Shown here: in pieces, positions 1 through 64,000 of the stretch | How positions within the stretch are numbered: the first letter of the stretch is position 1 | Layout of the letters: each line of letters starts with the position of its first letter | DNA from: Planctomycetota bacterium | GTDB lineage: Bacteria > Planctomycetota > UBA1135 > JAKEFM01 | Assembly: GCA_035695825.1 (NCBI GenBank) | Contig: DASRRH010000009.1 | Coordinates: 87,044 to 151,043 of the forward strand | Direction of reading: 5' to 3' | DNA length: 64,000 nucleotides | Made by a program: the position numbers and the translations under genes | The notes under the pieces: generated by a model | What the model saw: the letters and a program-made list of their open reading frames with translations, nothing else | Told to the model about the DNA's origin: nothing | The model's database searches: none

Positions 1-132
1 CTGGTGCCGGGCGACCCCCTCCTCCTTCTCGAGGACGACCGCGCGGCGGCCCGGGAAGCGCTCCGTGAAGCGGTAGGCCGTCGCGAGGCCGACGATCCCT
101 CCGCCGATCACGACGAGGTCGGCGTCGCGCAG
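1..132 (-). CDS. FAD-dependent oxidoreductase, L-2-hydroxyglutarate oxidase/DAO-like, N-terminal fragment (continues past window start)
   Basis: Reverse translation of 1-132 reads (L)[43 protein letters not shown], a GxGxxG Rossmann FAD-binding N-terminus of the LhgO/DAO type, open to the window edge. No ATG is available. Candidate starts are CTG 132-130 (GAGG 4 nt upstream) or GTG 111-109. Confidence 0.55.
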
Positions 133-138
133 GGGACC

Positions 139-1581
139 TCAGGCGAGGAGCTTGCCGACGACCTCCCCCGCGACGTCCGTCAGGCGGAAGTCGCGCCCCT
201 GGGAGCGGAACGTGAGCCGCGCGTGGTCGAGGCCGAGGAGGTGGAGGATCGTCGCGTGGAGGTCGTTCACGTGGACGGGATCCTGGACGGCGTTGTAGCC
301 GATCTCGTCGGTCGCGCCGATCGTGATCCCCGGCTTCACGCCCCCCCCGGCGAGCCACACCGTGAAGGCCCTCGGGTGGTGGTCGCGCCCGAGGAACTTC
401 GAGCCACCGCGCGCCTCGTTCATCGGGGTGCGCCCGAACTCCCCCCCCCAGACGACGAGGGTCGACTCGAGGAGCCCCCGGCGCTTCAGGTCCTCGACGA
501 GCGCGGCCGCGCCCTGGTCGGTTTCCTTGCAGAGGCGCGGGAGCCCGTCCGTGATCGAAGAGGCCTTCGACTCGCCGTGGTGGTCCCAGCCGCGGTGGAA
601 GAGCTGGACGAACCGCACGCCCCGCTCGACGAGCCGCCGCGCGAGCAGGCAGTTGTTCGCGAAGGAGGCCTTCCCCGGGCTCGTCCCGTAGAGCGCGTGG
701 ACCTCCGGGGGCTCCTTCGAGAGGTCCATCAGCTCCGGGACGCTCGTCTGCATCCGGTAGGCCATCTCGTAGGAGGCGATCCGCGTGTCGATCTCCGGGT
801 CGCCGGTCTCCGCGCGGCGGAGCCGGTTCAGGGCCGCGATCGCGTCGAGCGCGCGGCGGCGCGAGGGGCGGTCGATCCCCTCGGGATCCGAGAGGAAGAG
901 GACCGGGTCGCCGGCGCTGCGGAACTCGACCCCCTGGTAGACGGAGGGGAGGAAACCGCACCCCCAGCAGGAGTTCCCCCCGTCGGGCCGCGCGTCCCCC
1001 GAGATCAGGACGACGAATCCGGGGAGGTCCCGCCCCTCGCTCCCGAGGCCGTAGGTGAGCCACGCCCCCATGCTCGGCCGCCCCGCCCGGCCGTGGCCCG
1101 TGTTCATGAAGACCTGGGCCGGGGCGTGGTTGAACTCGTCCGTCCGGACCGAGCGGACGAAGGCGAGGTCGTCGGCGACGGCGGCGAGGCGGGGGAGGAG
1201 CTCCGAGATCTCGGCGCCGGACGCACCCCGTCTCTCGAAGGCGTAGGGGGAGCCGAGGAGTCGCGGCACCCCCTTGATGAAGGCGAAGCGCTCCCCTTTC
1301 AGGAACTCCTCGGGGCAGGGCTCCCCGTTCCTCGCGGCGAGCCGGGGCTTCGGATCGAAGAGGTCGATCTGGGAGGGAGCCCCCGCCATGAAGAGGTAGA
1401 TGACGTTCCTCGCCCTCGGCGGATGGTGCGGCGCGCGCGCGAGCACCTCCCCGCCCGCGGCCTGCGCGAAGAGGCGCTCGTCGAGGAGCGAGGCGAGGGC
1501 GACCGAGCCGATCCCGAGGCCGCTCCTCCGGAAGAAGTGGCGCCGGGTGATCTCGACCAGCCTCTCGCGCTCCGCGCTCAT
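139..1581 (-). CDS. DUF1501 domain-containing protein (sulfatase-like fold, Tat leader)
   Basis: This is the C-terminal 480 aa of track ORF 139..4920. It starts [33 protein letters not shown] (twin-arginine leader) and has DUF1501-type blocks [29 protein letters not shown] and GRDHHP. ATG 1581 overlaps the upstream stop (ATGA at 1578-1581). Confidence 0.9.
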
Positions 1582-4500
1582 TCCTTCGTCAGGGTCTCGT
1601 CGAGGTTCAAGAGGGCGTTCGCGACGATCGTCCAGGCCGCGCGGTCGGCCCCGTCCTTCCCCCCGGCCCGGGCGCGCTCGTCGCCGAGGAGGTCGAGGAG
1701 GATCCGGACCTCCTCGGGCTCGGGGCTCCGGCCCGTGCAGAGCCGGAACCCGCGGGTCGCGCGACCCTCGGGCCCCTCCCCGCCTTCGGCGATCATCCGG
1801 CCGGCGAGCGCCCGTGCGGCCTCGAAGAAGGCGGGGTCGTTCAGGACCGCGAGCGCCTGGAGAGGAGTGTTCGTCCTCGGCCGGCGGGAGAGGCAGGCTT
1901 CGCGGCTCCCCGCGTCGTAGGCCGCCATCGAGGGGTAGGGGGCGCTTCGCCGCCAGAAGGTGTAGAGCCCGCGGCGGTGGCGGTCTCCCCCCTCGCTCTC
2001 GACCCAGCGGTCGTCGTTGTACGGGAGGCGCCAGATCCCGGGGGGTTGGTAGGGGAAGACGCTCGGGCCCCCGATCCGCCGGTCGAGGAGGCCCGAGGCC
2101 TCGAGCGCGACGTCCCGCACCGCCTCCGCCTCCAACCGGAACCGCGGTCCGCGGGCGAGGAGCCGGTTCTCGGGGTCGCGCTCCCGCCGTTCCCTCGAGG
2201 CGGCCGACGACTGCCGATAGGTCGCGGAGGTGACGACCTCCCGCAGGATCGCCTTCACGCTCCACCCCCTCTCGACGAACTCGACGGCGAGCCAGTCGAG
2301 GAGCTCGGGATGCGTGGGCGGCGAGCCCCGCGTTCCGAAGTCCTCGCTCGTCTCGACGATCCCCCGGCCGAAGATCTCCTGCCATAGGCGGTTCACCGTG
2401 ACCCGCGCGACGAGAGGGTTCTCCGCCGAGGCGAGCCAGCGCGCGAGGCCGAGGCGGTTCGGCATCTCGGTCCGCGGGAACGCGTGGAGGATCGAGGGGG
2501 TGCCCGCGTAGACCCTCTCCCCCGGGTTCACGAACGATCCCCGCACCCGGAGGAGCGTGGCGGGGCGTTCGTGGGAGGGGCGCTCGCTCATGACGAGGGC
2601 CCTCGGGATCGAGGCCTCGAGTGCCTCGAGGTCCTTCCTCGCCCGGCGGAGGCGCTCCCGGACCGGGTCGAGGCACGGCGCGTTCGACCGGTGGAACGCG
2701 GCGATCGAGACGGCCTGATCGAGCGTGCGCTCGCCGCGCGGGATCCGGAGGATCGCCTCGATCCCCTCCGGCACCAGGGCCCGGGCGCGGAGGTTCTTCG
2801 CGCGCGTCGCGGAGAGCCGGAACCGCCCGGCCGCGTGCTCCGCGTAGCGGCTCCTGTACTCGAGGGTGAAAACGAGGGTCCCCTCCTCCCGCTCGAGCGG
2901 CGAAGCCAGCTCGAAGACCGCGACGTGGGGCTTCCCGGTCTCCTCGAGAAGTGCCCAGCCGGTGGCGGGGTCCGAGTCGATCGCTCCGGCGACGGGGAAC
3001 CGATCTTGCTCGTGGTCGGCGCGGGCGGCGGACAGGGGGAGGGGCTCCTCGCCCGCCCGCACCCCGAACCCCGTCAGGACGAGGTTTCCGTTGTACGCCC
3101 GACCGGGACCCTTCGAGGGGAGGGAGGGGTCGGGCAGCATCTCGAGGCGGAAGGAGGTGATCCCCTGGAGGCGGGTCCGGACCGTGACGCAATGGGCGTC
3201 CGAGTCGGGATTCGCTCCGGAGGCGAGGACCGACCCGTCGTCGAGGACCGAAAGCGTCGCCCCTCCTTCGGAGCGGACCGGCTCGGGGACGAGGACCGTC
3301 CAATCGACCGGAGGCTCCTTCTCCCACGCCGCCTGCTCGGCCTCGAGCGGAGGGCTCCCCGGCCCGAGCATGCGCCGAGCCTCTTCGATCTCCAGGCGCA
3401 GCGCCGCTCGCCTCGCCTCCTCCTCCATGGTCGGAGCCTCGAGGCTCGGCTCCGTGTACTTCGCCTCTCCCACGGAGGCGTCGCCGATCGCCTCGTACTC
3501 GGTCGTCTCGAAGAAGGCGAGGAGCTGGTGGAACTCCTTCTGCGTGAAGGGGTCGTACTTGTGGTCGTGGCACTGGGCGCATGCGAGGGTCGTCCCGAGC
3601 CAGACCGTCCCCGTCGTCGCCACGCGATCGACGAGGACGAGGTAGCGCGCCTCGTCCTGGTCGACCCCTCCCTCGCGGTTGTGGAGGGTGTTTCGGTGGA
3701 AGCCACTCGCGATCCTCTGGTCGAGGGTGGCGTCCGGGAGCATGTCCCCCGCGACCTGCTCGACGGTGAAGCGGTCGAAGGGCATGTCCTCGTTGAGCGC
3801 CCGGATCACCCAGTCGCGCCACTTCCAGGCCGTCCGCCGCAGGTCCTTCTCGTACCCGTCCGTGTCGGCGTAGCGCGCGAGGTCGAGCCACGGCCTCGCC
3901 CATCGCTCGCCGAAGTGGGGAGAGCCGAGCAGCCGGTCGACCTGCTTCTCGTAGGCGTCGGGGCTCCCGTCCGCCTCGAACGCGGCGACCTCCTCGGGGC
4001 TCGGCGGGAGCCCGACGAGGTCGAGGCTGACGCGCCGGAGGAGCGTCGCTCGATTCGCCTCCGGCGAGGGCTCGAGCCCTTCCTTCTCGAGCCGCGCGAG
4101 GACGAATCGGTCGATCGGGTTCCGCGCCCGACTCTCCTCGCGGACTTGCGGGAGCGCGGGGCGCTCGGGCTTGCGGTACGCCCAGTGGTCGCGACTGGCC
4201 CGCTCCCTCTCGAGGACGAGGCCCGCGGGCCACTTCGCCCCCTCGTCGATCCACGCACGGACCTTCTCGATCGCCTCGGCAGGGAGCGCCGCGCTTCTCT
4301 TCGGCATCCGGACCTCGGGATCCTCGGAGAGGAGACGGAGGTAGAGCGGGCTCGTCGAGGCGCTTCCCGGTCGGATGACCTTGAACTTCCCGTTCCCGCT
4401 GCCGGCGAAGGCGGCGTCGCGGCGGTCGAGGCGCAGTCCCGCCTTCGGATCGTTCCCCGAGTGGCACTCGAGGCAGCCCGTCCGCAGGATCGGGGCGATC

Positions 4501-4628
4501 TCCCGCCAACGATCGACGGGCGTCGAGCCCCCTTGCCCGGCGCCGAGGAGAGAGAGCCCGCAGAGCGCGGCGACGGACGCCGCGCCGATCCTCCGGTTCG
4601 AAATCGGCTTTCGGGGGCGGCGGTGCAC
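1578..4628 (-). CDS. PSD1-type protein (PSCyt cytochrome-c-like + DUF1549 + DUF1553 domains)
   Basis: Motifs are CLECHS (CxxCH), [16 protein letters not shown] (DUF1549-like) and [17 protein letters not shown] (DUF1553-like), with hydrophobic leader [16 protein letters not shown]. The only in-frame start near the leader is GTG 4628 (AGGA about 10 nt upstream). It forms the classic pair with the downstream DUF1501 gene. Confidence 0.85.
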
Positions 4629-4687
4629 CGGGAACGATCCTAAGGGAGGGCGTTCGGAGCGGCCATGCGCCCCGGGGCCGTCCCCTT

Positions 4688-7600
4688 TCAATTGGAGCGC
4701 TCCTCCGCGGTGAGTTGGACGGTGATCTCCTGCGGCGAGGTCTCCCCAACCGTGCTGCTCCGCTCGATCGGTCGGTAGCCCTGCACGTAGAGGCGCAGGG
4801 TGTAGGCGCCGGGGGCGGCGAAGAGCGTGACGTGGCCTGGAAGGTCGCCCTTGGGCCGGGTGCGGGGAAGCCCGCGCTGGGAAATCTCGCCGCCGTCGGC
4901 GGGATCGACGAGCCTCGCATCGACCGATCGAGGGGGGATGGGCCCCGTCTCGGCGACGACGCAGAGTCTCACGTCGACGCCCCGCCCGACCCGGATCGCG
5001 CAGGTCGCCTCCCTCTCCGGATCGACGAGCACCTCCGTCGCGCGGGTCGTCGGGAACCTCTCGTCCCACACCCGCGCCTTCCAGCGCCCCGGAGAGAGGC
5101 CGATTCCTCGGGCGACTCCCCGGTCGTCAGTTTGGATCCCCGAGCCGCCACTCTCCCCGACCCTCCCGATCAGGACCGTGGCGTCCGAGAGCGGCTTGCC
5201 ATCGGGGTCGGAGACCGTCACGGCGAGGCTCCCGCCGCGCGCGAGGGCGAGGTCGGCTCGGGCGATCGGTCCTTCGACGACCTCGACCCTCTCGATCAGG
5301 GCCGGCGCGTACTCGCTCTCCCGGAGCTGCGCGTGGATCGAGTAGCCGCCCGGCTCGAGGTCGCCGATCCGGTAGAAGCCCTGCGCGTCGGTGATGGCCG
5401 ACGCGCCAAACCACCGCCGCCTCCGCTCTCGGGGGAGGTCGAGAGGGCCGGCATTCACCTCGATCCCGGGAAGCGGCGAGCCGTCGGCCTTCCTTACGAC
5501 CCGTCCCTCGATCGCGCCGGGGGGAAGGCGGACGTCGAAGGCGAGACGCGGCTCCTCGGGGATCTCGATGGGGAAAAAAAAGAACCGGGGCGTCGGTCCA
5601 CCGGCAGGAGCCAGCGGACGCAAGATCTCCAGGTCGGTCTTCCCCGGCGCGACCCCCTCGAGGAGGAAGGCTCCGCTCGCGTCGGTCACGCACGAGGGGA
5701 GGACCGAGGCGTCTCCGGAGAACCCCTCGGGGAACGCGGCGACCCGAAGTCCAGGGACTCCCTCTGTACCGCGCAACACCCTGCCCGACACCGTGCATGC
5801 GCCACTCGTCACTGCGAATTCGATCCGAGCGACCTCGCCGTCCGCGACGGACGCGGTCTTCTGAAACACCCTCTTCCCGACGACCGCGCGGACGTCGTGC
5901 GGGCCCGGCGCCAGCCCTCCGATCCTGAATCGGCCCGACGCGTCCGTCACGGCCTTCGGGACGTCCCCGCCGAAGCTCCCCGCCGCGTCGACCCGAACCT
6001 GCGCGCCCTCGATCGGGGATCGGTTCGCCTCGAAGACGAACCCCTCGACGCTCCCTCCGCGCGAGAGCTCGATCCGCACCCCGTCGGAGGACGAGGCCGC
6101 CACGACTTCGACCGTCTGGCTCCTCGGGACGAAGCCCGCCTTCGGGACGCGCAGGTCGACCGAACCGGGGGCGAGGCCACGGATCTCGAAGGACCCGTTC
6201 GCGCCGGATTCGGCGCGGCCGCTCTCGGAGTCCCGCGAGAAGGGGCTCTCGCCCTTCGGTTTTCGCTGCGTCCAGCTCACTTCGGCACGAGGGACCGGCG
6301 CTCCGCTCCCCGACTCGAGGACCCATCCGGATAGGGTTCGCCCGCGCGACATCCGGACCTCGATTCCGTCCCGTCGCGTCCCCTCGCCCACCTCGATCAG
6401 CTCGACCGTGGTTTCGAGGAACCCCTCGGCACGGAAGGTGAGGTCGTGGACCCCGGGCTTCAGTCCCGAAAGCTCAAATGCACCGCTCGCCGAGTCGAAC
6501 GGCTCTTCGTTGCCCCCTTCCCCGCTCCCTCCCGAGCCTTGCCGGACGACGCGCATCGGGCGAACGATGAAGCGGCGGACCGGCTCCCCGGTATCCGCGT
6601 CGAGGACGCGACCGGAGACCGAGCCTGGAGCGCCCAGCACGATCTCGATCCCGTCGGCGTCTGGTTCGATCCCGCGGACCTCGACGTATCCCTTCTTCTC
6701 GTAGCTAGCCTCGAGGATGAAGGGCCCCCCCTCGAGCCCCTCGATCCGGAACGATCCCCTCGAATCGGTCGTCGCCTCCTGCGAGACGGCGGGCATGCCG
6801 GACCGGCCGTGCTCCCTCCGCCATGCCTCCTCGTCGATCCGCGCCCGGACGGTCGCGCCCCGGGCGGGGAGTCGTCCGGGATCGAGGACTCGACCGGCGA
6901 GGAATCGTCCGCGGGGGAGGACGAGCCGGAGGTCTTCCCGCCCTCCATCCGGGGGGATCTCGACCTCGAGCTCCTGCGACCGGAGCGTCTGCGGGGCGCT
7001 CGCGGAGACCTTGTACTTCCCGGGGACGACCGACCCGATCCGGAATGCTCCCTGCGGTCCCGTCGAGTCCAGGGGCGACCCGTGCGTTCCGCTTTCCCGT
7101 GCATGTTCCCCCTCGAGGCGGACCATCGCCCCGTGGATCGCGTTCCCCCGGTCGTCGACCACCCTCCCCGACACGTAGGACTCGACGTGGAGGAGGAAGT
7201 CCGCGTGCGCGGTTTTCCCTACGACGATCTCGACGGTCGTCGGGTCGGAAGGAGAGAACCCCTCGGCGCCCGCGGCGGCCTCGAACCGGCCGGGTCGCAA
7301 GCCGCCCGCGGCGAAGCCTCCGGACGCGTCGAGCTCGACCCCGAACCCGTAGCGCGAGGTCTCCACGCGGAGGTGGAGCATCGCCTGGACGGGAACGGCT
7401 CCGGAGGGAGTGCGGATCGAGCCGGCGAGCCGGCCTGCGGGCTCGAGCTCGATCACGATCCCCTCGGCCCTCGCAGCCTCATCGAGGTTGAACCTGTCTC
7501 CCGTGAACCCCCGAGGGTCGCGAGCGAAGTCCGAGCGCACCTCCAAGGAGAATGGAGGGAGGTTGGCCGGCGCCGCGATCTCGAAAGAGCCGTCGGGGCC

Positions 7601-8050
7601 GGCCGTCGCGGCGAGCGAGGGGGTCCTCCCCCCCGCGGCGCGGAACGCGGCCTCGGCTTCGGCTCTCGGCAGCGCCCAGAGGCGCTTCATCGCGTCGAGC
7701 CCGCCGAGCCTCTCGATCGTCTCGGCGTGGTCGATCTCGGGGTTCCCCGTGAACGCGACGATCGAGGAAAGTCCGGTCGGAGGCCCGCCGGAATCCTTCA
7801 TCACGAGCCGCCCGCGAATCCTTCCGGTCCACTCCTTCGGGCGGGGAGCGCCGACGGCGGCCCGCGCGGGGGCGGGGCTCGAGGCGAGCGCCTCGTAGAG
7901 GATCGACTCGGGCGGCTTTGGCGCCTCGGCGCCCGGCGGCGCGGCGCCTCGTTCGGCCCCCCGCGGCAGCCGGGACGGCTTCGAGAGGGCGAGGACCAGG
8001 ACCCCGGCGAGAAGGAACCCGCCGATCGCGAACCATCGCGCGCGCCGCAT
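4688..8050 (-). CDS. Membrane-anchored protein with many carboxypeptidase-regulatory-like (CarboxypepD_reg / Ig-like) repeats
   Basis: ATG 8050 gives [23 protein letters not shown] (N-terminal TM anchor). This is followed by about ten units of the type GRVxDxxGxPxxGAxVxx...GxFxIxGLxPGxYxx. The upstream part of track ORF 4688..10174 is antisense to the CocE gene and is rejected. Confidence 0.7.
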
Positions 8051-8120
8051 CTCGCGATCCTCCGAATCGACTTCCGTGCGGAAGGGGGATTGTAGGGCGG
8101 AGCGAGGACGGTAGGGCCCG

Positions 8121-8134
8121 CGCATAATCCACGG
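8121..8134 (+). promoter_or_regulatory. Conserved 14-mer CGCATAATCCACGG containing a -10-like CATAAT, 16 nt upstream of the CocE/NonD start
   Basis: Near-identical 14-mers occur upstream of two other genes (13864-13877 and the reverse complement at 49446-49459). A GGAGGG Shine-Dalgarno follows at 8139-8144. Confidence 0.4.
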
Positions 8135-8149
8135 TCTGGAGGGTCCGCC

Positions 8150-10069
8150 ATGAACCTGCCCCGCCGAGCGCTCGCCCCCTTCGTCCTCCTCCTCGCCCCG
8201 GCCGGCCTCCGCGGCCAGGGGGCCGACTGGGTCCGCGCGAACTACACGAAGCACGAGTACGAGATCCCGATGCGGGACGGGGTGAAACTCTTCACCGCCG
8301 TCTACGTGCCGAAGGACGACGCGCGGACCTACCCGATCCTGCTCCAGCGCACCCCCTACTCCGTCTCGCCGTACGGCGTCGACCGGGTGCGGGAGAGCCT
8401 CGGCCCCTCCGAGCTCTTCGCGAAGGAGGGGTTCATCTTCGCCTACCAGGACGTCCGCGGGCGGTACCGCTCGGGCGGGGAGTTCGTCCACGTCCGCCCG
8501 TACCGGCCCGGCAAGCGCGGAACGCAGGTCGACGAATCGAGCGACGCGTACGACACGATCGAGTGGCTGCTCCGCCACGTTCCCGGCCACAACGGCCGCG
8601 TCGGGGTGTCGGGCATCTCCTACCCCGGCTTCTACGCGGCGATGGCCGCGATCGACGCGCACCCGGCCGTGAAGGCGGTCTCCCCGCAGGCGCCCGTCTG
8701 CGACTGGTTCGTCGGCGACGACTTCCGGCACAACGGAGCCCTCTTCCTCCCGCACGCCTTCAACTTCCTCGTCTCCTTCGAGCGCCAGCCCCGGGGTCCG
8801 ACGACGCGGCGGGCGCCCTCGTTCGAACACGGAACCGAGGACGGCTACCGCTTCTTCCTCCGGCTGGGGCCCCTGTCGAACGCGAAGGCGCGCTACTTCT
8901 CGGACACCGTCCCCTTCTGGGACGAAATGCTCGCGCATCCCGACGACGACGACTTCTGGAAGGCGCGGGACACGCGCCCGCACCTGAAGGAGATCCGCCC
9001 CGCCGTCCTCACGGTGGGGGGGTGGTTCGACGCGGAGGACCTCTTCGGGGCGCTCGCCACCTACCAGGCGATCGAGCGGCAGAGCCCCGGGGCGGAGAAC
9101 CGGCTCGTGATGGGGCCCTGGCCCCACGGCGGCTGGTCGCGGAGCGACGGGGACTCGCTCGGGGACGTGCGCTTCGGGTCGAAGACCGCGGTCTTCTACC
9201 GCGAGGGGATCGAGTTTCCCTTCTTCCTCCGGCACCTGAAGGAGAAGGGGGAGCCCGCGCTGCCCGAGGCGTACGTCTTCGAGACGGGGACGAACCGCTG
9301 GCGGAAGTTCGAGACCTGGCCGCCGCGGGAAGCGAGGCCGCTCCCCCTCTTCCTCCGCGGCGGCGGGACGCTCTCCCGCGAGGCGCCGACCGAGAAGGAG
9401 GCGCAAGACGAGTTCCCGAGCGATCCGGGGAAGCCCGTCCCGTACACGGACAAGGTCGCGATCGGGATGACGCGGGAGTACATGCTCGGGGACCAGCGGT
9501 TCGCGGCGAGCCGCCCCGACGTCCTCGCCTTCGAGACCGAGCCGCTCCCCGAGGACCTCTTCGTCGCCGGGCCGGTCCGCGCGAGCCTCGTCGTCTCGAC
9601 GAGCGGGACCGACGCGGACTGGGTCGTCAAGCTGATCGACGTCTACCCCGACGACTTCCCCAACCCCGACCCGAACCCGAAGGGGCTCGAGATGGGGGGG
9701 TTCCAGCAGCTCGTCCGGGGCGAGCCCTTCCGCGGCCGCTACCGCAACGGCTTCGATCGCCCCGAGCCGTTCCGCCCGGGCGAAGCGGCGAAGGTCGAGT
9801 TCGCGATGCCCGACGTGTGCCACGCGTTCCGGCGCGGGCACCGGATCATGGTCCAGGTGCAGAGCTCCTGGTTCCCGCTCGTCGACCGGAATCCGCAGAC
9901 CTTCGTCGAGATCGCGAAGGCGAAGGAGGAGGACTTCCAGAAGGCGACGCACCGCGTCTTCCGTTCGGCGGGACTCCCCTCCCTCGTCACGCTCGGCGTC
10001 CTCGAGGGCGCGGCGGAGGCGGCGGAGGCGGCTCCCACGGACGCGGCCATGCCGCGGAGGACCCGGTGA
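8150..10069 (+). CDS. CocE/NonD family hydrolase (S15 X-Pro dipeptidyl-peptidase-like), secreted
   Basis: Signal peptide MNLPRRALAPFVLLLAPAGLRG. Family blocks are YPILLQRTPYS, FAYQDVRGRYRSGGEF and the nucleophile elbow GVSGISYPGFY. The C-terminal beta-sandwich contains GHRIMVQVQSSWFPLVDRNPQ. Confidence 0.9.
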   Translation: MNLPRRALAPFVLLLAPAGLRGQGADWVRANYTKHEYEIPMRDGVKLFTAVYVPKDDARTYPILLQRTPYSVSPYGVDRVRESLGPSELFAKEGFIFAYQDVRGRYRSGGEFVHVRPYRPGKRGTQVDESSDAYDTIEWLLRHVPGHNGRVGVSGISYPGFYAAMAAIDAHPAVKAVSPQAPVCDWFVGDDFRHNGALFLPHAFNFLVSFERQPRGPTTRRAPSFEHGTEDGYRFFLRLGPLSNAKARYFSDTVPFWDEMLAHPDDDDFWKARDTRPHLKEIRPAVLTVGGWFDAEDLFGALATYQAIERQSPGAENRLVMGPWPHGGWSRSDGDSLGDVRFGSKTAVFYREGIEFPFFLRHLKEKGEPALPEAYVFETGTNRWRKFETWPPREARPLPLFLRGGGTLSREAPTEKEAQDEFPSDPGKPVPYTDKVAIGMTREYMLGDQRFAASRPDVLAFETEPLPEDLFVAGPVRASLVVSTSGTDADWVVKLIDVYPDDFPNPDPNPKGLEMGGFQQLVRGEPFRGRYRNGFDRPEPFRPGEAAKVEFAMPDVCHAFRRGHRIMVQVQSSWFPLVDRNPQTFVEIAKAKEEDFQKATHRVFRSAGLPSLVTLGVLEGAAEAAEAAPTDAAMPRRTR

Positions 10070-10291
10070 GGACCTGCACTCCCTGGGCGTTGATTTCGGC
10101 CCCAACCGACCGGAGACCAACGGGTTCCACGGGTCGAGTCCCGTCGAAGTCCGCCGACCTCCGAACGGGACCAACTACAAGATCTTCGAAACGAGCATCA
10201 ACACGGAAGGAGGGCAGATTCCCCCCGATTCGCCGTTTGCCGATTCGTGGGCTACGGTTCCTGCGGCGGTCGGGGACAGAAGAGGCTCGTC

Positions 10292-13200
10292 ATGGGGATC
10301 CGAGTGGGCAAAGGGGTCGGTTCGTTTCTCGCCTGCGCCGTCCTGGGCTTGGCGGCGCTCGGGGCGCGGCTCGTCCAGGATCTCCCGCTCTTCGAGCTGG
10401 ACCGGAACGCCGTGGACGGGCCGGCCTCCGGCGACGACTGGGACAAGGTCCTCGTCGCCGGGACGGGCGGGGGCTTCGTCCACACGGGGGTGATGCAGGA
10501 CCCCTCCCCCGCGACGGTCTTCGCCGGGGGCGGATCGAAGGACCTCAACGACCTCCCGAGCTGGGGGCACGGGAGCGGGACCGTCCCGAACAAGGACGAC
10601 ATCACGAACGCCTACGCCGTCGCCTACCTCAACACGACGGACACGGGCCTGAACAACGCCGGCGACCAGATCGTCTACTTCGGGGCGGACCGCTTCGCGA
10701 ACAACGGGGACTCGCAGATCGGCTTCTGGTTCTTCCAGCAGCAGGTCCGCCTGAACTCGAACGGGACCTTCCTCGGAGTGCACGAGATCGGGGACACGCT
10801 CGTCCTCAGCGACTTCTCGCAGGGAGGCTCCGTCAGCACGATCCGGGTGTACGAGTGGGTCGGCTCGGGGGGATCCGATGGCTCGCTCGACCTGCTCTAC
10901 ACCGGCGCGGACTGCGCGACGACCGCTCCGGACTCCCCGCTCTGCGCCACGGTGAACACCGCGGCGACGCCCTCCCCCTGGCCCTACGCGCCGAAGGTCG
11001 GCGCCCCGGGGAGCTTCCCGACGGGGAGCTTCTTCGAGGGGGGGATCAACGTCACGCGGATCGTGCCCGCCGCGTGCTGCTTCTCCTCCTTCCTCGCCGA
11101 GACGCGGAGCTCGACCTCCGTCAGCGCGACGCTCAAGGACTTCGTCCTCGGGAACCTCGACACCTGCGGGCTCACCGTGACGGTCGCTCCGGACGCGCCG
11201 GCGGTCTGCGCGCAGGACGCGCATGTCCAGTACGCCTACGAGGTCTGCAACTTCGGCGCCCGCCCGCTCTTCGTGAACCTCGTCGACGACGCCGGCACGC
11301 CGGGCGATTCCTCGGACGACCTCGACGTCGACGGAGGCGCGGGCTTCTCCCTCGCCCCCGGCGAGTGCCATTCGTTCGCCCGTTCGGCGACGCTCGTCGC
11401 GGGCGGGCCGACCCCCTTCGCGTTCACGAACACCGCGACCGCGACGGGTGTCGCTCTCGAAGGGGCGGGCGCCGCCTGCACCCGCGCGATCCACGGGAGC
11501 GGGAGCGCGACGGTCACGCTCTCGACGTGCGCCCTCGAGGTGACGAAGGCGTGCCAGGACGCGCCCTCCCCCTCCGGGCAGATCCAGGTCTCGGGCACGG
11601 TCTGCAACGCCGGGGAGGTGGCGGTCCACGTGACGGACGTCGTCGACGACCGCGCGGGCGCCCTCTCCTTCACGGGCCCCAACCCCCTCCTCCCGGGGGC
11701 GTGCGGCACCTTCGCCGGCAGCTACGTCCCCTCGTCGAATCCCTCGACGAGCATCGTGACGGCGACCGGCGTGGTCGTCGGGGGGAGCCTCGTCGTCTCG
11801 GACAGCGCGTCGGCGACCTGCGCGGTCCGGTGCAGTCCCGCGATCGCGGCGAGCGTCGCCTGCCAGGACCCCCCCACGCCGGGCCAGCCGATCCCGTTCT
11901 CGGGGACGGTGACGAACGCGGGGAACACGAACCTCTCCGGCGTCACCGTCGCCAGCGCCCACGCGGGACTCCTCCTCGGGCCGATCTCTCTCGCGCCGAG
12001 CGAGACGGCGCTCTTCGCGGGCTCCTACGTCCCGACGACGACCCCCTCGACGGACGTCGTGACCGCGAGCGGGGAGCCCGACGCGATCTGCAACCTCGGT
12101 CCCGTGAGCGACACGGCGAGCTCGACCTGCGGGGTCGTCTGCGCCCCGGCGATCGACGTGACGAAGAGCTGCCAGAACGCGCCCGCGCCGGGCCAGCCGA
12201 TCCCGTTCACGGGGACGGTGACGAACGCGGGGAACACGAACCTCTCGGGGGTGACCGTCGTCCATGACCGGGCAGGGGTGGTCCTCGGCCCGATCGCGCT
12301 CGCGCCGAGCCAGTCGGCCAACTTCTCGGGCTCTTACCTCCCGGCGACGAGCCCCGCGACGGACACCGTGACGGCGAGCGGACAGCCCGACGCGGTCTGC
12401 AACCTCGGTCCCGTGAGCGACACGGCGGGCTCGACCTGCTCCGTCCTGTGCGTTCCGGCGATCCACGTGACGAAGTCCTGCCAGAACGCGCCCGCCCCGG
12501 GCCAGCCGATCACGTTCACGGGGACGGTGACGAACGCGGGGAACACGAGCCTCTCGGGCGTGACCGTCGTCGACGATCGCGCGGGGGTGGTGCTCGGCCC
12601 GATCTCGCTCGCCCCGAGCCAGTCGGCGAGCTTTTCGGGTTCCTACGTCCCGACGACGACCCCCTCGACGGACACCGTGACGGCGACGGGGCAGCCCGAC
12701 GCGATCTGCGGCCTCGGGCCCGTGAGCGATGCGGCGAGCTCGACCTGCGCGGTCATCTGCGCTCCGGCGATCGACGTGACGAAGAGCTGCCAGAACGCGC
12801 CCGCGCCGGGCCAGCCGATCTCCTTCACCGGGACGGTGACGAACACGGGGAACACGCACCTCTCGAACGTGACCGTCTTCGACGACCGGACGGGGCAGGT
12901 GCTCGGGCCGATCGCGCTGGCGCCGAACCAGTCGGCGAGCTTCTCGGGCTCCTACGTCCCGACGGCGACCCCCTCGACGGACACGGTGGTCGCGAGCGGG
13001 CAGCCCGACGCGATCTGCGGCCTCGGCCCCGTGACCGACGCGGCGAGCTCGACCTGCAGCGTCCAGTGCACGCCCTGCCTCGCGGTCACGAACAACTGCT
13101 CGAACGCGGCCGCCGCCGGAAAGCCGATCCCCTTCTCGGGGGCGGTGACGAACTGCGGGAACACGACCCTCGTCGACGTCGCCGTCGTCAGCGACCGCGT

Positions 13201-13786
13201 GGGGACCCTGCTCCAGCACCTCACGCTCGCCCCGAACCAGTCGGCCTCCTTCAGCGGCACCTACCGCTCCGCGGATCCCTGCGGCCAGCCGGCGACGAAC
13301 ACCGTGACCGCGACCGGGGCCTCCCCGGGGATCTGCGATCCGGGGCACCTCCTCGTCGCCACGGACTCCTCGACCTGCACCCACCCCTGCGCGCCGTACG
13401 AGGGGTGCTCGCCGGGGTACTGGAGGGCCCACACGGAGCGCTGGGACAGCCCGGCCGACACGGTCGCCATCGCGGCGGGGTTCACGACGACCACGAGCTT
13501 CAACCTCTTCTTCCGGCTCACGCCGGCGGAATCCGGATTCGCGAACAGCTACACGATGCGCGACGCCGTGAACGCGAGCGGCTCGGGCGCGAAGAAGGTC
13601 GCCCGGTTCGGCACGGCGGTGCTCCTCAACTACGCCGCGGGGCTCAACGTGGTCTACCCGCCCGAGATCTCGAACGCCGAGGACCTGTGGTGGGCGATCC
13701 GGAACGCCTTCCTCGAGAACGACTTCGAGCCGCTCGGGAGCCAGCTCTCCGACACGATCACGGGGGGGATCTGCCCCCTGTCGTAG
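10292..13786 (+). CDS. Large secreted repeat protein: unknown N-terminal domain + 7 DUF11-type (Cys-containing Ig-like) repeats + unknown Cys-containing C-terminal domain
   Basis: ATG 10292 gives MGIRVGKGVGSFLACAVLGLAALGA (signal peptide), with AGAAGAGG upstream. Tandem units have the form CxPAIxVTKSCQNAPAPGQPIxFTGTVTNAGNTxLSGVTVxDDRAGVVLGPIxLAPSQSAxFSGSYxPTxTPSTDTVTAxGQPDAICxLGPVSDxASSTC. Confidence 0.8.
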   Translation: MGIRVGKGVGSFLACAVLGLAALGARLVQDLPLFELDRNAVDGPASGDDWDKVLVAGTGGGFVHTGVMQDPSPATVFAGGGSKDLNDLPSWGHGSGTVPNKDDITNAYAVAYLNTTDTGLNNAGDQIVYFGADRFANNGDSQIGFWFFQQQVRLNSNGTFLGVHEIGDTLVLSDFSQGGSVSTIRVYEWVGSGGSDGSLDLLYTGADCATTAPDSPLCATVNTAATPSPWPYAPKVGAPGSFPTGSFFEGGINVTRIVPAACCFSSFLAETRSSTSVSATLKDFVLGNLDTCGLTVTVAPDAPAVCAQDAHVQYAYEVCNFGARPLFVNLVDDAGTPGDSSDDLDVDGGAGFSLAPGECHSFARSATLVAGGPTPFAFTNTATATGVALEGAGAACTRAIHGSGSATVTLSTCALEVTKACQDAPSPSGQIQVSGTVCNAGEVAVHVTDVVDDRAGALSFTGPNPLLPGACGTFAGSYVPSSNPSTSIVTATGVVVGGSLVVSDSASATCAVRCSPAIAASVACQDPPTPGQPIPFSGTVTNAGNTNLSGVTVASAHAGLLLGPISLAPSETALFAGSYVPTTTPSTDVVTASGEPDAICNLGPVSDTASSTCGVVCAPAIDVTKSCQNAPAPGQPIPFTGTVTNAGNTNLSGVTVVHDRAGVVLGPIALAPSQSANFSGSYLPATSPATDTVTASGQPDAVCNLGPVSDTAGSTCSVLCVPAIHVTKSCQNAPAPGQPITFTGTVTNAGNTSLSGVTVVDDRAGVVLGPISLAPSQSASFSGSYVPTTTPSTDTVTATGQPDAICGLGPVSDAASSTCAVICAPAIDVTKSCQNAPAPGQPISFTGTVTNTGNTHLSNVTVFDDRTGQVLGPIALAPNQSASFSGSYVPTATPSTDTVVASGQPDAICGLGPVTDAASSTCSVQCTPCLAVTNNCSNAAAAGKPIPFSGAVTNCGNTTLVDVAVVSDRVGTLLQHLTLAPNQSASFSGTYRSADPCGQPATNTVTATGASPGICDPGHLLVATDSSTCTHPCAPYEGCSPGYWRAHTERWDSPADTVAIAAGFTTTTSFNLFFRLTPAESGFANSYTMRDAVNASGSGAKKVARFGTAVLLNYAAGLNVVYPPEISNAEDLWWAIRNAFLENDFEPLGSQLSDTITGGICPLS
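11165..13387 (+). repeat. Seven tandem coding repeats (about 100-120 aa each); units 3-6 have an exact 309-bp period
   Basis: The first Cys codon (TGC) of successive units falls at 11165, 11528, 11831, 12140, 12449, 12758 and 13067. The four intervals from 11831 to 13067 are each 309 bp. The next TGC at 13388 opens the C-terminal domain. The middle units are near-identical at DNA level. Confidence 0.9.
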
Positions 13787-13816
13787 GGAATCCTCGGGGA
13801 ACCCGGCCGGGTCTTC

Positions 13817-13862
13817 GAGCCCCCCTCCGTCTCGAGGCGGTGAACGCCGCGGAGGGGGGCTC
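13817..13862 (+). terminator. Strong hairpin after the repeat-protein gene (13-bp perfect stem, no U-tract)
   Basis: GAGCCCCCCTCCG (13817-13829) pairs perfectly with CGGAGGGGGGCTC (13850-13862) across a 20-nt loop. The hairpin lies 31 nt after the stop codon. Confidence 0.55.
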
Positions 13863-13863
13863 G

Positions 13864-13877
13864 CGCATAATCCGCGG
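13864..13877 (+). promoter_or_regulatory. Conserved 14-mer CGCATAATCCGCGG with -10-like CATAAT upstream of the EamA gene
   Basis: It is identical to the reverse complement of 49446-49459 and differs by one nucleotide from 8121-8134. It sits immediately after the terminator hairpin. Confidence 0.4.
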
Positions 13878-13939
13878 GCCCGAGGGTTTCCCCTGCTCCT
13901 CGCCCGCCCGTCGATCGGCCCGCTCCTCTACCTCCTCCG

Positions 13940-14926
13940 GTGCTCGCTCCGGGGTCGGGGAGCGGGGTCATCCCTCGTCCGGATCGAAGGTTGAGCGGGG
14001 AGAGCAGGTCTCCCCCGGGTCCGCTCGCGATCCTCCTGCTGACGGGGCTCCTCTGCTGCATCTGGGGGAGCACGTGGGTCGTGATCGAGGGGGGGCTCGA
14101 CGACCTGCCGCCGTTCACCTCCGCGGCCGCGCGGTTCCTCCTCGCCGCGGCGGGGATGACCGCGCTCGCCCCTTGGCTCGCGAGGCGCGAGGGGGGGAGC
14201 CCGCCTCCGCTCCGGCTCACCCTCGTCCTCGGGACGGCGAACTTCGGCTGCTCCTACGCGATCGTCTACTGGAGCGAGACGAGACTCCCCTCGGGGCTCG
14301 TGAGCGTCCTCTGGGCGATCTACCCGATGGTCCAGGCCATCCTCGGCCACCGCTTCCTTCCCGGAGAGAGGCTCGTCGGCTCGCAGTTCGCCGGCTTCGG
14401 ACTCGGGTTCCTCGGCGTCGTGCTCCTCTTCGGGACCGACCTCCGGCGGATCGGCCCCGAGGCCGCGCCCGCCGGGGCGACCCTCCTCCTCTCGCCGCTT
14501 CTCTCGGCCCTCGGGACGACCTTCGTCAAGCGTCACGGCCGCTCCGTGAGCTCGGTGCGCCTGAACCGGAACGGCATGTGGATCGGGGCCGGGCTGCTCT
14601 CCCTCGCGGCCCTCCTCTTCGAGCGCCAGGCTCCGGCCCGATGGACGCCGGGGGCCCTCTCCTCGGTGCTCTACCTCGCGATCGCGGGAACAGTGATCGC
14701 CTTCGGGATCTTCTTCTGGCTGCTGCGCCACGCCCCCGCGAACCGGCTCGGGGTGATCTCCTACGTCATCCCCGCCGTCGCCCTCACCCTCGGGGTCCTC
14801 CTGCGCGGCGAGCCGGTGACCTCCTTCACGGTGGGGGGGCTCGGGCTGATCCTCCTCGGGGTCTTCCTCGTCCACAGGCGCCGCGCGCGGGAGGCCCCCT
14901 CCGGGACGGCTCCCGGCCGTGGGTAG
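13940..14926 (+). CDS. EamA/DMT family transporter
   Basis: About ten hydrophobic segments with EamA-type blocks (CCIWGSTWVVIEGGL, YAIVYWSE, LYLAIAGTVIAFGIFFWLL). The GTG start is taken from the track; the true start could lie slightly downstream. Confidence 0.8.
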   Translation: MLAPGSGSGVIPRPDRRLSGESRSPPGPLAILLLTGLLCCIWGSTWVVIEGGLDDLPPFTSAAARFLLAAAGMTALAPWLARREGGSPPPLRLTLVLGTANFGCSYAIVYWSETRLPSGLVSVLWAIYPMVQAILGHRFLPGERLVGSQFAGFGLGFLGVVLLFGTDLRRIGPEAAPAGATLLLSPLLSALGTTFVKRHGRSVSSVRLNRNGMWIGAGLLSLAALLFERQAPARWTPGALSSVLYLAIAGTVIAFGIFFWLLRHAPANRLGVISYVIPAVALTLGVLLRGEPVTSFTVGGLGLILLGVFLVHRRRAREAPSGTAPGRG

Positions 14927-14977
14927 GATGGCGCCTCGCCGAAGGGGATCTGGACGTTTCCCACTCCCCGGGCCGAC

Positions 14978-15712
14978 ATGATCCGCGTCGAGCGCGTCAC
15001 CAAGCGTTACGGGGCAACGCTCGCCGTCGACGACGTCTCCTTCGCCGTGAACGCGGGCGAGGTCGTCGGCTTCCTCGGGCCGAACGGCGCCGGGAAGACG
15101 ACGGTCCTCAAGATGATCTCGACCTGGCTCCCTCCCGACGCGGGGCGGATCGAGGTCGCCGGCTTCGACGTCGAGAGGGCCCCCCTCGCCGTGCGGCGAA
15201 ACCTCGGCTACCTCCCCGAGCACAACGCCCTCTACGAGGGGATGCGGGTCGACCGGCTCCTCGCCTTCGTCGGGCGGGCGCGGGGGCTCGCGGGGGCGCG
15301 ACTCGAGGAGCGCCTCGCGTGGGCGGTCGATCGCTGCGCCCTCGCGGCGGTCCTCCGCAAGCGCGTCCAGGAGTGCTCGAAGGGGTACCGCCAGCGGATC
15401 GGGGTCGCCGCCGCCCTGCTCCACGATCCGCCGGTCCTCGTCCTCGACGAGCCGACCCACGGCTTGGACCCGGTCCAGGTCGTCGCTTTCCGCGACTTCC
15501 TCCGGGAGCTGCGCCCGGGTCGGGCGATCCTCTTCAGCAGCCACATCCTCTCCGAAGTCGCCGCGATCTCCGACCGCATCCTCGTCATCCACCTCGGGCG
15601 GCTGCTCGAGGACGCGCCGGTCGCGGAGCTCGAGGGGAAGGCGCGCGCCGCGGGGCGCGATCTCGAGGGGCACGTCCTCGAGATCGTGAAGGCGAAGGGG
15701 ACGGCGGCATGA
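14978..15712 (+). CDS. ABC transporter ATP-binding protein (GldA-like)
   Basis: Walker A GPNGAGKTT, signature variant SKGYRQRIGVAAAL, Walker B VLVLDEPTHGLD and H-loop SSHIL. Confidence 0.9.
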   Translation: MIRVERVTKRYGATLAVDDVSFAVNAGEVVGFLGPNGAGKTTVLKMISTWLPPDAGRIEVAGFDVERAPLAVRRNLGYLPEHNALYEGMRVDRLLAFVGRARGLAGARLEERLAWAVDRCALAAVLRKRVQECSKGYRQRIGVAAALLHDPPVLVLDEPTHGLDPVQVVAFRDFLRELRPGRAILFSSHILSEVAAISDRILVIHLGRLLEDAPVAELEGKARAAGRDLEGHVLEIVKAKGTAA

Positions 15713-16497
15713 GCCCCGCGGCCTTGCCCGTCCGCCGCCCGGCCGGACTCTCCGCCCGCGCGTGGGCCGCCGGCGTCCGTCTCGTAGGGGCGCGAGAGCT
15801 CGCGGCCTACTTCGACTCCGCGATCGCCTACGTCTACACGATCGGGTTCGTCGTGCTCGCGAACGCGATCTTCATGAACGAGTTCTTCCTGACGGGCACG
15901 GTCGAGATGGCGGGGTTCTTCGACCGACTCCCCCTCCTCCTCGCGGTCTTCCTCCCCGCGGTGACGATGCGCCTCTGGGCCGAGGAGCGCCGCCAGCGGA
16001 CGATCGAGCTGCTCCTCACCCTCCCCCTCACGCCGGCGCAGGCGGTCCTCGGGAAGTACCTCGCGGCGATGGCCCTCTACGGCGGCTTCCTCGCGGGGTC
16101 GCTCCCGATCCTCGCGATGCTCCTCGCGCTCGGCCACCCCGACCTCGGGCGGATCCTCGGGGGCTACCTCGGGGCCGCCTCCCTCGGCTCCCTCCTGATC
16201 GCGCTCGGGATGCTCCTCTCGGCCGTGTCGGGGGACCAGATCGTGGCGTTCGTCCTCAGCGCAGTCGCCGCCTTCGCGCTCGTCCTCACGGGCAACGACA
16301 GGGTCGTCGCCGTGCTCGACGGCCTCGCGCCGCGCCTCGGGGTCGGGACCTTCCTCTACGAGTCGGTCTCGGTCGTCCCCCCCTTCGACGCCTTCGTGCG
16401 CGGCCTGGTCGACCTCGGGGCGATCGTCTACTTCGCCGGGGGGACCGCGCTCTTCCTCTGGCTCAACGCGCGCCGGCTCCGGCGCAACCGCGCGTGA
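15709..16497 (+). CDS. ABC-2 type permease (GldF-like)
   Basis: ATG 15709 overlaps the ATPase stop (ATGA). The protein has six hydrophobic segments and the block RLWAEERRQRTIELLLTLPLTPAQAVLGKYLAA typical of ABC-2/GldF permeases. The upstream part of track ORF 12448..16497 is rejected. Confidence 0.85.
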   Translation: MSPAALPVRRPAGLSARAWAAGVRLVGARELAAYFDSAIAYVYTIGFVVLANAIFMNEFFLTGTVEMAGFFDRLPLLLAVFLPAVTMRLWAEERRQRTIELLLTLPLTPAQAVLGKYLAAMALYGGFLAGSLPILAMLLALGHPDLGRILGGYLGAASLGSLLIALGMLLSAVSGDQIVAFVLSAVAAFALVLTGNDRVVAVLDGLAPRLGVGTFLYESVSVVPPFDAFVRGLVDLGAIVYFAGGTALFLWLNARRLRRNRA

Positions 16498-19400
16498 GGC
16501 GACGCGGGGCGCTCGAGGGCGCGGTCGTCGCCGTCCTCGGCCTCCTCGTCGCCCTCTTCGACGCCCGGGTCGCGAGGCGCTTCCCGGGGGCGCGGCTCGA
16601 GATGGGGCGGGCGAAGCTCTCCCGCCTGACCGAGGAAACGCGCCGGCGCCTCGGAAGCCTCGAGGACCGGGTCCTCCTCACCTACTACGCGAGCGACCGC
16701 GCGCGGATGCCCTCGCAGCTGCGGCGCGTCGAGCGCGACGTGACCGACCTCTTCGAGGCGCTGAAAGGGGCCTCCCGCGAGAGGCTGGACTACCAGATCG
16801 TCGACCCCGACGCCGACCCGGTCGCTCGGGACGACCTCGCGAGGTTTGCCGCGAAGCGCGCCGTTGCTCCCTTCCGGGCGCGGAGCGTCGAGCGGGACGC
16901 CTGGAGCGAGAAGACCGTCTGGTCGACGATCTCGATCGCCTACGGGCCGCGGCCCGAGTCGACGATCCCCGGAGTCGGACCCGAGCACCTCGAGCGGCTG
17001 CAACGCCTCCTCGTCGAGCATCTCGACCAGATGGAGCGCCCGCGGCGCGCCGCGATCGCGCTCGCGGCTCCGGCCGGATACGAGCAGCTCCGGGGCTTCC
17101 TCGCGCAGAAGGGGGAGGTGCGGACCGTCGACCTGGACGGAGGAGAGCGGATTCCCCCGGACGCCGACTGCCTCTTCTGGATGGACCCGCGGCGGGTCGA
17201 CGACGCGCGGCTTGCCGAGCTCGACCGCTTCCTCCGGCGCGGTCGAAACGCGCTCCTCGCGGGGAGCGAGCATTCGTGGGAGGCGCGCCGGGGGGCCGAC
17301 GGTGCCCCGGCGCTCACGGTCGAGCCGACGGGCTACCCGGCCGGGGCGCTCCTCGCGCACTTCGGACTGCGCGCGACGCAGGGGCTCCTCTGCGACGCTC
17401 GCGGCGAGCAGGCCTACGCCGGGATGGCTCCCGAGAGCCGGCCCGCGCCGACCCCCTTCGTGGTCCGGTGCATCGGGGTCGACCAGGACTTCCGGGGATG
17501 GCGCAACCAGCCGAACGGGAATCTCCTCTTCGAAGTCCCGACCCCCTTCGCCCTCGACCCCGAGGCGCTCGAGGAGCGGGGGTGGCAGGCGGAGGTGCTC
17601 GCCACCTCGTCGGACAAGAGTTGGGTGGAGCCGCTGCCGAGGGGCCCGGTCCCGTTCGCGGCTCTCAGGCCCGAAGCCGGCGAGCCGGTGCCGAAACAGC
17701 CCCTGATGGTGCGCCTCAAGCCCCGCGATCCCTGGGAGGGGGCGGTCGTCCTCTGCGCCGCCTCGACCCCCTTCCGCGACGGGTACCTCCAGGGGCGGGA
17801 AGGGGTCGCGCACGAGCGGCTGGCGAGGGTCCTCGCCGACGCCTTCACGGCGAACGATCGCCTCGTCCTCGCCCGCGCGGGGGCCCTCGCCGTCGAGCCG
17901 ATCCCGGCGATGGGGGCGAGGAGCCGCGCGCTCTGGCGCGCGTTCGCGGTCCTCCTCCTGCCGGGCGCCCTCCTCGCCGTCGCGCTCCTGCGCGGCGCCT
18001 TCGCGAGGCGGGGGGAGCCGTCCCCTCGCCGGAGAGCGGGGGGGCCGCTCCTCGCGACGGCGCTCGCCGGCGTCCTCGTCGTCGGCCTCCTCGCCCGGGC
18101 CGCGGGCGCATTCGGCGCGCGCGCCGACCTCTCCGAGTCTGGACGGAACGAGCTCTCCCCGCAGACCCGCGCGATCGCCGCGCGCGCGTCGGAGCCGGTC
18201 GAGGCGAAGATCGTCTTCTCGCCGCCCGAGAGGCTCCCCCCGTCGATGCGGCGGTGGAGCAAGCGGATCGGCGAGGCCCTGGCCGAGCTGCGACGCGCCG
18301 GCGCGCGGCTCTCCGTGCGCACGGTCGACCCGGACGAGCTCGACGAGGCGGAGAAGAAGACGCTCGCCGCCGAGGGGATCGAGCCCTTCCGGGTCACGAC
18401 GAAGGACGAGGAGGTGACGACGGTCCGCACCGTCCATGCGGCGCTCCGCCTCTCCTCGCGGGGGAGGACGGAGGTGCTCCGCTTCCGGGACGCCGTCTCG
18501 ATCGAGAACCTCGAGTTCCGCCTCGCCTTCGCCCTCTGGCGGCTGGAGACGGGGCGGCGGCCCCTCGTCGCCTTCGCCTCCGACGCCCCGCGCCTCTCGC
18601 CGGCCGAAGCCTGGGACCTCCAGCAGGCGAGCCTGACTCCCCCCTCGGGGACCGACGCCTACGCCGTCGCGCGGGGCCTCCTCGAGGGATGCGACTACCG
18701 GGTCGTGCACGTGAATCCCCGCGATCCGCGCCCGCCCGAGAGCCCGGACGCCTTCGTGTGGCTCCAGCCGCGCCGCGACGTCTCCGCGACCTACGACTGG
18801 CTCGCGCGCTACCTCCACCGCGGCGGTCGCGCCCTCCTCGCCGCGCAGCACTTCAACGTCCAGGCGCGCCAGTACCGCGGCTCCGGGTACAAGCTCGTCT
18901 ACTGGCCGCAGCCGCAGTTTCCCGACGTCGACCTCCTCTACTTCCCCGACCTCGGGATCGAGATGGTCCGCGAGGTGCTCTTCGACGAGCTGAAGACGCG
19001 GATCGCCGCTGAGACCCAGGTGAACCGCGCTTACGCGCGGCCGGACCTCGAGGTCCAGACCTCGGCCCTGCCGTTCCTGCTCCGCGCCTCCGCCGCGAAC
19101 TTCTCGAAGGACTCGGCCGTCACGCGATCCCTCGGCGACCAGGCCTTCGTCTGGGGCGCGTACGTCCGGACGGACGAGGCGAAGCTCCGCGCCCACGGCC
19201 TTCGGGCGAAGCCCCTGATCACGACCTCGGCCCGGACCTGGACCTTCCCGTGGAAGGGGGGATGGATCCCGGACGAGGCGCTCGCGGGCCCGCCGCGCGG
19301 GGAGGGCGGCCAGCCCTCCTGGCTCGGCAAGCTCGCCCTGGCGGCGGAGATCGAGGGGGACTTCCCCGAGCCGGCCGAACCGCTCCGGATCCAGCCGAAG

Positions 19401-19766
19401 ATCTTCCCGGGGGCGACCTCGGAGCCCGCCGCGTCGAAGCCCGCCTTCGCCGCATCGACGCCGGGAGCGCCGGGGCGACTCCTCCTCCTCGGCTGTTCCG
19501 AGATGTTCAAGAACCATCGCGTGCTCGACCCCGAGTTCCGCGGCGACCACCTGCTCCTGAACGCCGTCGCCTCCCTCGCCCTGCCGGAGGATCTGGCCGA
19601 GATCGCGGCGCGCCGTCCCGAGCAGCGCGGCTTCGACTTCGTCGAGCCGCAGGACCGCCTTCGCTGGCGCGGGATCGTCCTCGCGGGCTTGCCGGCGGCG
19701 CTCCTCCTTTTCGGGTTCCTCCGCGCCGTCGCCCGCCGGCGACCCACGTGGGTCGCGACGCCGTGA
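16494..19766 (+). CDS. GldG-like ABC-transporter auxiliary protein, internally duplicated (two GldG-type halves)
   Basis: GTG 16494 overlaps the permease stop (GTGA). The first half contains LSRLTEETRRRLGSLEDRVLLTYYAS...YQIVDPDADP. The second half repeats the pattern (LSPQTRAIAARASEPVEAKIVFSP...VRTVDPDELD). The halves are separated by TM segments ALWRAFAVLLLPGALLAVALL and LLATALAGVLVVGLLA. Confidence 0.75.
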   Translation: MRRRGALEGAVVAVLGLLVALFDARVARRFPGARLEMGRAKLSRLTEETRRRLGSLEDRVLLTYYASDRARMPSQLRRVERDVTDLFEALKGASRERLDYQIVDPDADPVARDDLARFAAKRAVAPFRARSVERDAWSEKTVWSTISIAYGPRPESTIPGVGPEHLERLQRLLVEHLDQMERPRRAAIALAAPAGYEQLRGFLAQKGEVRTVDLDGGERIPPDADCLFWMDPRRVDDARLAELDRFLRRGRNALLAGSEHSWEARRGADGAPALTVEPTGYPAGALLAHFGLRATQGLLCDARGEQAYAGMAPESRPAPTPFVVRCIGVDQDFRGWRNQPNGNLLFEVPTPFALDPEALEERGWQAEVLATSSDKSWVEPLPRGPVPFAALRPEAGEPVPKQPLMVRLKPRDPWEGAVVLCAASTPFRDGYLQGREGVAHERLARVLADAFTANDRLVLARAGALAVEPIPAMGARSRALWRAFAVLLLPGALLAVALLRGAFARRGEPSPRRRAGGPLLATALAGVLVVGLLARAAGAFGARADLSESGRNELSPQTRAIAARASEPVEAKIVFSPPERLPPSMRRWSKRIGEALAELRRAGARLSVRTVDPDELDEAEKKTLAAEGIEPFRVTTKDEEVTTVRTVHAALRLSSRGRTEVLRFRDAVSIENLEFRLAFALWRLETGRRPLVAFASDAPRLSPAEAWDLQQASLTPPSGTDAYAVARGLLEGCDYRVVHVNPRDPRPPESPDAFVWLQPRRDVSATYDWLARYLHRGGRALLAAQHFNVQARQYRGSGYKLVYWPQPQFPDVDLLYFPDLGIEMVREVLFDELKTRIAAETQVNRAYARPDLEVQTSALPFLLRASAANFSKDSAVTRSLGDQAFVWGAYVRTDEAKLRAHGLRAKPLITTSARTWTFPWKGGWIPDEALAGPPRGEGGQPSWLGKLALAAEIEGDFPEPAEPLRIQPKIFPGATSEPAASKPAFAASTPGAPGRLLLLGCSEMFKNHRVLDPEFRGDHLLLNAVASLALPEDLAEIAARRPEQRGFDFVEPQDRLRWRGIVLAGLPAALLLFGFLRAVARRRPTWVATP
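19739..19756. repeat. 18-bp perfect palindrome GCGACCCACGTGGGTCGC (copy 1 of 3)
   Basis: Read directly from the sequence. It lies in the last codons of the GldG-like gene, 7 nt before the GTG of the next gene. The same 18-mer is at 42836-42853 and the 14-bp core at 42784-42797. Confidence 0.9.
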
Positions 19767-20833
19767 CCAAGGCTATCCCCCTCCTCGCCGTCCTCCTCGG
19801 GGCTCTCGTCGCCGCCGATCTCGCGCTCTCCAAGGCGGGCGGCGAGACCCGACGCCGCAGTTCCAAGGTCCGGCGCCTCGTCCCTCCGGCGGAACGCGAG
19901 GCCGAGCGGGTGGCGGTCCTCAAGCTGGAGGGAGGGGGCCGCTTTCCCCCCATGGTCTACGCGCGGGAAGCGGGGGGGTTCTGGCGCTGCCGGACCTACC
20001 ACGGGGCCCTCGCGAGCGAGGCACTCGTCGAGAGCGTGCGGAAGAAGCTCTTCGAGGGAGGGGGGGTCGTCCAGAGCGTCGACCCGGCGAAGGCTCCCTC
20101 GTACGGACTCGACATGCCGGCGATGGTCCGCCTCTCGGTCCACGGGCCGCGAGGGCTCGAGGCTCCCGAAGCGGATCGGATCCTCTCTCTCGACGTCGGC
20201 GCGGCCGCGCCGTCGATGAGCGGCGGCTACGTGCGCCGGACGGGGGAGGGGGAGATCTGGTCGGTCGACGTGAACCTCCGCGAGGAGCTCGCCCCGCAGG
20301 AGCCGACGGCGCTCCCCCCCCTCGTCGAGCGGACCCTCTTCCCGACTTCCTGGCCCGGTGCGAAGAAGGGGATCCGGTCGTTCCGCATCGAGCCGGGCGG
20401 CGCCGAGGCGTTCGAGCTCGAGGGGCGCCCCCGCGAAGTGAGCCCGGAGGAGATGCGGTCGGGCAAGTCCCCCTGGCAGTGGTTCGTGAAGACGGCCGCC
20501 GGCGAGCAGCCGGCGAACGAGGCGCTCGCGTCGAGCTACGCGGCCTTCCTCCAGCGCGCGCCGCGCCTCGACGTCGCGGAGGCGGGCCTCGAGCCCCAGG
20601 CGGGCCTCGGCGCGCCGATGGGCAAGGTCACCCTGATCCCGAACGAGGGCGACCCGCTCGTCGTCACGGTCGGGTCGGGCCGGATCGGCGCCAGCGTCCC
20701 GGTAAAGAACTCCTTCGGCCAGACGCTCGACCTCGCCGCTCCCCTCGTCGCGCCGTTGCTCGTCCCGCGCGCGGAGCAGCTCCTGCAACCCGCTGGAGCG
20801 AATCCATGGGAGCCGTTCCTGAAGGAGCGCTGA
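19763..20833 (+). CDS. DUF4340-like protein (usual partner of GldG-type proteins)
   Basis: GTG 19763 overlaps the upstream stop (GTGA). It has the N-terminal anchor KAIPLLAVLLGALVAADLAL. Position after GldG and size (356 aa) fit DUF4340. The family call rests mostly on context. Confidence 0.55.
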   Translation: MTKAIPLLAVLLGALVAADLALSKAGGETRRRSSKVRRLVPPAEREAERVAVLKLEGGGRFPPMVYAREAGGFWRCRTYHGALASEALVESVRKKLFEGGGVVQSVDPAKAPSYGLDMPAMVRLSVHGPRGLEAPEADRILSLDVGAAAPSMSGGYVRRTGEGEIWSVDVNLREELAPQEPTALPPLVERTLFPTSWPGAKKGIRSFRIEPGGAEAFELEGRPREVSPEEMRSGKSPWQWFVKTAAGEQPANEALASSYAAFLQRAPRLDVAEAGLEPQAGLGAPMGKVTLIPNEGDPLVVTVGSGRIGASVPVKNSFGQTLDLAAPLVAPLLVPRAEQLLQPAGANPWEPFLKER

Positions 20834-20842
20834 GCGGGAGCG

Positions 20843-21409
20843 TCAGCGCTCGAGGATCGCCTGCAGCCGGTCGAGGCGCCCCGTCCAGAACGCGCGCATC
20901 TTCGCGACCTCTCTCGCTCCGGCGAGCTTGCGGTGCTGGAGGTTCACCATGCTCTTGCCGGGGCCCTTCCCGAGGAAGTAGGCCTCGACGCTCGTCTCCC
21001 CGTCGCCCCAGGTGATCCGCATCGTCTTCTCCTTCGTCGCCTTGCGGACCGCGATCGCCTCGGGGAGCCAGCGGGCGCGGATCTTCGGATCGTCGAACGC
21101 GCGGTAGAGCTTCGCGATCGGGACGCCGACCGTGCGGCTCCCGCTCACCTGGAAGCCGTCGAGCGACTGGTTCACCTTGCGCAGCCCCCGACCCTGCTCG
21201 TACCCGACGGTCACCATCTGCGACCACCAGCCGGAGACCCCCTGCTTCTCGTAGAGGAAGGCCGCGGTCTCCTTGTGGGGCCACTTCCTCGCCCCGGCCT
21301 TGTCGAGGATTGCGAACCACTCCTTCCACTTCTTCCCCGTGCGCTTGGCGACGGCGGCGTCGCCGACCCCTGCGAAACGCTCCTCGGCCGCGGGTCGCTT
21401 CCTCGCCAT
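20843..21409 (-). CDS. DUF4287 + SRPBCC (AHSA1-like) domain protein
   Basis: The N-terminus GKKWKEWFAILDKAGARKWPHKETAAFLYEKQGVSGWWSQMVTVGYEQ matches the DUF4287 pattern. The C-terminal half looks SRPBCC-like. GGGGAGG lies immediately upstream of ATG 21409. Confidence 0.7.
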   Translation of the reverse strand: MARKRPAAEERFAGVGDAAVAKRTGKKWKEWFAILDKAGARKWPHKETAAFLYEKQGVSGWWSQMVTVGYEQGRGLRKVNQSLDGFQVSGSRTVGVPIAKLYRAFDDPKIRARWLPEAIAVRKATKEKTMRITWGDGETSVEAYFLGKGPGKSMVNLQHRKLAGAREVAKMRAFWTGRLDRLQAILER

Positions 21410-21416
21410 CCTCCCC

Positions 21417-22609
21417 TCACGCGCGCGGCCGGCCCGGCATCGGCACCACCCGGACGGGCGGCTCGTACGCGATGCCGGGATTTGCCCAGTCGAAGCCGGA
21501 GGGGGTGAGGTCGAGGCTCGAGGCGAGGATCTCGTCCCAGGTGAGCGCCTTCCCCGTGTAGGCCGCCTCGCGGCCGAGGATCGCGAGCAGCGTGCTCTCC
21601 GCGATCTGCTTCGTCTCGTTCAGGGGGGACCCCGAGCGGATGCTCTCGATCAGGTCGGTCTGCTCCTGGACGTAGGCGTCGGGCGCCTCCCCCTGGAAGG
21701 TCCAGGGGTTCGCCCCCGCGATCGTCCCGGCGTAGGGGGAGGCGACCCCCTCGCTCCCGTAGAACCAGGCGCCCACCTCGCCGAAGGCGCCGGCGATCTG
21801 GCGGTTCATCGAGAGGCAGTGGACCCCCCCCTCGAACGCGTAGTCGACCGCGAAGTGGTCGTAGACGTTGCCGTGCTCGGGGCCCGTCCGGGCCTGCCTC
21901 CCTCCCGTTCCGATCGCGCGGGCGGGCTTCGCCCGGAGCGTCCACGCCACGACGTCGAGGGTGTGGACATGCTGCTCGACGAGGATGTCCCCCGAGAGCC
22001 AGTCGAAGTAGGGCCAGTTGCGGACCTGGTAGTCGAGCTCCCGTTCGCCGGGCTTGCGGTCGTATCTCCAGAGCGCCCCCGTGTTGTACCAGGCGCGCGC
22101 GGAGAGGACTTTCCCGATCGCCCCCTCGTGGACCCGGCGGATCGTCTCGCGGAACTTGCGGTGGTGGCGGTAGAGGGTCCCTGCCACGACGCCGAGCCCC
22201 TTTCGCCCCGCCTCCTCTCCGGCCGCGAGGATCTTGCGCACGCCGGCCGGGTCGACGGCGACCGGCTTCTCGAAGAAGACGTGCTTTCCCGCCGTGACCG
22301 CCGCGGCGAAGTGGAGGGGCCGGAATCCGGGGGGCGCGCAGAGGAGGACGAGGTCGACCCCGCAGTCGAGGAGCCTCCGATAGGCGTCGTAGCCCGCGAA
22401 GCAGCGCTCCTCCTCGACGGCGTACCCCTCGTGCTTCAGCCCCGCGAGGTAGGTGCGGCATTCCGCGAGCCGGTCGGGGAACGCGTCGGCGAGCGCGACC
22501 AGGCGCAGGCCCGGCGCGGCCATCAGGAAGTTCTCCGCCGCCCCCGTGCCGCGCCGGCCGCAGCCGACGAGCCCCGCGCGGATCGGCTCGGGTCCCTTCG
22601 AATCCCGGC

Positions 22610-22613
<4 letters not shown>
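21417..22613 (-). CDS. Gfo/Idh/MocA family oxidoreductase (no signal peptide)
   Basis: GTG 22613 overlaps the upstream stop (GTGA). Motifs are Rossmann IRAGLVGCGRRGTG, HVFFEKPVA (EKP motif) and ILVEQHVHTLDV. It is a close paralog of the upstream gene. Confidence 0.85.
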
Positions 22614-23862
<1,249 letters not shown>

Positions 23863-23866
<4 letters not shown>

Positions 23867-24525
23867 TTCTCCTCCCGGATCCGGATGTTCCGCCAGTGGA
23901 TCGGATGCCCCTCGTTCTGGAAGGCGATGTGTCCCGCCTCCGCCTTGACGCCCGAGGCGAGGCCCACGACCGCGCCGTTCAGCTTGACCGCGACCTTGTC
24001 TCCCTTCACCTCGATCTCCGTCGCGTTCCACTCGGCGAGGGGTCGGCGCGCCTTCTTCCTCGCGGCGGCGTCGTCCTTGACGGTCGCCTTGATCCCCATC
24101 GACCGGATCGCGCCCGCCTCCCGGAACGACCCCTCTACGGCGAGGCTCTTCGGCCAGACCTTGTCCGGCTCGTTCACGAAGAGGAGGACGCCGCTGTCTC
24201 CCTCGAACCTCGTCTCGTCCTTGAGGACGCCGAGCGGCTTCTCGTACCTCCACTCGAACCGGAAGGTGAAGTCGCGGTGCTTCTCCGTCGTGTAGAGGAG
24301 TCCCTTCGGCCCCCCTCGGCAGACGAGCTCCCCCTCCTCGACCCCGAAGGGGATCGTGACCGTGATCGGCTCGCCGGGCGACACTCCCTCCCTCTTCTCC
24401 ACGGCGTGGATCTGCCACTCGCGGAGGTCCTTCCCGTCGAAGAGCGACCGGAAGCCCTCCTCGTCGTCCTTCGCTTCCTGCGGAAGGAAGGCGAGGAGGA
24501 GCGGGTAGAGCGAGCGTGGACCCAT
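23863..24525 (-). CDS. DUF1080 (3-keto-disaccharide hydrolase family) protein
   Basis: Short signal peptide MGPRSLYPLLLAFLP. Family blocks are GFRSLFDGKDLREW, DFTFRFEWRY and the C-terminal GHIAFQNEGHPIHWRNIRI. Confidence 0.85.
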
Positions 24526-24534
24526 GCTTCGCCC

Positions 24535-25158
24535 CTACTCGGGCCGGATCCGGAGATTCCTCCAGTGGATCTCCGCCCCCTCCGACTGGAAGCCGATGAC
24601 CCCCTCCTTGAAGGGGTGCTCGGTCACGGTGGAGATCAGGGTCCCGTTGACGCGCGCGGCGACCTGTCCCCTCTTCGCGACGATCTCCATCGAGTTCCAC
24701 TCGCCGACCGGCTTGCACGCCTTCTTCCGGGCCTCGGCGTCGGTCGTGAACTTCGTCTGCTCCTTCGACTCGATCGGGATGATGCGGGCGACCTCCTTGT
24801 TCATCCCCTGGACCTCGATGCTCCGCGGCCAGATCTTGTGCTCGGTGATGAAGAGGAGGTAGCCGCTGTTTCCGCCGAAGTCGTCGTCGTTCTTCAGGTC
24901 TGCCGGCCGCTTGTAGCGCCAGTCGAACCGGAGGGTGAAGTCGCCGTAGGGCTTCTCCGTGTAGAGGTAGCCGGGCGGCGTCCCCGTGCAGACGATGGCG
25001 CCGTCCTTCACGGAGAAGGTCTTCGCCGGGTCGGCGTCCTTCTCGCCGAAGTGGAACTTGAAGCCGGCGAGGTCCTTGCCGTTGAAGAGCGGGACGAAAC
25101 CCTTCTCGTCCTCCTGCGGAGCGAGAAGGAGGAAGGGGAGCAGGGCCCGGTGGAGCAT
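24535..25158 (-). CDS. DUF1080 (3-keto-disaccharide hydrolase family) protein
   Basis: ATG 25158 (GGAGGA 7 nt upstream) gives MLHRALLPFLLLAPQ. Family blocks are GFVPLFNGKDLAGF, DFTLRFDWRY and GVIGFQSEGAEIHWRNLRI. Confidence 0.85.
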   Translation of the reverse strand: MLHRALLPFLLLAPQEDEKGFVPLFNGKDLAGFKFHFGEKDADPAKTFSVKDGAIVCTGTPPGYLYTEKPYGDFTLRFDWRYKRPADLKNDDDFGGNSGYLLFITEHKIWPRSIEVQGMNKEVARIIPIESKEQTKFTTDAEARKKACKPVGEWNSMEIVAKRGQVAARVNGTLISTVTEHPFKEGVIGFQSEGAEIHWRNLRIRPE

Positions 25159-25229
25159 GGCGAGTCCTCCGGCGGGGGTCCTATCCGGCCCTTCCCCGGG
25201 CGTCAACCGAGGGGACTCCGTCCCGGGCC

Positions 25230-25235
25230 TACAAT
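25230..25235 (+). promoter_or_regulatory. -10-like TACAAT located 8 nt upstream of GTG 25244 (possible leaderless transcript)
   Basis: The sequence reads CCTACAATCCCTTCCCGTGGAG. It has the same AATCC context as the CATAATCC motifs. Confidence 0.35.
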
Positions 25236-25243
25236 CCCTTCCC

Positions 25244-25519
25244 GTGGAGAAGGCGCTCCTCCCCGGCGCAGACCTGATCGAGGCGGGGCTCGCCGACCTC
25301 GCGCGAGGGGTCGAGTCGATCCCGGCGCTCCTCGTCCTGGTCGGGGCGCCGCGGCTCCGGGAGGGTGGGATCGCGGTCCCGGAGACGGGGATCCGCGATC
25401 CCGAACATCGCCTCTACGCGAGGCTGGGTGAAGAGGACCCGGACTCGGCCCACTCCCGCTACAACGCGCTGATTCGGAGGCTCGTGAGCTACGAGAGGGC
25501 GCTCGAGTGCGCGCCCTAG
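25244..25519 (+). CDS. Small hypothetical protein (91 aa), upstream partner of the NTase-fold gene
   Basis: In-frame GTG 25244 within track ORF 24986..25519. The sequence is VEKALLPGADLIEAGLADLARGVESIPALLVLVGAPRLR...SAHSRYNALIRRLVSYERALECAP. It overlaps the next gene by 13 nt. No family recognised. Confidence 0.5.
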   Translation: MEKALLPGADLIEAGLADLARGVESIPALLVLVGAPRLREGGIAVPETGIRDPEHRLYARLGEEDPDSAHSRYNALIRRLVSYERALECAP

Positions 25520-26046
25520 CCGACGCGGAGCGGATCCGGGAGTTCTTCCGAGAACTCGGCCGCGAGGCGAGGACGCCCGCTCGAGCCTATCTGACCGGGG
25601 GCGCGACGGCCGTGCTCCTCGGCTGGCGCGAGACGACGATCGACGTCGACGTCCGGTTCGTCCCGGAGAGCGATGCGCTTCTGCGGGCCATCCCGCGGCT
25701 CAAGGAGTCCCTCCGGATCAACGTGGAGCTGGCGGCTCCCCTCGACTTCGTCCCCGTGCCGCCCGGCTGGGAGGAGCGGAGCCGGTTCGCATTCCAGGAG
25801 GGGAAGCTCGCCGTCTACCACTTCGACTTCGACGCCCAGGCGCTCGCGAAGCTCGAGCGCCGACACGCCCGCGATCTGGAGGACGTCCGCGAGATGATCC
25901 GCCGGGGTCTGGTCGACCCGAAGAGGCTCCTCGAGGGCTTCGAGAAGATCGCGCCCGAACTTCATCGCTACCCGGCGGTCGATCCCGGCTCCTTTCGGCG
26001 GGCCGTCGAACGCGCGGCGAAGGAGTCCGGGGGCTCCGTGTCCTGA
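25507..26046 (+). CDS. Minimal nucleotidyltransferase-fold protein (DUF6036 / AbiEii-MNT-like)
   Basis: The block YLTGGATAVLLGWRETTIDVDVRF fits the NTase-fold G[GS]-x(9-13)-DxD signature. The protein is 179 aa with a GTG start. Confidence 0.6.
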   Translation: MRALADAERIREFFRELGREARTPARAYLTGGATAVLLGWRETTIDVDVRFVPESDALLRAIPRLKESLRINVELAAPLDFVPVPPGWEERSRFAFQEGKLAVYHFDFDAQALAKLERRHARDLEDVREMIRRGLVDPKRLLEGFEKIAPELHRYPAVDPGSFRRAVERAAKESGGSVS

Positions 26047-26077
26047 CGCGAGGTCTGCGATTCCCGGGCGACCGGAA

Positions 26078-26114
26078 GGGGAGGGAGGAGTTCTCGTCCC
26101 TGCTCTCCCTCTCC
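26078..26114. terminator. Hairpin between convergent genes (10-bp stem, one mismatch)
   Basis: GGGGAGGGAG (26078-26087) pairs with CTCCCTCTCC (26105-26114) across a 17-nt loop. It lies between the stops at 26046 (+) and 26129 (-). Confidence 0.3.
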
Positions 26115-26128
26115 TGTCTCGCGGGGGG

Positions 26129-26479
26129 TCAGATGGCTTCCTTCTCGTAGCGCTCGATCGTCGTCTCGACCTGCCAGACGGCCTCCTCGGCCTCCTCGAA
26201 ATTCTTCGCGTCCGCGACCGCGTGGGCCATCACGCCGAGCATCCCCGCCCACGGGAGGACGACTCGAAGCTTCTCCAGTTCGAGGATCCGCCGGACTCGC
26301 AACGCCTCGTCCGCGATCCCCGAGGAACGGTCCGCCTCCGCGGAGATCCGGTCGTGGAGCCGCTCGACGTAGGCCTTGAAGGCGTAGAAGCGACTCTCCG
26401 GGACCGCCGTTCGGCAGGCGGGGAGCGCAACGAGGGGAGAGAAGAACAGGAATGCTCGGATGCAGCCTTCGAGCTTCAT
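26129..26479 (-). CDS. Hypothetical lipoprotein
   Basis: MKLEGCIRAFLFFSPLVALPAC carries a lipobox (LPAC). GAGG lies 8 nt upstream of ATG 26479. The mature part is helical and charged. No family recognised. Confidence 0.55.
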   Translation of the reverse strand: MKLEGCIRAFLFFSPLVALPACRTAVPESRFYAFKAYVERLHDRISAEADRSSGIADEALRVRRILELEKLRVVLPWAGMLGVMAHAVADAKNFEEAEEAVWQVETTIERYEKEAI

Positions 26480-26553
26480 GGTCCGTACCTCGCAGGGAGC
26501 AGGGGGATTGTGGCAAGAGGCTCTCGCCCGGTGGGAGCCCGAGGAGATCCGCG

Positions 26554-28368
26554 TCAGTCCCGCCGCAGCTCGACGACCCGGATGTTCCGGAAGGAGACGC
26601 GCGAGCCCTCGTCGTGGTTCTGGATCCCGACGAATCCCCCGAGCGAGCGCTCCCCGGTGAAGTCGTTCACGCGCCGGCCGTTGATCCTAACGACGTAACG
26701 GGTGCCGGTCGCGGCGATCTCCATGTGGTTCCACGACCCCGGATCCGCGGTCGGGATCCGGGTCGAATCCTGGAAGTCGTAGATCGAGCCGGTCCGGTGC
26801 CTCGGGTCGGCGCCGTCGCAGATCTGGACCTCGTAGCCCCGATGGACGGCGACCAGTGGGTCGGTTCCCGGATCGGGGAAGCGGACGAAGACGCCCGAAT
26901 TGTCCTCCCGGCGCGCGACCTTCCAGTCGAGGAGGAGGAGGAAGTCCTCGAACGGGCGCTCGTGCCAGAAAAGCCCCATCCCGCCCCGGCTGACGAGGCA
27001 ATCCCCCTCGACGTCGAACCCGCCCGGCCCCGCCATCTTCCAGCCTTGAGGCGCCCCCTCGAAGAGGACGTGGTAGGCGACCGCGTTCGCCGGGAGCTCC
27101 TTCACGCGGACGTTCCGGAAGCGCACGCCGTCGCCGTCGAAGCGGTTCTGGAGGCCGATGAACCCCTCCCGACGCCGATCGCCGACGAACCGGTCGACCG
27201 TCCCCCCGTTCATTCGAACCGTGACCTCGTTCCCGACGCACGCGATCTCGCAGTCGTTCCACTCGCCGGGCCTCCGGAGGCGAGCATTGCTCGGTGCCGG
27301 GGACGAGCCGATCGCCCCGGTCGAGCTCTTCTCCCTCCCGTCGTCGCCGATCCGGACCGAGTAGCCATACTTCACGGCGACCCACGGGTCGTTCCCCGGA
27401 TCGGGGAGCCGGACGAAGACGCCGGAGCCGGCCGAGGTCTTCTCCTGGAGAAACTCGAGCCGGAGGAGGATGTTCTCGAAAGGCTTCGCCGCGAACCACC
27501 AGAGGCCCGTTGCGCCCTGGGGGATCGCCACGCCATCCTCCAGCCGAAATCCGCCGGGACCCTCCTGCTTCCACCCCACCGAGGCATGGGGAGGATCGAG
27601 GAGCGCCCGGCACCCCTCCGCGTCGACGTCGCGTCCCATCGCCCAGCGGATCCCCTCGACGAGGTGGGTGAGGTAGCGGGGATCCTGCCAGACCTCCTCG
27701 CGGTGGCCGAGGGCCGTGTAGAACACGCGCCCCTCGCCGAACTCGCGGCTCCAGGAAAGGGCGAAGTCCCGGTCGTCGCGGTTCACCCCCTTCGCGGAGA
27801 GGTCGACGCTCTGCGGGTCGAGCGAGAGGAGGACGTGGACGCGCGAGCGTTCCCAGTTCCGGAACTGGTAGATCTCGTCCGCGATCGTGAAGGAGGCGCC
27901 GAGGGGGTGGGTCGAGGGGTGGTCGGGGTCCTCGACGCGGACGCGGACGTCCTCGTTCCAGGGGTGCCCGTCGAAGATTCCGCCGAGCATCTCGCCGTAG
28001 GCGGGCCATCCGTAGAAGGTGTCCGCCGCCGGATGAATCCCGACGAATCCGCCGCCGCGCTTCACGAACTCGAGGAGCGCGTTCTTCTGCCCCTCGTCGA
28101 ACGGGAGCTCTCCCGAGGTGTAGAAGACGACCGCTTCGTAGCGCGAGAGGTTCGCCTTCGTCACCGCGCCGCAGTCCTGGGTCGCGTCGACATCGAAGGA
28201 GTCGTGCGCAGCGGCCGTGAGCTGCGCCTCGGCGAGCGAGAGGGTCTGCGGGGCGGGCCTCGTCACCACGGAGTGCTGGTAGCTCGCCGAGTGGGTGAGG
28301 AAGAGGACGCGCGGCGGATCGGCTGCGGGGGGGCGGAGCGCCCCGAGGAGGAGGAGAAGGGGCAGCAT
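26554..28368 (-). CDS. ThuA-like domain fused to two DUF1080 domains, secreted
   Basis: Signal peptide MLPLLLLLGALRPPAA. ThuA blocks are RVLFLTHSASYQHS, GGGFVGIHPAADTFYGWPAYGEMLGGIFDGHPW and FYTALGHREE. Two DUF1080 units follow, ending GFIGLQNRFDGDGVRFRNVRV and GFVGIQNHDEGSRVSFRNIRV. Confidence 0.85.
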   Translation of the reverse strand: MLPLLLLLGALRPPAADPPRVLFLTHSASYQHSVVTRPAPQTLSLAEAQLTAAAHDSFDVDATQDCGAVTKANLSRYEAVVFYTSGELPFDEGQKNALLEFVKRGGGFVGIHPAADTFYGWPAYGEMLGGIFDGHPWNEDVRVRVEDPDHPSTHPLGASFTIADEIYQFRNWERSRVHVLLSLDPQSVDLSAKGVNRDDRDFALSWSREFGEGRVFYTALGHREEVWQDPRYLTHLVEGIRWAMGRDVDAEGCRALLDPPHASVGWKQEGPGGFRLEDGVAIPQGATGLWWFAAKPFENILLRLEFLQEKTSAGSGVFVRLPDPGNDPWVAVKYGYSVRIGDDGREKSSTGAIGSSPAPSNARLRRPGEWNDCEIACVGNEVTVRMNGGTVDRFVGDRRREGFIGLQNRFDGDGVRFRNVRVKELPANAVAYHVLFEGAPQGWKMAGPGGFDVEGDCLVSRGGMGLFWHERPFEDFLLLLDWKVARREDNSGVFVRFPDPGTDPLVAVHRGYEVQICDGADPRHRTGSIYDFQDSTRIPTADPGSWNHMEIAATGTRYVVRINGRRVNDFTGERSLGGFVGIQNHDEGSRVSFRNIRVVELRRD

Positions 28369-28473
28369 CGCGATGCTCCTGTCGAGCAGGGGAAGCGGCC
28401 GGAAGTCTACACCTCCAGAGTGAAGAGGCGCCCTCGGGGGCGCCTCCGGGTTCGTGCCGTGGAGGGGGAGGTC

Positions 28474-28767
28474 CTACTTCAGGACCCACACGCTCCGGCT
28501 GTAGATCGAGATGTAGCCGGTGAAGATGTTGATCAGAACGTCGACGAAGCTCTGCTGCGTCTTGATCGTGTAGTCCGACGCGCCGCCGGCCATCCGCCCG
28601 CCGTCGATGTGGTTCAAGGGCACGAGCCCCCACAGGATGTACCACTGCCTCGCCTCCGCGGCGGGGCGGCTCCCTCCTTTCCCGACCGTGTGCATCATCG
28701 TGTAGCACGCGGTAAGGGGGAGGCAGAGCGCCGCGCAGAGGAGTCCCGCTCGGATCGATCGCTTCAT
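28474..28767 (-). CDS. Bor/Iss family lipoprotein
   Basis: ATG 28767 (GGAGG upstream) gives MKRSIRAGLLCAALCLPLTAC (lipobox). WYILWGLVPLN...YTIKTQQSFVDVLINIFTGYISIYSRSVWV parallels the lambda Bor pattern (FFVSGIGQ...ETQQTFVNGLLGFITLGIYTP). Confidence 0.7.
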   Translation of the reverse strand: MKRSIRAGLLCAALCLPLTACYTMMHTVGKGGSRPAAEARQWYILWGLVPLNHIDGGRMAGGASDYTIKTQQSFVDVLINIFTGYISIYSRSVWVLK

Positions 28768-28860
28768 CCTCTCGACCTCCGTTTCTCGGCCGGCCCCTCG
28801 GGCCGGACGGCTGTGGGGGGGGATCCTAGGAAGGCCGACCCAGGGGATCAAACGCCCGCG

Positions 28861-30945
28861 TCAAGTCGCGGGAGCCGCCGCGGAGCGGGAGGAGAGGCGG
28901 GCGCCGACGTAGAGGAGGCCGACGAGGAGGAGCAGGAACCGGTAGCCCGTGACGAGCGAGAGGTACTCGAGGACGCCCCCGGCGACCGCGCCGAGGAGGT
29001 TCGCGCCGTACTCGCGCGCGAGACCTCCCGACCTCTTGATCGCGGTCCCGAAGAGGAGCCCCGCGCAGAAGATCGGGCTCAAGCCCAACCCCGCGAAGAA
29101 GGCCGACTCGAGCCAGCGGTTCTCGATCCGGACCGAGCCGATCGGGAAGAGCGCGTTCAGGCCGAGGAGGGCGAGGAGCGCGGCCGTGACGACCCAGGGC
29201 CGGCGGATCTCGATCCTCGAGACGACGAGGGTCGCGGCGAGGGCGAGGACGAGGATCGAGGCGATCACCGCCGACGCGACGGCCCAGGTCGAGCCCCAGA
29301 GCAGCCCGAACTGGACGATCGACTTCGTCTCGAGGAGGAGGAATCCCGCCCCGAGGAAGAAACACTCCCAGGACCATCGGCCGGGCGCGCGGCGGAGCGC
29401 GCCGAGGATCGAGGCCCCCGAGATCGCCAGCACGAACGCGAGCACGACCAGGTAGTGGGCAGGGAGGTGGCGGCTCCTCATGTAGAGGAAGGGCCAGTCG
29501 TCGCTCGTCGGGGGGACGGAGGCGTCGCGCTGGAGGAGCCGGCCGGGGCTCGTCTCCCGCGCGTGGCCGTAGGCGAGGACGCGGTCGGGGATCGGGGGGA
29601 AGTCGGTCCGGCCCCGCAGCCTCGGCCCGGCCAGCATCACGGCGAGCCAGGAACGGCGCTCGTGGACCTGGACGCGCGGCTCCTCCCCGAAGGCCGAGGA
29701 CGCCAGGCTCGCGAGCCGGTCGACCAGCCACTTCTCCCGGAAGTAGTTGTAGAGGCAGAGGAGGCCGTTCGGCTTGAGGACGTCCCGCACTGCGCGGAAC
29801 GACTCCTCCGTGAAGAGGAAGCTCTCGAGCCGCACGCTCGAGAAGGAGGACTGGACCGTCAGGGAGTCGACGAGGCCGAAGACGACGAGGTCGTAGCGCC
29901 GCCCCGTCGTCCGCAGGAAGTGGCGCGCGTCGTCGCAGACCCGGGTGACGCGCGGGTCGTCGTACGGGCGTTCCGGGTGGAGCTCGGCGCCGAGCCGCAG
30001 GATCACGGGATCGATCTCGACCGCGTCGACGCGCTTCGCCCCGTGACGGAGCGCCGCCGCGACGTCGGTGCCGCTCCCCGCGCCGAGGATCAGCACGTCC
30101 TCGAAGGAGTCCCCGAAGGCCGCGTAGGGCCACTCGTAGAAGTACTCCTTCCTCTCGAGGGGCGCCATCGACTGGTGGAAGATCGCGTTCACCTCGAGGA
30201 CGGTCTCGTCGGCCTCCTTCCGCACCGTGATCCGCGAGTAGGGGGACCAGAGGCTGTCGGGAGCCAAACCGTGGACGAGGGGGACGGAGGCGAGGAGGAG
30301 GGCCCCGTTCGCGAGAGTGACCGGGAGGCGCGCCCGCCCGAGAAACGGGAACCCGAGCAGGGCGGCGCCGAAGAACCAGAAACCGGCGGGCTGCTCGTAG
30401 GACGAGAAGAGGCCGAAGGCGCCGACCCCGACCAGGCTCCCCGCCACGTTCCACGCGTAGGCCCGGAGCGCGGGGAGGCGGTTCATCTCCCGCCCCATTC
30501 CCTGGGCCAGCGCGGCGAAGAAGGCGGCGATCCCGACGAAGAGGACCGGCAGGAGGATCCAGGTCTGGACGACGAGTCGGTTCTCCGTCGTGCCGCTCGA
30601 GAAGTAGATCTCGGTCGCGGTCGGGACCGCGACCTCGAGCCGCAGCGCCGCGACCGCGATGAGGATCCCGAGGAGGAGGCTCGGGAACAGGGGAAGGAGA
30701 TTGCGCCTCGAGCGGGCGAGGAGACACCCGAGCCCGATCCCGAGGAAGGAGGCGAGCAGGATCAGGTTCGAGAAGTAGGCGAGGAGCCGGACCTGCGAGG
30801 GGAGCCAGCGGATGAGCGCGACCTCGTAGAAGAGGACGAGGAAGGACCCGAGGAAGACGCGGGCGGGGGAGGGGCGTTCCCCCGAGGGAGCGCCACTCGG
30901 TCGGGGCTTCTCCGGCCTCGTCAGGACGTCCGTTTCGGCAGCCAA
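28861..30945 (-). CDS. Fused polytopic membrane / spermidine-synthase-like (SAM-MTase fold) protein
   Basis: N-terminal TM block FLGSFLVLFYEVALIRWLP... The core has VLILGAGSGTDVAAALRHGAKRVDAVEIDPVILRLG and LVVFGLVDS. A C-terminal TM block follows. There is no ATG/GTG before the first TM helix. Candidate starts are TTG 30945 (25-nt overlap with the upstream gene) or CTG 30924 (CTGA overlap). Confidence 0.75.
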   Translation of the reverse strand: MAAETDVLTRPEKPRPSGAPSGERPSPARVFLGSFLVLFYEVALIRWLPSQVRLLAYFSNLILLASFLGIGLGCLLARSRRNLLPLFPSLLLGILIAVAALRLEVAVPTATEIYFSSGTTENRLVVQTWILLPVLFVGIAAFFAALAQGMGREMNRLPALRAYAWNVAGSLVGVGAFGLFSSYEQPAGFWFFGAALLGFPFLGRARLPVTLANGALLLASVPLVHGLAPDSLWSPYSRITVRKEADETVLEVNAIFHQSMAPLERKEYFYEWPYAAFGDSFEDVLILGAGSGTDVAAALRHGAKRVDAVEIDPVILRLGAELHPERPYDDPRVTRVCDDARHFLRTTGRRYDLVVFGLVDSLTVQSSFSSVRLESFLFTEESFRAVRDVLKPNGLLCLYNYFREKWLVDRLASLASSAFGEEPRVQVHERRSWLAVMLAGPRLRGRTDFPPIPDRVLAYGHARETSPGRLLQRDASVPPTSDDWPFLYMRSRHLPAHYLVVLAFVLAISGASILGALRRAPGRWSWECFFLGAGFLLLETKSIVQFGLLWGSTWAVASAVIASILVLALAATLVVSRIEIRRPWVVTAALLALLGLNALFPIGSVRIENRWLESAFFAGLGLSPIFCAGLLFGTAIKRSGGLAREYGANLLGAVAGGVLEYLSLVTGYRFLLLLVGLLYVGARLSSRSAAAPAT

Positions 30946-31667
30946 AGGTCGAGGAGGATCCCCGCCGCAGCGAGGACGGAGAGGAGGTTGAAGAGGGTCC
31001 CGGAGACGAGGAGGACGTCGAGGAAAACTTCGCCCCCGCGCGCGAGCCACCAGGAGGCGAGGTCGAGGAAGAGGGAGAGGCCGAGGAGGAAGACACCGCC
31101 GTGGACGAGGGGGCGAGGCCAGCGGGTGCCGAGGGAGAGCGCGCCGAGGAGGATCGCGAGCGAGCCGAGGGCGAGGGCGTGCGTGTGGGTCGAGGCGGCG
31201 AGGATCTTCGCGTCCGTCGGGCGGACGTCCCTCGAGACCGCAGCCGCCTTGACGTCGTCCCAGAAGTCGAGAGTCGGCGGCTCGGAGGCGGCCCCCGCGC
31301 GCCGCGAGTGGCAGGAGAGGCAGGCGTGCGAGAGGACCTCCGCCGGCGCGGCGTCGCCTAGCTCGGGGCTGTCGTAGTCCTCGGCGAGCCGGGAGCCGCG
31401 GAGCCAGGAGAGGAGGGCCTGGCGCTCCTTGTCCGCCAGCTCTCGCGGGTGGCCCCGTTCGAGCGCGACGAGGAGCGGGGCGCGCGCCCGGATGCCCCGG
31501 TAGGCACCCCGCAGGTCGTCGATCGAGAGCCCCGGCCGGTCGTCGCGGTTCGCGTGGTGGAACCGCAGGTGCGCCGCGGACGCGGCGAACCCCCCGAGGA
31601 TCGAGAGGAGGAGGAAGGAGAGGCCGGCGCGGACGCTCGCCGGCAGGTCGCGGAGTCGTCCCTCCAC
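30921..31667 (-). CDS. Four-TM membrane protein with a single CxxCH motif
   Basis: GTG 31667 lies 3 nt after the upstream stop. TM segments are GLSFLLLSILGGFAASAAHL, ALALGSLAILLGALSL, GGVFLLGLSLFLDLASWWL and LLVSGTLFNLLSVLAAAGILL. The loop after TM1 contains SHACLSCHSRR. Confidence 0.7.
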   Translation of the reverse strand: MEGRLRDLPASVRAGLSFLLLSILGGFAASAAHLRFHHANRDDRPGLSIDDLRGAYRGIRARAPLLVALERGHPRELADKERQALLSWLRGSRLAEDYDSPELGDAAPAEVLSHACLSCHSRRAGAASEPPTLDFWDDVKAAAVSRDVRPTDAKILAASTHTHALALGSLAILLGALSLGTRWPRPLVHGGVFLLGLSLFLDLASWWLARGGEVFLDVLLVSGTLFNLLSVLAAAGILLDLWLPKRTS

Positions 31668-31670
31668 CCG

Positions 31671-32909
31671 TCAGTCCACCTTGAGGACGCTCTCCCCGAT
31701 CTCGACGGTCTCCCCCGTCGAGACCGCCCGGTGGGCGAGGATGCCGACGGCGGTCGCGCGGTACCCCTCCTCCGCGCCGCAGACGACCGCCTCCCCCTGC
31801 GCGACGCTCTTCAGGAAGGCCTCGACCGCGTAGTAGAGGGGCGGCTGCGGGAGCCCGACCCCTTCCTTGAGCTTCCCCTGGGCCGCGAGCTTCGTCGCGT
31901 CGGCGATCAGCGTGATCCCCTCCTCGTTCCCGAAGCGCTGGCGGTTCGCGTAGACCTCCCAACCCTGCGTCGGCGCGTCGGCCTCCTTGAACATCCATCC
32001 GGCGGTCCAGGCGAGCTTGAGGGTCGCCTGCGCGCCGTGGAAGACCTCGTGCGCCCCCTCGAAGGAATTCGCGAGGCTCGCGGCGTAGGCGAGGCGGACC
32101 CCCTCGGGGAAGGCGAGGTCGAGGAGGACGGTGTCGGGGACCTTCCGCCCGTCGGCGTGGAGCCGGACGGCCCCGCTCCCCCGGACGGAGGCGGGGTAGC
32201 GGCCGACGAACCAGTGGAAGACGTCGAACTGGTTCGTCCCGAGCTCCCCCTCGAGGCCGAGGGTGACCTCGGGGTCGAGCCTCCAGTTGAGCGAGCGCTC
32301 GCGCGCGGGGTCGGCGGCGGGGACGCGCCAGGAGGTCTTCCGGTAGTGCTGCGCGCGCATCGAGACGAGGTCGCGGCCCGCGTCCGAGCGGAAGAAGGAC
32401 CAGGCGAGGCGGTAGACCGGGTTCGCGCGCGCCTGGAGCCCCGACTGGAAGACCGACTTGGAGGATCGCGCCCCCTTCGCGATCGCGCGGGCGTCCTCGA
32501 GGGTCGAGGCGATCGGAGCCTCGCAGTAGACGGCCTTCCCCGCCGCGAGGAGGTCCTCGACGATCGAGCGGTGGAGGTGGGTCGGGGTGGAGACGAAGAC
32601 CGCCCGCAGGTCCTTCTTGCGTTCGAGCATCGCGCGGTGGTCCGCGAACCCCTCGACGCCGGAGGCGCGGCGCGCGCCCGACTCGAGGCGGGAGGGATCG
32701 ACGTCGCAGAGGGCGGTCACGCGCGCCCCGTCGAGCTTCTGGAGCTCCCCGAGGATCGCCCTCCCCTGGCGACCGACCCCGACGACCGCGATCTCGACGG
32801 GCTCGTCCGGCGCGAAGGGGGAGAGGTCCTCGAGCGCGGGGACGAGGGAGATCGCGGCGAGCGCGCCCCCCGCCTCGACGATGAACTCCCGGCGGCTCGG
32901 CTCGCTCAT
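31671..32909 (-). CDS. Gfo/Idh/MocA-like protein with twin-arginine leader and atypical EAP motif
   Basis: ATG 32909 overlaps the ApbE stop (ATGA). Leader is MSEPSRREFIVEAGGALAAISLVPA and Rossmann block is IAVVGVGRQGRA. The usual EKP motif reads AVYCEAPIA. Confidence 0.8.
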   Translation of the reverse strand: MSEPSRREFIVEAGGALAAISLVPALEDLSPFAPDEPVEIAVVGVGRQGRAILGELQKLDGARVTALCDVDPSRLESGARRASGVEGFADHRAMLERKKDLRAVFVSTPTHLHRSIVEDLLAAGKAVYCEAPIASTLEDARAIAKGARSSKSVFQSGLQARANPVYRLAWSFFRSDAGRDLVSMRAQHYRKTSWRVPAADPARERSLNWRLDPEVTLGLEGELGTNQFDVFHWFVGRYPASVRGSGAVRLHADGRKVPDTVLLDLAFPEGVRLAYAASLANSFEGAHEVFHGAQATLKLAWTAGWMFKEADAPTQGWEVYANRQRFGNEEGITLIADATKLAAQGKLKEGVGLPQPPLYYAVEAFLKSVAQGEAVVCGAEEGYRATAVGILAHRAVSTGETVEIGESVLKVD

Positions 32910-33820
32910 CGGGCCTGGAAGAGGTCCGCCTCCGGCCCCTCGATCCGCCACTCCGCGTTCGCCCCGAGGATCGCGGAGGTCAGGTCGGAGGGGGCCCCCG
33001 GCGGCCTTCGCCCGAGGACGAGGAGGGCGGTCGTCCACCCGTCCGCGAGACGGGCCGAGGGGGAAATCGCCGCGGCCGCCCGGGCGCGCGCGGCGGGGGA
33101 GCCCGTCATCGGGTCAAGGACGTGGCCGAGCCGGATCCCCTCGCGCTCGACGACCCGGCCGTGGGGAGCCGAGACGGAGAGGGCGCGGTCGCGCAGGATC
33201 GCGGCGAGGGGAGGCGAGGTGCCGTCCTCCGCGCCGCGGACCGCGACCCGCCAGCCCGCCGTGCCCGGCGGCGCGCCGATGCCGACGACGCTGCTCGTCC
33301 CGCCGTGGAGGAGGGCGCAGTCGATCCCCGCGGCGCGGAGCCGGGCCGCGGCGAGGTCGAGGGCGTGCCCCTTCCCGATCCCTCCGAGGTCGAGGGAGAC
33401 GCCGCGCCGGAGGAACCGGACGGTCCCGCGGTCGCGGTCGAGGACGAGGAGGTCCAACCCGACCCGGGAGAGGGCGGCGGGGACCCTCTCGGAAGCCGCT
33501 TCGCCCTCCGCGCGGAACCCGAGAGCCTGCATCAGGGGCGCGACGGTCGGGTCGAACGCTCCCCCCGAATCGCGGTGGATCGCCCGGCAGGCCTCGAGGA
33601 GGTCGAAGGTCTCCGGGTCGAGCCGCACGGGAGCCTCGGCGGCGCGGGCGTTCACGCGCGCGAGGAGGCTCTCCCGCCGGAAGAGGCTGAGCCTCCGGTC
33701 CTCCTCCTCGACCTCGGCGAGGGCCTCCTCTCCCGCCGCGCGCAGCCGCGCCTCCCCCTCCCCCGCGAGGACCGCCTCGAAGCGCGTGCCCATCGCGTGC
33801 GTCGCCGCGACGACGATCAA
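32906..33820 (-). CDS. apbE: FAD:protein FMN transferase (ApbE family), no signal peptide or lipobox
   Basis: THAMGTRFEAVL lies near the N-terminus. Other motifs are SLFRRESLLARVNA and the hallmark LDLGGIGKGHALD. TTG 33820 overlaps the upstream stop (TTGA). No hydrophobic leader exists in any upstream in-frame extension. Confidence 0.8.
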   Translation of the reverse strand: MIVVAATHAMGTRFEAVLAGEGEARLRAAGEEALAEVEEEDRRLSLFRRESLLARVNARAAEAPVRLDPETFDLLEACRAIHRDSGGAFDPTVAPLMQALGFRAEGEAASERVPAALSRVGLDLLVLDRDRGTVRFLRRGVSLDLGGIGKGHALDLAAARLRAAGIDCALLHGGTSSVVGIGAPPGTAGWRVAVRGAEDGTSPPLAAILRDRALSVSAPHGRVVEREGIRLGHVLDPMTGSPAARARAAAAISPSARLADGWTTALLVLGRRPPGAPSDLTSAILGANAEWRIEGPEADLFQAR

Positions 33821-35154
33821 GGGCTGGGGAGGAGCGGCCGGGCGGTGAGCCTCTGCGGGTCGAAGGCGAAGGCGCACCCCTCCCACATCGAGCGCGTGGC
33901 GAGGTCGACGATCACCATCACCTTCGTGCCGAGCTCGACCCCGCTCGCGGGGGCCTGGCGCGTCCGGATCGCGCGAAACCAGTCGAGGCGGTGGCGGTCC
34001 TGGTCGTCGCCGATGTCGGGGCACTCGATCCGCTGCTCCTCGACCTCCTCCGCGAAGAGGCGCTCCGGGCGGAGCACGCAGTGGTGGCTCCCGAGGTAGA
34101 GGTTCGCCTTGTGCCCCCGGATCATCGGCTCGACCCCGGTCTCGTTCGCCGTCGAGCCGGCGACGACGAGGGTGTGCTCCTTCTCGAACTCGACGGTGAG
34201 GTTCACCTGGTCGTGATTCTCCATCGCCTTGTCGACGTAGTGGCCCCCCGAGGCGGTCACGCGGACGGGCCAGCCCATGTCGAGGGCCTGGACCATCGGG
34301 GTCATCACGTGGACGAGGAGGTCCCCGATGATCCCCGTCGAGAACCTCCGGTAGCGGCGCCACCGGGCGTAGACCTCGGGGTTCCAGGGCTGGGGGCCGA
34401 GGGGCCCGCACCACGCCTCCCAGTCGAGGCTCTCTCCGGGCACCCACGCGGGGTCGATCTTGTAGTAGAGCCACTCCCCGTTCTTCGAGTTCCGGCAGTA
34501 CCCCGTCTGGCTCGAGGTCGGCTTCCCGATCGCCCCCTCCGCGATCAGCCGCTTCGCCTCGCGCCACTTCGGGAACTGCACCTGCTGCGTGCCGACCTGG
34601 AAGACGCGCTCGGGGTGGGCGTTCACGACCTCGCGGAGGCGAAGCGCGTCGGCGAGGTTCCGGGTCATCGGCTTCTCGAGGTAGACGTCCTTCCCCGCGA
34701 GGATCGCGTCGACCCCCATCGCCCCGTGCCAGTGCTCGGGGCTCGCGATCAGCACGCCGTGGAGGTCCTCGCGCTTCAGGAGCTCCCGGTAGTCGCGGTA
34801 GACGTCGACCGCGGAGCCCTGCTTCTCCGCGCAGATCTTCTGCGCCTTCTCGAGGCGGGGCCTGCAGACGTCCGCGAGGGCGCGGATCTCGACCTTCGCC
34901 TCTCCCGCCGCGACGAGGCCGAGGATCGACTCGCAGTGGCCGGTCCCCATCCCCCCCGTCCCGATCACGCCGATCCGGATCGGGTCCTCGTCGCGGATCC
35001 AGGCTCCGGCGGCCGCGACGGAGGCGTCCGAGCGCCGGGGAATCGAGCAGCCTCCGAGGAGGGCGGCCGCGCCGGCGGCCGCCGCCGTCTCCGTCAGGAA
35101 CTCGCGCCTCGAAGGGGCGCGGACGGGGTCGAGCGAAGAAGGGGTGCCTTCCAT
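33817..35154 (-). CDS. Gfo/Idh/MocA family oxidoreductase with twin-arginine leader
   Basis: ATG 35154 (GAGGAG upstream) gives MEGTPSSLDPVRAPSRREFLTETAAAAGAAALLGGCS. Motifs are IRIGVIGTGGMGTGH and DVYLEKPMT. Confidence 0.85.
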   Translation of the reverse strand: MEGTPSSLDPVRAPSRREFLTETAAAAGAAALLGGCSIPRRSDASVAAAGAWIRDEDPIRIGVIGTGGMGTGHCESILGLVAAGEAKVEIRALADVCRPRLEKAQKICAEKQGSAVDVYRDYRELLKREDLHGVLIASPEHWHGAMGVDAILAGKDVYLEKPMTRNLADALRLREVVNAHPERVFQVGTQQVQFPKWREAKRLIAEGAIGKPTSSQTGYCRNSKNGEWLYYKIDPAWVPGESLDWEAWCGPLGPQPWNPEVYARWRRYRRFSTGIIGDLLVHVMTPMVQALDMGWPVRVTASGGHYVDKAMENHDQVNLTVEFEKEHTLVVAGSTANETGVEPMIRGHKANLYLGSHHCVLRPERLFAEEVEEQRIECPDIGDDQDRHRLDWFRAIRTRQAPASGVELGTKVMVIVDLATRSMWEGCAFAFDPQRLTARPLLPSP

Positions 35155-35364
35155 GGGGGCTCCTCGGTCTCTCCGGGGGGATTCCTCGCGGTCCGGCAGA
35201 GTGGGGAGCGTATCGGTCTCCGCTTCCGGGCGGAAGCGACCGGGGCCTTCCGGCCTCGCTCCGCGACAGGGTCCGCCAACGTCTCCCGGAGGCGTCCGTA
35301 GGCTGGCTCGGATTCCCGCCGCGCCTCCCCCCGACCGGGGGGGCCGGGTTCCGAGAGTGGTCCC

Positions 35365-37098
35365 ATGCTCGCGACGGCGCTCGCCTCGTTCCTCCTCCCT
35401 CCCCTCGGCGCGGCCCGGCAGCCGGACCTCCGCCTCGTCGAGACGGTCCAGGGCGAGGTCGGGAAGGGGATCGACGAGACGATCTCCCGTCTCGAGAAGT
35501 TCGGCTTCTCGGGGGTCGGCCTCGTCGCGAGGGGAGGGGAGGTCCTCCTCGCGAAGGGGTACGGGCTCGCCGACTGCGAGAAGGGGGTCCCCTGCACGGT
35601 CGAGACCGTCTTCTCGGTCGGCTCGATCACGAAGCAGTTCACCGCCGCCGCGATCCTCAAGCTCGAGATGGAGGGGAAGCTCGCGGTGGAGGATCCGATC
35701 TCGAAGCACCTCCCGGGCGTCCCTCCCGACAAGGCGGGGATCACCCTCCACCACCTCCTCACGCACTCCTCGGGGCTCCGCTCCGACTTCGCCGAGGGGG
35801 ACTTCGAACCGGTCGGGAGAGAGGAGTACGTGCGGCGGGCCCTCGCCTCGCCCCTCCTCTTCGAGCCGGGGACTTCGTACGCGTACTCGAACGCGGGCTA
35901 CTCCCTCCTCGGCGCGATCGTCGAGCTGCGCTCCGGGAAGGGCTACGAGGCCTACCTGCGCGCCGCCCTCTTCGAGCCCGCCGGGATGCTCCGGACCGGG
36001 TACCGGATCCCGAAGTGGAGGCCCGAGGACCTCCTCGTCGGCTACCGAGCCGGAGAGCGGTGGGGGACGATCCTCGAGAGGCCGATGGCGGAGGACGGCC
36101 CCTACTGGGCTCTGCGGGCGAACGGGGGGATCCACACGACGCTCGGGGACATGCTCCGCTGGCACCTCGCGCTCGAGGGGGACGCGGTCCTCTCCACGGA
36201 GGCCCGCCGGAAGCTCTTCACTCCCCACGTCGCCGAGGGCCCCGAGGGCCGGTCGCACTACGGCTACGGCTGGGCGATCTTCAAGACCCCGCGGGGGACG
36301 AAGCTCGTCGCCCACAACGGGGGGAACGGGATCTTCGCGGCCGACTTCCGCCGCTACGTCGACGAGGGGGCGCTGCTCCTCCTCGCCTCCTCGAACGCCG
36401 AGATGCCGGCGATCGCCCTCTCGAACCACGTGGCGCGGATCCTCTTCGGGGACCGCGAGCCTCTTCCCCCCCGCGTCGTCGACCTCGATCGGGCGGGCCT
36501 CAAGCGCTGCGCGGGGAACTACCGGCTCCCTTCGGGCTCCTCGATCCGCGTGGACGCGCGCGAGCGGGGCCTCGCGCTCGGGGCCTCGCAGCCCGACGCG
36601 CTGGCGCTCCTCCTCGGCGCCGGCGCGGGGGGAGAGCTCGCGACGCGCGTCGAGGCGATCGTGCGGAGCGCCTCGGCGGGGGACTTCGCTGCGCTCCACG
36701 CCGCGGTCCGCGCGAGCGTCCCCGTCGCGGCGTTCGCCGAGGCGGAGGCGTCGGTCTGGTCGCGCTGGAAGGCCGAGCTCGGGGCGTTCCGCGCCGTGAA
36801 GGCGGTCGCCCGGCCGGGGCGCGAAGGGATCGTGCGCGCCTTCGCCTGCCTCGAGTTCGAGAAGGGGACCCGGCTCCTCGAGGAGGAGTGGGACGAGGGG
36901 GTCCTCGCCAGCGTCCGCGTCCGCGAGGAGCCCCTGACGCGCGAGATCTTCCCCGAGTCGGCGCTCGGTTTCGTCGCCTTCGACCTCCCGCGGTGGGAGA
37001 CCTGGCGCGTCCGGTTCGAGGTCGACGCCTACGGCGCTCCGGCGCGGCTCGTCCTCCCGGCGGAGGGGGGCGAGGTCGCCGCCGTCCGCAAGCCGTGA
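35365..37098 (+). CDS. Serine hydrolase, beta-lactamase (class C/PBP-like) fold, with about 200-aa C-terminal extension
   Basis: The SxxK motif occurs in FSVGSITKQFTAAAILKL; YSNAGYSLLG is also present. It is a paralog of 45019..46773. Confidence 0.85.
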   Translation: MLATALASFLLPPLGAARQPDLRLVETVQGEVGKGIDETISRLEKFGFSGVGLVARGGEVLLAKGYGLADCEKGVPCTVETVFSVGSITKQFTAAAILKLEMEGKLAVEDPISKHLPGVPPDKAGITLHHLLTHSSGLRSDFAEGDFEPVGREEYVRRALASPLLFEPGTSYAYSNAGYSLLGAIVELRSGKGYEAYLRAALFEPAGMLRTGYRIPKWRPEDLLVGYRAGERWGTILERPMAEDGPYWALRANGGIHTTLGDMLRWHLALEGDAVLSTEARRKLFTPHVAEGPEGRSHYGYGWAIFKTPRGTKLVAHNGGNGIFAADFRRYVDEGALLLLASSNAEMPAIALSNHVARILFGDREPLPPRVVDLDRAGLKRCAGNYRLPSGSSIRVDARERGLALGASQPDALALLLGAGAGGELATRVEAIVRSASAGDFAALHAAVRASVPVAAFAEAEASVWSRWKAELGAFRAVKAVARPGREGIVRAFACLEFEKGTRLLEEEWDEGVLASVRVREEPLTREIFPESALGFVAFDLPRWETWRVRFEVDAYGAPARLVLPAEGGEVAAVRKP

Positions 37099-37166
37099 GC
37101 ATCGACCGGCCCGTCGGGAGCTTGCCGGTGCGGGCGACGCTCGCGCCGCGCGCCTGATCCGGGCTC

Positions 37167-37191
37167 CCAGCGCGCCCATCCCCCGCGCTGG
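37167..37191 (+). terminator. Hairpin downstream of the serine hydrolase gene (8-bp perfect stem)
   Basis: CCAGCGCG (37167-37174) pairs with CGCGCTGG (37184-37191) across a 9-nt loop. There is no U-tract. Confidence 0.35.
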
Positions 37192-37387
37192 CGAACGGGA
37201 CCGGCCCAGGTTTTGCGGATACCTGCCTCCCGTGCGAGACCCCTCGGTCGAGCCGCCTAGTCCCCCGTCTGGGAAACGAGGGCCGTCCGGACGTCATCGG
37301 GTTGGATCTCCGGAGGCGGTTCGCGTTCCTCGCCGGGAACATGGTTCCTGGGAAGGATACGGCCAAGTCTCGCGAGGGAGCCTGACC

Positions 37388-39964
37388 GTGCGCGTCTGCG
37401 CGGGTCTCGCGTGCTTTCTGCTCGGATTCACCGGTCCTGCGATGGCCCAGCGATTCGGGTTCACGCATCAGATGCTCCCGGCGGAGGACGATCCCACCCA
37501 TGCGCTAGCACTTGGGGACGTGGATGGGGACGGCGACCTCGACGCGTTCCTGGGAAACGGAGTCTACACGAGCGGGCAGAACCGCCTCTACCTCAATGGC
37601 GGGACGGGGGACTTTGCGGACGTCACCGCGACCAATGTGCCGATCCTTGCCGACTCCACGTCGGCAGTCGGACTCGGGGACGTGGACGGGGACGGCGACC
37701 TCGACGCCTTCGTGGGCAACCTCGGGCAGAACCGCCTCTACCGCAACGCGGGGGCGGGGGTCTTCACGGACGTCACCGCTGCCACTCTGCCGGCCCTCTT
37801 CACCGGAAGCACGTTTGCGGTCGCGCTCGGGGACGTGGACGGGGACGGCGACCTCGACGCGCTCGTGGGGAACTACTACCAACAGAACTTCCTCCATCTC
37901 AATGACGGGACGGGGGTCTTCACGGACGTCACGGCGACAAACCTCCCCGCCCTTGTCGACTCCACGAGGGCGATCGCGCTCGGGGACGTGGACGGGGACG
38001 GCGACCTCGACGCGCTCGTGGGGAACGGAAACCCTCTGGGAGGAGGGCAGCAGAGCCGCCTCTATCTCAACGGGGGAACGGGGGTATTCGCGGACGTCAC
38101 TTCGACCAACCTCCCGACCCTCCTCGACATGACGCAGGCGGTCGCGCTCGGAGACGTCGACGGGGACGGCGACCTCGACGCGCTCGTGGGGAACGGAAGC
38201 TCTCTTCTGGGCGGGCAGCAGAATCGCCTCTACCTCAACGCCGGGACGGGGGTCTTCGCGGACGGCACCGCGACGAACATGCCGACCCTACTCGACTCCA
38301 CGACAGCGGTCGCGCTCGGGGACGTGGACGGGGACGGCGACCTGGACGCACTCGTGGGGAATCAGCTTGAGCAGAACCGGCTCTTGCTCAACGGCGGGAC
38401 GGGGGTCTTCACGGACGGCACCGCGACGAACCTGCCAGCCCTTCTCGACTACACGCAGGCGGTGGCGTTCGGAGACGTGGACGGGGACGGCGACCTCGAT
38501 GCGTTCGTGGGGAACCAGCGTGAGCAGAACCGGCTCTTGCTCAACAACGGGACGGGGGCCTTTACGGACGTGACCGCGGCGAATCTGCCGGCCCTTCTCG
38601 ACTTCACTTCGGCGGTCGCTCTCGGAGACGTGGACGGAGATGGCGACGTCGACGCGTTCGTGGGGGAGACTGGCCCTGGCGGAGCTTCTGGCGAGCAGAA
38701 TCGTCTGGTCCTCAACAACGGGACGGGGATCTTCACGGACTTCACCTGGACGAACCTGCCGGCCCTTGTCGACGTGACGACGGCGCTCGCCCTCGGGGAC
38801 GTGGACGGGGACGGCGACCTCGATGCGTTAGTTGGGAACGTCGGACAGGACCGCCTGTACTTCCATGGCGGGTCGGGAGTCTTCACGGACTTCACCGCGA
38901 CGAACCTGCCGTCCCTGCCCGACATCACGCGTGCGCTCGCCCTCGGGGACGTGGACGGGGATGGCGACCTCGACGCGTTCGTGGGCAACTTCCCCGGGCA
39001 GAATCGGCTCCTCCTTAACGGCGGGACAGGTATCTTCTCGGATGTCACCGCGGCAAACCTGCCTGCCCCCGGCCCCGCGTTTGCGGTCGCGTTCGGCGAC
39101 GTGGACGGGGATGGTGACCTCGACGCGATCGTGGGGAACCCCGGGCAGCAGAACCGCCTATACCTGAACGCCGGAACGGGCGTCTTCACGGATGTCACCG
39201 CGACGAACCTGCCGATTCTCCTCGACGCCACGCAGGCGGTCGCGCTCGGGGACGTCGACGGGGACGGCGACCTTGACGCGTTCCTCGGGAATGGTGGGCA
39301 GCAGAACCGTCTCTATCTGAATAGCGGAACGGGTGTCTTCACGGACGTTACCGCGACGAATCTCCCGGCCCAAGTCAGCAACACCCGGGCCGTCGCCCTC
39401 GGGGACGTGGACGAGGACGGCGACCTCGATGCGTTCGTTGGGATCTACGGGCAGATCCGCCTTTACCTCAACGGCGGGATGGGGGTCTTCACGGACCTTA
39501 CCGCGATGAACCTGCCCGGCCTTTTCGAACCGACGACTGCGGTCGCGCTCGGGGACGTCGACGGGGACGGCGACCTCGATGCGTTCGTGGGGAACAGCGG
39601 CTTTCCCGTGCGGCAGAACCGGCTCTATACCAACCTCTCGCGCCAGGTGGCTTGGCGAGGTCTCCCCAGGGCGGGGAAGCCCCTCGTCTTGGAACTCTAC
39701 GGCCCGGGAAACGGGTCGTGGCTGCTCGCCGCGTCGGCGACGGATTCGAACATTCCCCTCCCTCCCTTCGGGGTGCTGCGGCTCGCTCCGGCGACTTTGT
39801 TCCTCGTCGCAGGCGGCCTCCTCGATCCGCAGGGCCGCGCGAGAGTCTCCTTCCTCGTGCCCGCGGCTCCGGCTCTCGTGGGCTCCGCCCTCTTCTGGCA
39901 GGCCGTGGTCGGACCGCCTCTCCGGTTGACGAACCTCGAGGTCACGATCGTCACAGACCTCTAG
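37388..39964 (+). CDS. Secreted FG-GAP/VCBS repeat protein with 14 blades and a C-terminal beta-rich module
   Basis: GTG 37388 (GGGAG upstream) gives VRVCAGLACFLLGFTGPAMA (signal peptide). There are fourteen copies of the Ca-binding-like GDVDGDGDLDAxVGN motif, spaced by QNRLYLNxGTGVFTDVTATNLPxL. Confidence 0.85.
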   Translation: MRVCAGLACFLLGFTGPAMAQRFGFTHQMLPAEDDPTHALALGDVDGDGDLDAFLGNGVYTSGQNRLYLNGGTGDFADVTATNVPILADSTSAVGLGDVDGDGDLDAFVGNLGQNRLYRNAGAGVFTDVTAATLPALFTGSTFAVALGDVDGDGDLDALVGNYYQQNFLHLNDGTGVFTDVTATNLPALVDSTRAIALGDVDGDGDLDALVGNGNPLGGGQQSRLYLNGGTGVFADVTSTNLPTLLDMTQAVALGDVDGDGDLDALVGNGSSLLGGQQNRLYLNAGTGVFADGTATNMPTLLDSTTAVALGDVDGDGDLDALVGNQLEQNRLLLNGGTGVFTDGTATNLPALLDYTQAVAFGDVDGDGDLDAFVGNQREQNRLLLNNGTGAFTDVTAANLPALLDFTSAVALGDVDGDGDVDAFVGETGPGGASGEQNRLVLNNGTGIFTDFTWTNLPALVDVTTALALGDVDGDGDLDALVGNVGQDRLYFHGGSGVFTDFTATNLPSLPDITRALALGDVDGDGDLDAFVGNFPGQNRLLLNGGTGIFSDVTAANLPAPGPAFAVAFGDVDGDGDLDAIVGNPGQQNRLYLNAGTGVFTDVTATNLPILLDATQAVALGDVDGDGDLDAFLGNGGQQNRLYLNSGTGVFTDVTATNLPAQVSNTRAVALGDVDEDGDLDAFVGIYGQIRLYLNGGMGVFTDLTAMNLPGLFEPTTAVALGDVDGDGDLDAFVGNSGFPVRQNRLYTNLSRQVAWRGLPRAGKPLVLELYGPGNGSWLLAASATDSNIPLPPFGVLRLAPATLFLVAGGLLDPQGRARVSFLVPAAPALVGSALFWQAVVGPPLRLTNLEVTIVTDL
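37505..39597 (+). repeat. 14 tandem FG-GAP coding repeats (about 150-195 bp period)
   Basis: The DNA core GGGGACGTGGACGGGGACGGCGACCTCGACGC recurs 14 times with minor variants. Confidence 0.9.
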
Positions 39965-39987
39965 CACGGGGAGGCGCAGGCCGTGCT
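39963..39987 (+). terminator. Hairpin overlapping the FG-GAP gene stop (7-bp stem)
   Basis: AGCACGG (39963-39969) pairs with CCGTGCT (39981-39987) across an 11-nt loop. There is no U-tract. Confidence 0.3.
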
Positions 39988-40180
39988 CGACCGGACGTCG
40001 GTCCCGTTCCCCCCGGCGGCAGTCGCGGTCGAGTTCTCCCCTGCGCACGCAGTCGCGCATCCCCTCGGGAGCCTCGAACTCGTATCGAACCGCGTCGCGG
40101 TCTCGATCGCGCCATAGAACCAGGGGTCGAAGGGAGAACCCTCCGGCATTACGCTCTGGATCCGCGCTCGCGGAAAAGGC

Positions 40181-41416
40181 ATGGGCAAACGACTCGGCGT
40201 CGGGATCGTCGGGGCGGGGTTCGTCGCGAAGTTCCACATCCGTTCCTTCGTCGGCGTCCGGGACGCCGACGTCGTCGCGGTGGCGAGCCCGCGAAAGGAA
40301 AAGGCCGCCGAGGCCGCCCGCCTCGCCCGCGAGCTCGGCGTCGGCGAGGCGAGCGCCTACGACGACCTGCGGGAGATGGTGCGCGACCCCGCGGTCCAGG
40401 CGGTCTGGATCTGCTCCCCGAACCACGCGCGCCTCGAGGCGATGGAGGCGATCGCGGAGTCGGGGAAGGGGAAGGTCGTCGGGATCGCCTGCGAGAAGCC
40501 CCTCGGCCGGAACGTCCGCGAGGCGAAGAAGGTGCTCGACCTCTCCCGCGGCTTCCTCACCGGCTACCTCGAGAACCAGGTCTTCATGCCCTCGATCGCG
40601 CGGGGAAAGGAGATCCTCTGGAGGCGGGGAGCCGCGGCCGCCGGTCGGCCCTACCTCGCCCGCTGCGCGGAGGAGCACGGCGGGCCCCACGAGGCCTGGT
40701 TCTGGTCGGGGAAGGATCAGGGAGGGGGCGTCCTGAACGACATGATGTGCCACTCCCTCGAGGCCGCCCGGCACCTGGTCACGACGCCGGGCACGCGCGA
40801 CCTCACGCCGGCGACGGTGAACGCGGAGGTCGCCTCCCTCAAGTGGACGCGGCCCCCGTACGCGGCGCTCCTGAAGAAGCGCATGGGGGTCGACTTCGCC
40901 GTCCGTCCCGTCGAGGACTTCGCGCGGGCCTCGGTCGCGTGGCGAACGCCGGACGGACAGCCCGTCGTCACGGAGGCGACGACCTCCTGGTCGTTCGTCG
41001 GCCCGGGCCTCCGCCTCTCCTTCGAGACGATGGGGCCCGAGTACTACCTCCAGGGGAACACGCTCGAGAGCGAGCTCAAGGTCTTCTTCAGCCGGGAGGT
41101 GAAGGGCGCCGGCGGCGAGGACATCGTCGAGAAGCAGACCGCCGAGCAGGGGCTGATGCCGGTCGTCGCGGACGAGGAGTCGACCTACGGCTACACGGCC
41201 GAGAACCGCCACATGGTGCGCCGCTTCCTCGAGGGGAGGGCCCCGGACGAGACCTTCGAGGACGGACTGCGGGTGACGCAGCTCCTGATGGCCTGCTACA
41301 TGTCCGCGGAGCGGGGCGCCAAGCTCGCCTTCCCCCCCGAGGGTCTCGACGCGTACGAGCCCCCCTCGGCGAAGGGGACCTTCCGCGCGGACGACGTCTT
41401 CCGGGGCGCGCGTTGA
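40181..41416 (+). CDS. Gfo/Idh/MocA family oxidoreductase (cytoplasmic)
   Basis: Motifs are MGKRLGVGIVGAGFVAKFH (Rossmann) and GIACEKPLG (EKP motif). GGAAAAGG lies upstream of the ATG. Confidence 0.85.
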   Translation: MGKRLGVGIVGAGFVAKFHIRSFVGVRDADVVAVASPRKEKAAEAARLARELGVGEASAYDDLREMVRDPAVQAVWICSPNHARLEAMEAIAESGKGKVVGIACEKPLGRNVREAKKVLDLSRGFLTGYLENQVFMPSIARGKEILWRRGAAAAGRPYLARCAEEHGGPHEAWFWSGKDQGGGVLNDMMCHSLEAARHLVTTPGTRDLTPATVNAEVASLKWTRPPYAALLKKRMGVDFAVRPVEDFARASVAWRTPDGQPVVTEATTSWSFVGPGLRLSFETMGPEYYLQGNTLESELKVFFSREVKGAGGEDIVEKQTAEQGLMPVVADEESTYGYTAENRHMVRRFLEGRAPDETFEDGLRVTQLLMACYMSAERGAKLAFPPEGLDAYEPPSAKGTFRADDVFRGAR

Positions 41417-42690
41417 CCGCCCCGCCGCTCCCCGGAGCGCTGCGGGCCCGGCTCTCCGTGATGATGTTCCTCCAGTACGCGATCTGGGGGGCGTGGCTTC
41501 CGCTCTTCTACGGCTTCATCACGGAGCACCGGGGATTGAAGCCCGAGGAGGCGGGGACCCTCTTCGCGGTCGGGGCGGTGGGGGCGCTCTTCGCCCCGTT
41601 CGTGGCCGGTCAGATCGCCGACCGCTGGTTCAACACGGAGAAGTTCCTCGCGATCTCCCACCTCCTCGGCGCGGCGCTCGTCTGGCAGCTCGCGCGCCTC
41701 GAGAGCTACGGGGAGCTCCTCCTCTTCGGGCTCCTCTACTCCCTCGTCTACGCCCCGACGCTCCCCCTCACGAACTCCCTCGCCTTCCACCACCTCCCCG
41801 ATCGGGACCGCGACTTCGGGAAGGTCCGGGTCTGGGGGACGATCGGCTGGATCGCCGTCGGGATCGGGATCGGGCAGTGGCTTCTCCACCGCCACACCCC
41901 GGAGGGCCTCGACCGCGCGAGCGTGCGCGCGGCGCAGGTGGCCGGGATGGCGGACTCCTTCCGCCTCTCGGGCGTCCTCGGCGTCCTCCTGGGGATCTTC
42001 TGCTTCTCCCTGCCGCCGACGCCGCCGCGGCCGGGCCGCGCGCGCTTCGCGCCGTGGGAGGCGCTCGCGAAGGTCGCGCGCCAGCCGCTCCTCACCCTCT
42101 TCCTCGTCTCCTTCCCGATCGCCTGCGTGCACCAGTTCTACTTCGTCCACACGGCGAAGTTCCTCGGCACGCTCGAGCACCCCTGGGCCGAGTCGATCAA
42201 CGCGATCTTCGGCGTCGGCGGCGGGGGGCTGATGACGGTCGGCCAGATGGCCGAGATCGCCGTGCTCGCCGCGATGCCCCTCGTCGCGAAGGCGGTCCCG
42301 CGGAAGGGGCTGCTCCTGACCGGCCTCCTCGCCTACGTGCTCCGCTTCGCGGTCTTCGCCTACCTGCCGACGCCGGCGGCGGTCCTCCCCGCCCTCGCGC
42401 TGCACGGCCTCTGCTTCGGCTGCTTCTTCTTCGTCGCCTTCATGATCGTCGACGAGGAGACGAGCGCGGACGTGCGCGCCTCCGCGCAGGGGCTCTTCAA
42501 CCTCGTGATCGTCGGCCTCGGCGTGATCGGCGGGAACTACTTCGCCGGGAAGGTCGCCGCCGCGGCGGGGGAGGACTACCGCCGGCTCTTCTCGATCCCG
42601 ACGTGGATCTGCGTCGGCTGCTTCGCGGCTCTCCTCGCCTTCTATCCGGCGAGGAGGACGCGGAGGGCCGTGGAGCCCGCCACGATCTGA
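41413..42690 (+). CDS. MFS transporter, nucleoside:H+ symporter (NupG/XapB-like) family
   Basis: TTG 41413 overlaps the upstream stop (TTGA). The N-terminus RLSVMMFLQYAIWGAWLPLFYGFI is typical of the Nuc_H_symport family. About 12 hydrophobic segments. Confidence 0.8.
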   Translation: MTAPPLPGALRARLSVMMFLQYAIWGAWLPLFYGFITEHRGLKPEEAGTLFAVGAVGALFAPFVAGQIADRWFNTEKFLAISHLLGAALVWQLARLESYGELLLFGLLYSLVYAPTLPLTNSLAFHHLPDRDRDFGKVRVWGTIGWIAVGIGIGQWLLHRHTPEGLDRASVRAAQVAGMADSFRLSGVLGVLLGIFCFSLPPTPPRPGRARFAPWEALAKVARQPLLTLFLVSFPIACVHQFYFVHTAKFLGTLEHPWAESINAIFGVGGGGLMTVGQMAEIAVLAAMPLVAKAVPRKGLLLTGLLAYVLRFAVFAYLPTPAAVLPALALHGLCFGCFFFVAFMIVDEETSADVRASAQGLFNLVIVGLGVIGGNYFAGKVAAAAGEDYRRLFSIPTWICVGCFAALLAFYPARRTRRAVEPATI

Positions 42691-42715
42691 TTCGCGCCGC
42701 CGTCGGGGCGCGCGC

Positions 42716-43909
42716 TCACGCCGCGGGGATGGCGGCCGCCTCTCGCTCGAGCGCGGGCCGGTCCTCGTCCCGTGCATCGGCCCGACCCACGTGGGTCACA
42801 TGCCCCGACTGGGTCGTCCCTCCGGAGTCGCTTGCGCGACCCACGTGGGTCGCCCGCCCGATCTCGCGCCCCGTCCGTCCGAACCAGCGCAGCCGCCCCA
42901 TCTCCCCGCGCATGCTCCGGAGACTCCCCTCGTGGACCAGCCCGTGGTGGCGCCCGCAAAGCGTCGCCAGGTTCCCCGCCTCGTTCGACCCTCCCGCCGC
43001 ACGCGGGACGAGGTGGTGGACCTCGAGCCAAAGCCGATTTGTGCACCCGGGCACCACGCAGCGGTGGCCGTCCCGAAGCAACACGGCCCGCCTCGCCTTC
43101 GGCGCGACGCTCTTCCCCGCCCTCCCCTCCGAGGACAGGTCCACCGTCTCCGCATCGCACGAGGCCCGCGCCACGAGCGCCGCCGACACCGAAGGTCCCT
43201 CCTTCCCCACCGTCGCTCCCCCGCAGGCCTCGCACCGGTAGAGGACCACCTGGAAGCGGGGCTCCCCCGTCCGGTCCCCGCCTGCGACTTCCTCCTCTTC
43301 ACCCGCCTCGGCTCCTTCGAGCGTCTGCTCGGCCATGTAGACGAGCCCCTCCTCGAGCGACTCCCCTCCCGTCACGCGCAGCGCCGCCCGAAGCGCCTCC
43401 TCGAAGGCGGCCTTGATCTCCGGGCGTACGTGAAGGACGAGCGGCACCGACTCGACTCCGACCCCTTCCCCCGACCGCCTCTCGCGCGCCTTCCCCGGAG
43501 AGTCCCCGAAGCAGGCCCGCGCCACCAACTGCTCGACCGCCCGGCAGGAGAGGCGCGAGGCCTCCTCGATCCACTTCGCCTCGGTCTCGGGGGTCGCCAC
43601 CCGGCAGATCTCTCGGACCGAGGACCACGGCAGCGCGGCCGAGCCGTACGCCCGGGCGAGGAGCGGCAGGGTCTCGAGCGCCTCGGCGACCCGCAGCAGC
43701 TCCCGGGTCTGGCGGTTCGTGAGCTCGGCCGCATCGCGGGCGTAGTGGAGGATCGAGGCGTAGCCGAAGGCCTCGAAGAGGCGGCGGTCGCTCACCTCTT
43801 TCAAGTAGAAGGCGAGGGCCCGCTCGGCGGTGCGCCGAGCCCGGTGGGCCTGGCGGAGCCGGGCGTCGACCTGCTCGGGGGAGAGATGGCGTTCGAGGGG
43901 AATCAACAT
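42716..43909 (-). CDS. DUF222-type HNH endonuclease (REP13E12-like family)
   Basis: ATG 43909 has AGGAG upstream. The N-terminal DUF222-like helical region includes FGYASILHYARDAAELTNRQTRELLRVAEAL. The HNH block is LRDGHRCVVPGCTNRLWLEVHHLVPRAAGGSNEAGNLATLCGRHHGLVHEG. Confidence 0.85.
   Translation of the reverse strand: MLIPLERHLSPEQVDARLRQAHRARRTAERALAFYLKEVSDRRLFEAFGYASILHYARDAAELTNRQTRELLRVAEALETLPLLARAYGSAALPWSSVREICRVATPETEAKWIEEASRLSCRAVEQLVARACFGDSPGKARERRSGEGVGVESVPLVLHVRPEIKAAFEEALRAALRVTGGESLEEGLVYMAEQTLEGAEAGEEEEVAGGDRTGEPRFQVVLYRCEACGGATVGKEGPSVSAALVARASCDAETVDLSSEGRAGKSVAPKARRAVLLRDGHRCVVPGCTNRLWLEVHHLVPRAAGGSNEAGNLATLCGRHHGLVHEGSLRSMRGEMGRLRWFGRTGREIGRATHVGRASDSGGTTQSGHVTHVGRADARDEDRPALEREAAAIPAA
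42784..42797. repeat. 14-bp perfect palindrome GACCCACGTGGGTC (copy 2 of 3)
   Basis: Read directly from the sequence. It lies inside the 3' end of the HNH gene. Confidence 0.9.
42836..42853. repeat. 18-bp perfect palindrome GCGACCCACGTGGGTCGC (copy 3 of 3)
   Basis: Identical to 19739-19756. It lies 54 bp from copy 2 and generates the repeated peptide THVGRA in the HNH protein tail. Confidence 0.9.
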
Positions 43910-44188
43910 CGGCGTCTCCTTCCTTCCGTGACTGGCGCCTCCGGGGCTGCGCGCCGAAATCGTGCGACATCTATAGTTCATCGGGTTTCGAAAAACGGGA
44001 AAACGTGTTTCCAAGTTCCTAGGGCCCACGGCCTTGCGCCGGGGACTTGACAGCCCTTTTCGGCCGATGGCGCGCGTCCCTCCCGGCCGCGACGGAACCC
44101 CGTCGCTGTCGCCGCGATCCGCCGCCGGTGGCCGAGCCCGACGCAGGATGCCTCCCGGCACCGCCCGAGGATGACGGCTCGCCGGAAT

Positions 44189-44902
44189 TCAGCGCGTCCG
44201 GCCGAGCGGCCGGATCTTGATGCTCCGGTACGACACGGCGTCGCCGTGGTCCTGGAGGGCGATCCGCCCCTTCTTCCGCGTGCCGTAGTCGGGCATCGAG
44301 GCGAACTTGCTCGCCGCGACGAGGGCCTTCCACTCGGGGCTCCCGAGCTCGTACTCGAGGAGCTTCACCCCGTTCAGCCAGTGCTCGACCTTCGCACCCT
44401 CGACCCGGATCCGCGCCTCGTTCCACTCGCCGACGGGCCGCGTCGCGTCCTTGGCCGGAGCGTGGAGCGCGTAGTTCGATCCGGCCGAGGTCATCGTGTT
44501 CCCCCCGTCCTTGTGTCCGGCGTTGTCGAGGATCTGGAACTCGGGCCCGGTCTGCCAGACCGTGTCGTGGTCCTCGGTCACGCCGAAGAAGATCCCGCTG
44601 TTCCCTCCCTTCGCGATCTTCCACTCGAGGGAGAGTTCGAAGTCGCCGAACTCCTCCTCCGTCACGATGTCGTCGGCCTTGTCGACCCGGGACAGGGCGC
44701 CGTCGACGGCCTTCCAGCCGTCGGGACACTTCTCCTTCCGGAAGCCGCGCCATCCGGCCGTCGTCTTCCCGTCGAAGAGGAGCCGCCAGCCGGCGGCCTT
44801 CTCGGCCTCGGTCAAGGTGTTCGGGGGAGCAGGGGAGGCAGGCTGGCCGCTTGCGAGAGGCGCGGGGAGGGCCATGAGTGTGAGAAGGAGCTTTCGCTTC
44901 AT
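44189..44902 (-). CDS. DUF1080 (3-keto-disaccharide hydrolase family) protein, secreted
   Basis: ATG 44902 gives MKRKLLLTLMALPAPLASG. Family blocks are GWRLLFDGKTTAGWRGF, DFELSLEWKI and GRIALQDHGDAVSYRSIKI. Confidence 0.85.
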   Translation of the reverse strand: MKRKLLLTLMALPAPLASGQPASPAPPNTLTEAEKAAGWRLLFDGKTTAGWRGFRKEKCPDGWKAVDGALSRVDKADDIVTEEEFGDFELSLEWKIAKGGNSGIFFGVTEDHDTVWQTGPEFQILDNAGHKDGGNTMTSAGSNYALHAPAKDATRPVGEWNEARIRVEGAKVEHWLNGVKLLEYELGSPEWKALVAASKFASMPDYGTRKKGRIALQDHGDAVSYRSIKIRPLGRTR

Positions 44903-45018
44903 CGGGTTCCGGCGGCGGGATCGGGATCCTACCCGGACGACCGGGGCTCGTCGGAGGGGCCCCACCTTCTCCCGGAGCAGACGGTCGCCCCGTATCGTCC
45001 AGCAGCGGAGTCCCTCCC

Positions 45019-46773
45019 ATGCTCGGGCCCCTCGCCTTGGTCCTCTCCTCCGCGTTCTCCGGACGCGCGGTTCAGGAACGGCCTGCGTCCGAAATCGTCG
45101 CCGGCGACCTCGGCGCGAAGCTCGACGCCTACCTCGAGCGCTGCGAGGCCTTCGGCTTCTCGGGCTCGGTGCTGGTGACCCGTGGAGGGAACGTGATCCT
45201 CGCGAAGGGCTTCGGGCTCGCGGACCGCGAGCGCGGCCTCGCGAACGCCCCTGACACTCTCTTCGAGATCGCCTCCACCTCGAAGCAGTTCACCGCCGCC
45301 GCCGTGCTCAAGCTCGAGGCGGAGGGGAAGCTCCGGACGGCCGACCCGATCTCGAAGCATCTCCCGGGTGTCCCCGCCGATCACCGCGCCGTCACGATCC
45401 AGCACCTCCTGACCCACACCTCGGGCTTCTCGAGGATGGGACCGGGCCCGGGGGGACCCGACCTCGAGACGGCGGTTCGCGGGTACCTCGGCGGCAAGCG
45501 CCTCGCCGAGCCGGGCGCGCGCTTCGAGTACTGGAACGGGGGCTACGCCCTCCTCGCTGGAATCGTCGAGCGCGCGAGCGGGATGCCGTTCACGGAGTAC
45601 TGCCGGAAGCGCCTCTTCGAGCCGGCCGGGATGGCGCAGACGGGGTTCTGCGGGGAGAAGGCCCTCGACGCGTTGCCCCTCGCGCATGGCTACGAGGAGG
45701 AGAAAGACGTGGGATCGGCGACGGCCCACTCCTTCGGCTGGGAGTACCGGGGGATGGGCGGAGTCGTGACGTCGGTCCTGGACCTCCACCGATGGGACCG
45801 AGCCCTCGAAGGGGGAAAGGTCCTCCCGCCCGAAGCGTTGGCGAAGCTGTACGCGCCCTCCCTCGAGAACTACGCCTGCGGCTGGTGGGTGACCCGGACT
45901 CCACGGGGCACGCGCCGCGTCGAGCACGGCGGCAGCGTCGCCGGCTTCGAGTCCGAGCTCATCCGATTCGTCGACGAAGGGGCGACCGTCGCCCTCCTCG
46001 CGAACCGCTCCGGGGTCCACTGGCAGGTCGGCTACAACCTGGCGAACCTCCTCTTCGGCGAGCCCTTCAAGGCGCCGGCGCCCCCGGAGGTGATGCGCAT
46101 CGAGCCCGAGCGGCTGAAGGCGTTCGAAGGCATCTACGAGGCGGGCCCCAAGGCGAGGCTCGTCATCAGGACCGAGGGCCCGGGCCTGCTCATCGGGGCC
46201 GAGGGGCAGGAGGCGATCGGTTGGTTCGAGCCGGGGGGTTCCAGAGGTCCATTCGAAAGGGAGCGGAGCCTCGCCCTCTCCGTGCTCCAGGGCCTCTCTC
46301 GGGGAGACGTGTCCGAGGTCCGGAACCGGGTGCCGAAGGAGGCATTCTGGGCGGCCACCTGGCCGGACCAGTTGCGGACGTCGCTCTGGCCCAAGCATCT
46401 CGAGAAGTGGGGACCGCTCGCTTCGCTCGAGGAGGTGGGCGCGAGGACGGAGCCCGACGGACGGAGCGTGCGGGTCTGGGTCCGCCTCCGGCACGAGAAG
46501 GGGCCGGCGGCCGCCGAGGTCGCGTTCCAGGGCGACCGGCTCACGATCCTCGACCTGAAGGGCCGGGAGTTTCCGGCCATGGCCCGCTACGCCCCGACGA
46601 GCGGGACGACCTTCGAGTCCTACGACTTCGGCCGTCCGGCCGGTCCGACGATGGCGTTCGAAGCGCCGGGAGGCGGCGCGCCGCGGCGCCTGGTGCTCGC
46701 GCTTCCGGGGGGAAAGAGGATCGTTCTCGAGCGAAGGAGGAGAGGGGAATCTCCGAAGGCCGGCCTTCGCTGA
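45019..46773 (+). CDS. Serine hydrolase, beta-lactamase fold, with C-terminal extension (paralog of 35365..37098)
   Basis: The SxxK motif occurs in FEIASTSKQFTAAAVLKL. Blocks shared with the paralog include FGFSGSVLVTRGGNVILAKGFGLAD and ISKHLPGVP. Confidence 0.85.
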   Translation: MLGPLALVLSSAFSGRAVQERPASEIVAGDLGAKLDAYLERCEAFGFSGSVLVTRGGNVILAKGFGLADRERGLANAPDTLFEIASTSKQFTAAAVLKLEAEGKLRTADPISKHLPGVPADHRAVTIQHLLTHTSGFSRMGPGPGGPDLETAVRGYLGGKRLAEPGARFEYWNGGYALLAGIVERASGMPFTEYCRKRLFEPAGMAQTGFCGEKALDALPLAHGYEEEKDVGSATAHSFGWEYRGMGGVVTSVLDLHRWDRALEGGKVLPPEALAKLYAPSLENYACGWWVTRTPRGTRRVEHGGSVAGFESELIRFVDEGATVALLANRSGVHWQVGYNLANLLFGEPFKAPAPPEVMRIEPERLKAFEGIYEAGPKARLVIRTEGPGLLIGAEGQEAIGWFEPGGSRGPFERERSLALSVLQGLSRGDVSEVRNRVPKEAFWAATWPDQLRTSLWPKHLEKWGPLASLEEVGARTEPDGRSVRVWVRLRHEKGPAAAEVAFQGDRLTILDLKGREFPAMARYAPTSGTTFESYDFGRPAGPTMAFEAPGGGAPRRLVLALPGGKRIVLERRRRGESPKAGLR

Positions 46774-46821
46774 GGGTGCAGGGCTTCTAGGATCGGGCCG
46801 CCGGAGAGAAACGGGGGCGGT

Positions 46822-47067
46822 CTACCGCATGACCGCCTTCACGTGCCAGACGGTCCCCATGCGGACGTGCCCGCAGAACGGGCCGTGCACGTGGTTCGGG
46901 GCGAGCGCCATCCAGCGCCCCTCGGCGTAGAAGTGCCCGCAGGCGAGGCCGTGCTCGTGGAGGATGTCCCCGCGCGGCGTCATCACCAAGGGAGGGTGCG
47001 CGTGGACGACGCAGCCCGCCGTGAGGAGGCAGGCGAGGAGGGCGAGAATCCCCGAACCGACGCGCAT
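46822..47067 (-). CDS. Small His/Cys-rich lipoprotein (81 aa)
   Basis: ATG 47067 (AGGAG upstream) gives MRVGSGILALLACLLTAGC (lipobox). The mature 62 aa contain a duplicated motif, HEHGLACGHFYAEGRW and HVHGPFCGHVRMGTVW. Confidence 0.6.
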   Translation of the reverse strand: MRVGSGILALLACLLTAGCVVHAHPPLVMTPRGDILHEHGLACGHFYAEGRWMALAPNHVHGPFCGHVRMGTVWHVKAVMR

Positions 47068-47149
47068 CGTTGTTCTCCTTTCCCCCGTTCCGAAGACCAC
47101 CGACGGGGGAAGGGCCTTTCGGCCGGGCGGGGGGGCGACTTGAGCGGGG

Positions 47150-48175
47150 TCAGCGGAGCCGGACGAGGAGGTCGAGCGGCACCTCCTCCGGGGCGAGGCG
47201 GCGCCGGAGATCCCCGAGGAAGCGCCAGCCGTCCTCGAAGTACCCGGCCGTCCTCCGGAGGCCCGGGAGGAGGGCGAGGAAGTGGGCGTTCAGGCGCTCG
47301 ACGAGGATCTCGCGCGCGTACTTCGCGAGGACCGAAGCGAGCGCGCAGGGGAACGAGAGGTGCTCCCCGCCGACGCAGAAGGAGAGGCGGGCGCCCCGGG
47401 CTTCCCCGTGGAGGAGGTACTCGGAACGAGCGGGTTCCTCGCGCAGCGGGGTCGGCAGGAACTCGGGGAGAAGGGCCTCGAGCCGGTAGAAGCGCCGGCC
47501 CCCGAGGCGATCGACGAGGATCGTCCCCTCCCCTCGCCGCGGGAGCGTCGCGAGGTGGCGGAGGAGGTCGACGACGAGGTCGAGGTGGAAGGAGGCCTTG
47601 TTCCCGTGCCGCCTCACCCCCTCGTTGAACGCCCGCTCGGGGACGACCCGGACGCCCGCCACCCGGACTCGAACGCCGGCGCCTTCGGCGACGGGGCGCG
47701 CGCGGTCGAGGTCGGCCTCGAGGACCTCGACCGGCGCGCGCCGGGGGAGGGGAAGGTCGAGGTCGCGGTACCAGGGGTGCGCGTCGAGATCCCCTCGGGA
47801 GGGCGCGAAGGGTCCCTCGAGGAGTCCCCGGATCGTCGCGGGGCGCCCGCCGCGAGCGAGGGAGAGGAAGAGGAGGGCCGCGCGCTCGAGCCGCGCGAAG
47901 CCCCCGGCCCCCGGGTAGAGGACCTTCGAATCGCAGACGGCGGGGAGGTCGGGTGCACCCGCGCGCGGGGGGCGAGGGGCGACCGCGCGGGCGAGAAGGC
48001 TCCAGAGATCGGGCGCCTCCGAGGGGCGGTCGAAGGCGGCGTAGCCGACGCAGAGGGGGCCGAGGAGGGGCCCGAAACCGGCCTCGTCGATCCCCCCCTC
48101 GAGACGTTCAAGGCCGTCGCGCCGCCCGGACGATAGTCGCGGCGGTCTCCGACCCTCCGTGGACGTCCTCCTCAT
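47150..48175 (-). CDS. RNase HII-family (RNase H2-like) protein, extended/divergent
   Basis: GIDEAGFGPLLGPLCVGYAAF resembles the RNase HII GxDExGRGPLxGPVV motif. CDSKVLY resembles DSKKL. ALASVLAKYAREILV resembles ASIxAKVxRD. At 341 aa it is longer than typical RnhB. Confidence 0.55.
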   Translation of the reverse strand: MRRTSTEGRRPPRLSSGRRDGLERLEGGIDEAGFGPLLGPLCVGYAAFDRPSEAPDLWSLLARAVAPRPPRAGAPDLPAVCDSKVLYPGAGGFARLERAALLFLSLARGGRPATIRGLLEGPFAPSRGDLDAHPWYRDLDLPLPRRAPVEVLEADLDRARPVAEGAGVRVRVAGVRVVPERAFNEGVRRHGNKASFHLDLVVDLLRHLATLPRRGEGTILVDRLGGRRFYRLEALLPEFLPTPLREEPARSEYLLHGEARGARLSFCVGGEHLSFPCALASVLAKYAREILVERLNAHFLALLPGLRRTAGYFEDGWRFLGDLRRRLAPEEVPLDLLVRLR

Positions 48176-48575
48176 CGTTCAGGATCCCCTCGTGCGCGAC
48201 ATGATCGCGATCGGCTTCGAGAACGTGCCCGAGACCGAGGTGGTCGCCGCCGCGGGGCCGACCGCGGTCGACCGCGCCCGCAACAAGAAGTTCGACGTCG
48301 TCTTCATGGGTCACGACCCCCGGGAGAAGGAGAACTCCGAGGGGAACGCCGAGGACGTGATCGCGCGGCTGCGGGAGATCGACAAGGAGGCCGAGGCCGT
48401 CGTCGTCACGGACGCCCGCTCGGCGAAGACCCTCGGGGAGAAGCGCGACAAGCTCGGGCCCTGCTCGTTCCTCCGGACCCCGATCCAGCCGAACGAGTTC
48501 TTCCGGCTCGCGGTCCGCCTCCGCTCCCGCCGCTCCCAGGCCGCGGGAGCCCGCCCGCCGAAGGGCGGGCGCTGA
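48159..48575 (+). CDS. Receiver-like (CheY-fold) single-domain protein with degenerate acidic pocket
   Basis: The VLLIVQDPLVRDMIAIGF beta1-alpha1 pattern is present. The expected phospho-acceptor region reads FDVVFMGHDP. GTG start at 48159. Confidence 0.45.
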   Translation: MDVLLIVQDPLVRDMIAIGFENVPETEVVAAAGPTAVDRARNKKFDVVFMGHDPREKENSEGNAEDVIARLREIDKEAEAVVVTDARSAKTLGEKRDKLGPCSFLRTPIQPNEFFRLAVRLRSRRSQAAGARPPKGGR

Positions 48576-48581
48576 TCTCCC

Positions 48582-49442
48582 TCACGAGGGGGCGGGCGCG
48601 CCGCGCGCGCGAAGCCGTCGCAGCATGATGAGGGAGAGGGCGAAGAGCGGGATCGAGATCGCCTGCGAGGTCGAGAGGCCTCCGGTGAAGGAGAAGGCCC
48701 CCGGGAGGCGGAGGACCCCGCGGGCGACGTCGTCGCCGCGGAAGGTCTCGATCAGGGAGCGCGTGACGCAGTAGACGGCGGTGGTCGTCCAGACGACCTG
48801 GCCCGGGAAGCGCCGCCGCGGGAGGAGGAAGCGCCCGAGCGCGCCGAGGAGGAAGCCGTTCGCGGAGAGGTAGAGCTGCGTCGCGTAGACGAGCCGGCCC
48901 GCGCTCGCCGGGTCCCACTGCGCTTCGGGCGGGATCGGGTCGGGGACGCGGATCGCGATCGGGAAGGGGGTCCCCTCCGGGGCGAGGCGGCCGTAGTCGT
49001 CCCCGACGAGGAGGCAGCCGATCCGGCCGATCCCGAGCCCGACCCATCCGGCGGCGAGGGCGTAGTCGGCGGTGTTCCAGAGGTCCATGCCGAGCCGGGG
49101 CAGGCGCCAGAGGCCCGCGGCGACCGCGCCGAGGAAGCCGCCGTAGAAGACGAGCCCCCCCTTCCAGATGAAGAGGACTTCGTGCCAGCGCCCCGCGAAC
49201 TCCTCGGGGTGGACGAGGACGTAGAGGAGGCGCGCGCCGCCGATCGCCGCCCCGAGGACCCAGACGGAGAGGTCGTTCAGACGGGCGGGGTCCCGCGCGG
49301 GGTCGGTCGAGAAGCGCCGCGCGTAGCGGCCGGCGAGCGCGCTCGCGACGAGGAAGCCGAGGGCGACCATCACCCCGAAGGAGTGGAGCGGGATCGCCCC
49401 GAGGCCGAAGGGGAGCGGGATCCGGAGGAGGACCGGCCACAC
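48582..49442 (-). CDS. lgt: Prolipoprotein diacylglyceryl transferase
   Basis: [46 protein letters not shown] and [11 protein letters not shown] match the Lgt family signature blocks. GTG start at 49442. Confidence 0.9.
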
Positions 49443-49445
49443 GGG

Positions 49446-49459
49446 CCGCGGATTATGCG
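49446..49459 (-). promoter_or_regulatory. Conserved 14-mer CGCATAATCCGCGG (minus strand) with -10-like CATAAT 9 nt upstream of the lgt GTG
   Basis: The minus strand reads CTCGCATAATCCGCGGCCCGTGTGG. It is identical to 13864-13877. The spacing implies a leaderless or near-leaderless lgt mRNA. Confidence 0.4.
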
Positions 49460-49528
49460 AGGGGGGGCGCTGGAAGGGGACGCGTTTCCGGCTATCCTTC
49501 CTGCCCCGCGAAGTCGAGCGGGCCCCGA

Positions 49529-50353
49529 ATGTCCGAGTCCCCCTCCCCGATGCCGGCTCCCTCCGCGCCCGCGCCGCGGCCGAAGGTCCGCGTCCTCTTC
49601 GAGGGGCGCTACCGCAAGTTCGTCCGCGACCTCCCGCAGACGGTTTTCTTCTGCCCCGACTGCAAGGGGCGCGGGAAGGGGTGCACGCGGTGCGGGGGGT
49701 TCGGCAAGCTCACGAAGGACTCCGTCCAGGAGCTGATCGCGCGCGTCGCGATGCCCCGGTTCAAGGCGCGGCGGAACAAGTTCCACGGCGCCGGCCGCGA
49801 GGACGTCGACGTCCGGATGCTCGGCCCGGGGCGCCCCTTCGTCTTCGAGGTGCTTGGGCCCAAGGTGCCGCGCCCCGACCTCGCGGAGATCGAGACGGAG
49901 GTGAACCGCCGCTACGAGGGGAGGCTCCAGCTCCTCGACCTCCGCTGGTGCGATCGCAAGCGCGTCGCGGCGGTGAAGGAGGGGAAGCAGGTGAAGGAGT
50001 ACGAGGCGCTCGTCGTCCCCGAGCCCTCCCCCGACTCCGGGCGGCTGCGGGAGCTCGTCGGCCGCCGCGTCGAGGTCGTGCAGCGCACGCCCGAGCGCGT
50101 CGCCCACCGCCGCGCCGACCTCGAGCGGCGCCGCTGGATCCAGCTCACCGCGGTCGACGCCGTCGAAGGGGGACTGCGCGTCCGCGTGCGATCCGCCCAC
50201 GGCACGTACATCAAGGAGGCGATCTCCGGCGAGGGGGGGCGGACGACGCCGAGCCTCGCCTCGCTCCTCGACGTCCGCTGCGAGTGCCGCGAGCTCGACG
50301 TCGTCAACATGTTCGAGGAAAGCGAGGCGGGCGCGGCGGCGGAGAAGGGATGA
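49529..50353 (+). CDS. Pus10-like tRNA pseudouridine synthase, THUMP-less (zinc ribbon + catalytic domain)
   Basis: The motifs are [18 protein letters not shown] (CxxC...CxxC), [42 protein letters not shown] and [20 protein letters not shown]. They parallel the Pus10 catalytic-domain motifs GREDVDVR, GxGRPF, TPxRVxHRR and GTYIKEFVHGDxGRTxP. Confidence 0.75.
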
Positions 50354-52632
50354 TCCGGGTGGCCGCAGGCCGCGACCCGGTCTGCGGGATGGAGGTCGAC
50401 CCCTTCGCCTCGGCCGGAGAGGTCCGCCACGGGGGGCAGACCTACCGGTTCTGCAGCGAGGGGTGCCTGCGGAAGTTCCGGTCCGACCCGGGACGCTTCG
50501 TCCCCTCGCGCCCCCCGGTCGCGGAGGGGCCGCCGCCGGCCGCGTCCCCCTCTCCCCTCTACGCCTGCCCGATGCACCCGCAGGTCCTGCGCCCCGGCCC
50601 CGGGGCCTGCCCGATCTGCGGGATGGCGCTCGAGCCCCTCGACCTCTCCGCCGGGGGGGAGGAGGACCGGGAGCTCGCCGACTACGCCCGCCGGCTCAAG
50701 GTGGGCGCGGTCTTCGGCCTCCCGGTCCTCGTCCTCGGGATGGGGCCCTGGGGGCACGGAGCCCTCTCGCGCTTCGCCGGGCTCGTCCTTGCGACGCCCG
50801 TCATCCTCTGGAGCGCTCTCCCCCTCTTCCGGAAAGCGGTCGATTCGCTCCGCCGCAGGACGGCGAACATGTTCACCCTGATCGCCGCGGGGATCGGGGC
50901 GGCCTACCTCTACAGCGTCGCGGCGACGCTCGCGCCCGGGCTCTTCCCCGCGAGCTACCATGGGACGAGAGGAGGGGTCGGCGTCTACTTCGAGTCGGCC
51001 GTCGGGATCGCCCTCCTCGTCCTCCTCGGTCAGGTCCTCGAGGGGAAGGCGCGGCGCAAGACCGGCGACGCGATCCGGGCGCTCCTCGAGCTCGTGCCGA
51101 AGACGGCCCGCCGCGTTCGCGAGGAGGGAGGGGAGGAGGACGTTCCGATCGCGGAGGTCCGCGTCGGGGATCTCCTGCGCGTCCGCCCCGGGGAGAACGT
51201 CCCGGTCGACGGGGTCGTGGTCGAGGGGTGGAGCGGGGTCGACGAGTCGGCCGTGACGGGCGAGTCCCTTCCCGTCGAGAAGCGGGCGGGAGACACGGTG
51301 ATCGGAGGGACGCGCAACCAGACCGGAACCCTCCTCGTCCGGGCCTCCCGCGTCGGCGCGGAGACCGTCCTCGCTCGGATCCTCGCCGCCGTCGCCGAGG
51401 TCCGGCGGACGCGGGCCCCGATCCAGCGGCTCGCGGACCGCGTCTCGGCCCGGTTCGTCCCCGCCGTGCTCGCCGTCTCGGCCCTCTCCTTCGCCCTATG
51501 GCTCGGCCTCGGCCCCGAGCCCGCCCTTCCCCACGCCGTCCTCGCCGCGGTCTCGGTCCTCCTCGTCGCCTGCCCCTGCGCGCTCGGCCTCGCGACCCCC
51601 CTCTCGATCGTCGTCGGCGCGGGGCGGGGCGCGCGGGAGGGGATCCTCGTCTCGAAGGCCGAGGCGCTCGAGCTCCTCGGAAGGGCCGACACCCTCCTCC
51701 TCGACAAGACCGGGACGCTGACGGAGGGAAAGCCGCGGGTGGTCGCCGTCCGGACCGCCCCGGGATTCTCCGAAGAGGAGGTGCTCCGGCTCGCCGCGGG
51801 CCTCGAGCGCGGAAGCGAGCACCCCCTCGCCGCCGCCGTTCTCGCAGCCGCCGAGGAGAAGGGGATCCGGCCCGGATCGGCGCAGGACTTCCGCGCCTTC
51901 CCCGGACGCGGCGTCGAGGGGAGAGTCGAGGGGAGGGAGGTCGCGCTCGGGAGCCGCGCCTGGTTCGACGCGCGGGGCCTCCGCGGTCTCGAGGAGGAGG
52001 CGGAGGCCGCGCGCGGCGCGACCCTCGCGTTCGTCTCCGTCGACGGACGGGTCGCGGGCTTCCTCGCGATCGCGGACTCCGTGCGCTCCGGCGCGCGCGA
52101 GGCGGTCGGACGCCTGAAAGCCGAGGGGGTCCGCGTCCTCATGGCGACCGGGGATGGCGCCGCGGCGGCCGAGTCGGTCGCGCGGGAGGTCGGGATCGAC
52201 GACGTCGAGTCGGGGTTGAGCCCGGAGGGGAAGCGCGCCCTCGTCGCTCGCCTCCGGGCGGAGGGGCGGCTCGTCGCCTTCGCCGGAGACGGCGTGAACG
52301 ACGCCCCCGCCCTCGCGGAGGCCGACGTCGGCATCGCGATGGGGAAGGGGACCGACGTCGCGAAGGGGAGCGCGGGGATCACGCTCTTGCGCGGGGACCT
52401 CGGCGCCCTCCTCCGCGCGCGCGCCCTCTCGCGGGCGGTCCTCCGGAACGTCCGCCAGAACCTCTTCCTCGCCTTCGCCTACAACGCCCTCGCCGTCCCC
52501 GTCGCGGCGGGGGCCCTCTATCCGTTCACGCGGACCCTCCTCGATCCGATGCTCGCCGCCGCCGCGATGGGGGCGAGCTCCCTCTCGGTCGTCGCCAACG
52601 CCCTGCGGCTGCGCCGCGCGCCCGTCCGATAA
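50350..52632 (+). CDS. copA: Copper-translocating P1B-type ATPase with N-terminal YHS/TRASH and CPMHP-type metal-binding modules
   Basis: ATG 50350 overlaps the upstream stop (ATGA). Motifs are DPVCGMEV...YRFCSEGC (YHS/TRASH), YACPMHPQV...CPICGMAL, the TM CPC motif ([14 protein letters not shown]), DKTGTLT, and [10 protein letters not shown]. Confidence 0.9.
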
Positions 52633-52640
52633 GGGCGCCC

Positions 52641-53234
52641 ATGCGCGGCCGACCCGCCGCCGGCTTCACGCTCCTCGAGCTCGTCGTCGTCCTCGCGATC
52701 CTCCTCCTCCTCGCGGGCCTCCTCCTCCCGAACGTCCTCTCGGTCGCGAAGGACGCCCGCTCAGCGAAGATCCTCGCCGTCTACGACGCCGTGGCGAAGG
52801 CCTGCCAGGCCTACCGCGCGGACACGGCGCAGACCGCGCAGGAGTTCGGCGATCCCTCCCTCGCGGCGACGGGGGATCACGGCCTCTTCCTCGCGCAACC
52901 CTCGGTGCCCGGCTGGGCCGGCCCCTACCTCGACCAACCTCTGAGCCCCGGGGACAACCCCTTCGGCCTCCCCCTCTACTGTTTCGCGGATCTGACCGGG
53001 AGCGCGGCGACCGTGAACCCCGACGGCTTCGACCTGACCGGCTCGGGGAGCCCCAACGCGACGGGGGCCGGCAACTTCCTCGGCTTCCTCGGCGTGCCCG
53101 AGGAGGTCGCGCGCCTCGTCGACGACGCCCTCGACCGGGGGATCCCCGGCACGTGGGCCGCGACCGGCCGCGTCGAGTACGTCTCGGCGGGTCGAAGGCT
53201 CGCGATCTTCATCCTCGACACGGACGGCCGGTAG
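52641..53234 (+). CDS. Prepilin-type N-terminal cleavage/methylation domain protein (pseudopilin-like)
   Basis: MRGRPAAGFTLLELVVVLAILLLLAGLLLP is a class III signal (G/FTLLE). The remaining roughly 165 aa have no recognised family. Confidence 0.75.
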   Translation: MRGRPAAGFTLLELVVVLAILLLLAGLLLPNVLSVAKDARSAKILAVYDAVAKACQAYRADTAQTAQEFGDPSLAATGDHGLFLAQPSVPGWAGPYLDQPLSPGDNPFGLPLYCFADLTGSAATVNPDGFDLTGSGSPNATGAGNFLGFLGVPEEVARLVDDALDRGIPGTWAATGRVEYVSAGRRLAIFILDTDGR

Positions 53235-54122
53235 TCACCCCGAGGCCTCGCGGGAGATCCTCCGCAGGCGCGCCGGGAGCGGGCGGTCCGCGACGATCGC
53301 CGCGACGACGATCAGCGCCCCGCCCGCCCACTCGAGCGTCGAGGGCGCGCGGGACCGGACGAGCCAGGCGAAGTAGACGGCGAAGACCGGCTCGAGGGCG
53401 AAGAGGAACGCGGCGCGGTTCGCGGTGGTCGAGCGCTGGCCGTAGACCTGCCCCCAGAGCGTCACCGCGGTGGCGAGGAGGCCGAGGTAGAGGAGGAGCG
53501 CCACGTTCCCCCCGGTCACCGGCGGGAGGGGCTTCCCCTCGACCAGGCCCGAGGCGAGGGAGAGCAAGGCCGTCGTCACCAATTCGACTCCGGTGAGCGG
53601 AAGAACGGGCGAGTCCCGGAGGAACTCCCCGAGAACGAGGATCTGGACGGCGAAGACGACGGCGCATCCGACGGTCAAGAGGTCCCCATCCCTGACCCCC
53701 TCCTCGAGCGGCACGCCGAAGAGGCAGGAGATCCCCCCGATTCCGAACGCCATCGCGGCGAGGGTTCCCGCCACCGGCTCGCGCCGGAGGAACGACCAGC
53801 CGAGGATCGGGACGAGGATCGTCGAGAGCGCGGTGAAGAAGGCCGAGCGCGCCTCGCTCGTGCGCCCGAGGCCGAGGGTCTGGAGGGAGAAGCCGAGGTA
53901 GATCAGGACCCCGAGGAACGCGCCGCGCCCGAGCGTCTTCCGGTCGAGCGCGCCGGGCCGAAGGAGCGCGGGGAGGAAGGCGAGCGCCGCGAGACCGAAG
54001 CGGACCGCCATCAGGCCGAAGGGAGGCCACGCGGTAAGGGCCTCTTTCACCGCGACGAAGGTCGTCCCCCAGACCGCCGTCGTGAGGAGGAGGACCCCCT
54101 CGGCGCGCCGCCTCGGGCTCAC
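53235..54122 (-). CDS. EamA/DMT family transporter
   Basis: GTG 54122 overlaps the upstream stop (GTGA). TTAVWGTTFVAVKEAL and repeated hydrophobic segments are typical of EamA. Confidence 0.8.
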   Translation of the reverse strand: MSPRRRAEGVLLLTTAVWGTTFVAVKEALTAWPPFGLMAVRFGLAALAFLPALLRPGALDRKTLGRGAFLGVLIYLGFSLQTLGLGRTSEARSAFFTALSTILVPILGWSFLRREPVAGTLAAMAFGIGGISCLFGVPLEEGVRDGDLLTVGCAVVFAVQILVLGEFLRDSPVLPLTGVELVTTALLSLASGLVEGKPLPPVTGGNVALLLYLGLLATAVTLWGQVYGQRSTTANRAAFLFALEPVFAVYFAWLVRSRAPSTLEWAGGALIVVAAIVADRPLPARLRRISREASG

Positions 54123-54598
54123 ACGACGGTTCCGAGGATCTTCCCCTCGAACACGCGCTCCCCTCCGACGAAGGCCTGCGCGTCCCAGCGGGCGACCCGC
54201 GGCCTCATCTGGAGCAGGAGGGTCGCGACGAGGAGCCGGCAGGGGGGCGCGACGACGCCGCGGAAGCGCACGTCGTCGACGCCGCCGAACCCGTAGAAGC
54301 CCCCCTTCGGGGCGTTCGTCCGGAGGTTCCAGAAGAAGGTGCAGAGCTGCGCGGCCGCCTCGATCATCAGGACGCCGGGGAAGACCGGCCGGCCGGGGAC
54401 ATGGCCCCGTGCCCAGAAGCCCTCCTCCCGGACCTCGTAGAACCCCACGCACAGGTCGTCCCCCTCGGCGTAGTAGACGACCCCCGACAGCAGCTCGAAC
54501 TCGAAGCGCTGGGGGTTCACCTCCCGGATCCGCTCGGGGCCAAAGAGGACCGGCGCGTCGGCGAAGCGGGCGGGGTCGATGAGGAGGGGCGAGGGCAC
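54119..54598 (-). CDS. FabZ/FabA-like 3-hydroxyacyl-ACP dehydratase (hotdog fold)
   Basis: GHVPGRPVFPGVLMIEAAAQL matches the FabZ HFPxxPxxPGVLxIEAxAQ motif. The GTG 54598 start is tentative; the track ORF extends to 54919 with non-protein-like sequence. Confidence 0.7.
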   Translation of the reverse strand: MPSPLLIDPARFADAPVLFGPERIREVNPQRFEFELLSGVVYYAEGDDLCVGFYEVREEGFWARGHVPGRPVFPGVLMIEAAAQLCTFFWNLRTNAPKGGFYGFGGVDDVRFRGVVAPPCRLLVATLLLQMRPRVARWDAQAFVGGERVFEGKILGTVV

Positions 54599-55131
54599 CG
54601 GGGGGGGGAGGAGGAGTGCTCCTACCCGGGCGCGCCCGGCGACGCCACTGCGGGGCGCTCGCGTCGTCTCAATCCACGCCGAAAAGCGAGTCCCGTCGTC
54701 AGGGGGCACCGGCACTCCCCGGAGCGAGCCGAGCCGCGTCCTCATCTCCGAAACCATCCCCGGAGGAGCGGTCCGGCGGTGCAGGATCCGGGGCCGTCCT
54801 CGGGCTGGAGCCCCGACCGGGCGACGTCCCTCCGTTCCCGATCCCCTGGCGAGCTGCAAACGGGCGCGCCGGGCGCTCCGTCCGCCCGAAAGGTGTCCGC
54901 CCAGCGGACGGCCCGGCATTCATACGCATGTGGCGAGGGACCCCTGGTCCCGCCGCTTCGGGTGGTTTGGGAAGCCGTCGAGCACCGCGAGCCCGCCGTC
55001 TGCCCACCGGGCGAGGGGTTGCGGAGGCTCTCCGGCCCGACACGACGGCGACCAGGGCTTGGGCGAATCCCCTTCGCCGGGTCGGACCTCGCGGTCCCCC
55101 CTTCCAGGCACCTGTCCCGAGGGCTGAATCG

Positions 55132-56619
55132 ATGAATCGCACCTTCGACCTCCGGGGACCTGCCGTCGCGGCATCGTTCCTCGTCTCCTCGTTCCTCGCC
55201 GTCGCGCCGTCCGGGCGCGCCCAGACCGCCACCGTGCCCGCGGCCGATGAGACGGTCCCGGTCCCCTCGAGCGGGGACGCCGCGGACGACGCGGCGATCT
55301 GGATCCACCCCACCGTTCCCGGCCTGAGCCTGGTGATCGGCACGGACAAGGACTCCGGGCTCGCCGTCTACGACCTTTCCGGGAACCAGCTCCAGTTCCT
55401 CGCGGACGGGGAGCTCAACAACGTCGACCTCCGCTACGGCTTCCCCCTGGGGCTTGTCGACGTGGCGCTCGTCACCTCCGGAAACCGCGCGAACAACGAG
55501 CTCGCGGTCTACGCGGTCGATCCGAACACCCGGACGCTCTACGACGTCGCCGCGGGCTCGATCCCGCTCGGATTCGACGTCTACGGGTGCTGCATGTACA
55601 AGAGCCCCACGACGGGCGACTTCTTCTTCATCGGCACCTCCGACGCCGGCGTCGTCAAGCAGTTCAAGCTCCTCCTGGCCGCCGGGGGAGGGGTCACCGC
55701 GCAGCTCGTCCGCACCTTCGACGCCGGAGGCGTGACCGAGGGGTGCGTGGCCGACGACGAGAACGGCTACCTCTTCGTCGCCGAGGAGAACGTCGGCATC
55801 TGGCGCTACGGCGCCGAGCCGAACGCCGGGAATGCCCACACCCTCGTCGACTCGACCGGCTCGAGCGGCAACCTCACCGCGGACGTGGAAGGGCTCACGA
55901 TCTACTACGCCGCCGGGGGAGGGGGCTACCTCCTCGCCTCCAGCCAGGGGAGCAGCACCTTCTGCGTCTACCAGCGCAACGCGCCGAACGCCTACCTGCT
56001 CACCTTCCAGGTCGGCGCGAACTCCTCCCTCGGCATCGACGCGGTGAGCGGCACGGACGGCATCGACGTGACGAACCGGGGGCTCGGGAGCGCGTTCCCG
56101 AGCGGCCTCTTCGTCGTCCAGGACGATTCCAATTCGGGCGGCAACCAGAACTTCAAGTTCGTGGACTGGGCGGACATCGCCGCCGCCGCGAATCCGCCGC
56201 TCGCGGTGGATCCCCTCTACGATGCCAGCGACACGTCCTGCGGGACGGCCGGCTGGACCTCCCGCAACGGCTCCGGCGTGAACCCCTCGATCCTCGCCAG
56301 CCTGTCGAACCCCGTCCTCGGATCGACGTGGCAGGCGAGCCTCAACTGCGCGGGGCACGCCGCCGGGGCGGCCCTCCTCTTCTGCTACAGCGCCCCCTCG
56401 AGCGGGCTCCTCCTCTCGCCGGGCGAGGTGCTCGTCGACCTCTCGAGCGTGCGCTTCTTCACCCTCTCCGCCCCTCACTCGGGGAACACGGTCCCCTTCA
56501 ACGTGCCCGTCCCGCAGGATCTCCGCCTCTGCGGCGTCCAGGTCTCCCTCCAGGGCGTCGTCCTCGGTTCGCCCGGGCCGTCGCTGTCGAACGCGATCGA
56601 TCTCGTGCTCGGCTCGTAG
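55132..56619 (+). CDS. Beta-propeller phytase (3-phytase family) with about 140-aa C-terminal module
   Basis: ATG 55132 gives MNRTFDLRGPAVAASFLVSSFLAVAPSGRAQ (signal peptide). BPP blocks are DAADDAAIWIHP, GTDKDSGLAVYDLSG, NNVDLRYGF and TEGCVADDENGYLFVAEENVGIWRYGAEP. Confidence 0.85.
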   Translation: MNRTFDLRGPAVAASFLVSSFLAVAPSGRAQTATVPAADETVPVPSSGDAADDAAIWIHPTVPGLSLVIGTDKDSGLAVYDLSGNQLQFLADGELNNVDLRYGFPLGLVDVALVTSGNRANNELAVYAVDPNTRTLYDVAAGSIPLGFDVYGCCMYKSPTTGDFFFIGTSDAGVVKQFKLLLAAGGGVTAQLVRTFDAGGVTEGCVADDENGYLFVAEENVGIWRYGAEPNAGNAHTLVDSTGSSGNLTADVEGLTIYYAAGGGGYLLASSQGSSTFCVYQRNAPNAYLLTFQVGANSSLGIDAVSGTDGIDVTNRGLGSAFPSGLFVVQDDSNSGGNQNFKFVDWADIAAAANPPLAVDPLYDASDTSCGTAGWTSRNGSGVNPSILASLSNPVLGSTWQASLNCAGHAAGAALLFCYSAPSSGLLLSPGEVLVDLSSVRFFTLSAPHSGNTVPFNVPVPQDLRLCGVQVSLQGVVLGSPGPSLSNAIDLVLGS

Positions 56620-56740
56620 CCGAGGAAGCCCGCGCCCGAGCCTTCGACTTCGTGTTGACGCACGTGGGATTCCAGATCCCGTAGGGGAGCGACGGGGGGT
56701 TCGAGAGGTCGTCGCACGCCGGCGTCCCAGGCGGACGCGT

Positions 56741-57619
56741 CTACCACTCGTTCGGGACCGCGCCCCCCTCCATCTCGCGGACGAGCTCGGCGAGCTGCCG
56801 GCGCCACTCCTCGGGAGAACCCTTCGCGCGATTGCCGTGGCCGGGGAGCACCCACTCGAAGCCGTGCGCGGAGAGGCGCGCGAGGGAACGCGCCTGTCCT
56901 TCCCACGAGTGCCAGGTGGCGTCCCGGAACGCCGAGAGCCGCTTCCGGGTCCGGCTCCAGTAGAGGGAGTCGCCGGTGAAGAGGAACCGGCCGTCGAGAA
57001 GGTAGGCGACGCTCCCTCGCGTGTGTCCGGGAACCGGGATGGCGGCGAGCGAGGGGGCGATCGCGAAGGGGTCGAGGCCGCGGAGGATGTCCGTCGCGAA
57101 GGGCGCCGCGTTCCCGTCCCATTCGTGGATCCAGACCCGCGAGCCGAAGCGCTTCGCGTAACGCTCGGCGTCCGCGACGTCGTCGCGGTGGGTGAGGAGG
57201 ACCTGGGCGAGACCTCCCCCCTCCTCGAAGGCCCGGACGAGCGGCGGCACGAAACGGGGCGAGTCGACGAGCAGGTTGCCTTCGGGCCGCTGCGCGAAGT
57301 AGGCGTTCGCGCCGAAGGAGTCCCGCGACGTGAAGCCGCAGTAGAAGACGCCCTCCTCGAGATGCTCGGGGAAGAGGCCCTCGGTCGGGGGCTTCTCCCC
57401 CTCAACGCCGATCGAGCCGGTCGGGCAGGCGAGCATCGCCCGTGCAGCGTCTCGGGCCTCCTCGGCCGACGCGGGCTGGCGGACGACCACCGCCTGGTCC
57501 TCCACCTCCCCGAACATCCAGGGGGCGCACTGGCGGGAGACGTCGCAGTTGATGCAGGTGCGATCGACGAACCAGGAGCCGGGGACGTTGGCCGGGTGCC
57601 GGCGCGCGGGGCTTGCCAT
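56741..57619 (-). CDS. Ferredoxin-like [4Fe-4S] domain fused to an MBL-fold hydrolase
   Basis: The N-terminus WFVDRTCINCDVSRQC...ACPTGSI is a single-cluster ferredoxin pattern. MBL motifs are PVPGHTRGS, FTGDSL and LPGHG. The first MBL motif is atypical (LLTHRDDVAD). Confidence 0.75.
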   Translation of the reverse strand: MASPARRHPANVPGSWFVDRTCINCDVSRQCAPWMFGEVEDQAVVVRQPASAEEARDAARAMLACPTGSIGVEGEKPPTEGLFPEHLEEGVFYCGFTSRDSFGANAYFAQRPEGNLLVDSPRFVPPLVRAFEEGGGLAQVLLTHRDDVADAERYAKRFGSRVWIHEWDGNAAPFATDILRGLDPFAIAPSLAAIPVPGHTRGSVAYLLDGRFLFTGDSLYWSRTRKRLSAFRDATWHSWEGQARSLARLSAHGFEWVLPGHGNRAKGSPEEWRRQLAELVREMEGGAVPNEW

Positions 57620-57626
57620 GGGAACG

Positions 57627-58718
57627 CTACCTCGCGGGGCGGAGGACGACGCGGAGCGCCGCCTTCTCCCGCGCGACGACCTTGGCCTCCGCGTAGCGCT
57701 GCTCGCTTCCCCTCGCGCGGGCGGAGACGCGGTAGTCGCCGGCCGGGAGGTTACGGGCGAGGAAGGTCCCCTCGGGAGAGACCTCGCCGTGGAAGGTCCC
57801 GCCCGGCGGCCCGAACCCGTCGAGTCGGGCCGGGAGGGGGAGCCCCGCCTCGTCGACGACGGTCACCTCCAGGGAACCGAAGACGGGGAGCCGGACGTCG
57901 TGGCGGAGCGGCGCGTTCTCGAGGGCGACACGCACCGGCTCGAGGAGAGGGGACTCCCTCGGCCCGACGAACAGGCGGTAGAGGCCCGAGGAGACGCCGT
58001 CGATCCGGTAGCGGCCGGAGGGGTCGCTCGCCGCCTCGAGGCGGGCCCCGCCGGGCCTCTCCTCCTCGAGGCGCACGAGCACCCCCTCGAGCGGGGTCGC
58101 CTCCTCGTCGAGGACGGCGCCATCGACGAAGACCGTCCGGCGCAGAGCGAGGTTGATCGTGACGACGCGGCAGGCGGGACCGACCTCGACCGGGGCCGAG
58201 ACGGCGCTCAACCCCTCGCCCGACGCGCGGACGAGGTAGCCCGCGTCGGGGAGGTCCTCGAAGGCGCAACGGTCGCTTCCGAGGGGGACGATCGCGGTTT
58301 TCTCGACGGCCTTGCCGGGGGCGAGAAGGAGCGCCGTCGGGCCGATCGCGACGAGGCAGTCCCCCTTCCTCGGGCCCTCCGGCGGGTCGACGAGGAAGAC
58401 GCGCAGTCGCCCCTTCCCGGGCGGGGGGAGGGCCGGCTCCCCGTCCGGCCCCTCCGCCTCGAGGCGCTGGGCCGGGACCGGTGCGGGGGCCGCACTTGCC
58501 CCGGGAGGGGGGGACTCGCTCCTTTCGGCCGGGGCGGGACGGAACGCGGGCGCCCGCGCCACGGGGGGCGCGAGGAGGAGGACGGTCGCGAGGAGGAGGA
58601 TCGCCCCCGCGACGGGGAGGAGGATCCCGAGCCGGGCGGCCGCTCCGAGGTTTGACTCCCTTTCCCGCGGGGGGATAGTTTCTCGCCCTCCGGGCGGCTT
58701 CGCGTCGGTCGGATGCAT
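57627..58718 (-). CDS. Membrane-anchored protein with carboxypeptidase-regulatory-like domains
   Basis: ATG 58718. TM anchor is LGILLPVAGAILLLATVLLLA. Repeats are of the type GAVLDEEATPLEGVLVRLEE...GRYRIDGVSSGLYRLFV. The upstream part of track ORF 57627..61058 is antisense to the next gene and is rejected. Confidence 0.65.
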   Translation of the reverse strand: MHPTDAKPPGGRETIPPRERESNLGAAARLGILLPVAGAILLLATVLLLAPPVARAPAFRPAPAERSESPPPGASAAPAPVPAQRLEAEGPDGEPALPPPGKGRLRVFLVDPPEGPRKGDCLVAIGPTALLLAPGKAVEKTAIVPLGSDRCAFEDLPDAGYLVRASGEGLSAVSAPVEVGPACRVVTINLALRRTVFVDGAVLDEEATPLEGVLVRLEEERPGGARLEAASDPSGRYRIDGVSSGLYRLFVGPRESPLLEPVRVALENAPLRHDVRLPVFGSLEVTVVDEAGLPLPARLDGFGPPGGTFHGEVSPEGTFLARNLPAGDYRVSARARGSEQRYAEAKVVAREKAALRVVLRPAR

Positions 58719-58725
58719 CGAACTT

Positions 58726-58731
58726 AATCTA
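58726..58731 (-). promoter_or_regulatory. -10-like TAGATT located 7 nt upstream of ATG 58718 (possible leaderless transcript)
   Basis: The minus strand reads GCTAGATTAAGTTCGATGCAT. This is the only AT-rich patch in the 60-bp divergent intergenic region. Confidence 0.35.
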
Positions 58732-58778
58732 GCAACCGGGGTCGCCGGGCGTTTCCTCCGACGCGTCGACCTCTCCCC

Positions 58779-61136
58779 ATGCTCTTCCCCCTCCTCCTCG
58801 CCCTCGCCGGCGGGCCCGCGCCCGCGCAGCGCGTGATCGTGCTCGGGTTCGACGGCGCGGACGCGAAGCTGGTCGAGAAGTACATGGACGAGGGGGCGCT
58901 CCCGAACCTTTCGCGCCTCCGGGAGTCGGGCACGTACTCGCGGCTCGGGACGACGAACCCCGCGCAGTCCCCGGTCTCGTGGGCCGCCCTCAACGCCGGG
59001 GCGAACCCGGGAAAGACGAGCCTCTACGACTTCGTCAAGCGCCTGAACCGCACCGCCTCGGGGAAGCCCCTCCCGAAGCCGACCCCCGCCCTCGCGCTCG
59101 CCGAGCCGATCATGGTCCGCGCGGCCGCCGTCCTGCCGATCGACCCGGCGAAGCCCGGGCGCTATGCGGTCGGCGCCGGCGCGTTTCTCGCCGCGCTCGG
59201 CTTCGGGCTCGTCCGCCTCTTCCGGGGCCGCGCGCGCTCCGGCCTCGCCCTGGGCCTCCTCCTCGGCGCCGGGGGGGCGATGGCCACCTCCAAGGTCCTC
59301 GAGTGGATCCCCGAGGAGCTCCCGGCCGCCTCGAACCCTCAGAAGGCGGCACCTTTCTGGGCCGCCGCGGCGGCGGGGGGGATCCCCTTTGCCGGCCTCC
59401 AGGTCCCGATGGCCTTTCCCCCGGATCCGTTCCCCGGGGTGAGGCTCCTCTGCGGCCTCGGCGTCCCGGACGTCCACGGGACGGTGGGGGACTGGTGCAT
59501 CTACACGAACGACGAGCTCGAGTCCCTCGAGCCCGCCCCCGTCGGAATCTCGACGGAAACGGCGGGGTCGCTCTACAAGGTGGCCCTGCGGGGGGGTCGG
59601 GTCGATTCCCTGCTCCCGGGACCGAACAACTTCTGGCTCGTGCAGCGGCTCGACCGGGAAATCGCGCGCCTCAAGGCGCGCGCCGCCGCGACGAAGGACC
59701 CCGAGGGGCGCTTCGAGATCGAGGACGAGATCGGGCGGCTCGAGCAGGCGGCCAAGCGCGCGGCGGAGGACCGGGTGACGATCCCCGTCGCGATCGTGCC
59801 CGATCCCGCCTCGGGCGCGGTCGACCTCTTCTTCGACGGAAAGAGCCAGCGCCTGCGCCCGGGGGAGTGGAGCGACTTCTACCGGGTGAAGTTCCCGCTG
59901 AACTTCCTGCTCCGGCTCTCCACCCTCGTCCGCGCGAAGGTCCTCGAGTGGGGGAAGGAGCGGGGGCGGATCTACGTCGAGCCGATCAATTTCGACCCGC
60001 GCGACCTCCCCCCCCAGATCTCGATCTCCTCGCCCCGCTCCTACGCGAAGGAGCTCGCCGCCTCGATCGGGGACTACGAGACGCTCGGCTGGGCCTGCGC
60101 GACGAGCCCGGTCAAGGACTCGAGGATCGACGACCAGACCTTCCTCGAGGACGTCGAGTTCATCCTGCGCGCGAGGGAGCGGATGCTCGACCACGAGCTC
60201 GCCCGCCGCGACTGGCGCTGCCTCTACGTCGTCTTCTCCGAGCCCGACCGCGTGCAGCACATGCTCTTCCGCCACGTCGACCCGGCGAACCCGCTGCACG
60301 ACCCGGCGAAGGCCTCCGCGAAGCTGCGGGCTTTCGGCCGGGAATTCCGGGCCGACGAGGCGATCCGGGAGACCTGCCGCGAGATGGACCGTCTCGTCGG
60401 GAAGGCCCTCGCGGCGTGCGACGAGGGGACCGTCCTCCTCGTCGCCTCGGACCACGGCTTCTCCTCCTTTCGCAAGGGGGTGAACCTGAACAACTGGCTC
60501 CACGAGAACGGCTACCTCGCGATCCAGCAGGGGGGCGGCTCGGGGACGGTCGTCCAGGTCCAGAACCTCTTCAATCCCTCGCAGATCTTCGGCTACGTCG
60601 ACTGGAAGGGGACGAGGGCCTACTCCCTCGGGCTCGGCAAGATCTACCTGAACGTGAAGGGGAGGGAGACGAACGGCGTCGTCGAGCCGCAGGACGCGGC
60701 GAAGGTCGCCGAGGAGATCGCGCGCAGGCTCGAGGCCTACCGCGACCCGGAGACGGGGGCCCGGGTGGTCCGTCGCTGCTACGCGAAGGAGGAGATCTAC
60801 AAGGGTCCGCACGTCGAGGGCTCCGCCGACCTGATCCTCGGCTTCGAGGAGGGGTACCGGGTCTCCTGGCAGAGCACGCTCGGGGGGATCGATCCTCCGA
60901 AGTCGATCGACGGCAAGGTCGCCTTCGGCCGCGTGGTCCTTCCGAACGACCAGCCCTGGAGCGGCGACCACTGCTCCCTCGATCCCTCCGTCGTGCCGGG
61001 GGTTCTCTTCTCGAACCGCCGCTTCGCCCTCCCCGAGGGAGGGCCCGACGTGCTCCATGTCGCTCCCACAGCGCTCGCGCTCCTCGGCGTCCCCGTGCCG
61101 GCGGAGATGGATCGGGCCCCGCTCGCGCTCCGCTGA
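58779..61136 (+). CDS. Alkaline-phosphatase-superfamily protein (type I phosphodiesterase/nucleotide pyrophosphatase-like, COG3379-type)
   Basis: Signal peptide MLFPLLLALAGGPAPAQ. Family blocks are RVIVLGFDGADAKLVEKYMDEGALPNLSRL, TTNPAQSPVSWAALNAG and LLVASDHGF. There is an insert with two hydrophobic segments (AVGAGAFLAALGFGLVRLF, LALGLLLGAGGAMA). Confidence 0.75.
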   Translation: MLFPLLLALAGGPAPAQRVIVLGFDGADAKLVEKYMDEGALPNLSRLRESGTYSRLGTTNPAQSPVSWAALNAGANPGKTSLYDFVKRLNRTASGKPLPKPTPALALAEPIMVRAAAVLPIDPAKPGRYAVGAGAFLAALGFGLVRLFRGRARSGLALGLLLGAGGAMATSKVLEWIPEELPAASNPQKAAPFWAAAAAGGIPFAGLQVPMAFPPDPFPGVRLLCGLGVPDVHGTVGDWCIYTNDELESLEPAPVGISTETAGSLYKVALRGGRVDSLLPGPNNFWLVQRLDREIARLKARAAATKDPEGRFEIEDEIGRLEQAAKRAAEDRVTIPVAIVPDPASGAVDLFFDGKSQRLRPGEWSDFYRVKFPLNFLLRLSTLVRAKVLEWGKERGRIYVEPINFDPRDLPPQISISSPRSYAKELAASIGDYETLGWACATSPVKDSRIDDQTFLEDVEFILRARERMLDHELARRDWRCLYVVFSEPDRVQHMLFRHVDPANPLHDPAKASAKLRAFGREFRADEAIRETCREMDRLVGKALAACDEGTVLLVASDHGFSSFRKGVNLNNWLHENGYLAIQQGGGSGTVVQVQNLFNPSQIFGYVDWKGTRAYSLGLGKIYLNVKGRETNGVVEPQDAAKVAEEIARRLEAYRDPETGARVVRRCYAKEEIYKGPHVEGSADLILGFEEGYRVSWQSTLGGIDPPKSIDGKVAFGRVVLPNDQPWSGDHCSLDPSVVPGVLFSNRRFALPEGGPDVLHVAPTALALLGVPVPAEMDRAPLALR

Positions 61137-61140
61137 CTCC

Positions 61141-62031
61141 TTGGACCTCGAGCGCTACTTCGCGGAGCGTCGCGCCCGCGTCGAGGAGTCGCTCCGCGCG
61201 TCCCTCGAGGAGACCCCTCCGGCCCCTCTCGCGGAGCCGGTCGCGCGCGCGATGCGCTGGGCCCTCGACTCGGGGGGGAAGAGGCTGCGGCCGATCCTGG
61301 TCCTCGCCGTCGCCGACCTTCTCCGGAAGAAGGAAGCGAAGGTCGTCCGCCTCGCCGTGGGCGTCGAGCTCCTCCACGCCTCCTCCCTCGTCCTCGACGA
61401 CCTCCCCGCGATGGACGACGGGCGGATGCGGCGCGGGCGGCCGACGCTCCATCTCGCTTTCGACGAGGGGACGGCGATCCTCGCGAGCGTCGCCCTCCTC
61501 GCGCTCGGCTTCCGCGCGATCGCGCGCGCGGCCGAGGAGGCGGGGCTGCCCGCGGCCGAGGCGCAGGAACTCGTCGCGGAGACCGCGGACACCGTCGGCC
61601 TCCCCGGGATGGCGGGGGGGCAGTACGCGGACCTGCACGCGATGAAGCCGGGGGCCGACCTGCGGACGGTCGAGTTCGTCCACAGCCGCAAGACCGGCGC
61701 CCTCTTCGTCTTTTCCCTCCGCTCGGCCGCCCGCCTGCTCCGGGCGCGGGCGCTCGAGATCGCCTCCCTCGAGGGGTACGCCCGGAACCTCGGCCTCGCC
61801 TTCCAGGTCACGGACGACCTCCTCGACCGCGAGGGGGACGCGGCGACCCTCGGGAAGGACACGAGCCGCGACCGCGGGAAGACGACCTTCGTCGACCTCT
61901 GCGGGGTCGAGGAGGGGAAGCGCCTCGCCGCGGAGCTCCTCGAGGCGGCGCGCGGCGCGCTCGAGCCCTTCGGCGAACGCGCGGAGGCTCTGCGGGCCAT
62001 CGCCGACTTCGTCGGGCGGCGCCGGTCGTGA
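61141..62031 (+). CDS. Polyprenyl diphosphate synthase (FPP/GGPP synthase, IspA-type)
   Basis: First Asp-rich motif LVLDDLPAMDDGRMRRG, second FQVTDDLLD, and KRLRP. TTG 61141 lies 4 nt after the upstream stop. The ATG 61057 extension would overlap the upstream gene by 80 nt with non-protein-like sequence. Confidence 0.85.
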   Translation: MDLERYFAERRARVEESLRASLEETPPAPLAEPVARAMRWALDSGGKRLRPILVLAVADLLRKKEAKVVRLAVGVELLHASSLVLDDLPAMDDGRMRRGRPTLHLAFDEGTAILASVALLALGFRAIARAAEEAGLPAAEAQELVAETADTVGLPGMAGGQYADLHAMKPGADLRTVEFVHSRKTGALFVFSLRSAARLLRARALEIASLEGYARNLGLAFQVTDDLLDREGDAATLGKDTSRDRGKTTFVDLCGVEEGKRLAAELLEAARGALEPFGERAEALRAIADFVGRRRS

Positions 62032-63920
62032 GCGAGCCCCGTCTCTCCCCGGAGGAGATCCGCGCGGAGCTGCGCTCCCTCGGATACCTCGCGAGCCCCC
62101 TCGCCCGTTTCGTCGCGGGGGGGCGCCCCCGCTCCCTCCTCGCCACGAGTCTCCTCGTCGGAGCCCGCGTCGGAGCCTTCCTCGGTCTCCTCCTCGGGGG
62201 GCTCCTGCTCGGCGGCTACCTTCTCCTCGACCGGTTCCTGCTCCTTCGCCCCGCGGACGCGGCGCTCCTCGCCTTCTACCTCCTCCCGCTCGGCCTCCTC
62301 TCGGGCGGAGCCGCGGGCCTCCTCCTCGGGGCGCTCGTCTCGGCCCTCTTCTCCCTCCTCGGGCGGACGCCGACCCGGATCGACCTCGTCGCGACGAAGA
62401 CGGCCTCCCTCGCAGGGGTCCTCCTCGCCCTCTACCTCGGCCTCGGCTGGGTTCGCCTCCGGGGCCGGCTCCCGGAGCCGACGGTCCTCTCCGACCTCCT
62501 CGCCGCGTCCGCCGCCGTCGTCGGGGGCGCCCTCGCGGCAGGGGCGGTCCGGCCCGCGACCCTCCTCGTCCTCGCGAGCGTCGGCCGCGCCCCGCCGCTC
62601 ACGCGCGCGGAACGGACCCGCGGGAAGCTCGGTCTCGCCGCCGTCTTCTCGGCCGGGGCGCTCCTCTTCCTCCTCGCGGTCCGCCTCGGCGAGGGTCGGT
62701 CTCCGGCGGGCCCGGGTCTCCCCGACTTCGCCGTCCGCGAGACGGGGGCGAGCGCGCTTCTCCTCGCGGCGGATGGCCTCGACGCCGCGCTCCTCGAGCG
62801 CCTCGTCGGGGAGGGGACGCTCCCCCGACTCGCCGCGCTCCGCGACCGCTCCGCGCGTTTCGACCTCGACGCCTCCTCGTATCGAGTGCCGGCGGTCTTC
62901 TGGACGAGCGTCGCCACGGGCCTGCCGGTCGAGGGACACGGCGTCGACTCCGCCGGGACGGTCCGCCCGCGCGGCTTCGCGGGCCACCTCCTCGTCGACC
63001 GCGCCGCGGTCGGCTTCTACGAGGTCCTCCACGTCGTCCTCCCTACGCTGCGGCTCGCGCGGGAGGCGCCGATCACGGCCTCGCTGCTGCGCGCGCGGAC
63101 GGCCTTCGACGTCGTCTCCTCGAAGGGGCTCGCGATCGGCCTCGTGAACTACTGGCTCACGCACCCGGTCGCCGCGCGCCCGGGCTTCGCCCTCTCCGAG
63201 AGGGCCTACTGGAAGGCGCGGTTCAACGCCGCGGCCCTCGCCCGCGGGAGGCGGACCCTCCCGGTCGAGGGGGAGGGGCACCCGCCGGAGCTCTTCGCCG
63301 AGTTCGCGGCTCTCGCGCAGTTCCCCTCCGAGGGGGCGGACCCCTCCGCGCGCGCGGAGGCGCTCGACGCCACGGTCGAGCGCTCGCTCCTCGCGTTCGC
63401 GCCGAGGTACTCCCCGAGGCTCGCGGCCGCTGGCTTCTGGGGGCTCGACACGCTCCTCCACGCGATCCTCCCCGCGGAGCCGGGCCCGGGCGCCGATCTC
63501 GACGTCGCCCGCAGGCTGACGGCGGCGTACGCCTCTCTCGACGCGCGCGTGGGCCGGATCCTCGAGGCCCTCCCCGGCGCCACCCTCTTCTTCCTCTCCT
63601 TCCCCGGCTCGGCGGCGCGGCCCGGCGCGACGCGCCGCTACGACGGGGAGCGATCCCTCCTCTGGATTGCGGGCCCCCGCGTCCGGGCGGGGGAGAGGGG
63701 GACTGCGGACGCGCTCGACCTCGCGCCGACGCTCCTCGCCCTCCTCGGCTTCCCCGCGAGCGAGGAGATGCCGGGGAGAGCACTGGTCCAAGCGTTCGAT
63801 CCGGGAGCGATTGTTGAGGCGCCCCGCGTCGCCACCTTCGGCCGCCGCCCGCGCGGCGCGGGCCGCGAGGCGTTCGACGACGAGATGGTCTCGATCCTCC
63901 GCGCGCTCGGCTACCTCTAG
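62028..63920 (+). CDS. Polytopic membrane N-terminus fused to an alkaline-phosphatase-superfamily (COG3379-like) domain
   Basis: GTG 62028 overlaps the upstream stop (GTGA). About 6 hydrophobic segments are followed by ALLLAADGLDAALLERLVGEGTLPRLAAL...PAVFWTSVATGLPVEGHGV, and the C-terminus has DLAPTLLALLGFP. Confidence 0.7.
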   Translation: MSEPRLSPEEIRAELRSLGYLASPLARFVAGGRPRSLLATSLLVGARVGAFLGLLLGGLLLGGYLLLDRFLLLRPADAALLAFYLLPLGLLSGGAAGLLLGALVSALFSLLGRTPTRIDLVATKTASLAGVLLALYLGLGWVRLRGRLPEPTVLSDLLAASAAVVGGALAAGAVRPATLLVLASVGRAPPLTRAERTRGKLGLAAVFSAGALLFLLAVRLGEGRSPAGPGLPDFAVRETGASALLLAADGLDAALLERLVGEGTLPRLAALRDRSARFDLDASSYRVPAVFWTSVATGLPVEGHGVDSAGTVRPRGFAGHLLVDRAAVGFYEVLHVVLPTLRLAREAPITASLLRARTAFDVVSSKGLAIGLVNYWLTHPVAARPGFALSERAYWKARFNAAALARGRRTLPVEGEGHPPELFAEFAALAQFPSEGADPSARAEALDATVERSLLAFAPRYSPRLAAAGFWGLDTLLHAILPAEPGPGADLDVARRLTAAYASLDARVGRILEALPGATLFFLSFPGSAARPGATRRYDGERSLLWIAGPRVRAGERGTADALDLAPTLLALLGFPASEEMPGRALVQAFDPGAIVEAPRVATFGRRPRGAGREAFDDEMVSILRALGYL

Positions 63921-63929
63921 GAAACATCT

Positions 63930-63949
63930 GCGACCCGAGGTAGGGTCGC
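63930..63949 (+). terminator. Hairpin 10 nt after the last gene (7-bp perfect stem)
   Basis: GCGACCC (63930-63936) pairs with GGGTCGC (63943-63949) across a 6-nt loop. There is no U-tract. Confidence 0.35.
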
Positions 63950-64000
63950 CCCACTCGGGCGGTCCATCCGGAGGCGGCGCGTGAGGAATCGGCCCGGTCA

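Follow-up and report, generated by a model that had tools for sequence, protein, structure and literature searches.

A conserved four-gene unit of Planctomycetota that may attach FMN to a Tat-exported Gfo/Idh/MocA paralogue before export

Introduction

What does an ApbE-family FAD:protein FMN transferase without an export signal modify when its gene lies between two genes for Tat-exported oxidoreductases? The question is raised by five minus-strand genes, g1 to g5, at positions 28861-35154 of the 64,000-nt stretch of DNA analysed here (the window). The first-pass annotation had described them as one coupled operon and knew of no characterised system of such composition; in agreement, our literature search found no published system with the composition of g1-g4. 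Using a comparison sample of 80 Planctomycetota species genomes, in which the denominators vary by gene (77, 70, 63 and 68 loci), we delimited the conserved unit and weighed the roles its products may have.

Gene Layout and Conservation

The first gene, g1 (33817-35154), encodes a Tat-exported Gfo/Idh/MocA dehydrogenase of 445 aa and is followed on the minus strand by g2 (32906-33820), the ApbE-family transferase, of 304 aa from its TTG start or 295 aa from an alternative ATG at Met10; by g3 (31671-32909), a Tat-exported Gfo/Idh/MocA paralogue of 412 aa; and by g4 (30921-31667), an Aq_1264_TM-family membrane protein of 248 aa with a GTG start. The last gene, g5 (28861-30945), encodes 694 aa if TTG 30945 is the start, and its product is polytopic with a spermidine-synthase/SAM-MTase-like core (Spermine_synth, PF01564, 41 bits in the Pfam search). 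Re-reading the coordinates reproduced exactly the tight junctions first described, namely TTGA at 33817-33820 (g1/g2), ATGA at 32906-32909 (g2/g3), TGA-cgg-GTG at 31665-31673 (g3/g4) and a 25-nt g4/g5 overlap; the motifs SRREFL, SRREFI, EAP, CLSCH and ISGAS were all located in the translations, and GC3 frame analysis backs all five reading frames.

Between g1 and a divergent plus-strand beta-lactamase-family gene (35365-37098, called by frame analysis and Pfam, and also found in the close relative L090) lies an intergenic region, 35155-35364, presumed to be the promoter region of the unit; a sigma-70 consensus scan of this region gave no match. The unit's surroundings in the window include ThuA-DUF1080, DUF1080 and further Tat-Gfo genes.

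Across Planctomycetota species genomes, 76/77 loci have g3 ahead of g4, 67/70 carry g2 and 59/63 carry g1. The order and strand of g1-g4 are repeated in about 60-76 species genomes at protein identities of 40-67%, a recurrence that places the arrangement far beyond chance. The g2/g3 ATGA overlap recurs in 41 of 65 loci, and g3-g4 spacing is mostly 3 or -4 nt. Where the block is broken (L048 and L074), the ApbE remains beside g3-g4, and no g1-g2 pair without g3 was found among the loci compared. The fifth gene behaves differently: it lies downstream of g4 in none of the 68 other loci with room for it and, apart from the window, follows g4 solely in L090, where the overlap is again 25 nt, so its linkage is lineage-specific. 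Elsewhere the genes after g4 vary (AP_endonuc_2, tRNA synthetase, His-biosynthesis genes and others). Only four genes, g1-g2-g3-g4, make up the conserved unit; the claim of a coupled operon stands for these genes, which gene-order conservation across other genomes leaves unrefuted, and fails for g5.

The Exported Oxidoreductases and the Signal-Less ApbE

Both Gfo/Idh/MocA proteins retain their Tat motifs. In g1, SRREFL and a lipobox-like LLGGC span 35047-35115, and the TIGR01409 score of 19.5 bits exceeds the 16.7-bit cut-off. Its Pfam matches are PF01408 (65.6 bits), PF19051 and PF02894; the catalytic EKP is intact (34669-34677), with the lysine kept in 61/61 orthologues. The nearest PDB entries are 8tdf/8tdh (E 1e-19), and the top NCBIfam match is the BT_2158_fam glycoside 3-dehydrogenase, at 109 bits far under the 750-bit cut-off. 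Judged from these matches, g1 is presumed to bind NAD(P) and to act as a catalytic sugar/glycoside dehydrogenase.

The g2 protein (PF02424, 178 bits in the Pfam search) aligns over residues 15-272 with the solved ApbEs 5mgy and 4xdt, covering the GIGKG, HxxDP and ADxxxTA motifs, and it retains K150, H233xxDP (HVLDP at 33110-33124) and D262/T265. It has no signal peptide or lipobox, and the lack of a signal peptide holds in every orthologue examined: the open in-frame region upstream of AMGTRFE is 10-25 aa in most of them, and no hydrophobic stretch was found there. A second, conventional ApbE with an N-terminal hydrophobic anchor lies about 4 kb away in L024 (Phycisphaeraceae), which makes the cluster ApbE a dedicated extra copy in that genome; L060 has an equivalent ApbE match at the same position, a candidate paralogue. 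Klebsiella fumarate reductase offers a precedent for a cytoplasmic ApbE (PMC12052999).

The g3 protein (PF01408, 78.2 bits in the Pfam search) gives an AF2 model of pLDDT 82 whose top Foldseek match is Zymomonas GFOR (1h6d, E 1e-22). The EAP variant first noticed at 32514-32522 proved general: the motif reads E-[A/T/G/M]-P, Lys131 occurs in 0/76 orthologues, and the NAD-binding motifs are kept, with G44, G46, D69, T108-P109, H113, E130 and P132 invariant. The protein's most conserved stretch is residues 309-355 (31845-31985, minus strand; EADAPTQGWEVYANRQ.F.N..GITLIADATKLAAQGKLKEGVGLP), which has 21 invariant positions and is left unplaced by AF2 (pLDDT <50 at residues 311-351). Here, within TLIADAT (31893-31913; consensus GITLIA[D/E/G]AT), lies the candidate FMN acceptor, Thr339. 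A338 and T339 are present in 76/76 orthologues, residue 337 being D in 65, E in seven and G in four, and across g1-g4 the relaxed pattern [STAG][GASDEM]A[ST] is conserved at this site only.

The g3 segment departs from known acceptors. As first reported, the proteins contain no FMN_bind, NqrC or RnfG domain, no strict [ST]GA[ST] acceptor is conserved in g1-g4, and the canonical D-x-x-[S/T]-G-A-[S/T] occurs in no protein of this unit; ISGAS in g5 is indeed the sole strict match in the five proteins, but it has no relevance as an acceptor because g5 is outside the conserved unit. In 72 of 76 orthologues TLIA[D/E/G]AT is without Asp at -6 and Gly at -2, which counts against an acceptor role, as every ApbE substrate validated so far bears an [S/T]GA[S/T]-like motif (PMC8238504). 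Validated sites known from inserted loops or unstructured extensions (PMC11334425) nevertheless offer a precedent for a site in such a segment. High conservation marks the entire g3 segment, so an invariant A338-T339 does not single these residues out as an acceptor site, and the stretch may do no more than dock g1 or g4. We propose from these patterns that g3 may be a flavin-carrying, non-catalytic subunit; against this, we know of no Gfo/Idh/MocA protein with a flavin.

The Membrane Cytochrome Candidate

Although g4 has no match in the local Pfam copy, an identical database protein (P0001) and homologues are annotated as PF27139 (Aq_1264_TM). Its AF2 model (pLDDT 89) comprises TM1, a helical periplasmic domain of about 115 aa with CLSCH (31308-31322) in the first loop, and three further TM helices, and Foldseek found no solved structural relative (E>0.8). 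Conserved His, Asp, Trp and Arg residues group at the periplasmic membrane face, including STHTH at 31179-31193; H37, R41, D42, C116, C119, H120, S159, H161, H163, D202 and R210 are invariant.

Relatives in other phyla occur without ApbE, and none of five distant members examined has an ApbE neighbour. Two of these five directly follow MtrB/PioB porin and multihaem cytochrome genes, neighbours that point to g4 as a membrane electron-transfer partner. The porin-linked proteins (for example from a Ca. Manganitrophaceae MAG, L087) have the same whole architecture as g4, sharing H…D-G after TM1, CxxCH, HxH at TM2 and D..WW.AR at TM3, but are without its Gfo and ApbE neighbours. Apparently no PF27139 member has been characterised, our literature search having found no paper. 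The context fits a generic electron-transfer partner within a wider membrane-cytochrome family, and g4 is proposed as a haem-c membrane anchor and electron outlet.

A Proposed Electron Route

We tentatively favour, at somewhat below even chances, a membrane-linked periplasmic NAD-dependent dehydrogenase with FMN attached before export. In this model g1, of the glycoside/sugar 3-dehydrogenase type, would be the catalytic Tat-exported subunit and, like GFOR, would leave the cytoplasm folded with non-exchangeable NAD(P). Its paralogue g3, which has kept the dinucleotide fold, has lost the catalytic lysine and bears the extremely conserved segment of about 45 residues, would receive FMN on Thr339 from g2 in the cytoplasm, ahead of Tat export, A-[D/E/G]-A-T being read as a divergent form of [S/T]-G-A-[S/T]. 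In the periplasm, within a putative g1-g3-g4 complex, the tethered flavin would turn two-electron NAD(P)H hydride chemistry into one-electron steps, and electrons would pass from the g3 flavin to haem c of g4 and on to the quinone pool or respiratory chain. A sugar substrate is suggested by a recurrent context that fits the model: 29/80 loci have AP_endonuc_2 genes no more than 2.5 kb away, and the window adds the ThuA-DUF1080, DUF1080 and Tat-Gfo genes. Against it, BT2158-type pathways can be redox-neutral without an external acceptor.

Comparison with Known Systems

The closest relatives by fold are Zymomonas mobilis GFOR, the top structural match of g3, and the Bacteroides BT2158-type periplasmic glycoside 3-dehydrogenases, represented by the top sequence matches of g1 (8tdf/8tdh, BT_2158_fam); both are Tat-exported Gfo/Idh/MocA proteins. 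Export of GFOR with bound NAD(P) is established, as cited in PMC8121099. Unlike the proposed unit, these enzymes recycle their cofactor by a second sugar substrate and have no ApbE, no membrane cytochrome partner and no paralogue that lacks the lysine and bears an additional conserved segment.

The closest in proposed route are the FAD glucoside 3-dehydrogenase/LacABC and FAD-GDH gamma-alpha-beta systems, in which periplasmic sugar oxidation feeds a flavin, haem c and the respiratory chain, with a Tat-dependent subunit and a 3-keto-glycoside pathway context (PMC8121099). These systems catalyse with a GMC-family FAD enzyme and have a separate multihaem cytochrome subunit, whereas the unit has an NAD-dependent Gfo/Idh/MocA protein, putative ApbE-attached FMN and a predicted monohaem 4-TM cytochrome.

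In the extracytosolic ApbE systems (NQR, RNF, NosR/NosX, PplA/EET, UrdA, fumarate reductases, DUF2271, DUF3570, Flavodoxin_4 and FMN_red), the ApbE gene is likewise clustered with genes for a membrane cytochrome and for redox proteins outside the cytosol, and acceptor sites can sit in inserted loops (PMC8238504, PMC11334425). The unit differs in that g2 has no export signal, there is no known acceptor domain or [S/T]GA[S/T], and the proposed acceptor is a Tat substrate of Gfo/Idh/MocA fold that would be modified before export. A 2021 survey excluded ApbE and FMN-binding genes without an export signal. The Klebsiella pneumoniae ApbE of a soluble NADH:fumarate reductase resembles g2 in being signal-less and serves one flavoprotein only (PMC12052999), but it modifies a protein that carries a canonical FMN_bind domain and remains in the cytoplasm, whereas the candidate g3 is Tat-exported and without that domain.

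Alternative Readings

The strongest competitor, unlikely in our estimate, is that g2 flavinylates no product of the unit and its linkage is co-regulation only. It could serve the genome as its general cytoplasmic ApbE, modifying an acceptor encoded elsewhere; it could be a maturation factor that binds FAD or acts as an FAD pyrophosphatase; or, least likely of these, it could transfer another nucleotide-derived group. FAD pyrophosphatase activity is found among ApbE homologues (Treponema Ftp), g1-g4 are without a canonical acceptor motif, and L016 and L036 carry g3-g4 with an unaltered g3 segment and no adjacent ApbE, which also counts against the favoured model. However, the 67/70 adjacency and the ATGA overlap on g3, kept over deep divergence, are difficult to account for unless the link is functional and direct; the transfer motifs of g2 are intact; and at least one of these genomes has a separate exported ApbE.

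Somewhat less probable again is that the same complex runs in the opposite direction as a periplasmic respiratory reductase, passing electrons from quinol through g4 haem, FMN and bound NAD(P) to an organic acceptor, for instance a keto-sugar. No computed result here sets the electron direction, many Phycisphaerae are facultative anaerobes, and flavinylated periplasmic fumarate and urocanate reductases are analogous, known ApbE-dependent periplasmic enzymes being mostly reductases fed by membrane cytochromes (PMC8238504). This reading is at odds with g1 being nearest to glycoside/inositol dehydrogenases, with neighbours (DUF1080 3-keto-disaccharide hydrolase, ThuA and AP_endonuc_2) of oxidative 3-keto-sugar pathways, and with hydride transfer from flavin to NAD+ being thermodynamically uphill.

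It is improbable that the ApbE travels as a Tat hitch-hiker on g1 or g3 and flavinylates g4 Ser48 in the periplasm, even though a signal-less gene placed between two Tat substrates suggests it and pre-loaded FAD would settle the periplasmic flavin supply problem. The site, R-D-x-x-x-G-[LVF]-[ST] just past TM1, has D(-6), G(-2) and S/T(0) as in the canonical motif, with D42 and G46 invariant and residue 48 at least 95% S/T, but position -1 is L/V/F, not Ala. Moreover, D-G-x-P-G-[LM]-[ST] is conserved in distant relatives without ApbE or Gfo neighbours, which marks it as a family feature independent of ApbE, and in one distant member His replaces the S/T.

That all five genes, g5 included, form one functional system, as the first-pass annotation framed it, is very improbable, since beyond the overlap shared with L090 the comparative data already contradict a joint function of g5 with g1-g4.

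Conclusions

We return to the favoured model of FMN attachment to g3 before export, under which the four-gene unit of these Planctomycetota would feed the respiratory chain, through that flavin, with electrons from an NAD-bound dehydrogenase in the periplasm.

Gene Order and Conservation of the Unit

Translation and codon-position GC analysis confirmed five consecutive minus-strand genes in the window, the proteins of which are 100% identical to gene products of a Planctomycetota MAG: g1 (33817-35154, Gfo/Idh/MocA), g2 (32906-33820, ApbE), g3 (31671-32909, Gfo/Idh/MocA), g4 (30921-31667, PF27139 Aq_1264_TM), and g5 (28861-30945, Spermine_synth core). The junctions described in the first-pass annotation, namely TTGA, ATGA, TGA-cgg-GTG, and a 25-nt overlap, all read exactly so. 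Consensus scans for promoters and terminators were uninformative in the window, which is 72% GC.

To follow the block through other genomes, we built a profile from 30 of 323 database relatives of g4, which retrieved 128 relatives in GTDB contigs (one genome per species). The best 80 of these are all from Planctomycetota, mostly Phycisphaerae, and a tblastn comparison of the window proteins with these 80 loci shows that the order and strand of g1-g2-g3-g4 are kept across Planctomycetota loci at 40–67% identity. Counting only loci with sufficient flanking DNA, g3 lies directly upstream of g4 in 76 of 77, and g2 and g1 lie upstream of g4 in 67/70 and 59/63, respectively. The g2/g3 ATGA overlap recurs in 41 of 65 loci, and g3 and g4 are mostly spaced by 3 nt or overlap by 4 nt. 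Where the block is broken, g2 remains with g3-g4: one locus is without g1 (L048), and in another, two inserted genes displace it (L074). Two loci (L016 and L036) retain g3-g4 only, and one (L075) has g4 alone.

The fifth gene of the system originally proposed does not belong to this unit, as g5 follows g4 in none of the 68 loci that could be scored. It occurs after g4 only in one close relative, in which g3 is 83% identical to that of the window and both the 25-nt overlap and the divergent beta-lactamase gene recur; the g4-g5 linkage is lineage-specific. The g5 protein matches PF01564 at 41 bits and scores far below the cut-offs of all NCBIfam equivalogs. A g1-ApbE-g3 block was also seen on an 8.6-kb contig (L084) of a MAG labelled Pyrinomonadaceae, Acidobacteriota, with a g3 60% identical to that of the window, which reflects either a binning error or spread beyond Planctomycetota.

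In the window, the unit is preceded by a gene of the beta-lactamase family in divergent orientation. It is followed on its own strand (21417-28770, minus) by genes for a Bor-like lipoprotein, a 604-aa protein combining ThuA with two DUF1080 domains, two DUF1080 proteins, and two more Gfo/Idh/MocA proteins; for the first of these two (22610-23770), a twin-arginine leader can be read in frame upstream. The genes beside the unit form a periplasmic 3-keto-sugar neighbourhood, and the unit and the downstream run may together be a single sugar-oxidation island. AP_endonuc_2 genes lie no more than 2.5 kb from the block in 29 of the 80 loci. Elsewhere in the window, a 309-bp tandem repeat (11860-13204, plus strand; 4.4 copies, 84% match) runs in frame through a 1231-aa ORF (gene 10094-13786), giving 103-aa protein repeats, and the opposite strand carries a ladder of 103-codon ORFs.

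Two Gfo-Like Proteins, One Lacking the Catalytic Lysine

The two Gfo-like proteins both carry a twin-arginine motif followed by a hydrophobic region and are predicted Tat substrates. The g1 leader scores 19.5 against the TIGR01409 Tat model (cut-off 16.7), and R6, R7, and F9 of g3 are conserved in at least 90% of orthologues. A lipobox-like L-[LA]-G-[AGS]-C follows the Tat motif of g1 (window 35047-35115, minus strand) and is also present in L002, L004, L005, L025, L026, and L029 and missing in other orthologues. Part of the family may thus have a g1 that is a Tat-dependent lipoprotein.

The g1 protein matches PF01408, PF02894, and PF19051. It has both the Rossmann and the C-terminal domain as well as GxGxxG, and E-K-P with its catalytic Lys is intact in 61/61 orthologues. 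The best NCBIfam match of g1 is the BT_2158_fam glycoside 3-dehydrogenase (109.5 bits against a cut-off of 750), a score that places it in a related subfamily only. The closest solved relatives are 8tdf and 8tdh; the C-terminal half alone found no match in a PDB sequence search.

The g3 protein matches PF01408 at 78 bits and retains the GxGxxG and TPxxxH motifs, an acidic residue behind β2, and, from E-x-P, both Glu and Pro, with G44, G46, D69, T108, P109, H113, and E130 invariant. Position 131, where the catalytic Lys would stand, is Ala in 57 orthologues, Thr in 10, Gly in 6, and Met in 3, and Lys in 0 of 76. An AlphaFold2 model (pLDDT 82) has a canonical GFOR-like fold (Foldseek match to 1h6d, E 1e-22), from which residues 311-351, with pLDDT below 50, are the outlier. 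Yet no stretch of g3 is more conserved than this one: residues 305-354 run W.FKE.D..T.GWEVYA…GITLIA.AT.L..QG.L..G..LP, with 21 invariant positions. A segment so strongly constrained yet unplaced in the modelled monomer is what one expects of a cofactor- or partner-dependent element. Searched alone against PDB sequences, the segment hit designed repeat proteins only, which we consider spurious.

An ApbE without an Export Signal

The g2 protein matches PF02424 at 178.2 bits against a Pfam gathering cut-off of 25.6. With NF007774, the NCBIfam equivalog model for ApbE from E. coli/Salmonella, it scores 100.4 bits, below the cut-off of 498; by its profile scores, it is a member of the ApbE family and no equivalog of the E. 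coli/Salmonella enzyme. It aligns over almost the entire domain with the solved ApbEs 5mgy and 4xdt and keeps the Mg/FAD-binding and catalytic motifs, namely GxxKG, the general-base His of HxxDP, and the C-terminal D…T-A. Across 65 orthologues, K150, G151, H233, D236, P237, D262, and T265 are conserved at levels of at least 80–95%.

Neither a signal peptide nor a lipobox is present in g2, which starts nine residues before AMGTRFE, the conserved sequence with which the ApbE core opens. The in-frame stretch left open upstream is just 10–25 codons long in most orthologues and contains no hydrophobic segment, and the missing signal is therefore a conserved property rather than a mis-called start. 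A large flavinylation survey dropped ApbE and FMN-binding genes that had no export signal, so this clade lay outside its scope (PMC8238504). A precedent for cytoplasmic action is found in Klebsiella, where a cytoplasmic ApbE serves a soluble fumarate reductase (PMC12052999).

One locus (L024, 13175-15812) also encodes, some 4 kb away from the block, a conventional ApbE paralogue that has a hydrophobic anchor at its N-terminus, so that, at least there, the cluster ApbE is a dedicated extra enzyme; another (L060) has an ApbE match at the equivalent position (~14985-15647). On one side of the second ApbE gene of L024 is a divergently oriented gene for a secreted fusion of YceI with an FGE-sulfatase domain, and an AP_endonuc_2 gene comes after it.

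The Membrane Cytochrome Candidate and Its Family

The Pfam set that we searched has no PF27139 model, and g4 had no match in it; the precomputed PF27139.1 annotation is found on P0001, a protein 100% identical to g4, and on almost every g4 homologue listed. The AF2 model of g4 (pLDDT 89) consists of TM1, a helical periplasmic domain of ~115 residues that contains the CxxCH, and three more TM helices, and a Foldseek search with it returned no solved structural relative. C116, C119, and H120 are invariant, and by the positive-inside rule and sequence inspection, their loop is predicted to lie outside. Invariant H37, R41, D42, H161, H163, D202, and R210 cluster at the periplasmic membrane face together with near-invariant W206/W207.

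An exhaustive profile search placed 641 clusters (50% identity) in the family at E ≤1e-3 and 84 at E ≤1e-30. Among five distant relatives, three lie among unrelated genes and two lie directly after MtrB/PioB porin and NrfB-like multihaem cytochrome genes, one of them from a Ca. Manganitrophaceae MAG, which supports a view of the family as a generic inner-membrane cytochrome partner of periplasmic redox proteins. The Aq_1264_TM gene immediately follows the porin gene both in that MAG (L087, 3326-7714) and in a metagenome contig (L088, 2839-7219); an NrfB-like multihaem cytochrome is present in the former and a monohaem cytochrome c in both. The family may be an unrecognised inner-membrane component of porin-cytochrome conduits. 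Longer relatives of 350–600 aa (P0365, P0371, and P0385) have either two or three periplasmic modules with CxxCH or, behind the TM bundle, a second copy of the periplasmic domain, and the family therefore includes putative multihaem variants.

Candidate Sites for FMN

The strict ApbE motif [S/T]GA[S/T] is conserved nowhere in g1, g2, g3, or g4 in our orthologue scan, and no conserved D-x-x-[S/T]-G-A-[S/T] acceptor stands beside g2 in g1, g3, or g4. The ISGAS that had been singled out as the one match sits in g5, outside the conserved unit, and a perfect DRPSGAT near 63955 on the minus strand is an artefact, read out of frame across from a genuine gene on the plus strand.

With the motif relaxed to [STAG][GASDEM]A[ST], a single site is shared by half or more of the orthologues, Thr339 of g3, which is present in 76/76 in the context G-I-T-L-I-A-[D65/E7/G4]-A-T. 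A review of ApbE places the motif's core in Ala-Thr/Ser; the Asp at -6 is not required, and a Gly→Ala change at -2 lowers modification by no more than half. In Flavodoxin_4 and FMN_red, ApbE sites have been validated within loop insertions or in extensions that lack structure (PMC11334425). A g1 candidate, 'AGST335', was rejected: it fails even the relaxed motif, and split blocks keep ApbE with g3, not g1.

Proposed Mechanism and Alternatives

Because NAD(P)H can give up electrons only in pairs and haem takes them one at a time, a flavin is needed between the two. We propose that g1 would oxidize a sugar or glycoside with bound NAD(P), as GFOR does and as has been proposed for BT2158 (PMC8121099). 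The cytoplasmic ApbE g2 would modify the catalytically disabled g3 before its folded export by Tat, and FMN at Thr339, carried on the flexible segment, would shuttle electrons to haem c of g4 and then to the membrane. The sugar context comes from the AP_endonuc_2 genes near the block in 29 of the 80 loci and from the DUF1080/ThuA genes in the window. The full chain, from sugar through NAD(P), FMN on g3, and the g4 haem to the membrane, in which we infer everything from FMN on Thr339 onward, stands in our estimate somewhat short of an even bet.

Among the alternatives, reverse electron flow through the same complex would keep all of its parts and differ in direction. Another is an ApbE that hitch-hikes through Tat and modifies g4 in the periplasm. 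The candidate acceptor for it is Ser48 of g4, predicted to be periplasmic by the positive-inside rule, whose context R-D-x-x-x-G-[LVF]-[ST] is similar to the canonical motif at positions -6, -2, and 0; we set this site aside because the motif (D-x-x-x-G-x-[ST]) persists in distant members of the family whose neighbouring genes include no ApbE. An ApbE with its acceptor or function outside the unit would fit a block in which the strict motif is nowhere conserved; against it stand the adjacency of g2 in 67/70 loci and its ATGA overlap with g3. The five-gene system is the weakest, since g5 is unlinked to g4 throughout the scored loci.

Relation to Known Systems and Significance

In its proposed working mode, the unit is like the flavoprotein-cytochrome sugar dehydrogenases (G3DH/LacABC) and the ApbE-dependent extracytosolic electron-transfer modules, and it belongs to neither. 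The former have a GMC-family FAD catalytic subunit, whereas none of g1-g5 has a GMC domain; unlike the latter, the unit is without FMN_bind, DUF2271, DUF3570, and NqrB/RnfD domains, an exported ApbE, and the canonical motif. Full-text literature searches on ApbE with Gfo/MocA, PF27139, aq_1264, and ApbE with twin-arginine returned no description of the unit.

On the most far-reaching reading, a Gfo/Idh/MocA-fold protein would be flavinylated at a non-canonical A-[D/E/G]-A-T by a cytoplasmic ApbE, be exported by Tat, and form, with its catalytic paralogue and an Aq_1264_TM cytochrome, an NAD(P)-FMN-haem wire, which would amount to a new ApbE substrate class and assembly logic. We hold it tentatively, with roughly one chance in three of being right in full. 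There is a realistic chance that the unit represents a new class of ApbE substrate and also a route by which periplasmic NAD-bound dehydrogenases feed the respiratory chain.

In periplasmic Gfo/Idh/MocA dehydrogenases, NAD(P) is non-exchangeable and its re-oxidation is an acknowledged gap, for which the authors of the BT2158 study could suggest merely 'another as yet unidentified sugar' as re-oxidant (PMC8121099). If the proposal is true, a tethered flavin and a membrane cytochrome would be a general answer: through the wire, periplasmic enzymes whose NAD(P) is non-exchangeable could pass electrons to the respiratory chain, and such periplasmic sugar oxidation would become energy-conserving. 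ApbE biology would gain a cytoplasmic transferase that modifies a Tat substrate, an acceptor whose fold and motif go beyond the current [S/T]GA[S/T] rule, and a clade that the main survey did not cover. The unit also offers a first handle on the function of PF27139, a family that comprises hundreds of clusters at 50% identity and of which some members adjoin porin-cytochrome conduits in putative metal oxidisers.

Follow-up and report, generated by a model that had tools for sequence, protein, structure and literature searches.

Pus10 is described as an archaeal and eukaryal pseudouridine synthase, and papers dated from 2017 to 2025 state that it is absent from Bacteria (PMC6380271, PMC7912444, PMC9957541, PMC12710931), tying this absence to the lack of Ψ54 in bacterial tRNA. 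An earlier note, whose description of Pus10 as archaeal and eukaryal agrees with these papers, nevertheless pointed to a Pus10-like gene without a THUMP domain on planctomycetal DNA, in a window of 64 kb (the whole stretch that was analysed). Is the encoded protein a genuine Pus10, is its gene intact and bacterial, and what could such an enzyme do when it is reduced to its catalytic domain?

The reading frame proposed for a protein of 274 aa was recovered together with all of the motifs quoted for it (two strings of 38 and 18 protein letters), and the coordinates of the gene and of the features discussed below are collected in Table 1. The frame on the 5′ side of pus10 stays open for 119 codons, overlapping lgt on the opposite strand, and contains no ATG, GTG, or TTG codon; therefore, the ATG at position 49529 is the first possible start. 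The protein database holds an identical protein, P0001, which is called from Met8. The GC3 of pus10 is 0.97 and matches that of the neighbouring genes, and dN/dS is 0.30 against the closest relative (locus L001) and 0.27–0.66 against more distant loci. The core of the protein is basic (pI ~10), no more so than archaeal catalytic domains, which is compatible with RNA binding. Judged by these sequence features, pus10 is an intact enzyme gene under purifying selection and not a remnant. The contig had also been taken to be bacterial, and this is borne out by Lgt, by the 'Planctomycete cytochrome' proteins PSCyt1, PSCyt2, and PSD1, and by a GspG-like pseudopilin, all of which mark the window as planctomycetal, as well as by the source name given by NCBI, 'Planctomycetota bacterium'.

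Table 1. Features of the pus10 locus, in positions of the window
Feature	Position	Strand	Remarks
lgt, prolipoprotein diacylglyceryl transferase	48582..49442	-	Pfam LGT E=7.9e-44; divergent, context only
lgt-pus10 intergenic region, 86 bp	49443..49528	.	Presumed promoter region of both genes
pus10 CDS	49529..50353	+	274 aa, ATG start; predicted THUMP-less Pus10-family pseudouridine synthase
Alternative pus10 start, Met8	49550	+	Yields the 267-aa form, database protein P0001
Forefinger-loop region, residues 39-64	49643..49720	+	Cys knuckle C42-x2-C45...C52-x2-C55
GREDVD catalytic motif (R90, catalytic D92, D94)	49793..49810	+	Corresponds to MjPus10 R273, D275, D277
Tyr158 codon	50000..50002	+	Active-site Tyr; corresponds to MjPus10 Tyr339
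Thumb loop, residues 185-202 (18 letters)	50081..50134	+	H193/R194 'hook'; corresponds to MjPus10 H376/R377
GTYIKE motif, I228/K229	50201..50218	+	Corresponds to MjPus10 I412/K413
ELDV motif, Leu256	50291..50302	+	Corresponds to MjPus10 Leu440
copA-type P1B copper ATPase, 760 aa	50350..52632	+	Start overlaps pus10 stop, ATGA at 50350-50353
FabZ-like hotdog dehydratase	54119..54514	-	FabZ NF000582 E=1.6e-18; usual convergent downstream neighbour

The matches to Pus10 family models, with E-values from 1e-57 to 1e-77, are far beyond chance. Pfam PF21238 (Pus10_C) covers residues 25–260 of the protein (E=1.6e-57; 195 bits against a cut-off of 27), and the NCBIfam equivalog model TIGR01213, 'tRNA pseudouridine(54/55) synthase Pus10', is matched with 260 bits against a cut-off of 200 over profile positions 161–400 of 402. 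Scans of the protein with Pfam and NCBIfam gave no TruA, TruD, TruB, RluA, or RsuA match, and a sequence search of the PDB returned human PUS10 (2V9K, E=8.5e-30) as its sole match. An AlphaFold2 model built from 120 homologues is confident and compact, with a mean pLDDT of 92.9 and a pTM of 0.85, and its top match in Foldseek is likewise 2V9K (E=2.8e-22, TM 0.78, rmsd 2.6 Å, 32% identity over 253 columns). The runner-up is TruA (E=8.9e-8, TM 0.50), and the matches to TruA, PUS3, Cbf5, TruB, and RluA all lie at E-values of 1e-7 or weaker with TM of 0.3–0.5, at least 14 orders of magnitude weaker than the match to PUS10. The profile, PDB-sequence, and Foldseek matches all favour PUS10 and exclude an identity as TruA, TruB, or TruD. 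Thus, the Pus10-like assignment of the earlier note holds after both profile search and structural superposition, neither of which gave a better fit to a TruD- or TruA-like family, and on the profile matches and the modelled fold the protein is a Pus10-family pseudouridine synthase.

The N-terminal part of a canonical Pus10 is missing from this protein. It was aligned with several archaeal proteins, among them Pus10 from Methanocaldococcus villosus (P0307), which is a close proxy for the studied Methanocaldococcus jannaschii enzyme (MjPus10). In this alignment, the window protein opens with a ten-residue segment at the first catalytic-domain strand, whereas the archaeal proteins have approximately 180–195 more N-terminal residues containing two Cys pairs and the Pus10_THUMP_arc domain. 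No match to PF22023 or THUMP was found in the window protein, while archaeal controls match at E-values of about 1e-22, and positions 1–160 of TIGR01213 are left unmatched by it. These observations uphold the earlier claim that there is no THUMP domain. A hidden N-terminal domain was also sought in the upstream frames of seven related loci (L040, L027, L023, L011, L064, L070, and L002), and this candidate was rejected as only Pus10_C was detected; the long upstream open frames in these loci are high-GC artefacts. From the alignment and the profile coverage, the window protein is a domain-minimal variant and not a canonical Pus10.

The catalytic residues and loops, by comparison, are kept in full. 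Among 120 bacterial homologues of the window protein, R90, E91, D92, Y158, H193, R194, Y227, K229, L256, and the four Cys residues are invariant in 120 of 120, as are D257 and V258, which follow L256, and position 228 is either Ile or Val. The Asp of REDVD had been proposed to align with the catalytic Asp of Pus10, and D92 does so. The counterparts of these residues in MjPus10 have assigned roles (PMC3753934): D275 is the catalytic Asp; R273, the Arg at the −2 position, takes the place of the flipped-out uridine; Y339 is an active-site Tyr required for Ψ54; H376 and R377 form the thumb-loop 'hook'; K413 pairs with D275 in a salt bridge; and both activities depend on L440. The thumb loop of the window protein aligns with HRRAD of Methanocaldococcus. 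The one position that departs from the family pattern is residue 94, the second Asp of GREDxD, which is described as conserved across all Pus10 (PMC3753934) and is Asp in 86 and Asn in 34 (28%) of the 120 homologues.

The CxxC...CxxC element requires a correction. The earlier note had placed a zinc ribbon with these cysteines upstream of the catalytic motifs; the four Cys residues are indeed present, but C42, C45, C52, and C55 fall within the Pus10_C match and belong to an archaeal-type forefinger loop. They align with the 'C..C..G.GC..C' of Methanocaldococcus and other archaeal Pus10 proteins, where human PUS10 is gapped, and the forefinger has a length of 24–30 residues in the bacterial clade compared to 24 in Methanocaldococcus. 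The knuckle would bind zinc, because its four cysteines are invariant. By alignment, the region corresponds to the MjPus10 forefinger segments ffl1 and ffl2, which start at Cys227 and Cys238 (PMC3753934), and deletion of ffl1/ffl2 abolishes Ψ54 while Ψ55 is kept (Joardar et al. 2013, PMC3753934). Pus10 from Pyrococcus furiosus, which has Asn-Ser at the hook and a shortened forefinger loop, makes Ψ55 efficiently and Ψ54 poorly (PMC3753934).

Among the closest known enzymes, archaeal Pus10 (M. jannaschii, P. furiosus; TIGR01213, PF21238 and PF22023) has a catalytic domain 40–47% identical to the window protein, an identical eleven-residue motif, and the same core of Cys-knuckle forefinger, HRRAD hook, Tyr, Ile-Lys, and Leu residues. 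In contrast to archaeal Pus10, the window protein has lost or lacks the accessory domain of approximately 190 residues (two Cys pairs and THUMP), is bacterial, and belongs to a clade of its own, in which 28% of members have Asn for the second Asp of GREDxD. Human PUS10 (2V9K), the best structural match, has the same catalytic core but, unlike the window protein, has a large THUMP-containing N-terminal domain and no CxxC...CxxC forefinger insertion. TruB is the canonical bacterial tRNA Ψ55 synthase, and the presumed product of the window protein, Ψ55 in the T-loop, is the same, whereas the two proteins are unrelated apart from the core fold (TM about 0.35), and TruB differs further in carrying a PUA domain and lacking a forefinger loop. 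A working analogy is offered by RluA, in which the catalytic domain alone pinches a seven-nucleotide loop between forefinger and thumb loops and in which HRLD, like GREDxD of Pus10, places an Arg at −2 from the catalytic Asp (PMC3753934); however, RluA is a different family, as reflected by Foldseek E-values of 1.3e-2 for RluA against 2.8e-22 for PUS10.

The window protein is not an isolated case. A scan of GTDB species representatives recovered at least 75 genome loci of the same pus10 clade, nearly all of them in Planctomycetota MAGs; one of the 75 is labelled Myxococcota, yet its synteny is the same as that of its planctomycetal neighbours. A word-indexed protein search gave more than 100 clusters at 90% identity, with lengths of 254–358 aa, in all but one of which Pus10_C is the sole precomputed Pfam domain, and the organism names, where given, are Planctomycetota or Planctomycetes. 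One clade member, P0069, lies on JADKAF010000001.1, a contig of 7.06 Mb from assembly GCA_016719295.1. In an exhaustive search of representatives, the clade is reduced to a few clusters at 50% identity, and the next matches outside it are proteins of archaeal length with 40–47% identity. The nearest relatives outside the clade are 45–47% identical and have N-termini shortened to 78–110 residues, and the only organism-named protein among those checked comes from a Diapherotrites (DPANN) archaeon. The short Pus10 proteins of DPANN archaea such as Candidatus Diapherotrites (P0126, P0127, and P0340; 322–340 aa; also 45–47% identical), of which P0126 has no detectable THUMP, represent a trend towards minimisation; they differ from the window protein in being archaeal and in keeping 75–100 N-terminal residues, in some cases with a weak Pus10_THUMP_arc match.

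How the gene reached the Planctomycetota was addressed with a rough neighbour-joining tree of 163 catalytic domains, midpoint-rooted and with no proper outgroup. The bacterial clade is monophyletic in this tree and, with the root at the midpoint, branches outside every other representative; thus, the phylogeny suggested in the earlier note as a check for transfer from archaea supports a single bacterial clade without pointing to a particular donor. The simplest reading would be that an archaeal-type pus10 was acquired long ago by horizontal transfer, the N-terminal zinc-ribbon/THUMP module having been either lost or never acquired in the clade. Other RNA-modification enzymes have also moved horizontally between domains, one example being the RumA-type m5U54 methyltransferase in Archaea, and such precedents temper the novelty of the present case.

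A conserved bacterial Pus10 clade contradicts the statement in the literature that Pus10 is absent from Bacteria, and it makes the claimed absence of Ψ54 from bacterial tRNA directly testable. The novelty is tempered as well by annotation pipelines that already name the clade proteins Pus10, as PGAP and JGI label them automatically 'tRNA pseudouridine(54/55) synthase Pus10'. A full-text literature search on Pus10 in Planctomycetes or Planctomycetota, on 'bacterial Pus10', and on 'Pus10-like' found nothing relevant. The clade proteins are visible in databases and apparently undiscussed in the literature, and their THUMP-less architecture appears to be uncharacterised. Of the doubt that bacterial homologues might prove to be both common and characterised, only the first half applies, since they are common in Planctomycetota MAGs and none is characterised.

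On balance, we consider it probable that the window protein is a functional, stand-alone, catalytic-domain-only Pus10 of a planctomycetal clade, most likely acting on U55, and probably U54, of the tRNA T-loop. The substrate, tRNA U54/U55, is one that we infer from the conserved residues. In the proposed mechanism, the catalytic domain alone would recognise the T stem-loop of tRNA, which would be pinched between the Cys-knuckle forefinger loop and the His-Arg thumb loop; Arg90 would fill the site vacated by the flipped-out uridine, and Asp92 would catalyse the isomerisation of U55 and probably also of U54. The THUMP domain is thought to dock the 3′ end of tRNA (PMC9957541). It may be dispensable for Pus10 activity because MjPus10 accepts a T-arm micro-helix as its substrate and the CCA end is not required by human PUS10 (PMC9957541). 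A catalytic-domain-only Pus10 is in this respect a natural experiment on the contribution of THUMP. Against the proposed mechanism, the isolated catalytic domain of the archaeal Pus10 studied by Kamalampeta in 2013 may be poorly active.

Because the features that MjPus10 needs only for Ψ54 are strictly conserved, retention of Ψ54 activity in the clade is suggested. The same conservation of the loops could instead simply mean that, after the loss of THUMP, the enzyme came to depend more heavily on its loop contacts. A further proposal, which we advance tentatively and with the balance somewhat against it, is that the clade makes Ψ54 in bacterial tRNA by means of THUMP-less Pus10, or might even replace TruB for Ψ55. 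The Ψ54 part of this proposal would fit the forefinger knuckle, the His-Arg hook, Arg90, Tyr158, and Leu256, since these are kept in the clade and are needed by MjPus10 for Ψ54. No motifs of TruB, TruA, TruD, or RluA were found in the 64-kb window or in 732 kb of related loci, which are portions of genomes and not whole genomes. ARAGORN called no tRNA gene in any of the 75 syntenic loci, and its sole call in the window, a tRNA-Ala(GGC) of 93 nt, was not confirmed by Rfam. If the proposal on Ψ54 or TruB replacement is true, it also means that T-loop selection needs no more of Pus10 than its catalytic domain. The clade proteins are compact and probably tractable for a first Pus10-RNA co-structure, the family being represented in published structure lists solely by the apo form of human PUS10, 2V9K.

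An active synthase does not have to keep the ancestral target, and loss of THUMP could have redirected the enzyme to a stem-loop of rRNA or tmRNA or to another T-loop-like motif. This reading, which we regard as unlikely, draws on the complete absence of the domain thought to dock the tRNA 3′ end, on the use of similar forefinger and thumb loops by RluA for both rRNA and tRNA (PMC3753934), and on the Asn that replaces the second Asp of GREDxD in 34 of 120 homologues. It is opposed by the invariance in the clade of all residues and loops that serve T-loop modification in MjPus10, by the 40–47% identity to archaeal catalytic domains with no clade-specific insertions, and by the sufficiency of the T-arm alone for recognition by archaeal Pus10 (PMC9957541).

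Alternatively, Pus10 could be split in these bacteria, with a separately encoded THUMP protein or another RNA-binding partner docking the tRNA in trans. The accessory domain is always present in canonical Pus10, and the intermediate, shortened N-termini of DPANN archaea make such modularity plausible. We nevertheless consider a partner in trans rather improbable, as no THUMP or other RNA-binding gene occurs in the window or in the conserved neighbourhood of lgt, RNase HII-like, FabZ-like, and PLP enzyme genes, and as pus10 stands alone between divergent and convergent neighbours. The reading that we prefer to either alternative is still the stand-alone enzyme acting on the tRNA T-loop.

The neighbourhood of pus10 also bears on its pairing with copA, which the earlier note had presented as an unexpected functional one. 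The overlap itself is as described there, the stop codon of pus10 sharing ATGA with the start of a copper P-type ATPase gene whose product has the Pfam domains PF00122 (E1-E2_ATPase), PF00702 (HAD), YHS, and HMBD and matches TIGR01511 (559 bits against 397) and TIGR01525 (594 bits against 346). GGAG lies 8–11 nt upstream of the copA ATG and a scan for a terminator between the two genes found none; thus, pus10 and copA are likely to be co-transcribed in the lineage of the window. A search of the 86-bp gap between lgt and pus10 for a sigma-70 consensus found none, a result that is uninformative for Planctomycetota.

Across the 75 loci, a lgt homologue is found upstream of pus10 in approximately 60, mostly adjacent and 2–4 kb away in approximately 16, and the RNase HII-like gene lies beyond lgt in most of the other loci. 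Downstream, a convergent FabZ-like gene follows pus10 at a distance of ~115 bp in 54 loci; the PLP enzyme gene is another conserved neighbour. In the window, the FabZ-like gene, whose position was determined in L001 as well, is displaced by copA, a pseudopilin-like gene, and an EamA transporter gene, which make up a recent, lineage-specific insertion of ~3.7 kb. copA follows pus10 in only two of the 75 loci, L001 (87% identical) and L071 (91% identical), which both come from the closest relatives.

A functional link between Pus10 and CopA, for example in a copper-responsive RNA modification, would be in keeping with the four-nucleotide stop/start overlap preceded by GGAG, with the equivalent GTGA overlap in L001, and with the lack of a terminator between the genes. 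We judge such a link very improbable: the restriction of copA to two of the 75 loci and the ~3.7 kb that here separates pus10 from a FabZ-like gene lying ~115 bp downstream elsewhere leave the pairing unsupported, and the adjacency is better regarded as a by-product of the insertion. The further reading that pus10 is a truncated pseudogene or stems from a chimeric assembly or from archaeal contamination, which a match confined to the C-terminal 60% of the archaeal profile might suggest, is effectively refuted by the same architecture and synteny in approximately 70 independent MAG assemblies, the 7.06 Mb contig included, and by the GC3, the dN/dS, the invariant catalytic residues, and the confident, compact model given above.

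P0144 (248 aa), which was considered as a possible further THUMP-less lineage in bacteria, was set aside as an orphan, its closest kin being canonical Pus10 of Thermoplasmatota with 55% identity. The gene for P0144 adjoins a RelA/SpoT-type gene.

The second Asp of the catalytic GREDxD motif has been reported as a constant feature of the whole Pus10 family, whereas in part of the bacterial clade this residue, at position 94 of the window protein, is replaced by Asn (34 of 120 bacterial homologues in Alignment A1). The window Pus10 itself retains Asp at this position. Outside the bacterial clade, three archaeal DPANN/Diapherotrites Pus10 proteins of 322-340 aa (P0126, P0127, and P0340) are devoid of the N-terminal Cys pairs and show at most a weak THUMP match, undetectable in some cases. 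They stand midway between the canonical enzyme and the bacterial form that consists only of the catalytic domain. In addition, an orphan protein restricted to Pus10_C (P0144) is encoded on a low-GC metagenome contig, where its gene neighbours are TIM and a RelA/SpoT-type gene (HD, RelA_SpoT, TGS, ACT). Its nearest kin are canonical 409-aa Pus10 proteins of Thermoplasmatota, with 55% identity, and it may reflect an independent THUMP loss or a transfer.

Features of the window and of locus L076, with strand where reported
Feature	Position	Strand	Remark
3-keto-disaccharide hydrolase-domain proteins (three)	24535-25206, 26554-28368, 44189-44965	-	
GFO/IDH/MocA oxidoreductases (several)	31671-33038, 33817-37179, 40181-41416		
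tRNA-Ala(GGC) call, 93 nt	33228-33320	-	ARAGORN
480-aa protein	42716-44161	-	HNH endonuclease motif at the C-terminus (E about 1e-4)
RNase HII-like protein, 341 aa	47150-48175	-	partial RNase HII match
138-aa ORF	48159-48575	+	receiver-domain-like N-terminus (MDVLLIVQDP...D..)
Copper ATPase	50350-52632	+	N-terminal YHS domain and HMBD motif
P0144, 248 aa	L076 3888-4634		Pus10_C only

The usual copper ATPases carry HMA (ferredoxin-like) metal-binding domains, in place of which the enzyme encoded next to pus10 has the YHS domain and HMBD motif; its reading frame extends upstream without a stop as far as 49681, which lies within pus10. On the other side, beyond lgt, the similarity of the 341-aa protein to RNase HII is confined to two stretches, the first ~25 residues with the GIDEAG...GP motif and a short segment at the C-terminus, and the match (E about 1e-6) lies far below cut-offs. 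A homologue is found upstream of pus10 in about 55 of the 75 loci, adjoining lgt wherever lgt is present, and also in the lgt-less loci L065, L066, and L068. The product is possibly an RNase HII-like enzyme that has diverged and carries an insertion. The start of its gene is overlapped by 17 nt by the 138-aa ORF on the opposite strand, which has no match in Pfam or NCBIfam and is conserved in the close relative L001 as well as in L038, L065, L066, and L068.

One locus, L063 (JBLINB010000001.1), is labelled Myxococcota bacterium. The order rnh-lgt...pus10 occurs at identical coordinates in L063 and the Planctomycetota locus L061, and the Pus10 match of L063 is near-identical to those of L061 and L062. 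This bin is probably mis-assigned or mis-binned.

Elsewhere in the window, the tRNA call falls within a region covered by long ORFs. It is probably spurious, arising in sequence of 72% GC, because Rfam shows no tRNA at gathering score in the whole window. The HNH motif is the sole recognisable feature of the 480-aa protein. The 3-keto-disaccharide hydrolase-domain proteins, one of which is fused to ThuA, and the GFO/IDH/MocA genes look like a sugar-oxidation neighbourhood, typical of Planctomycetota.
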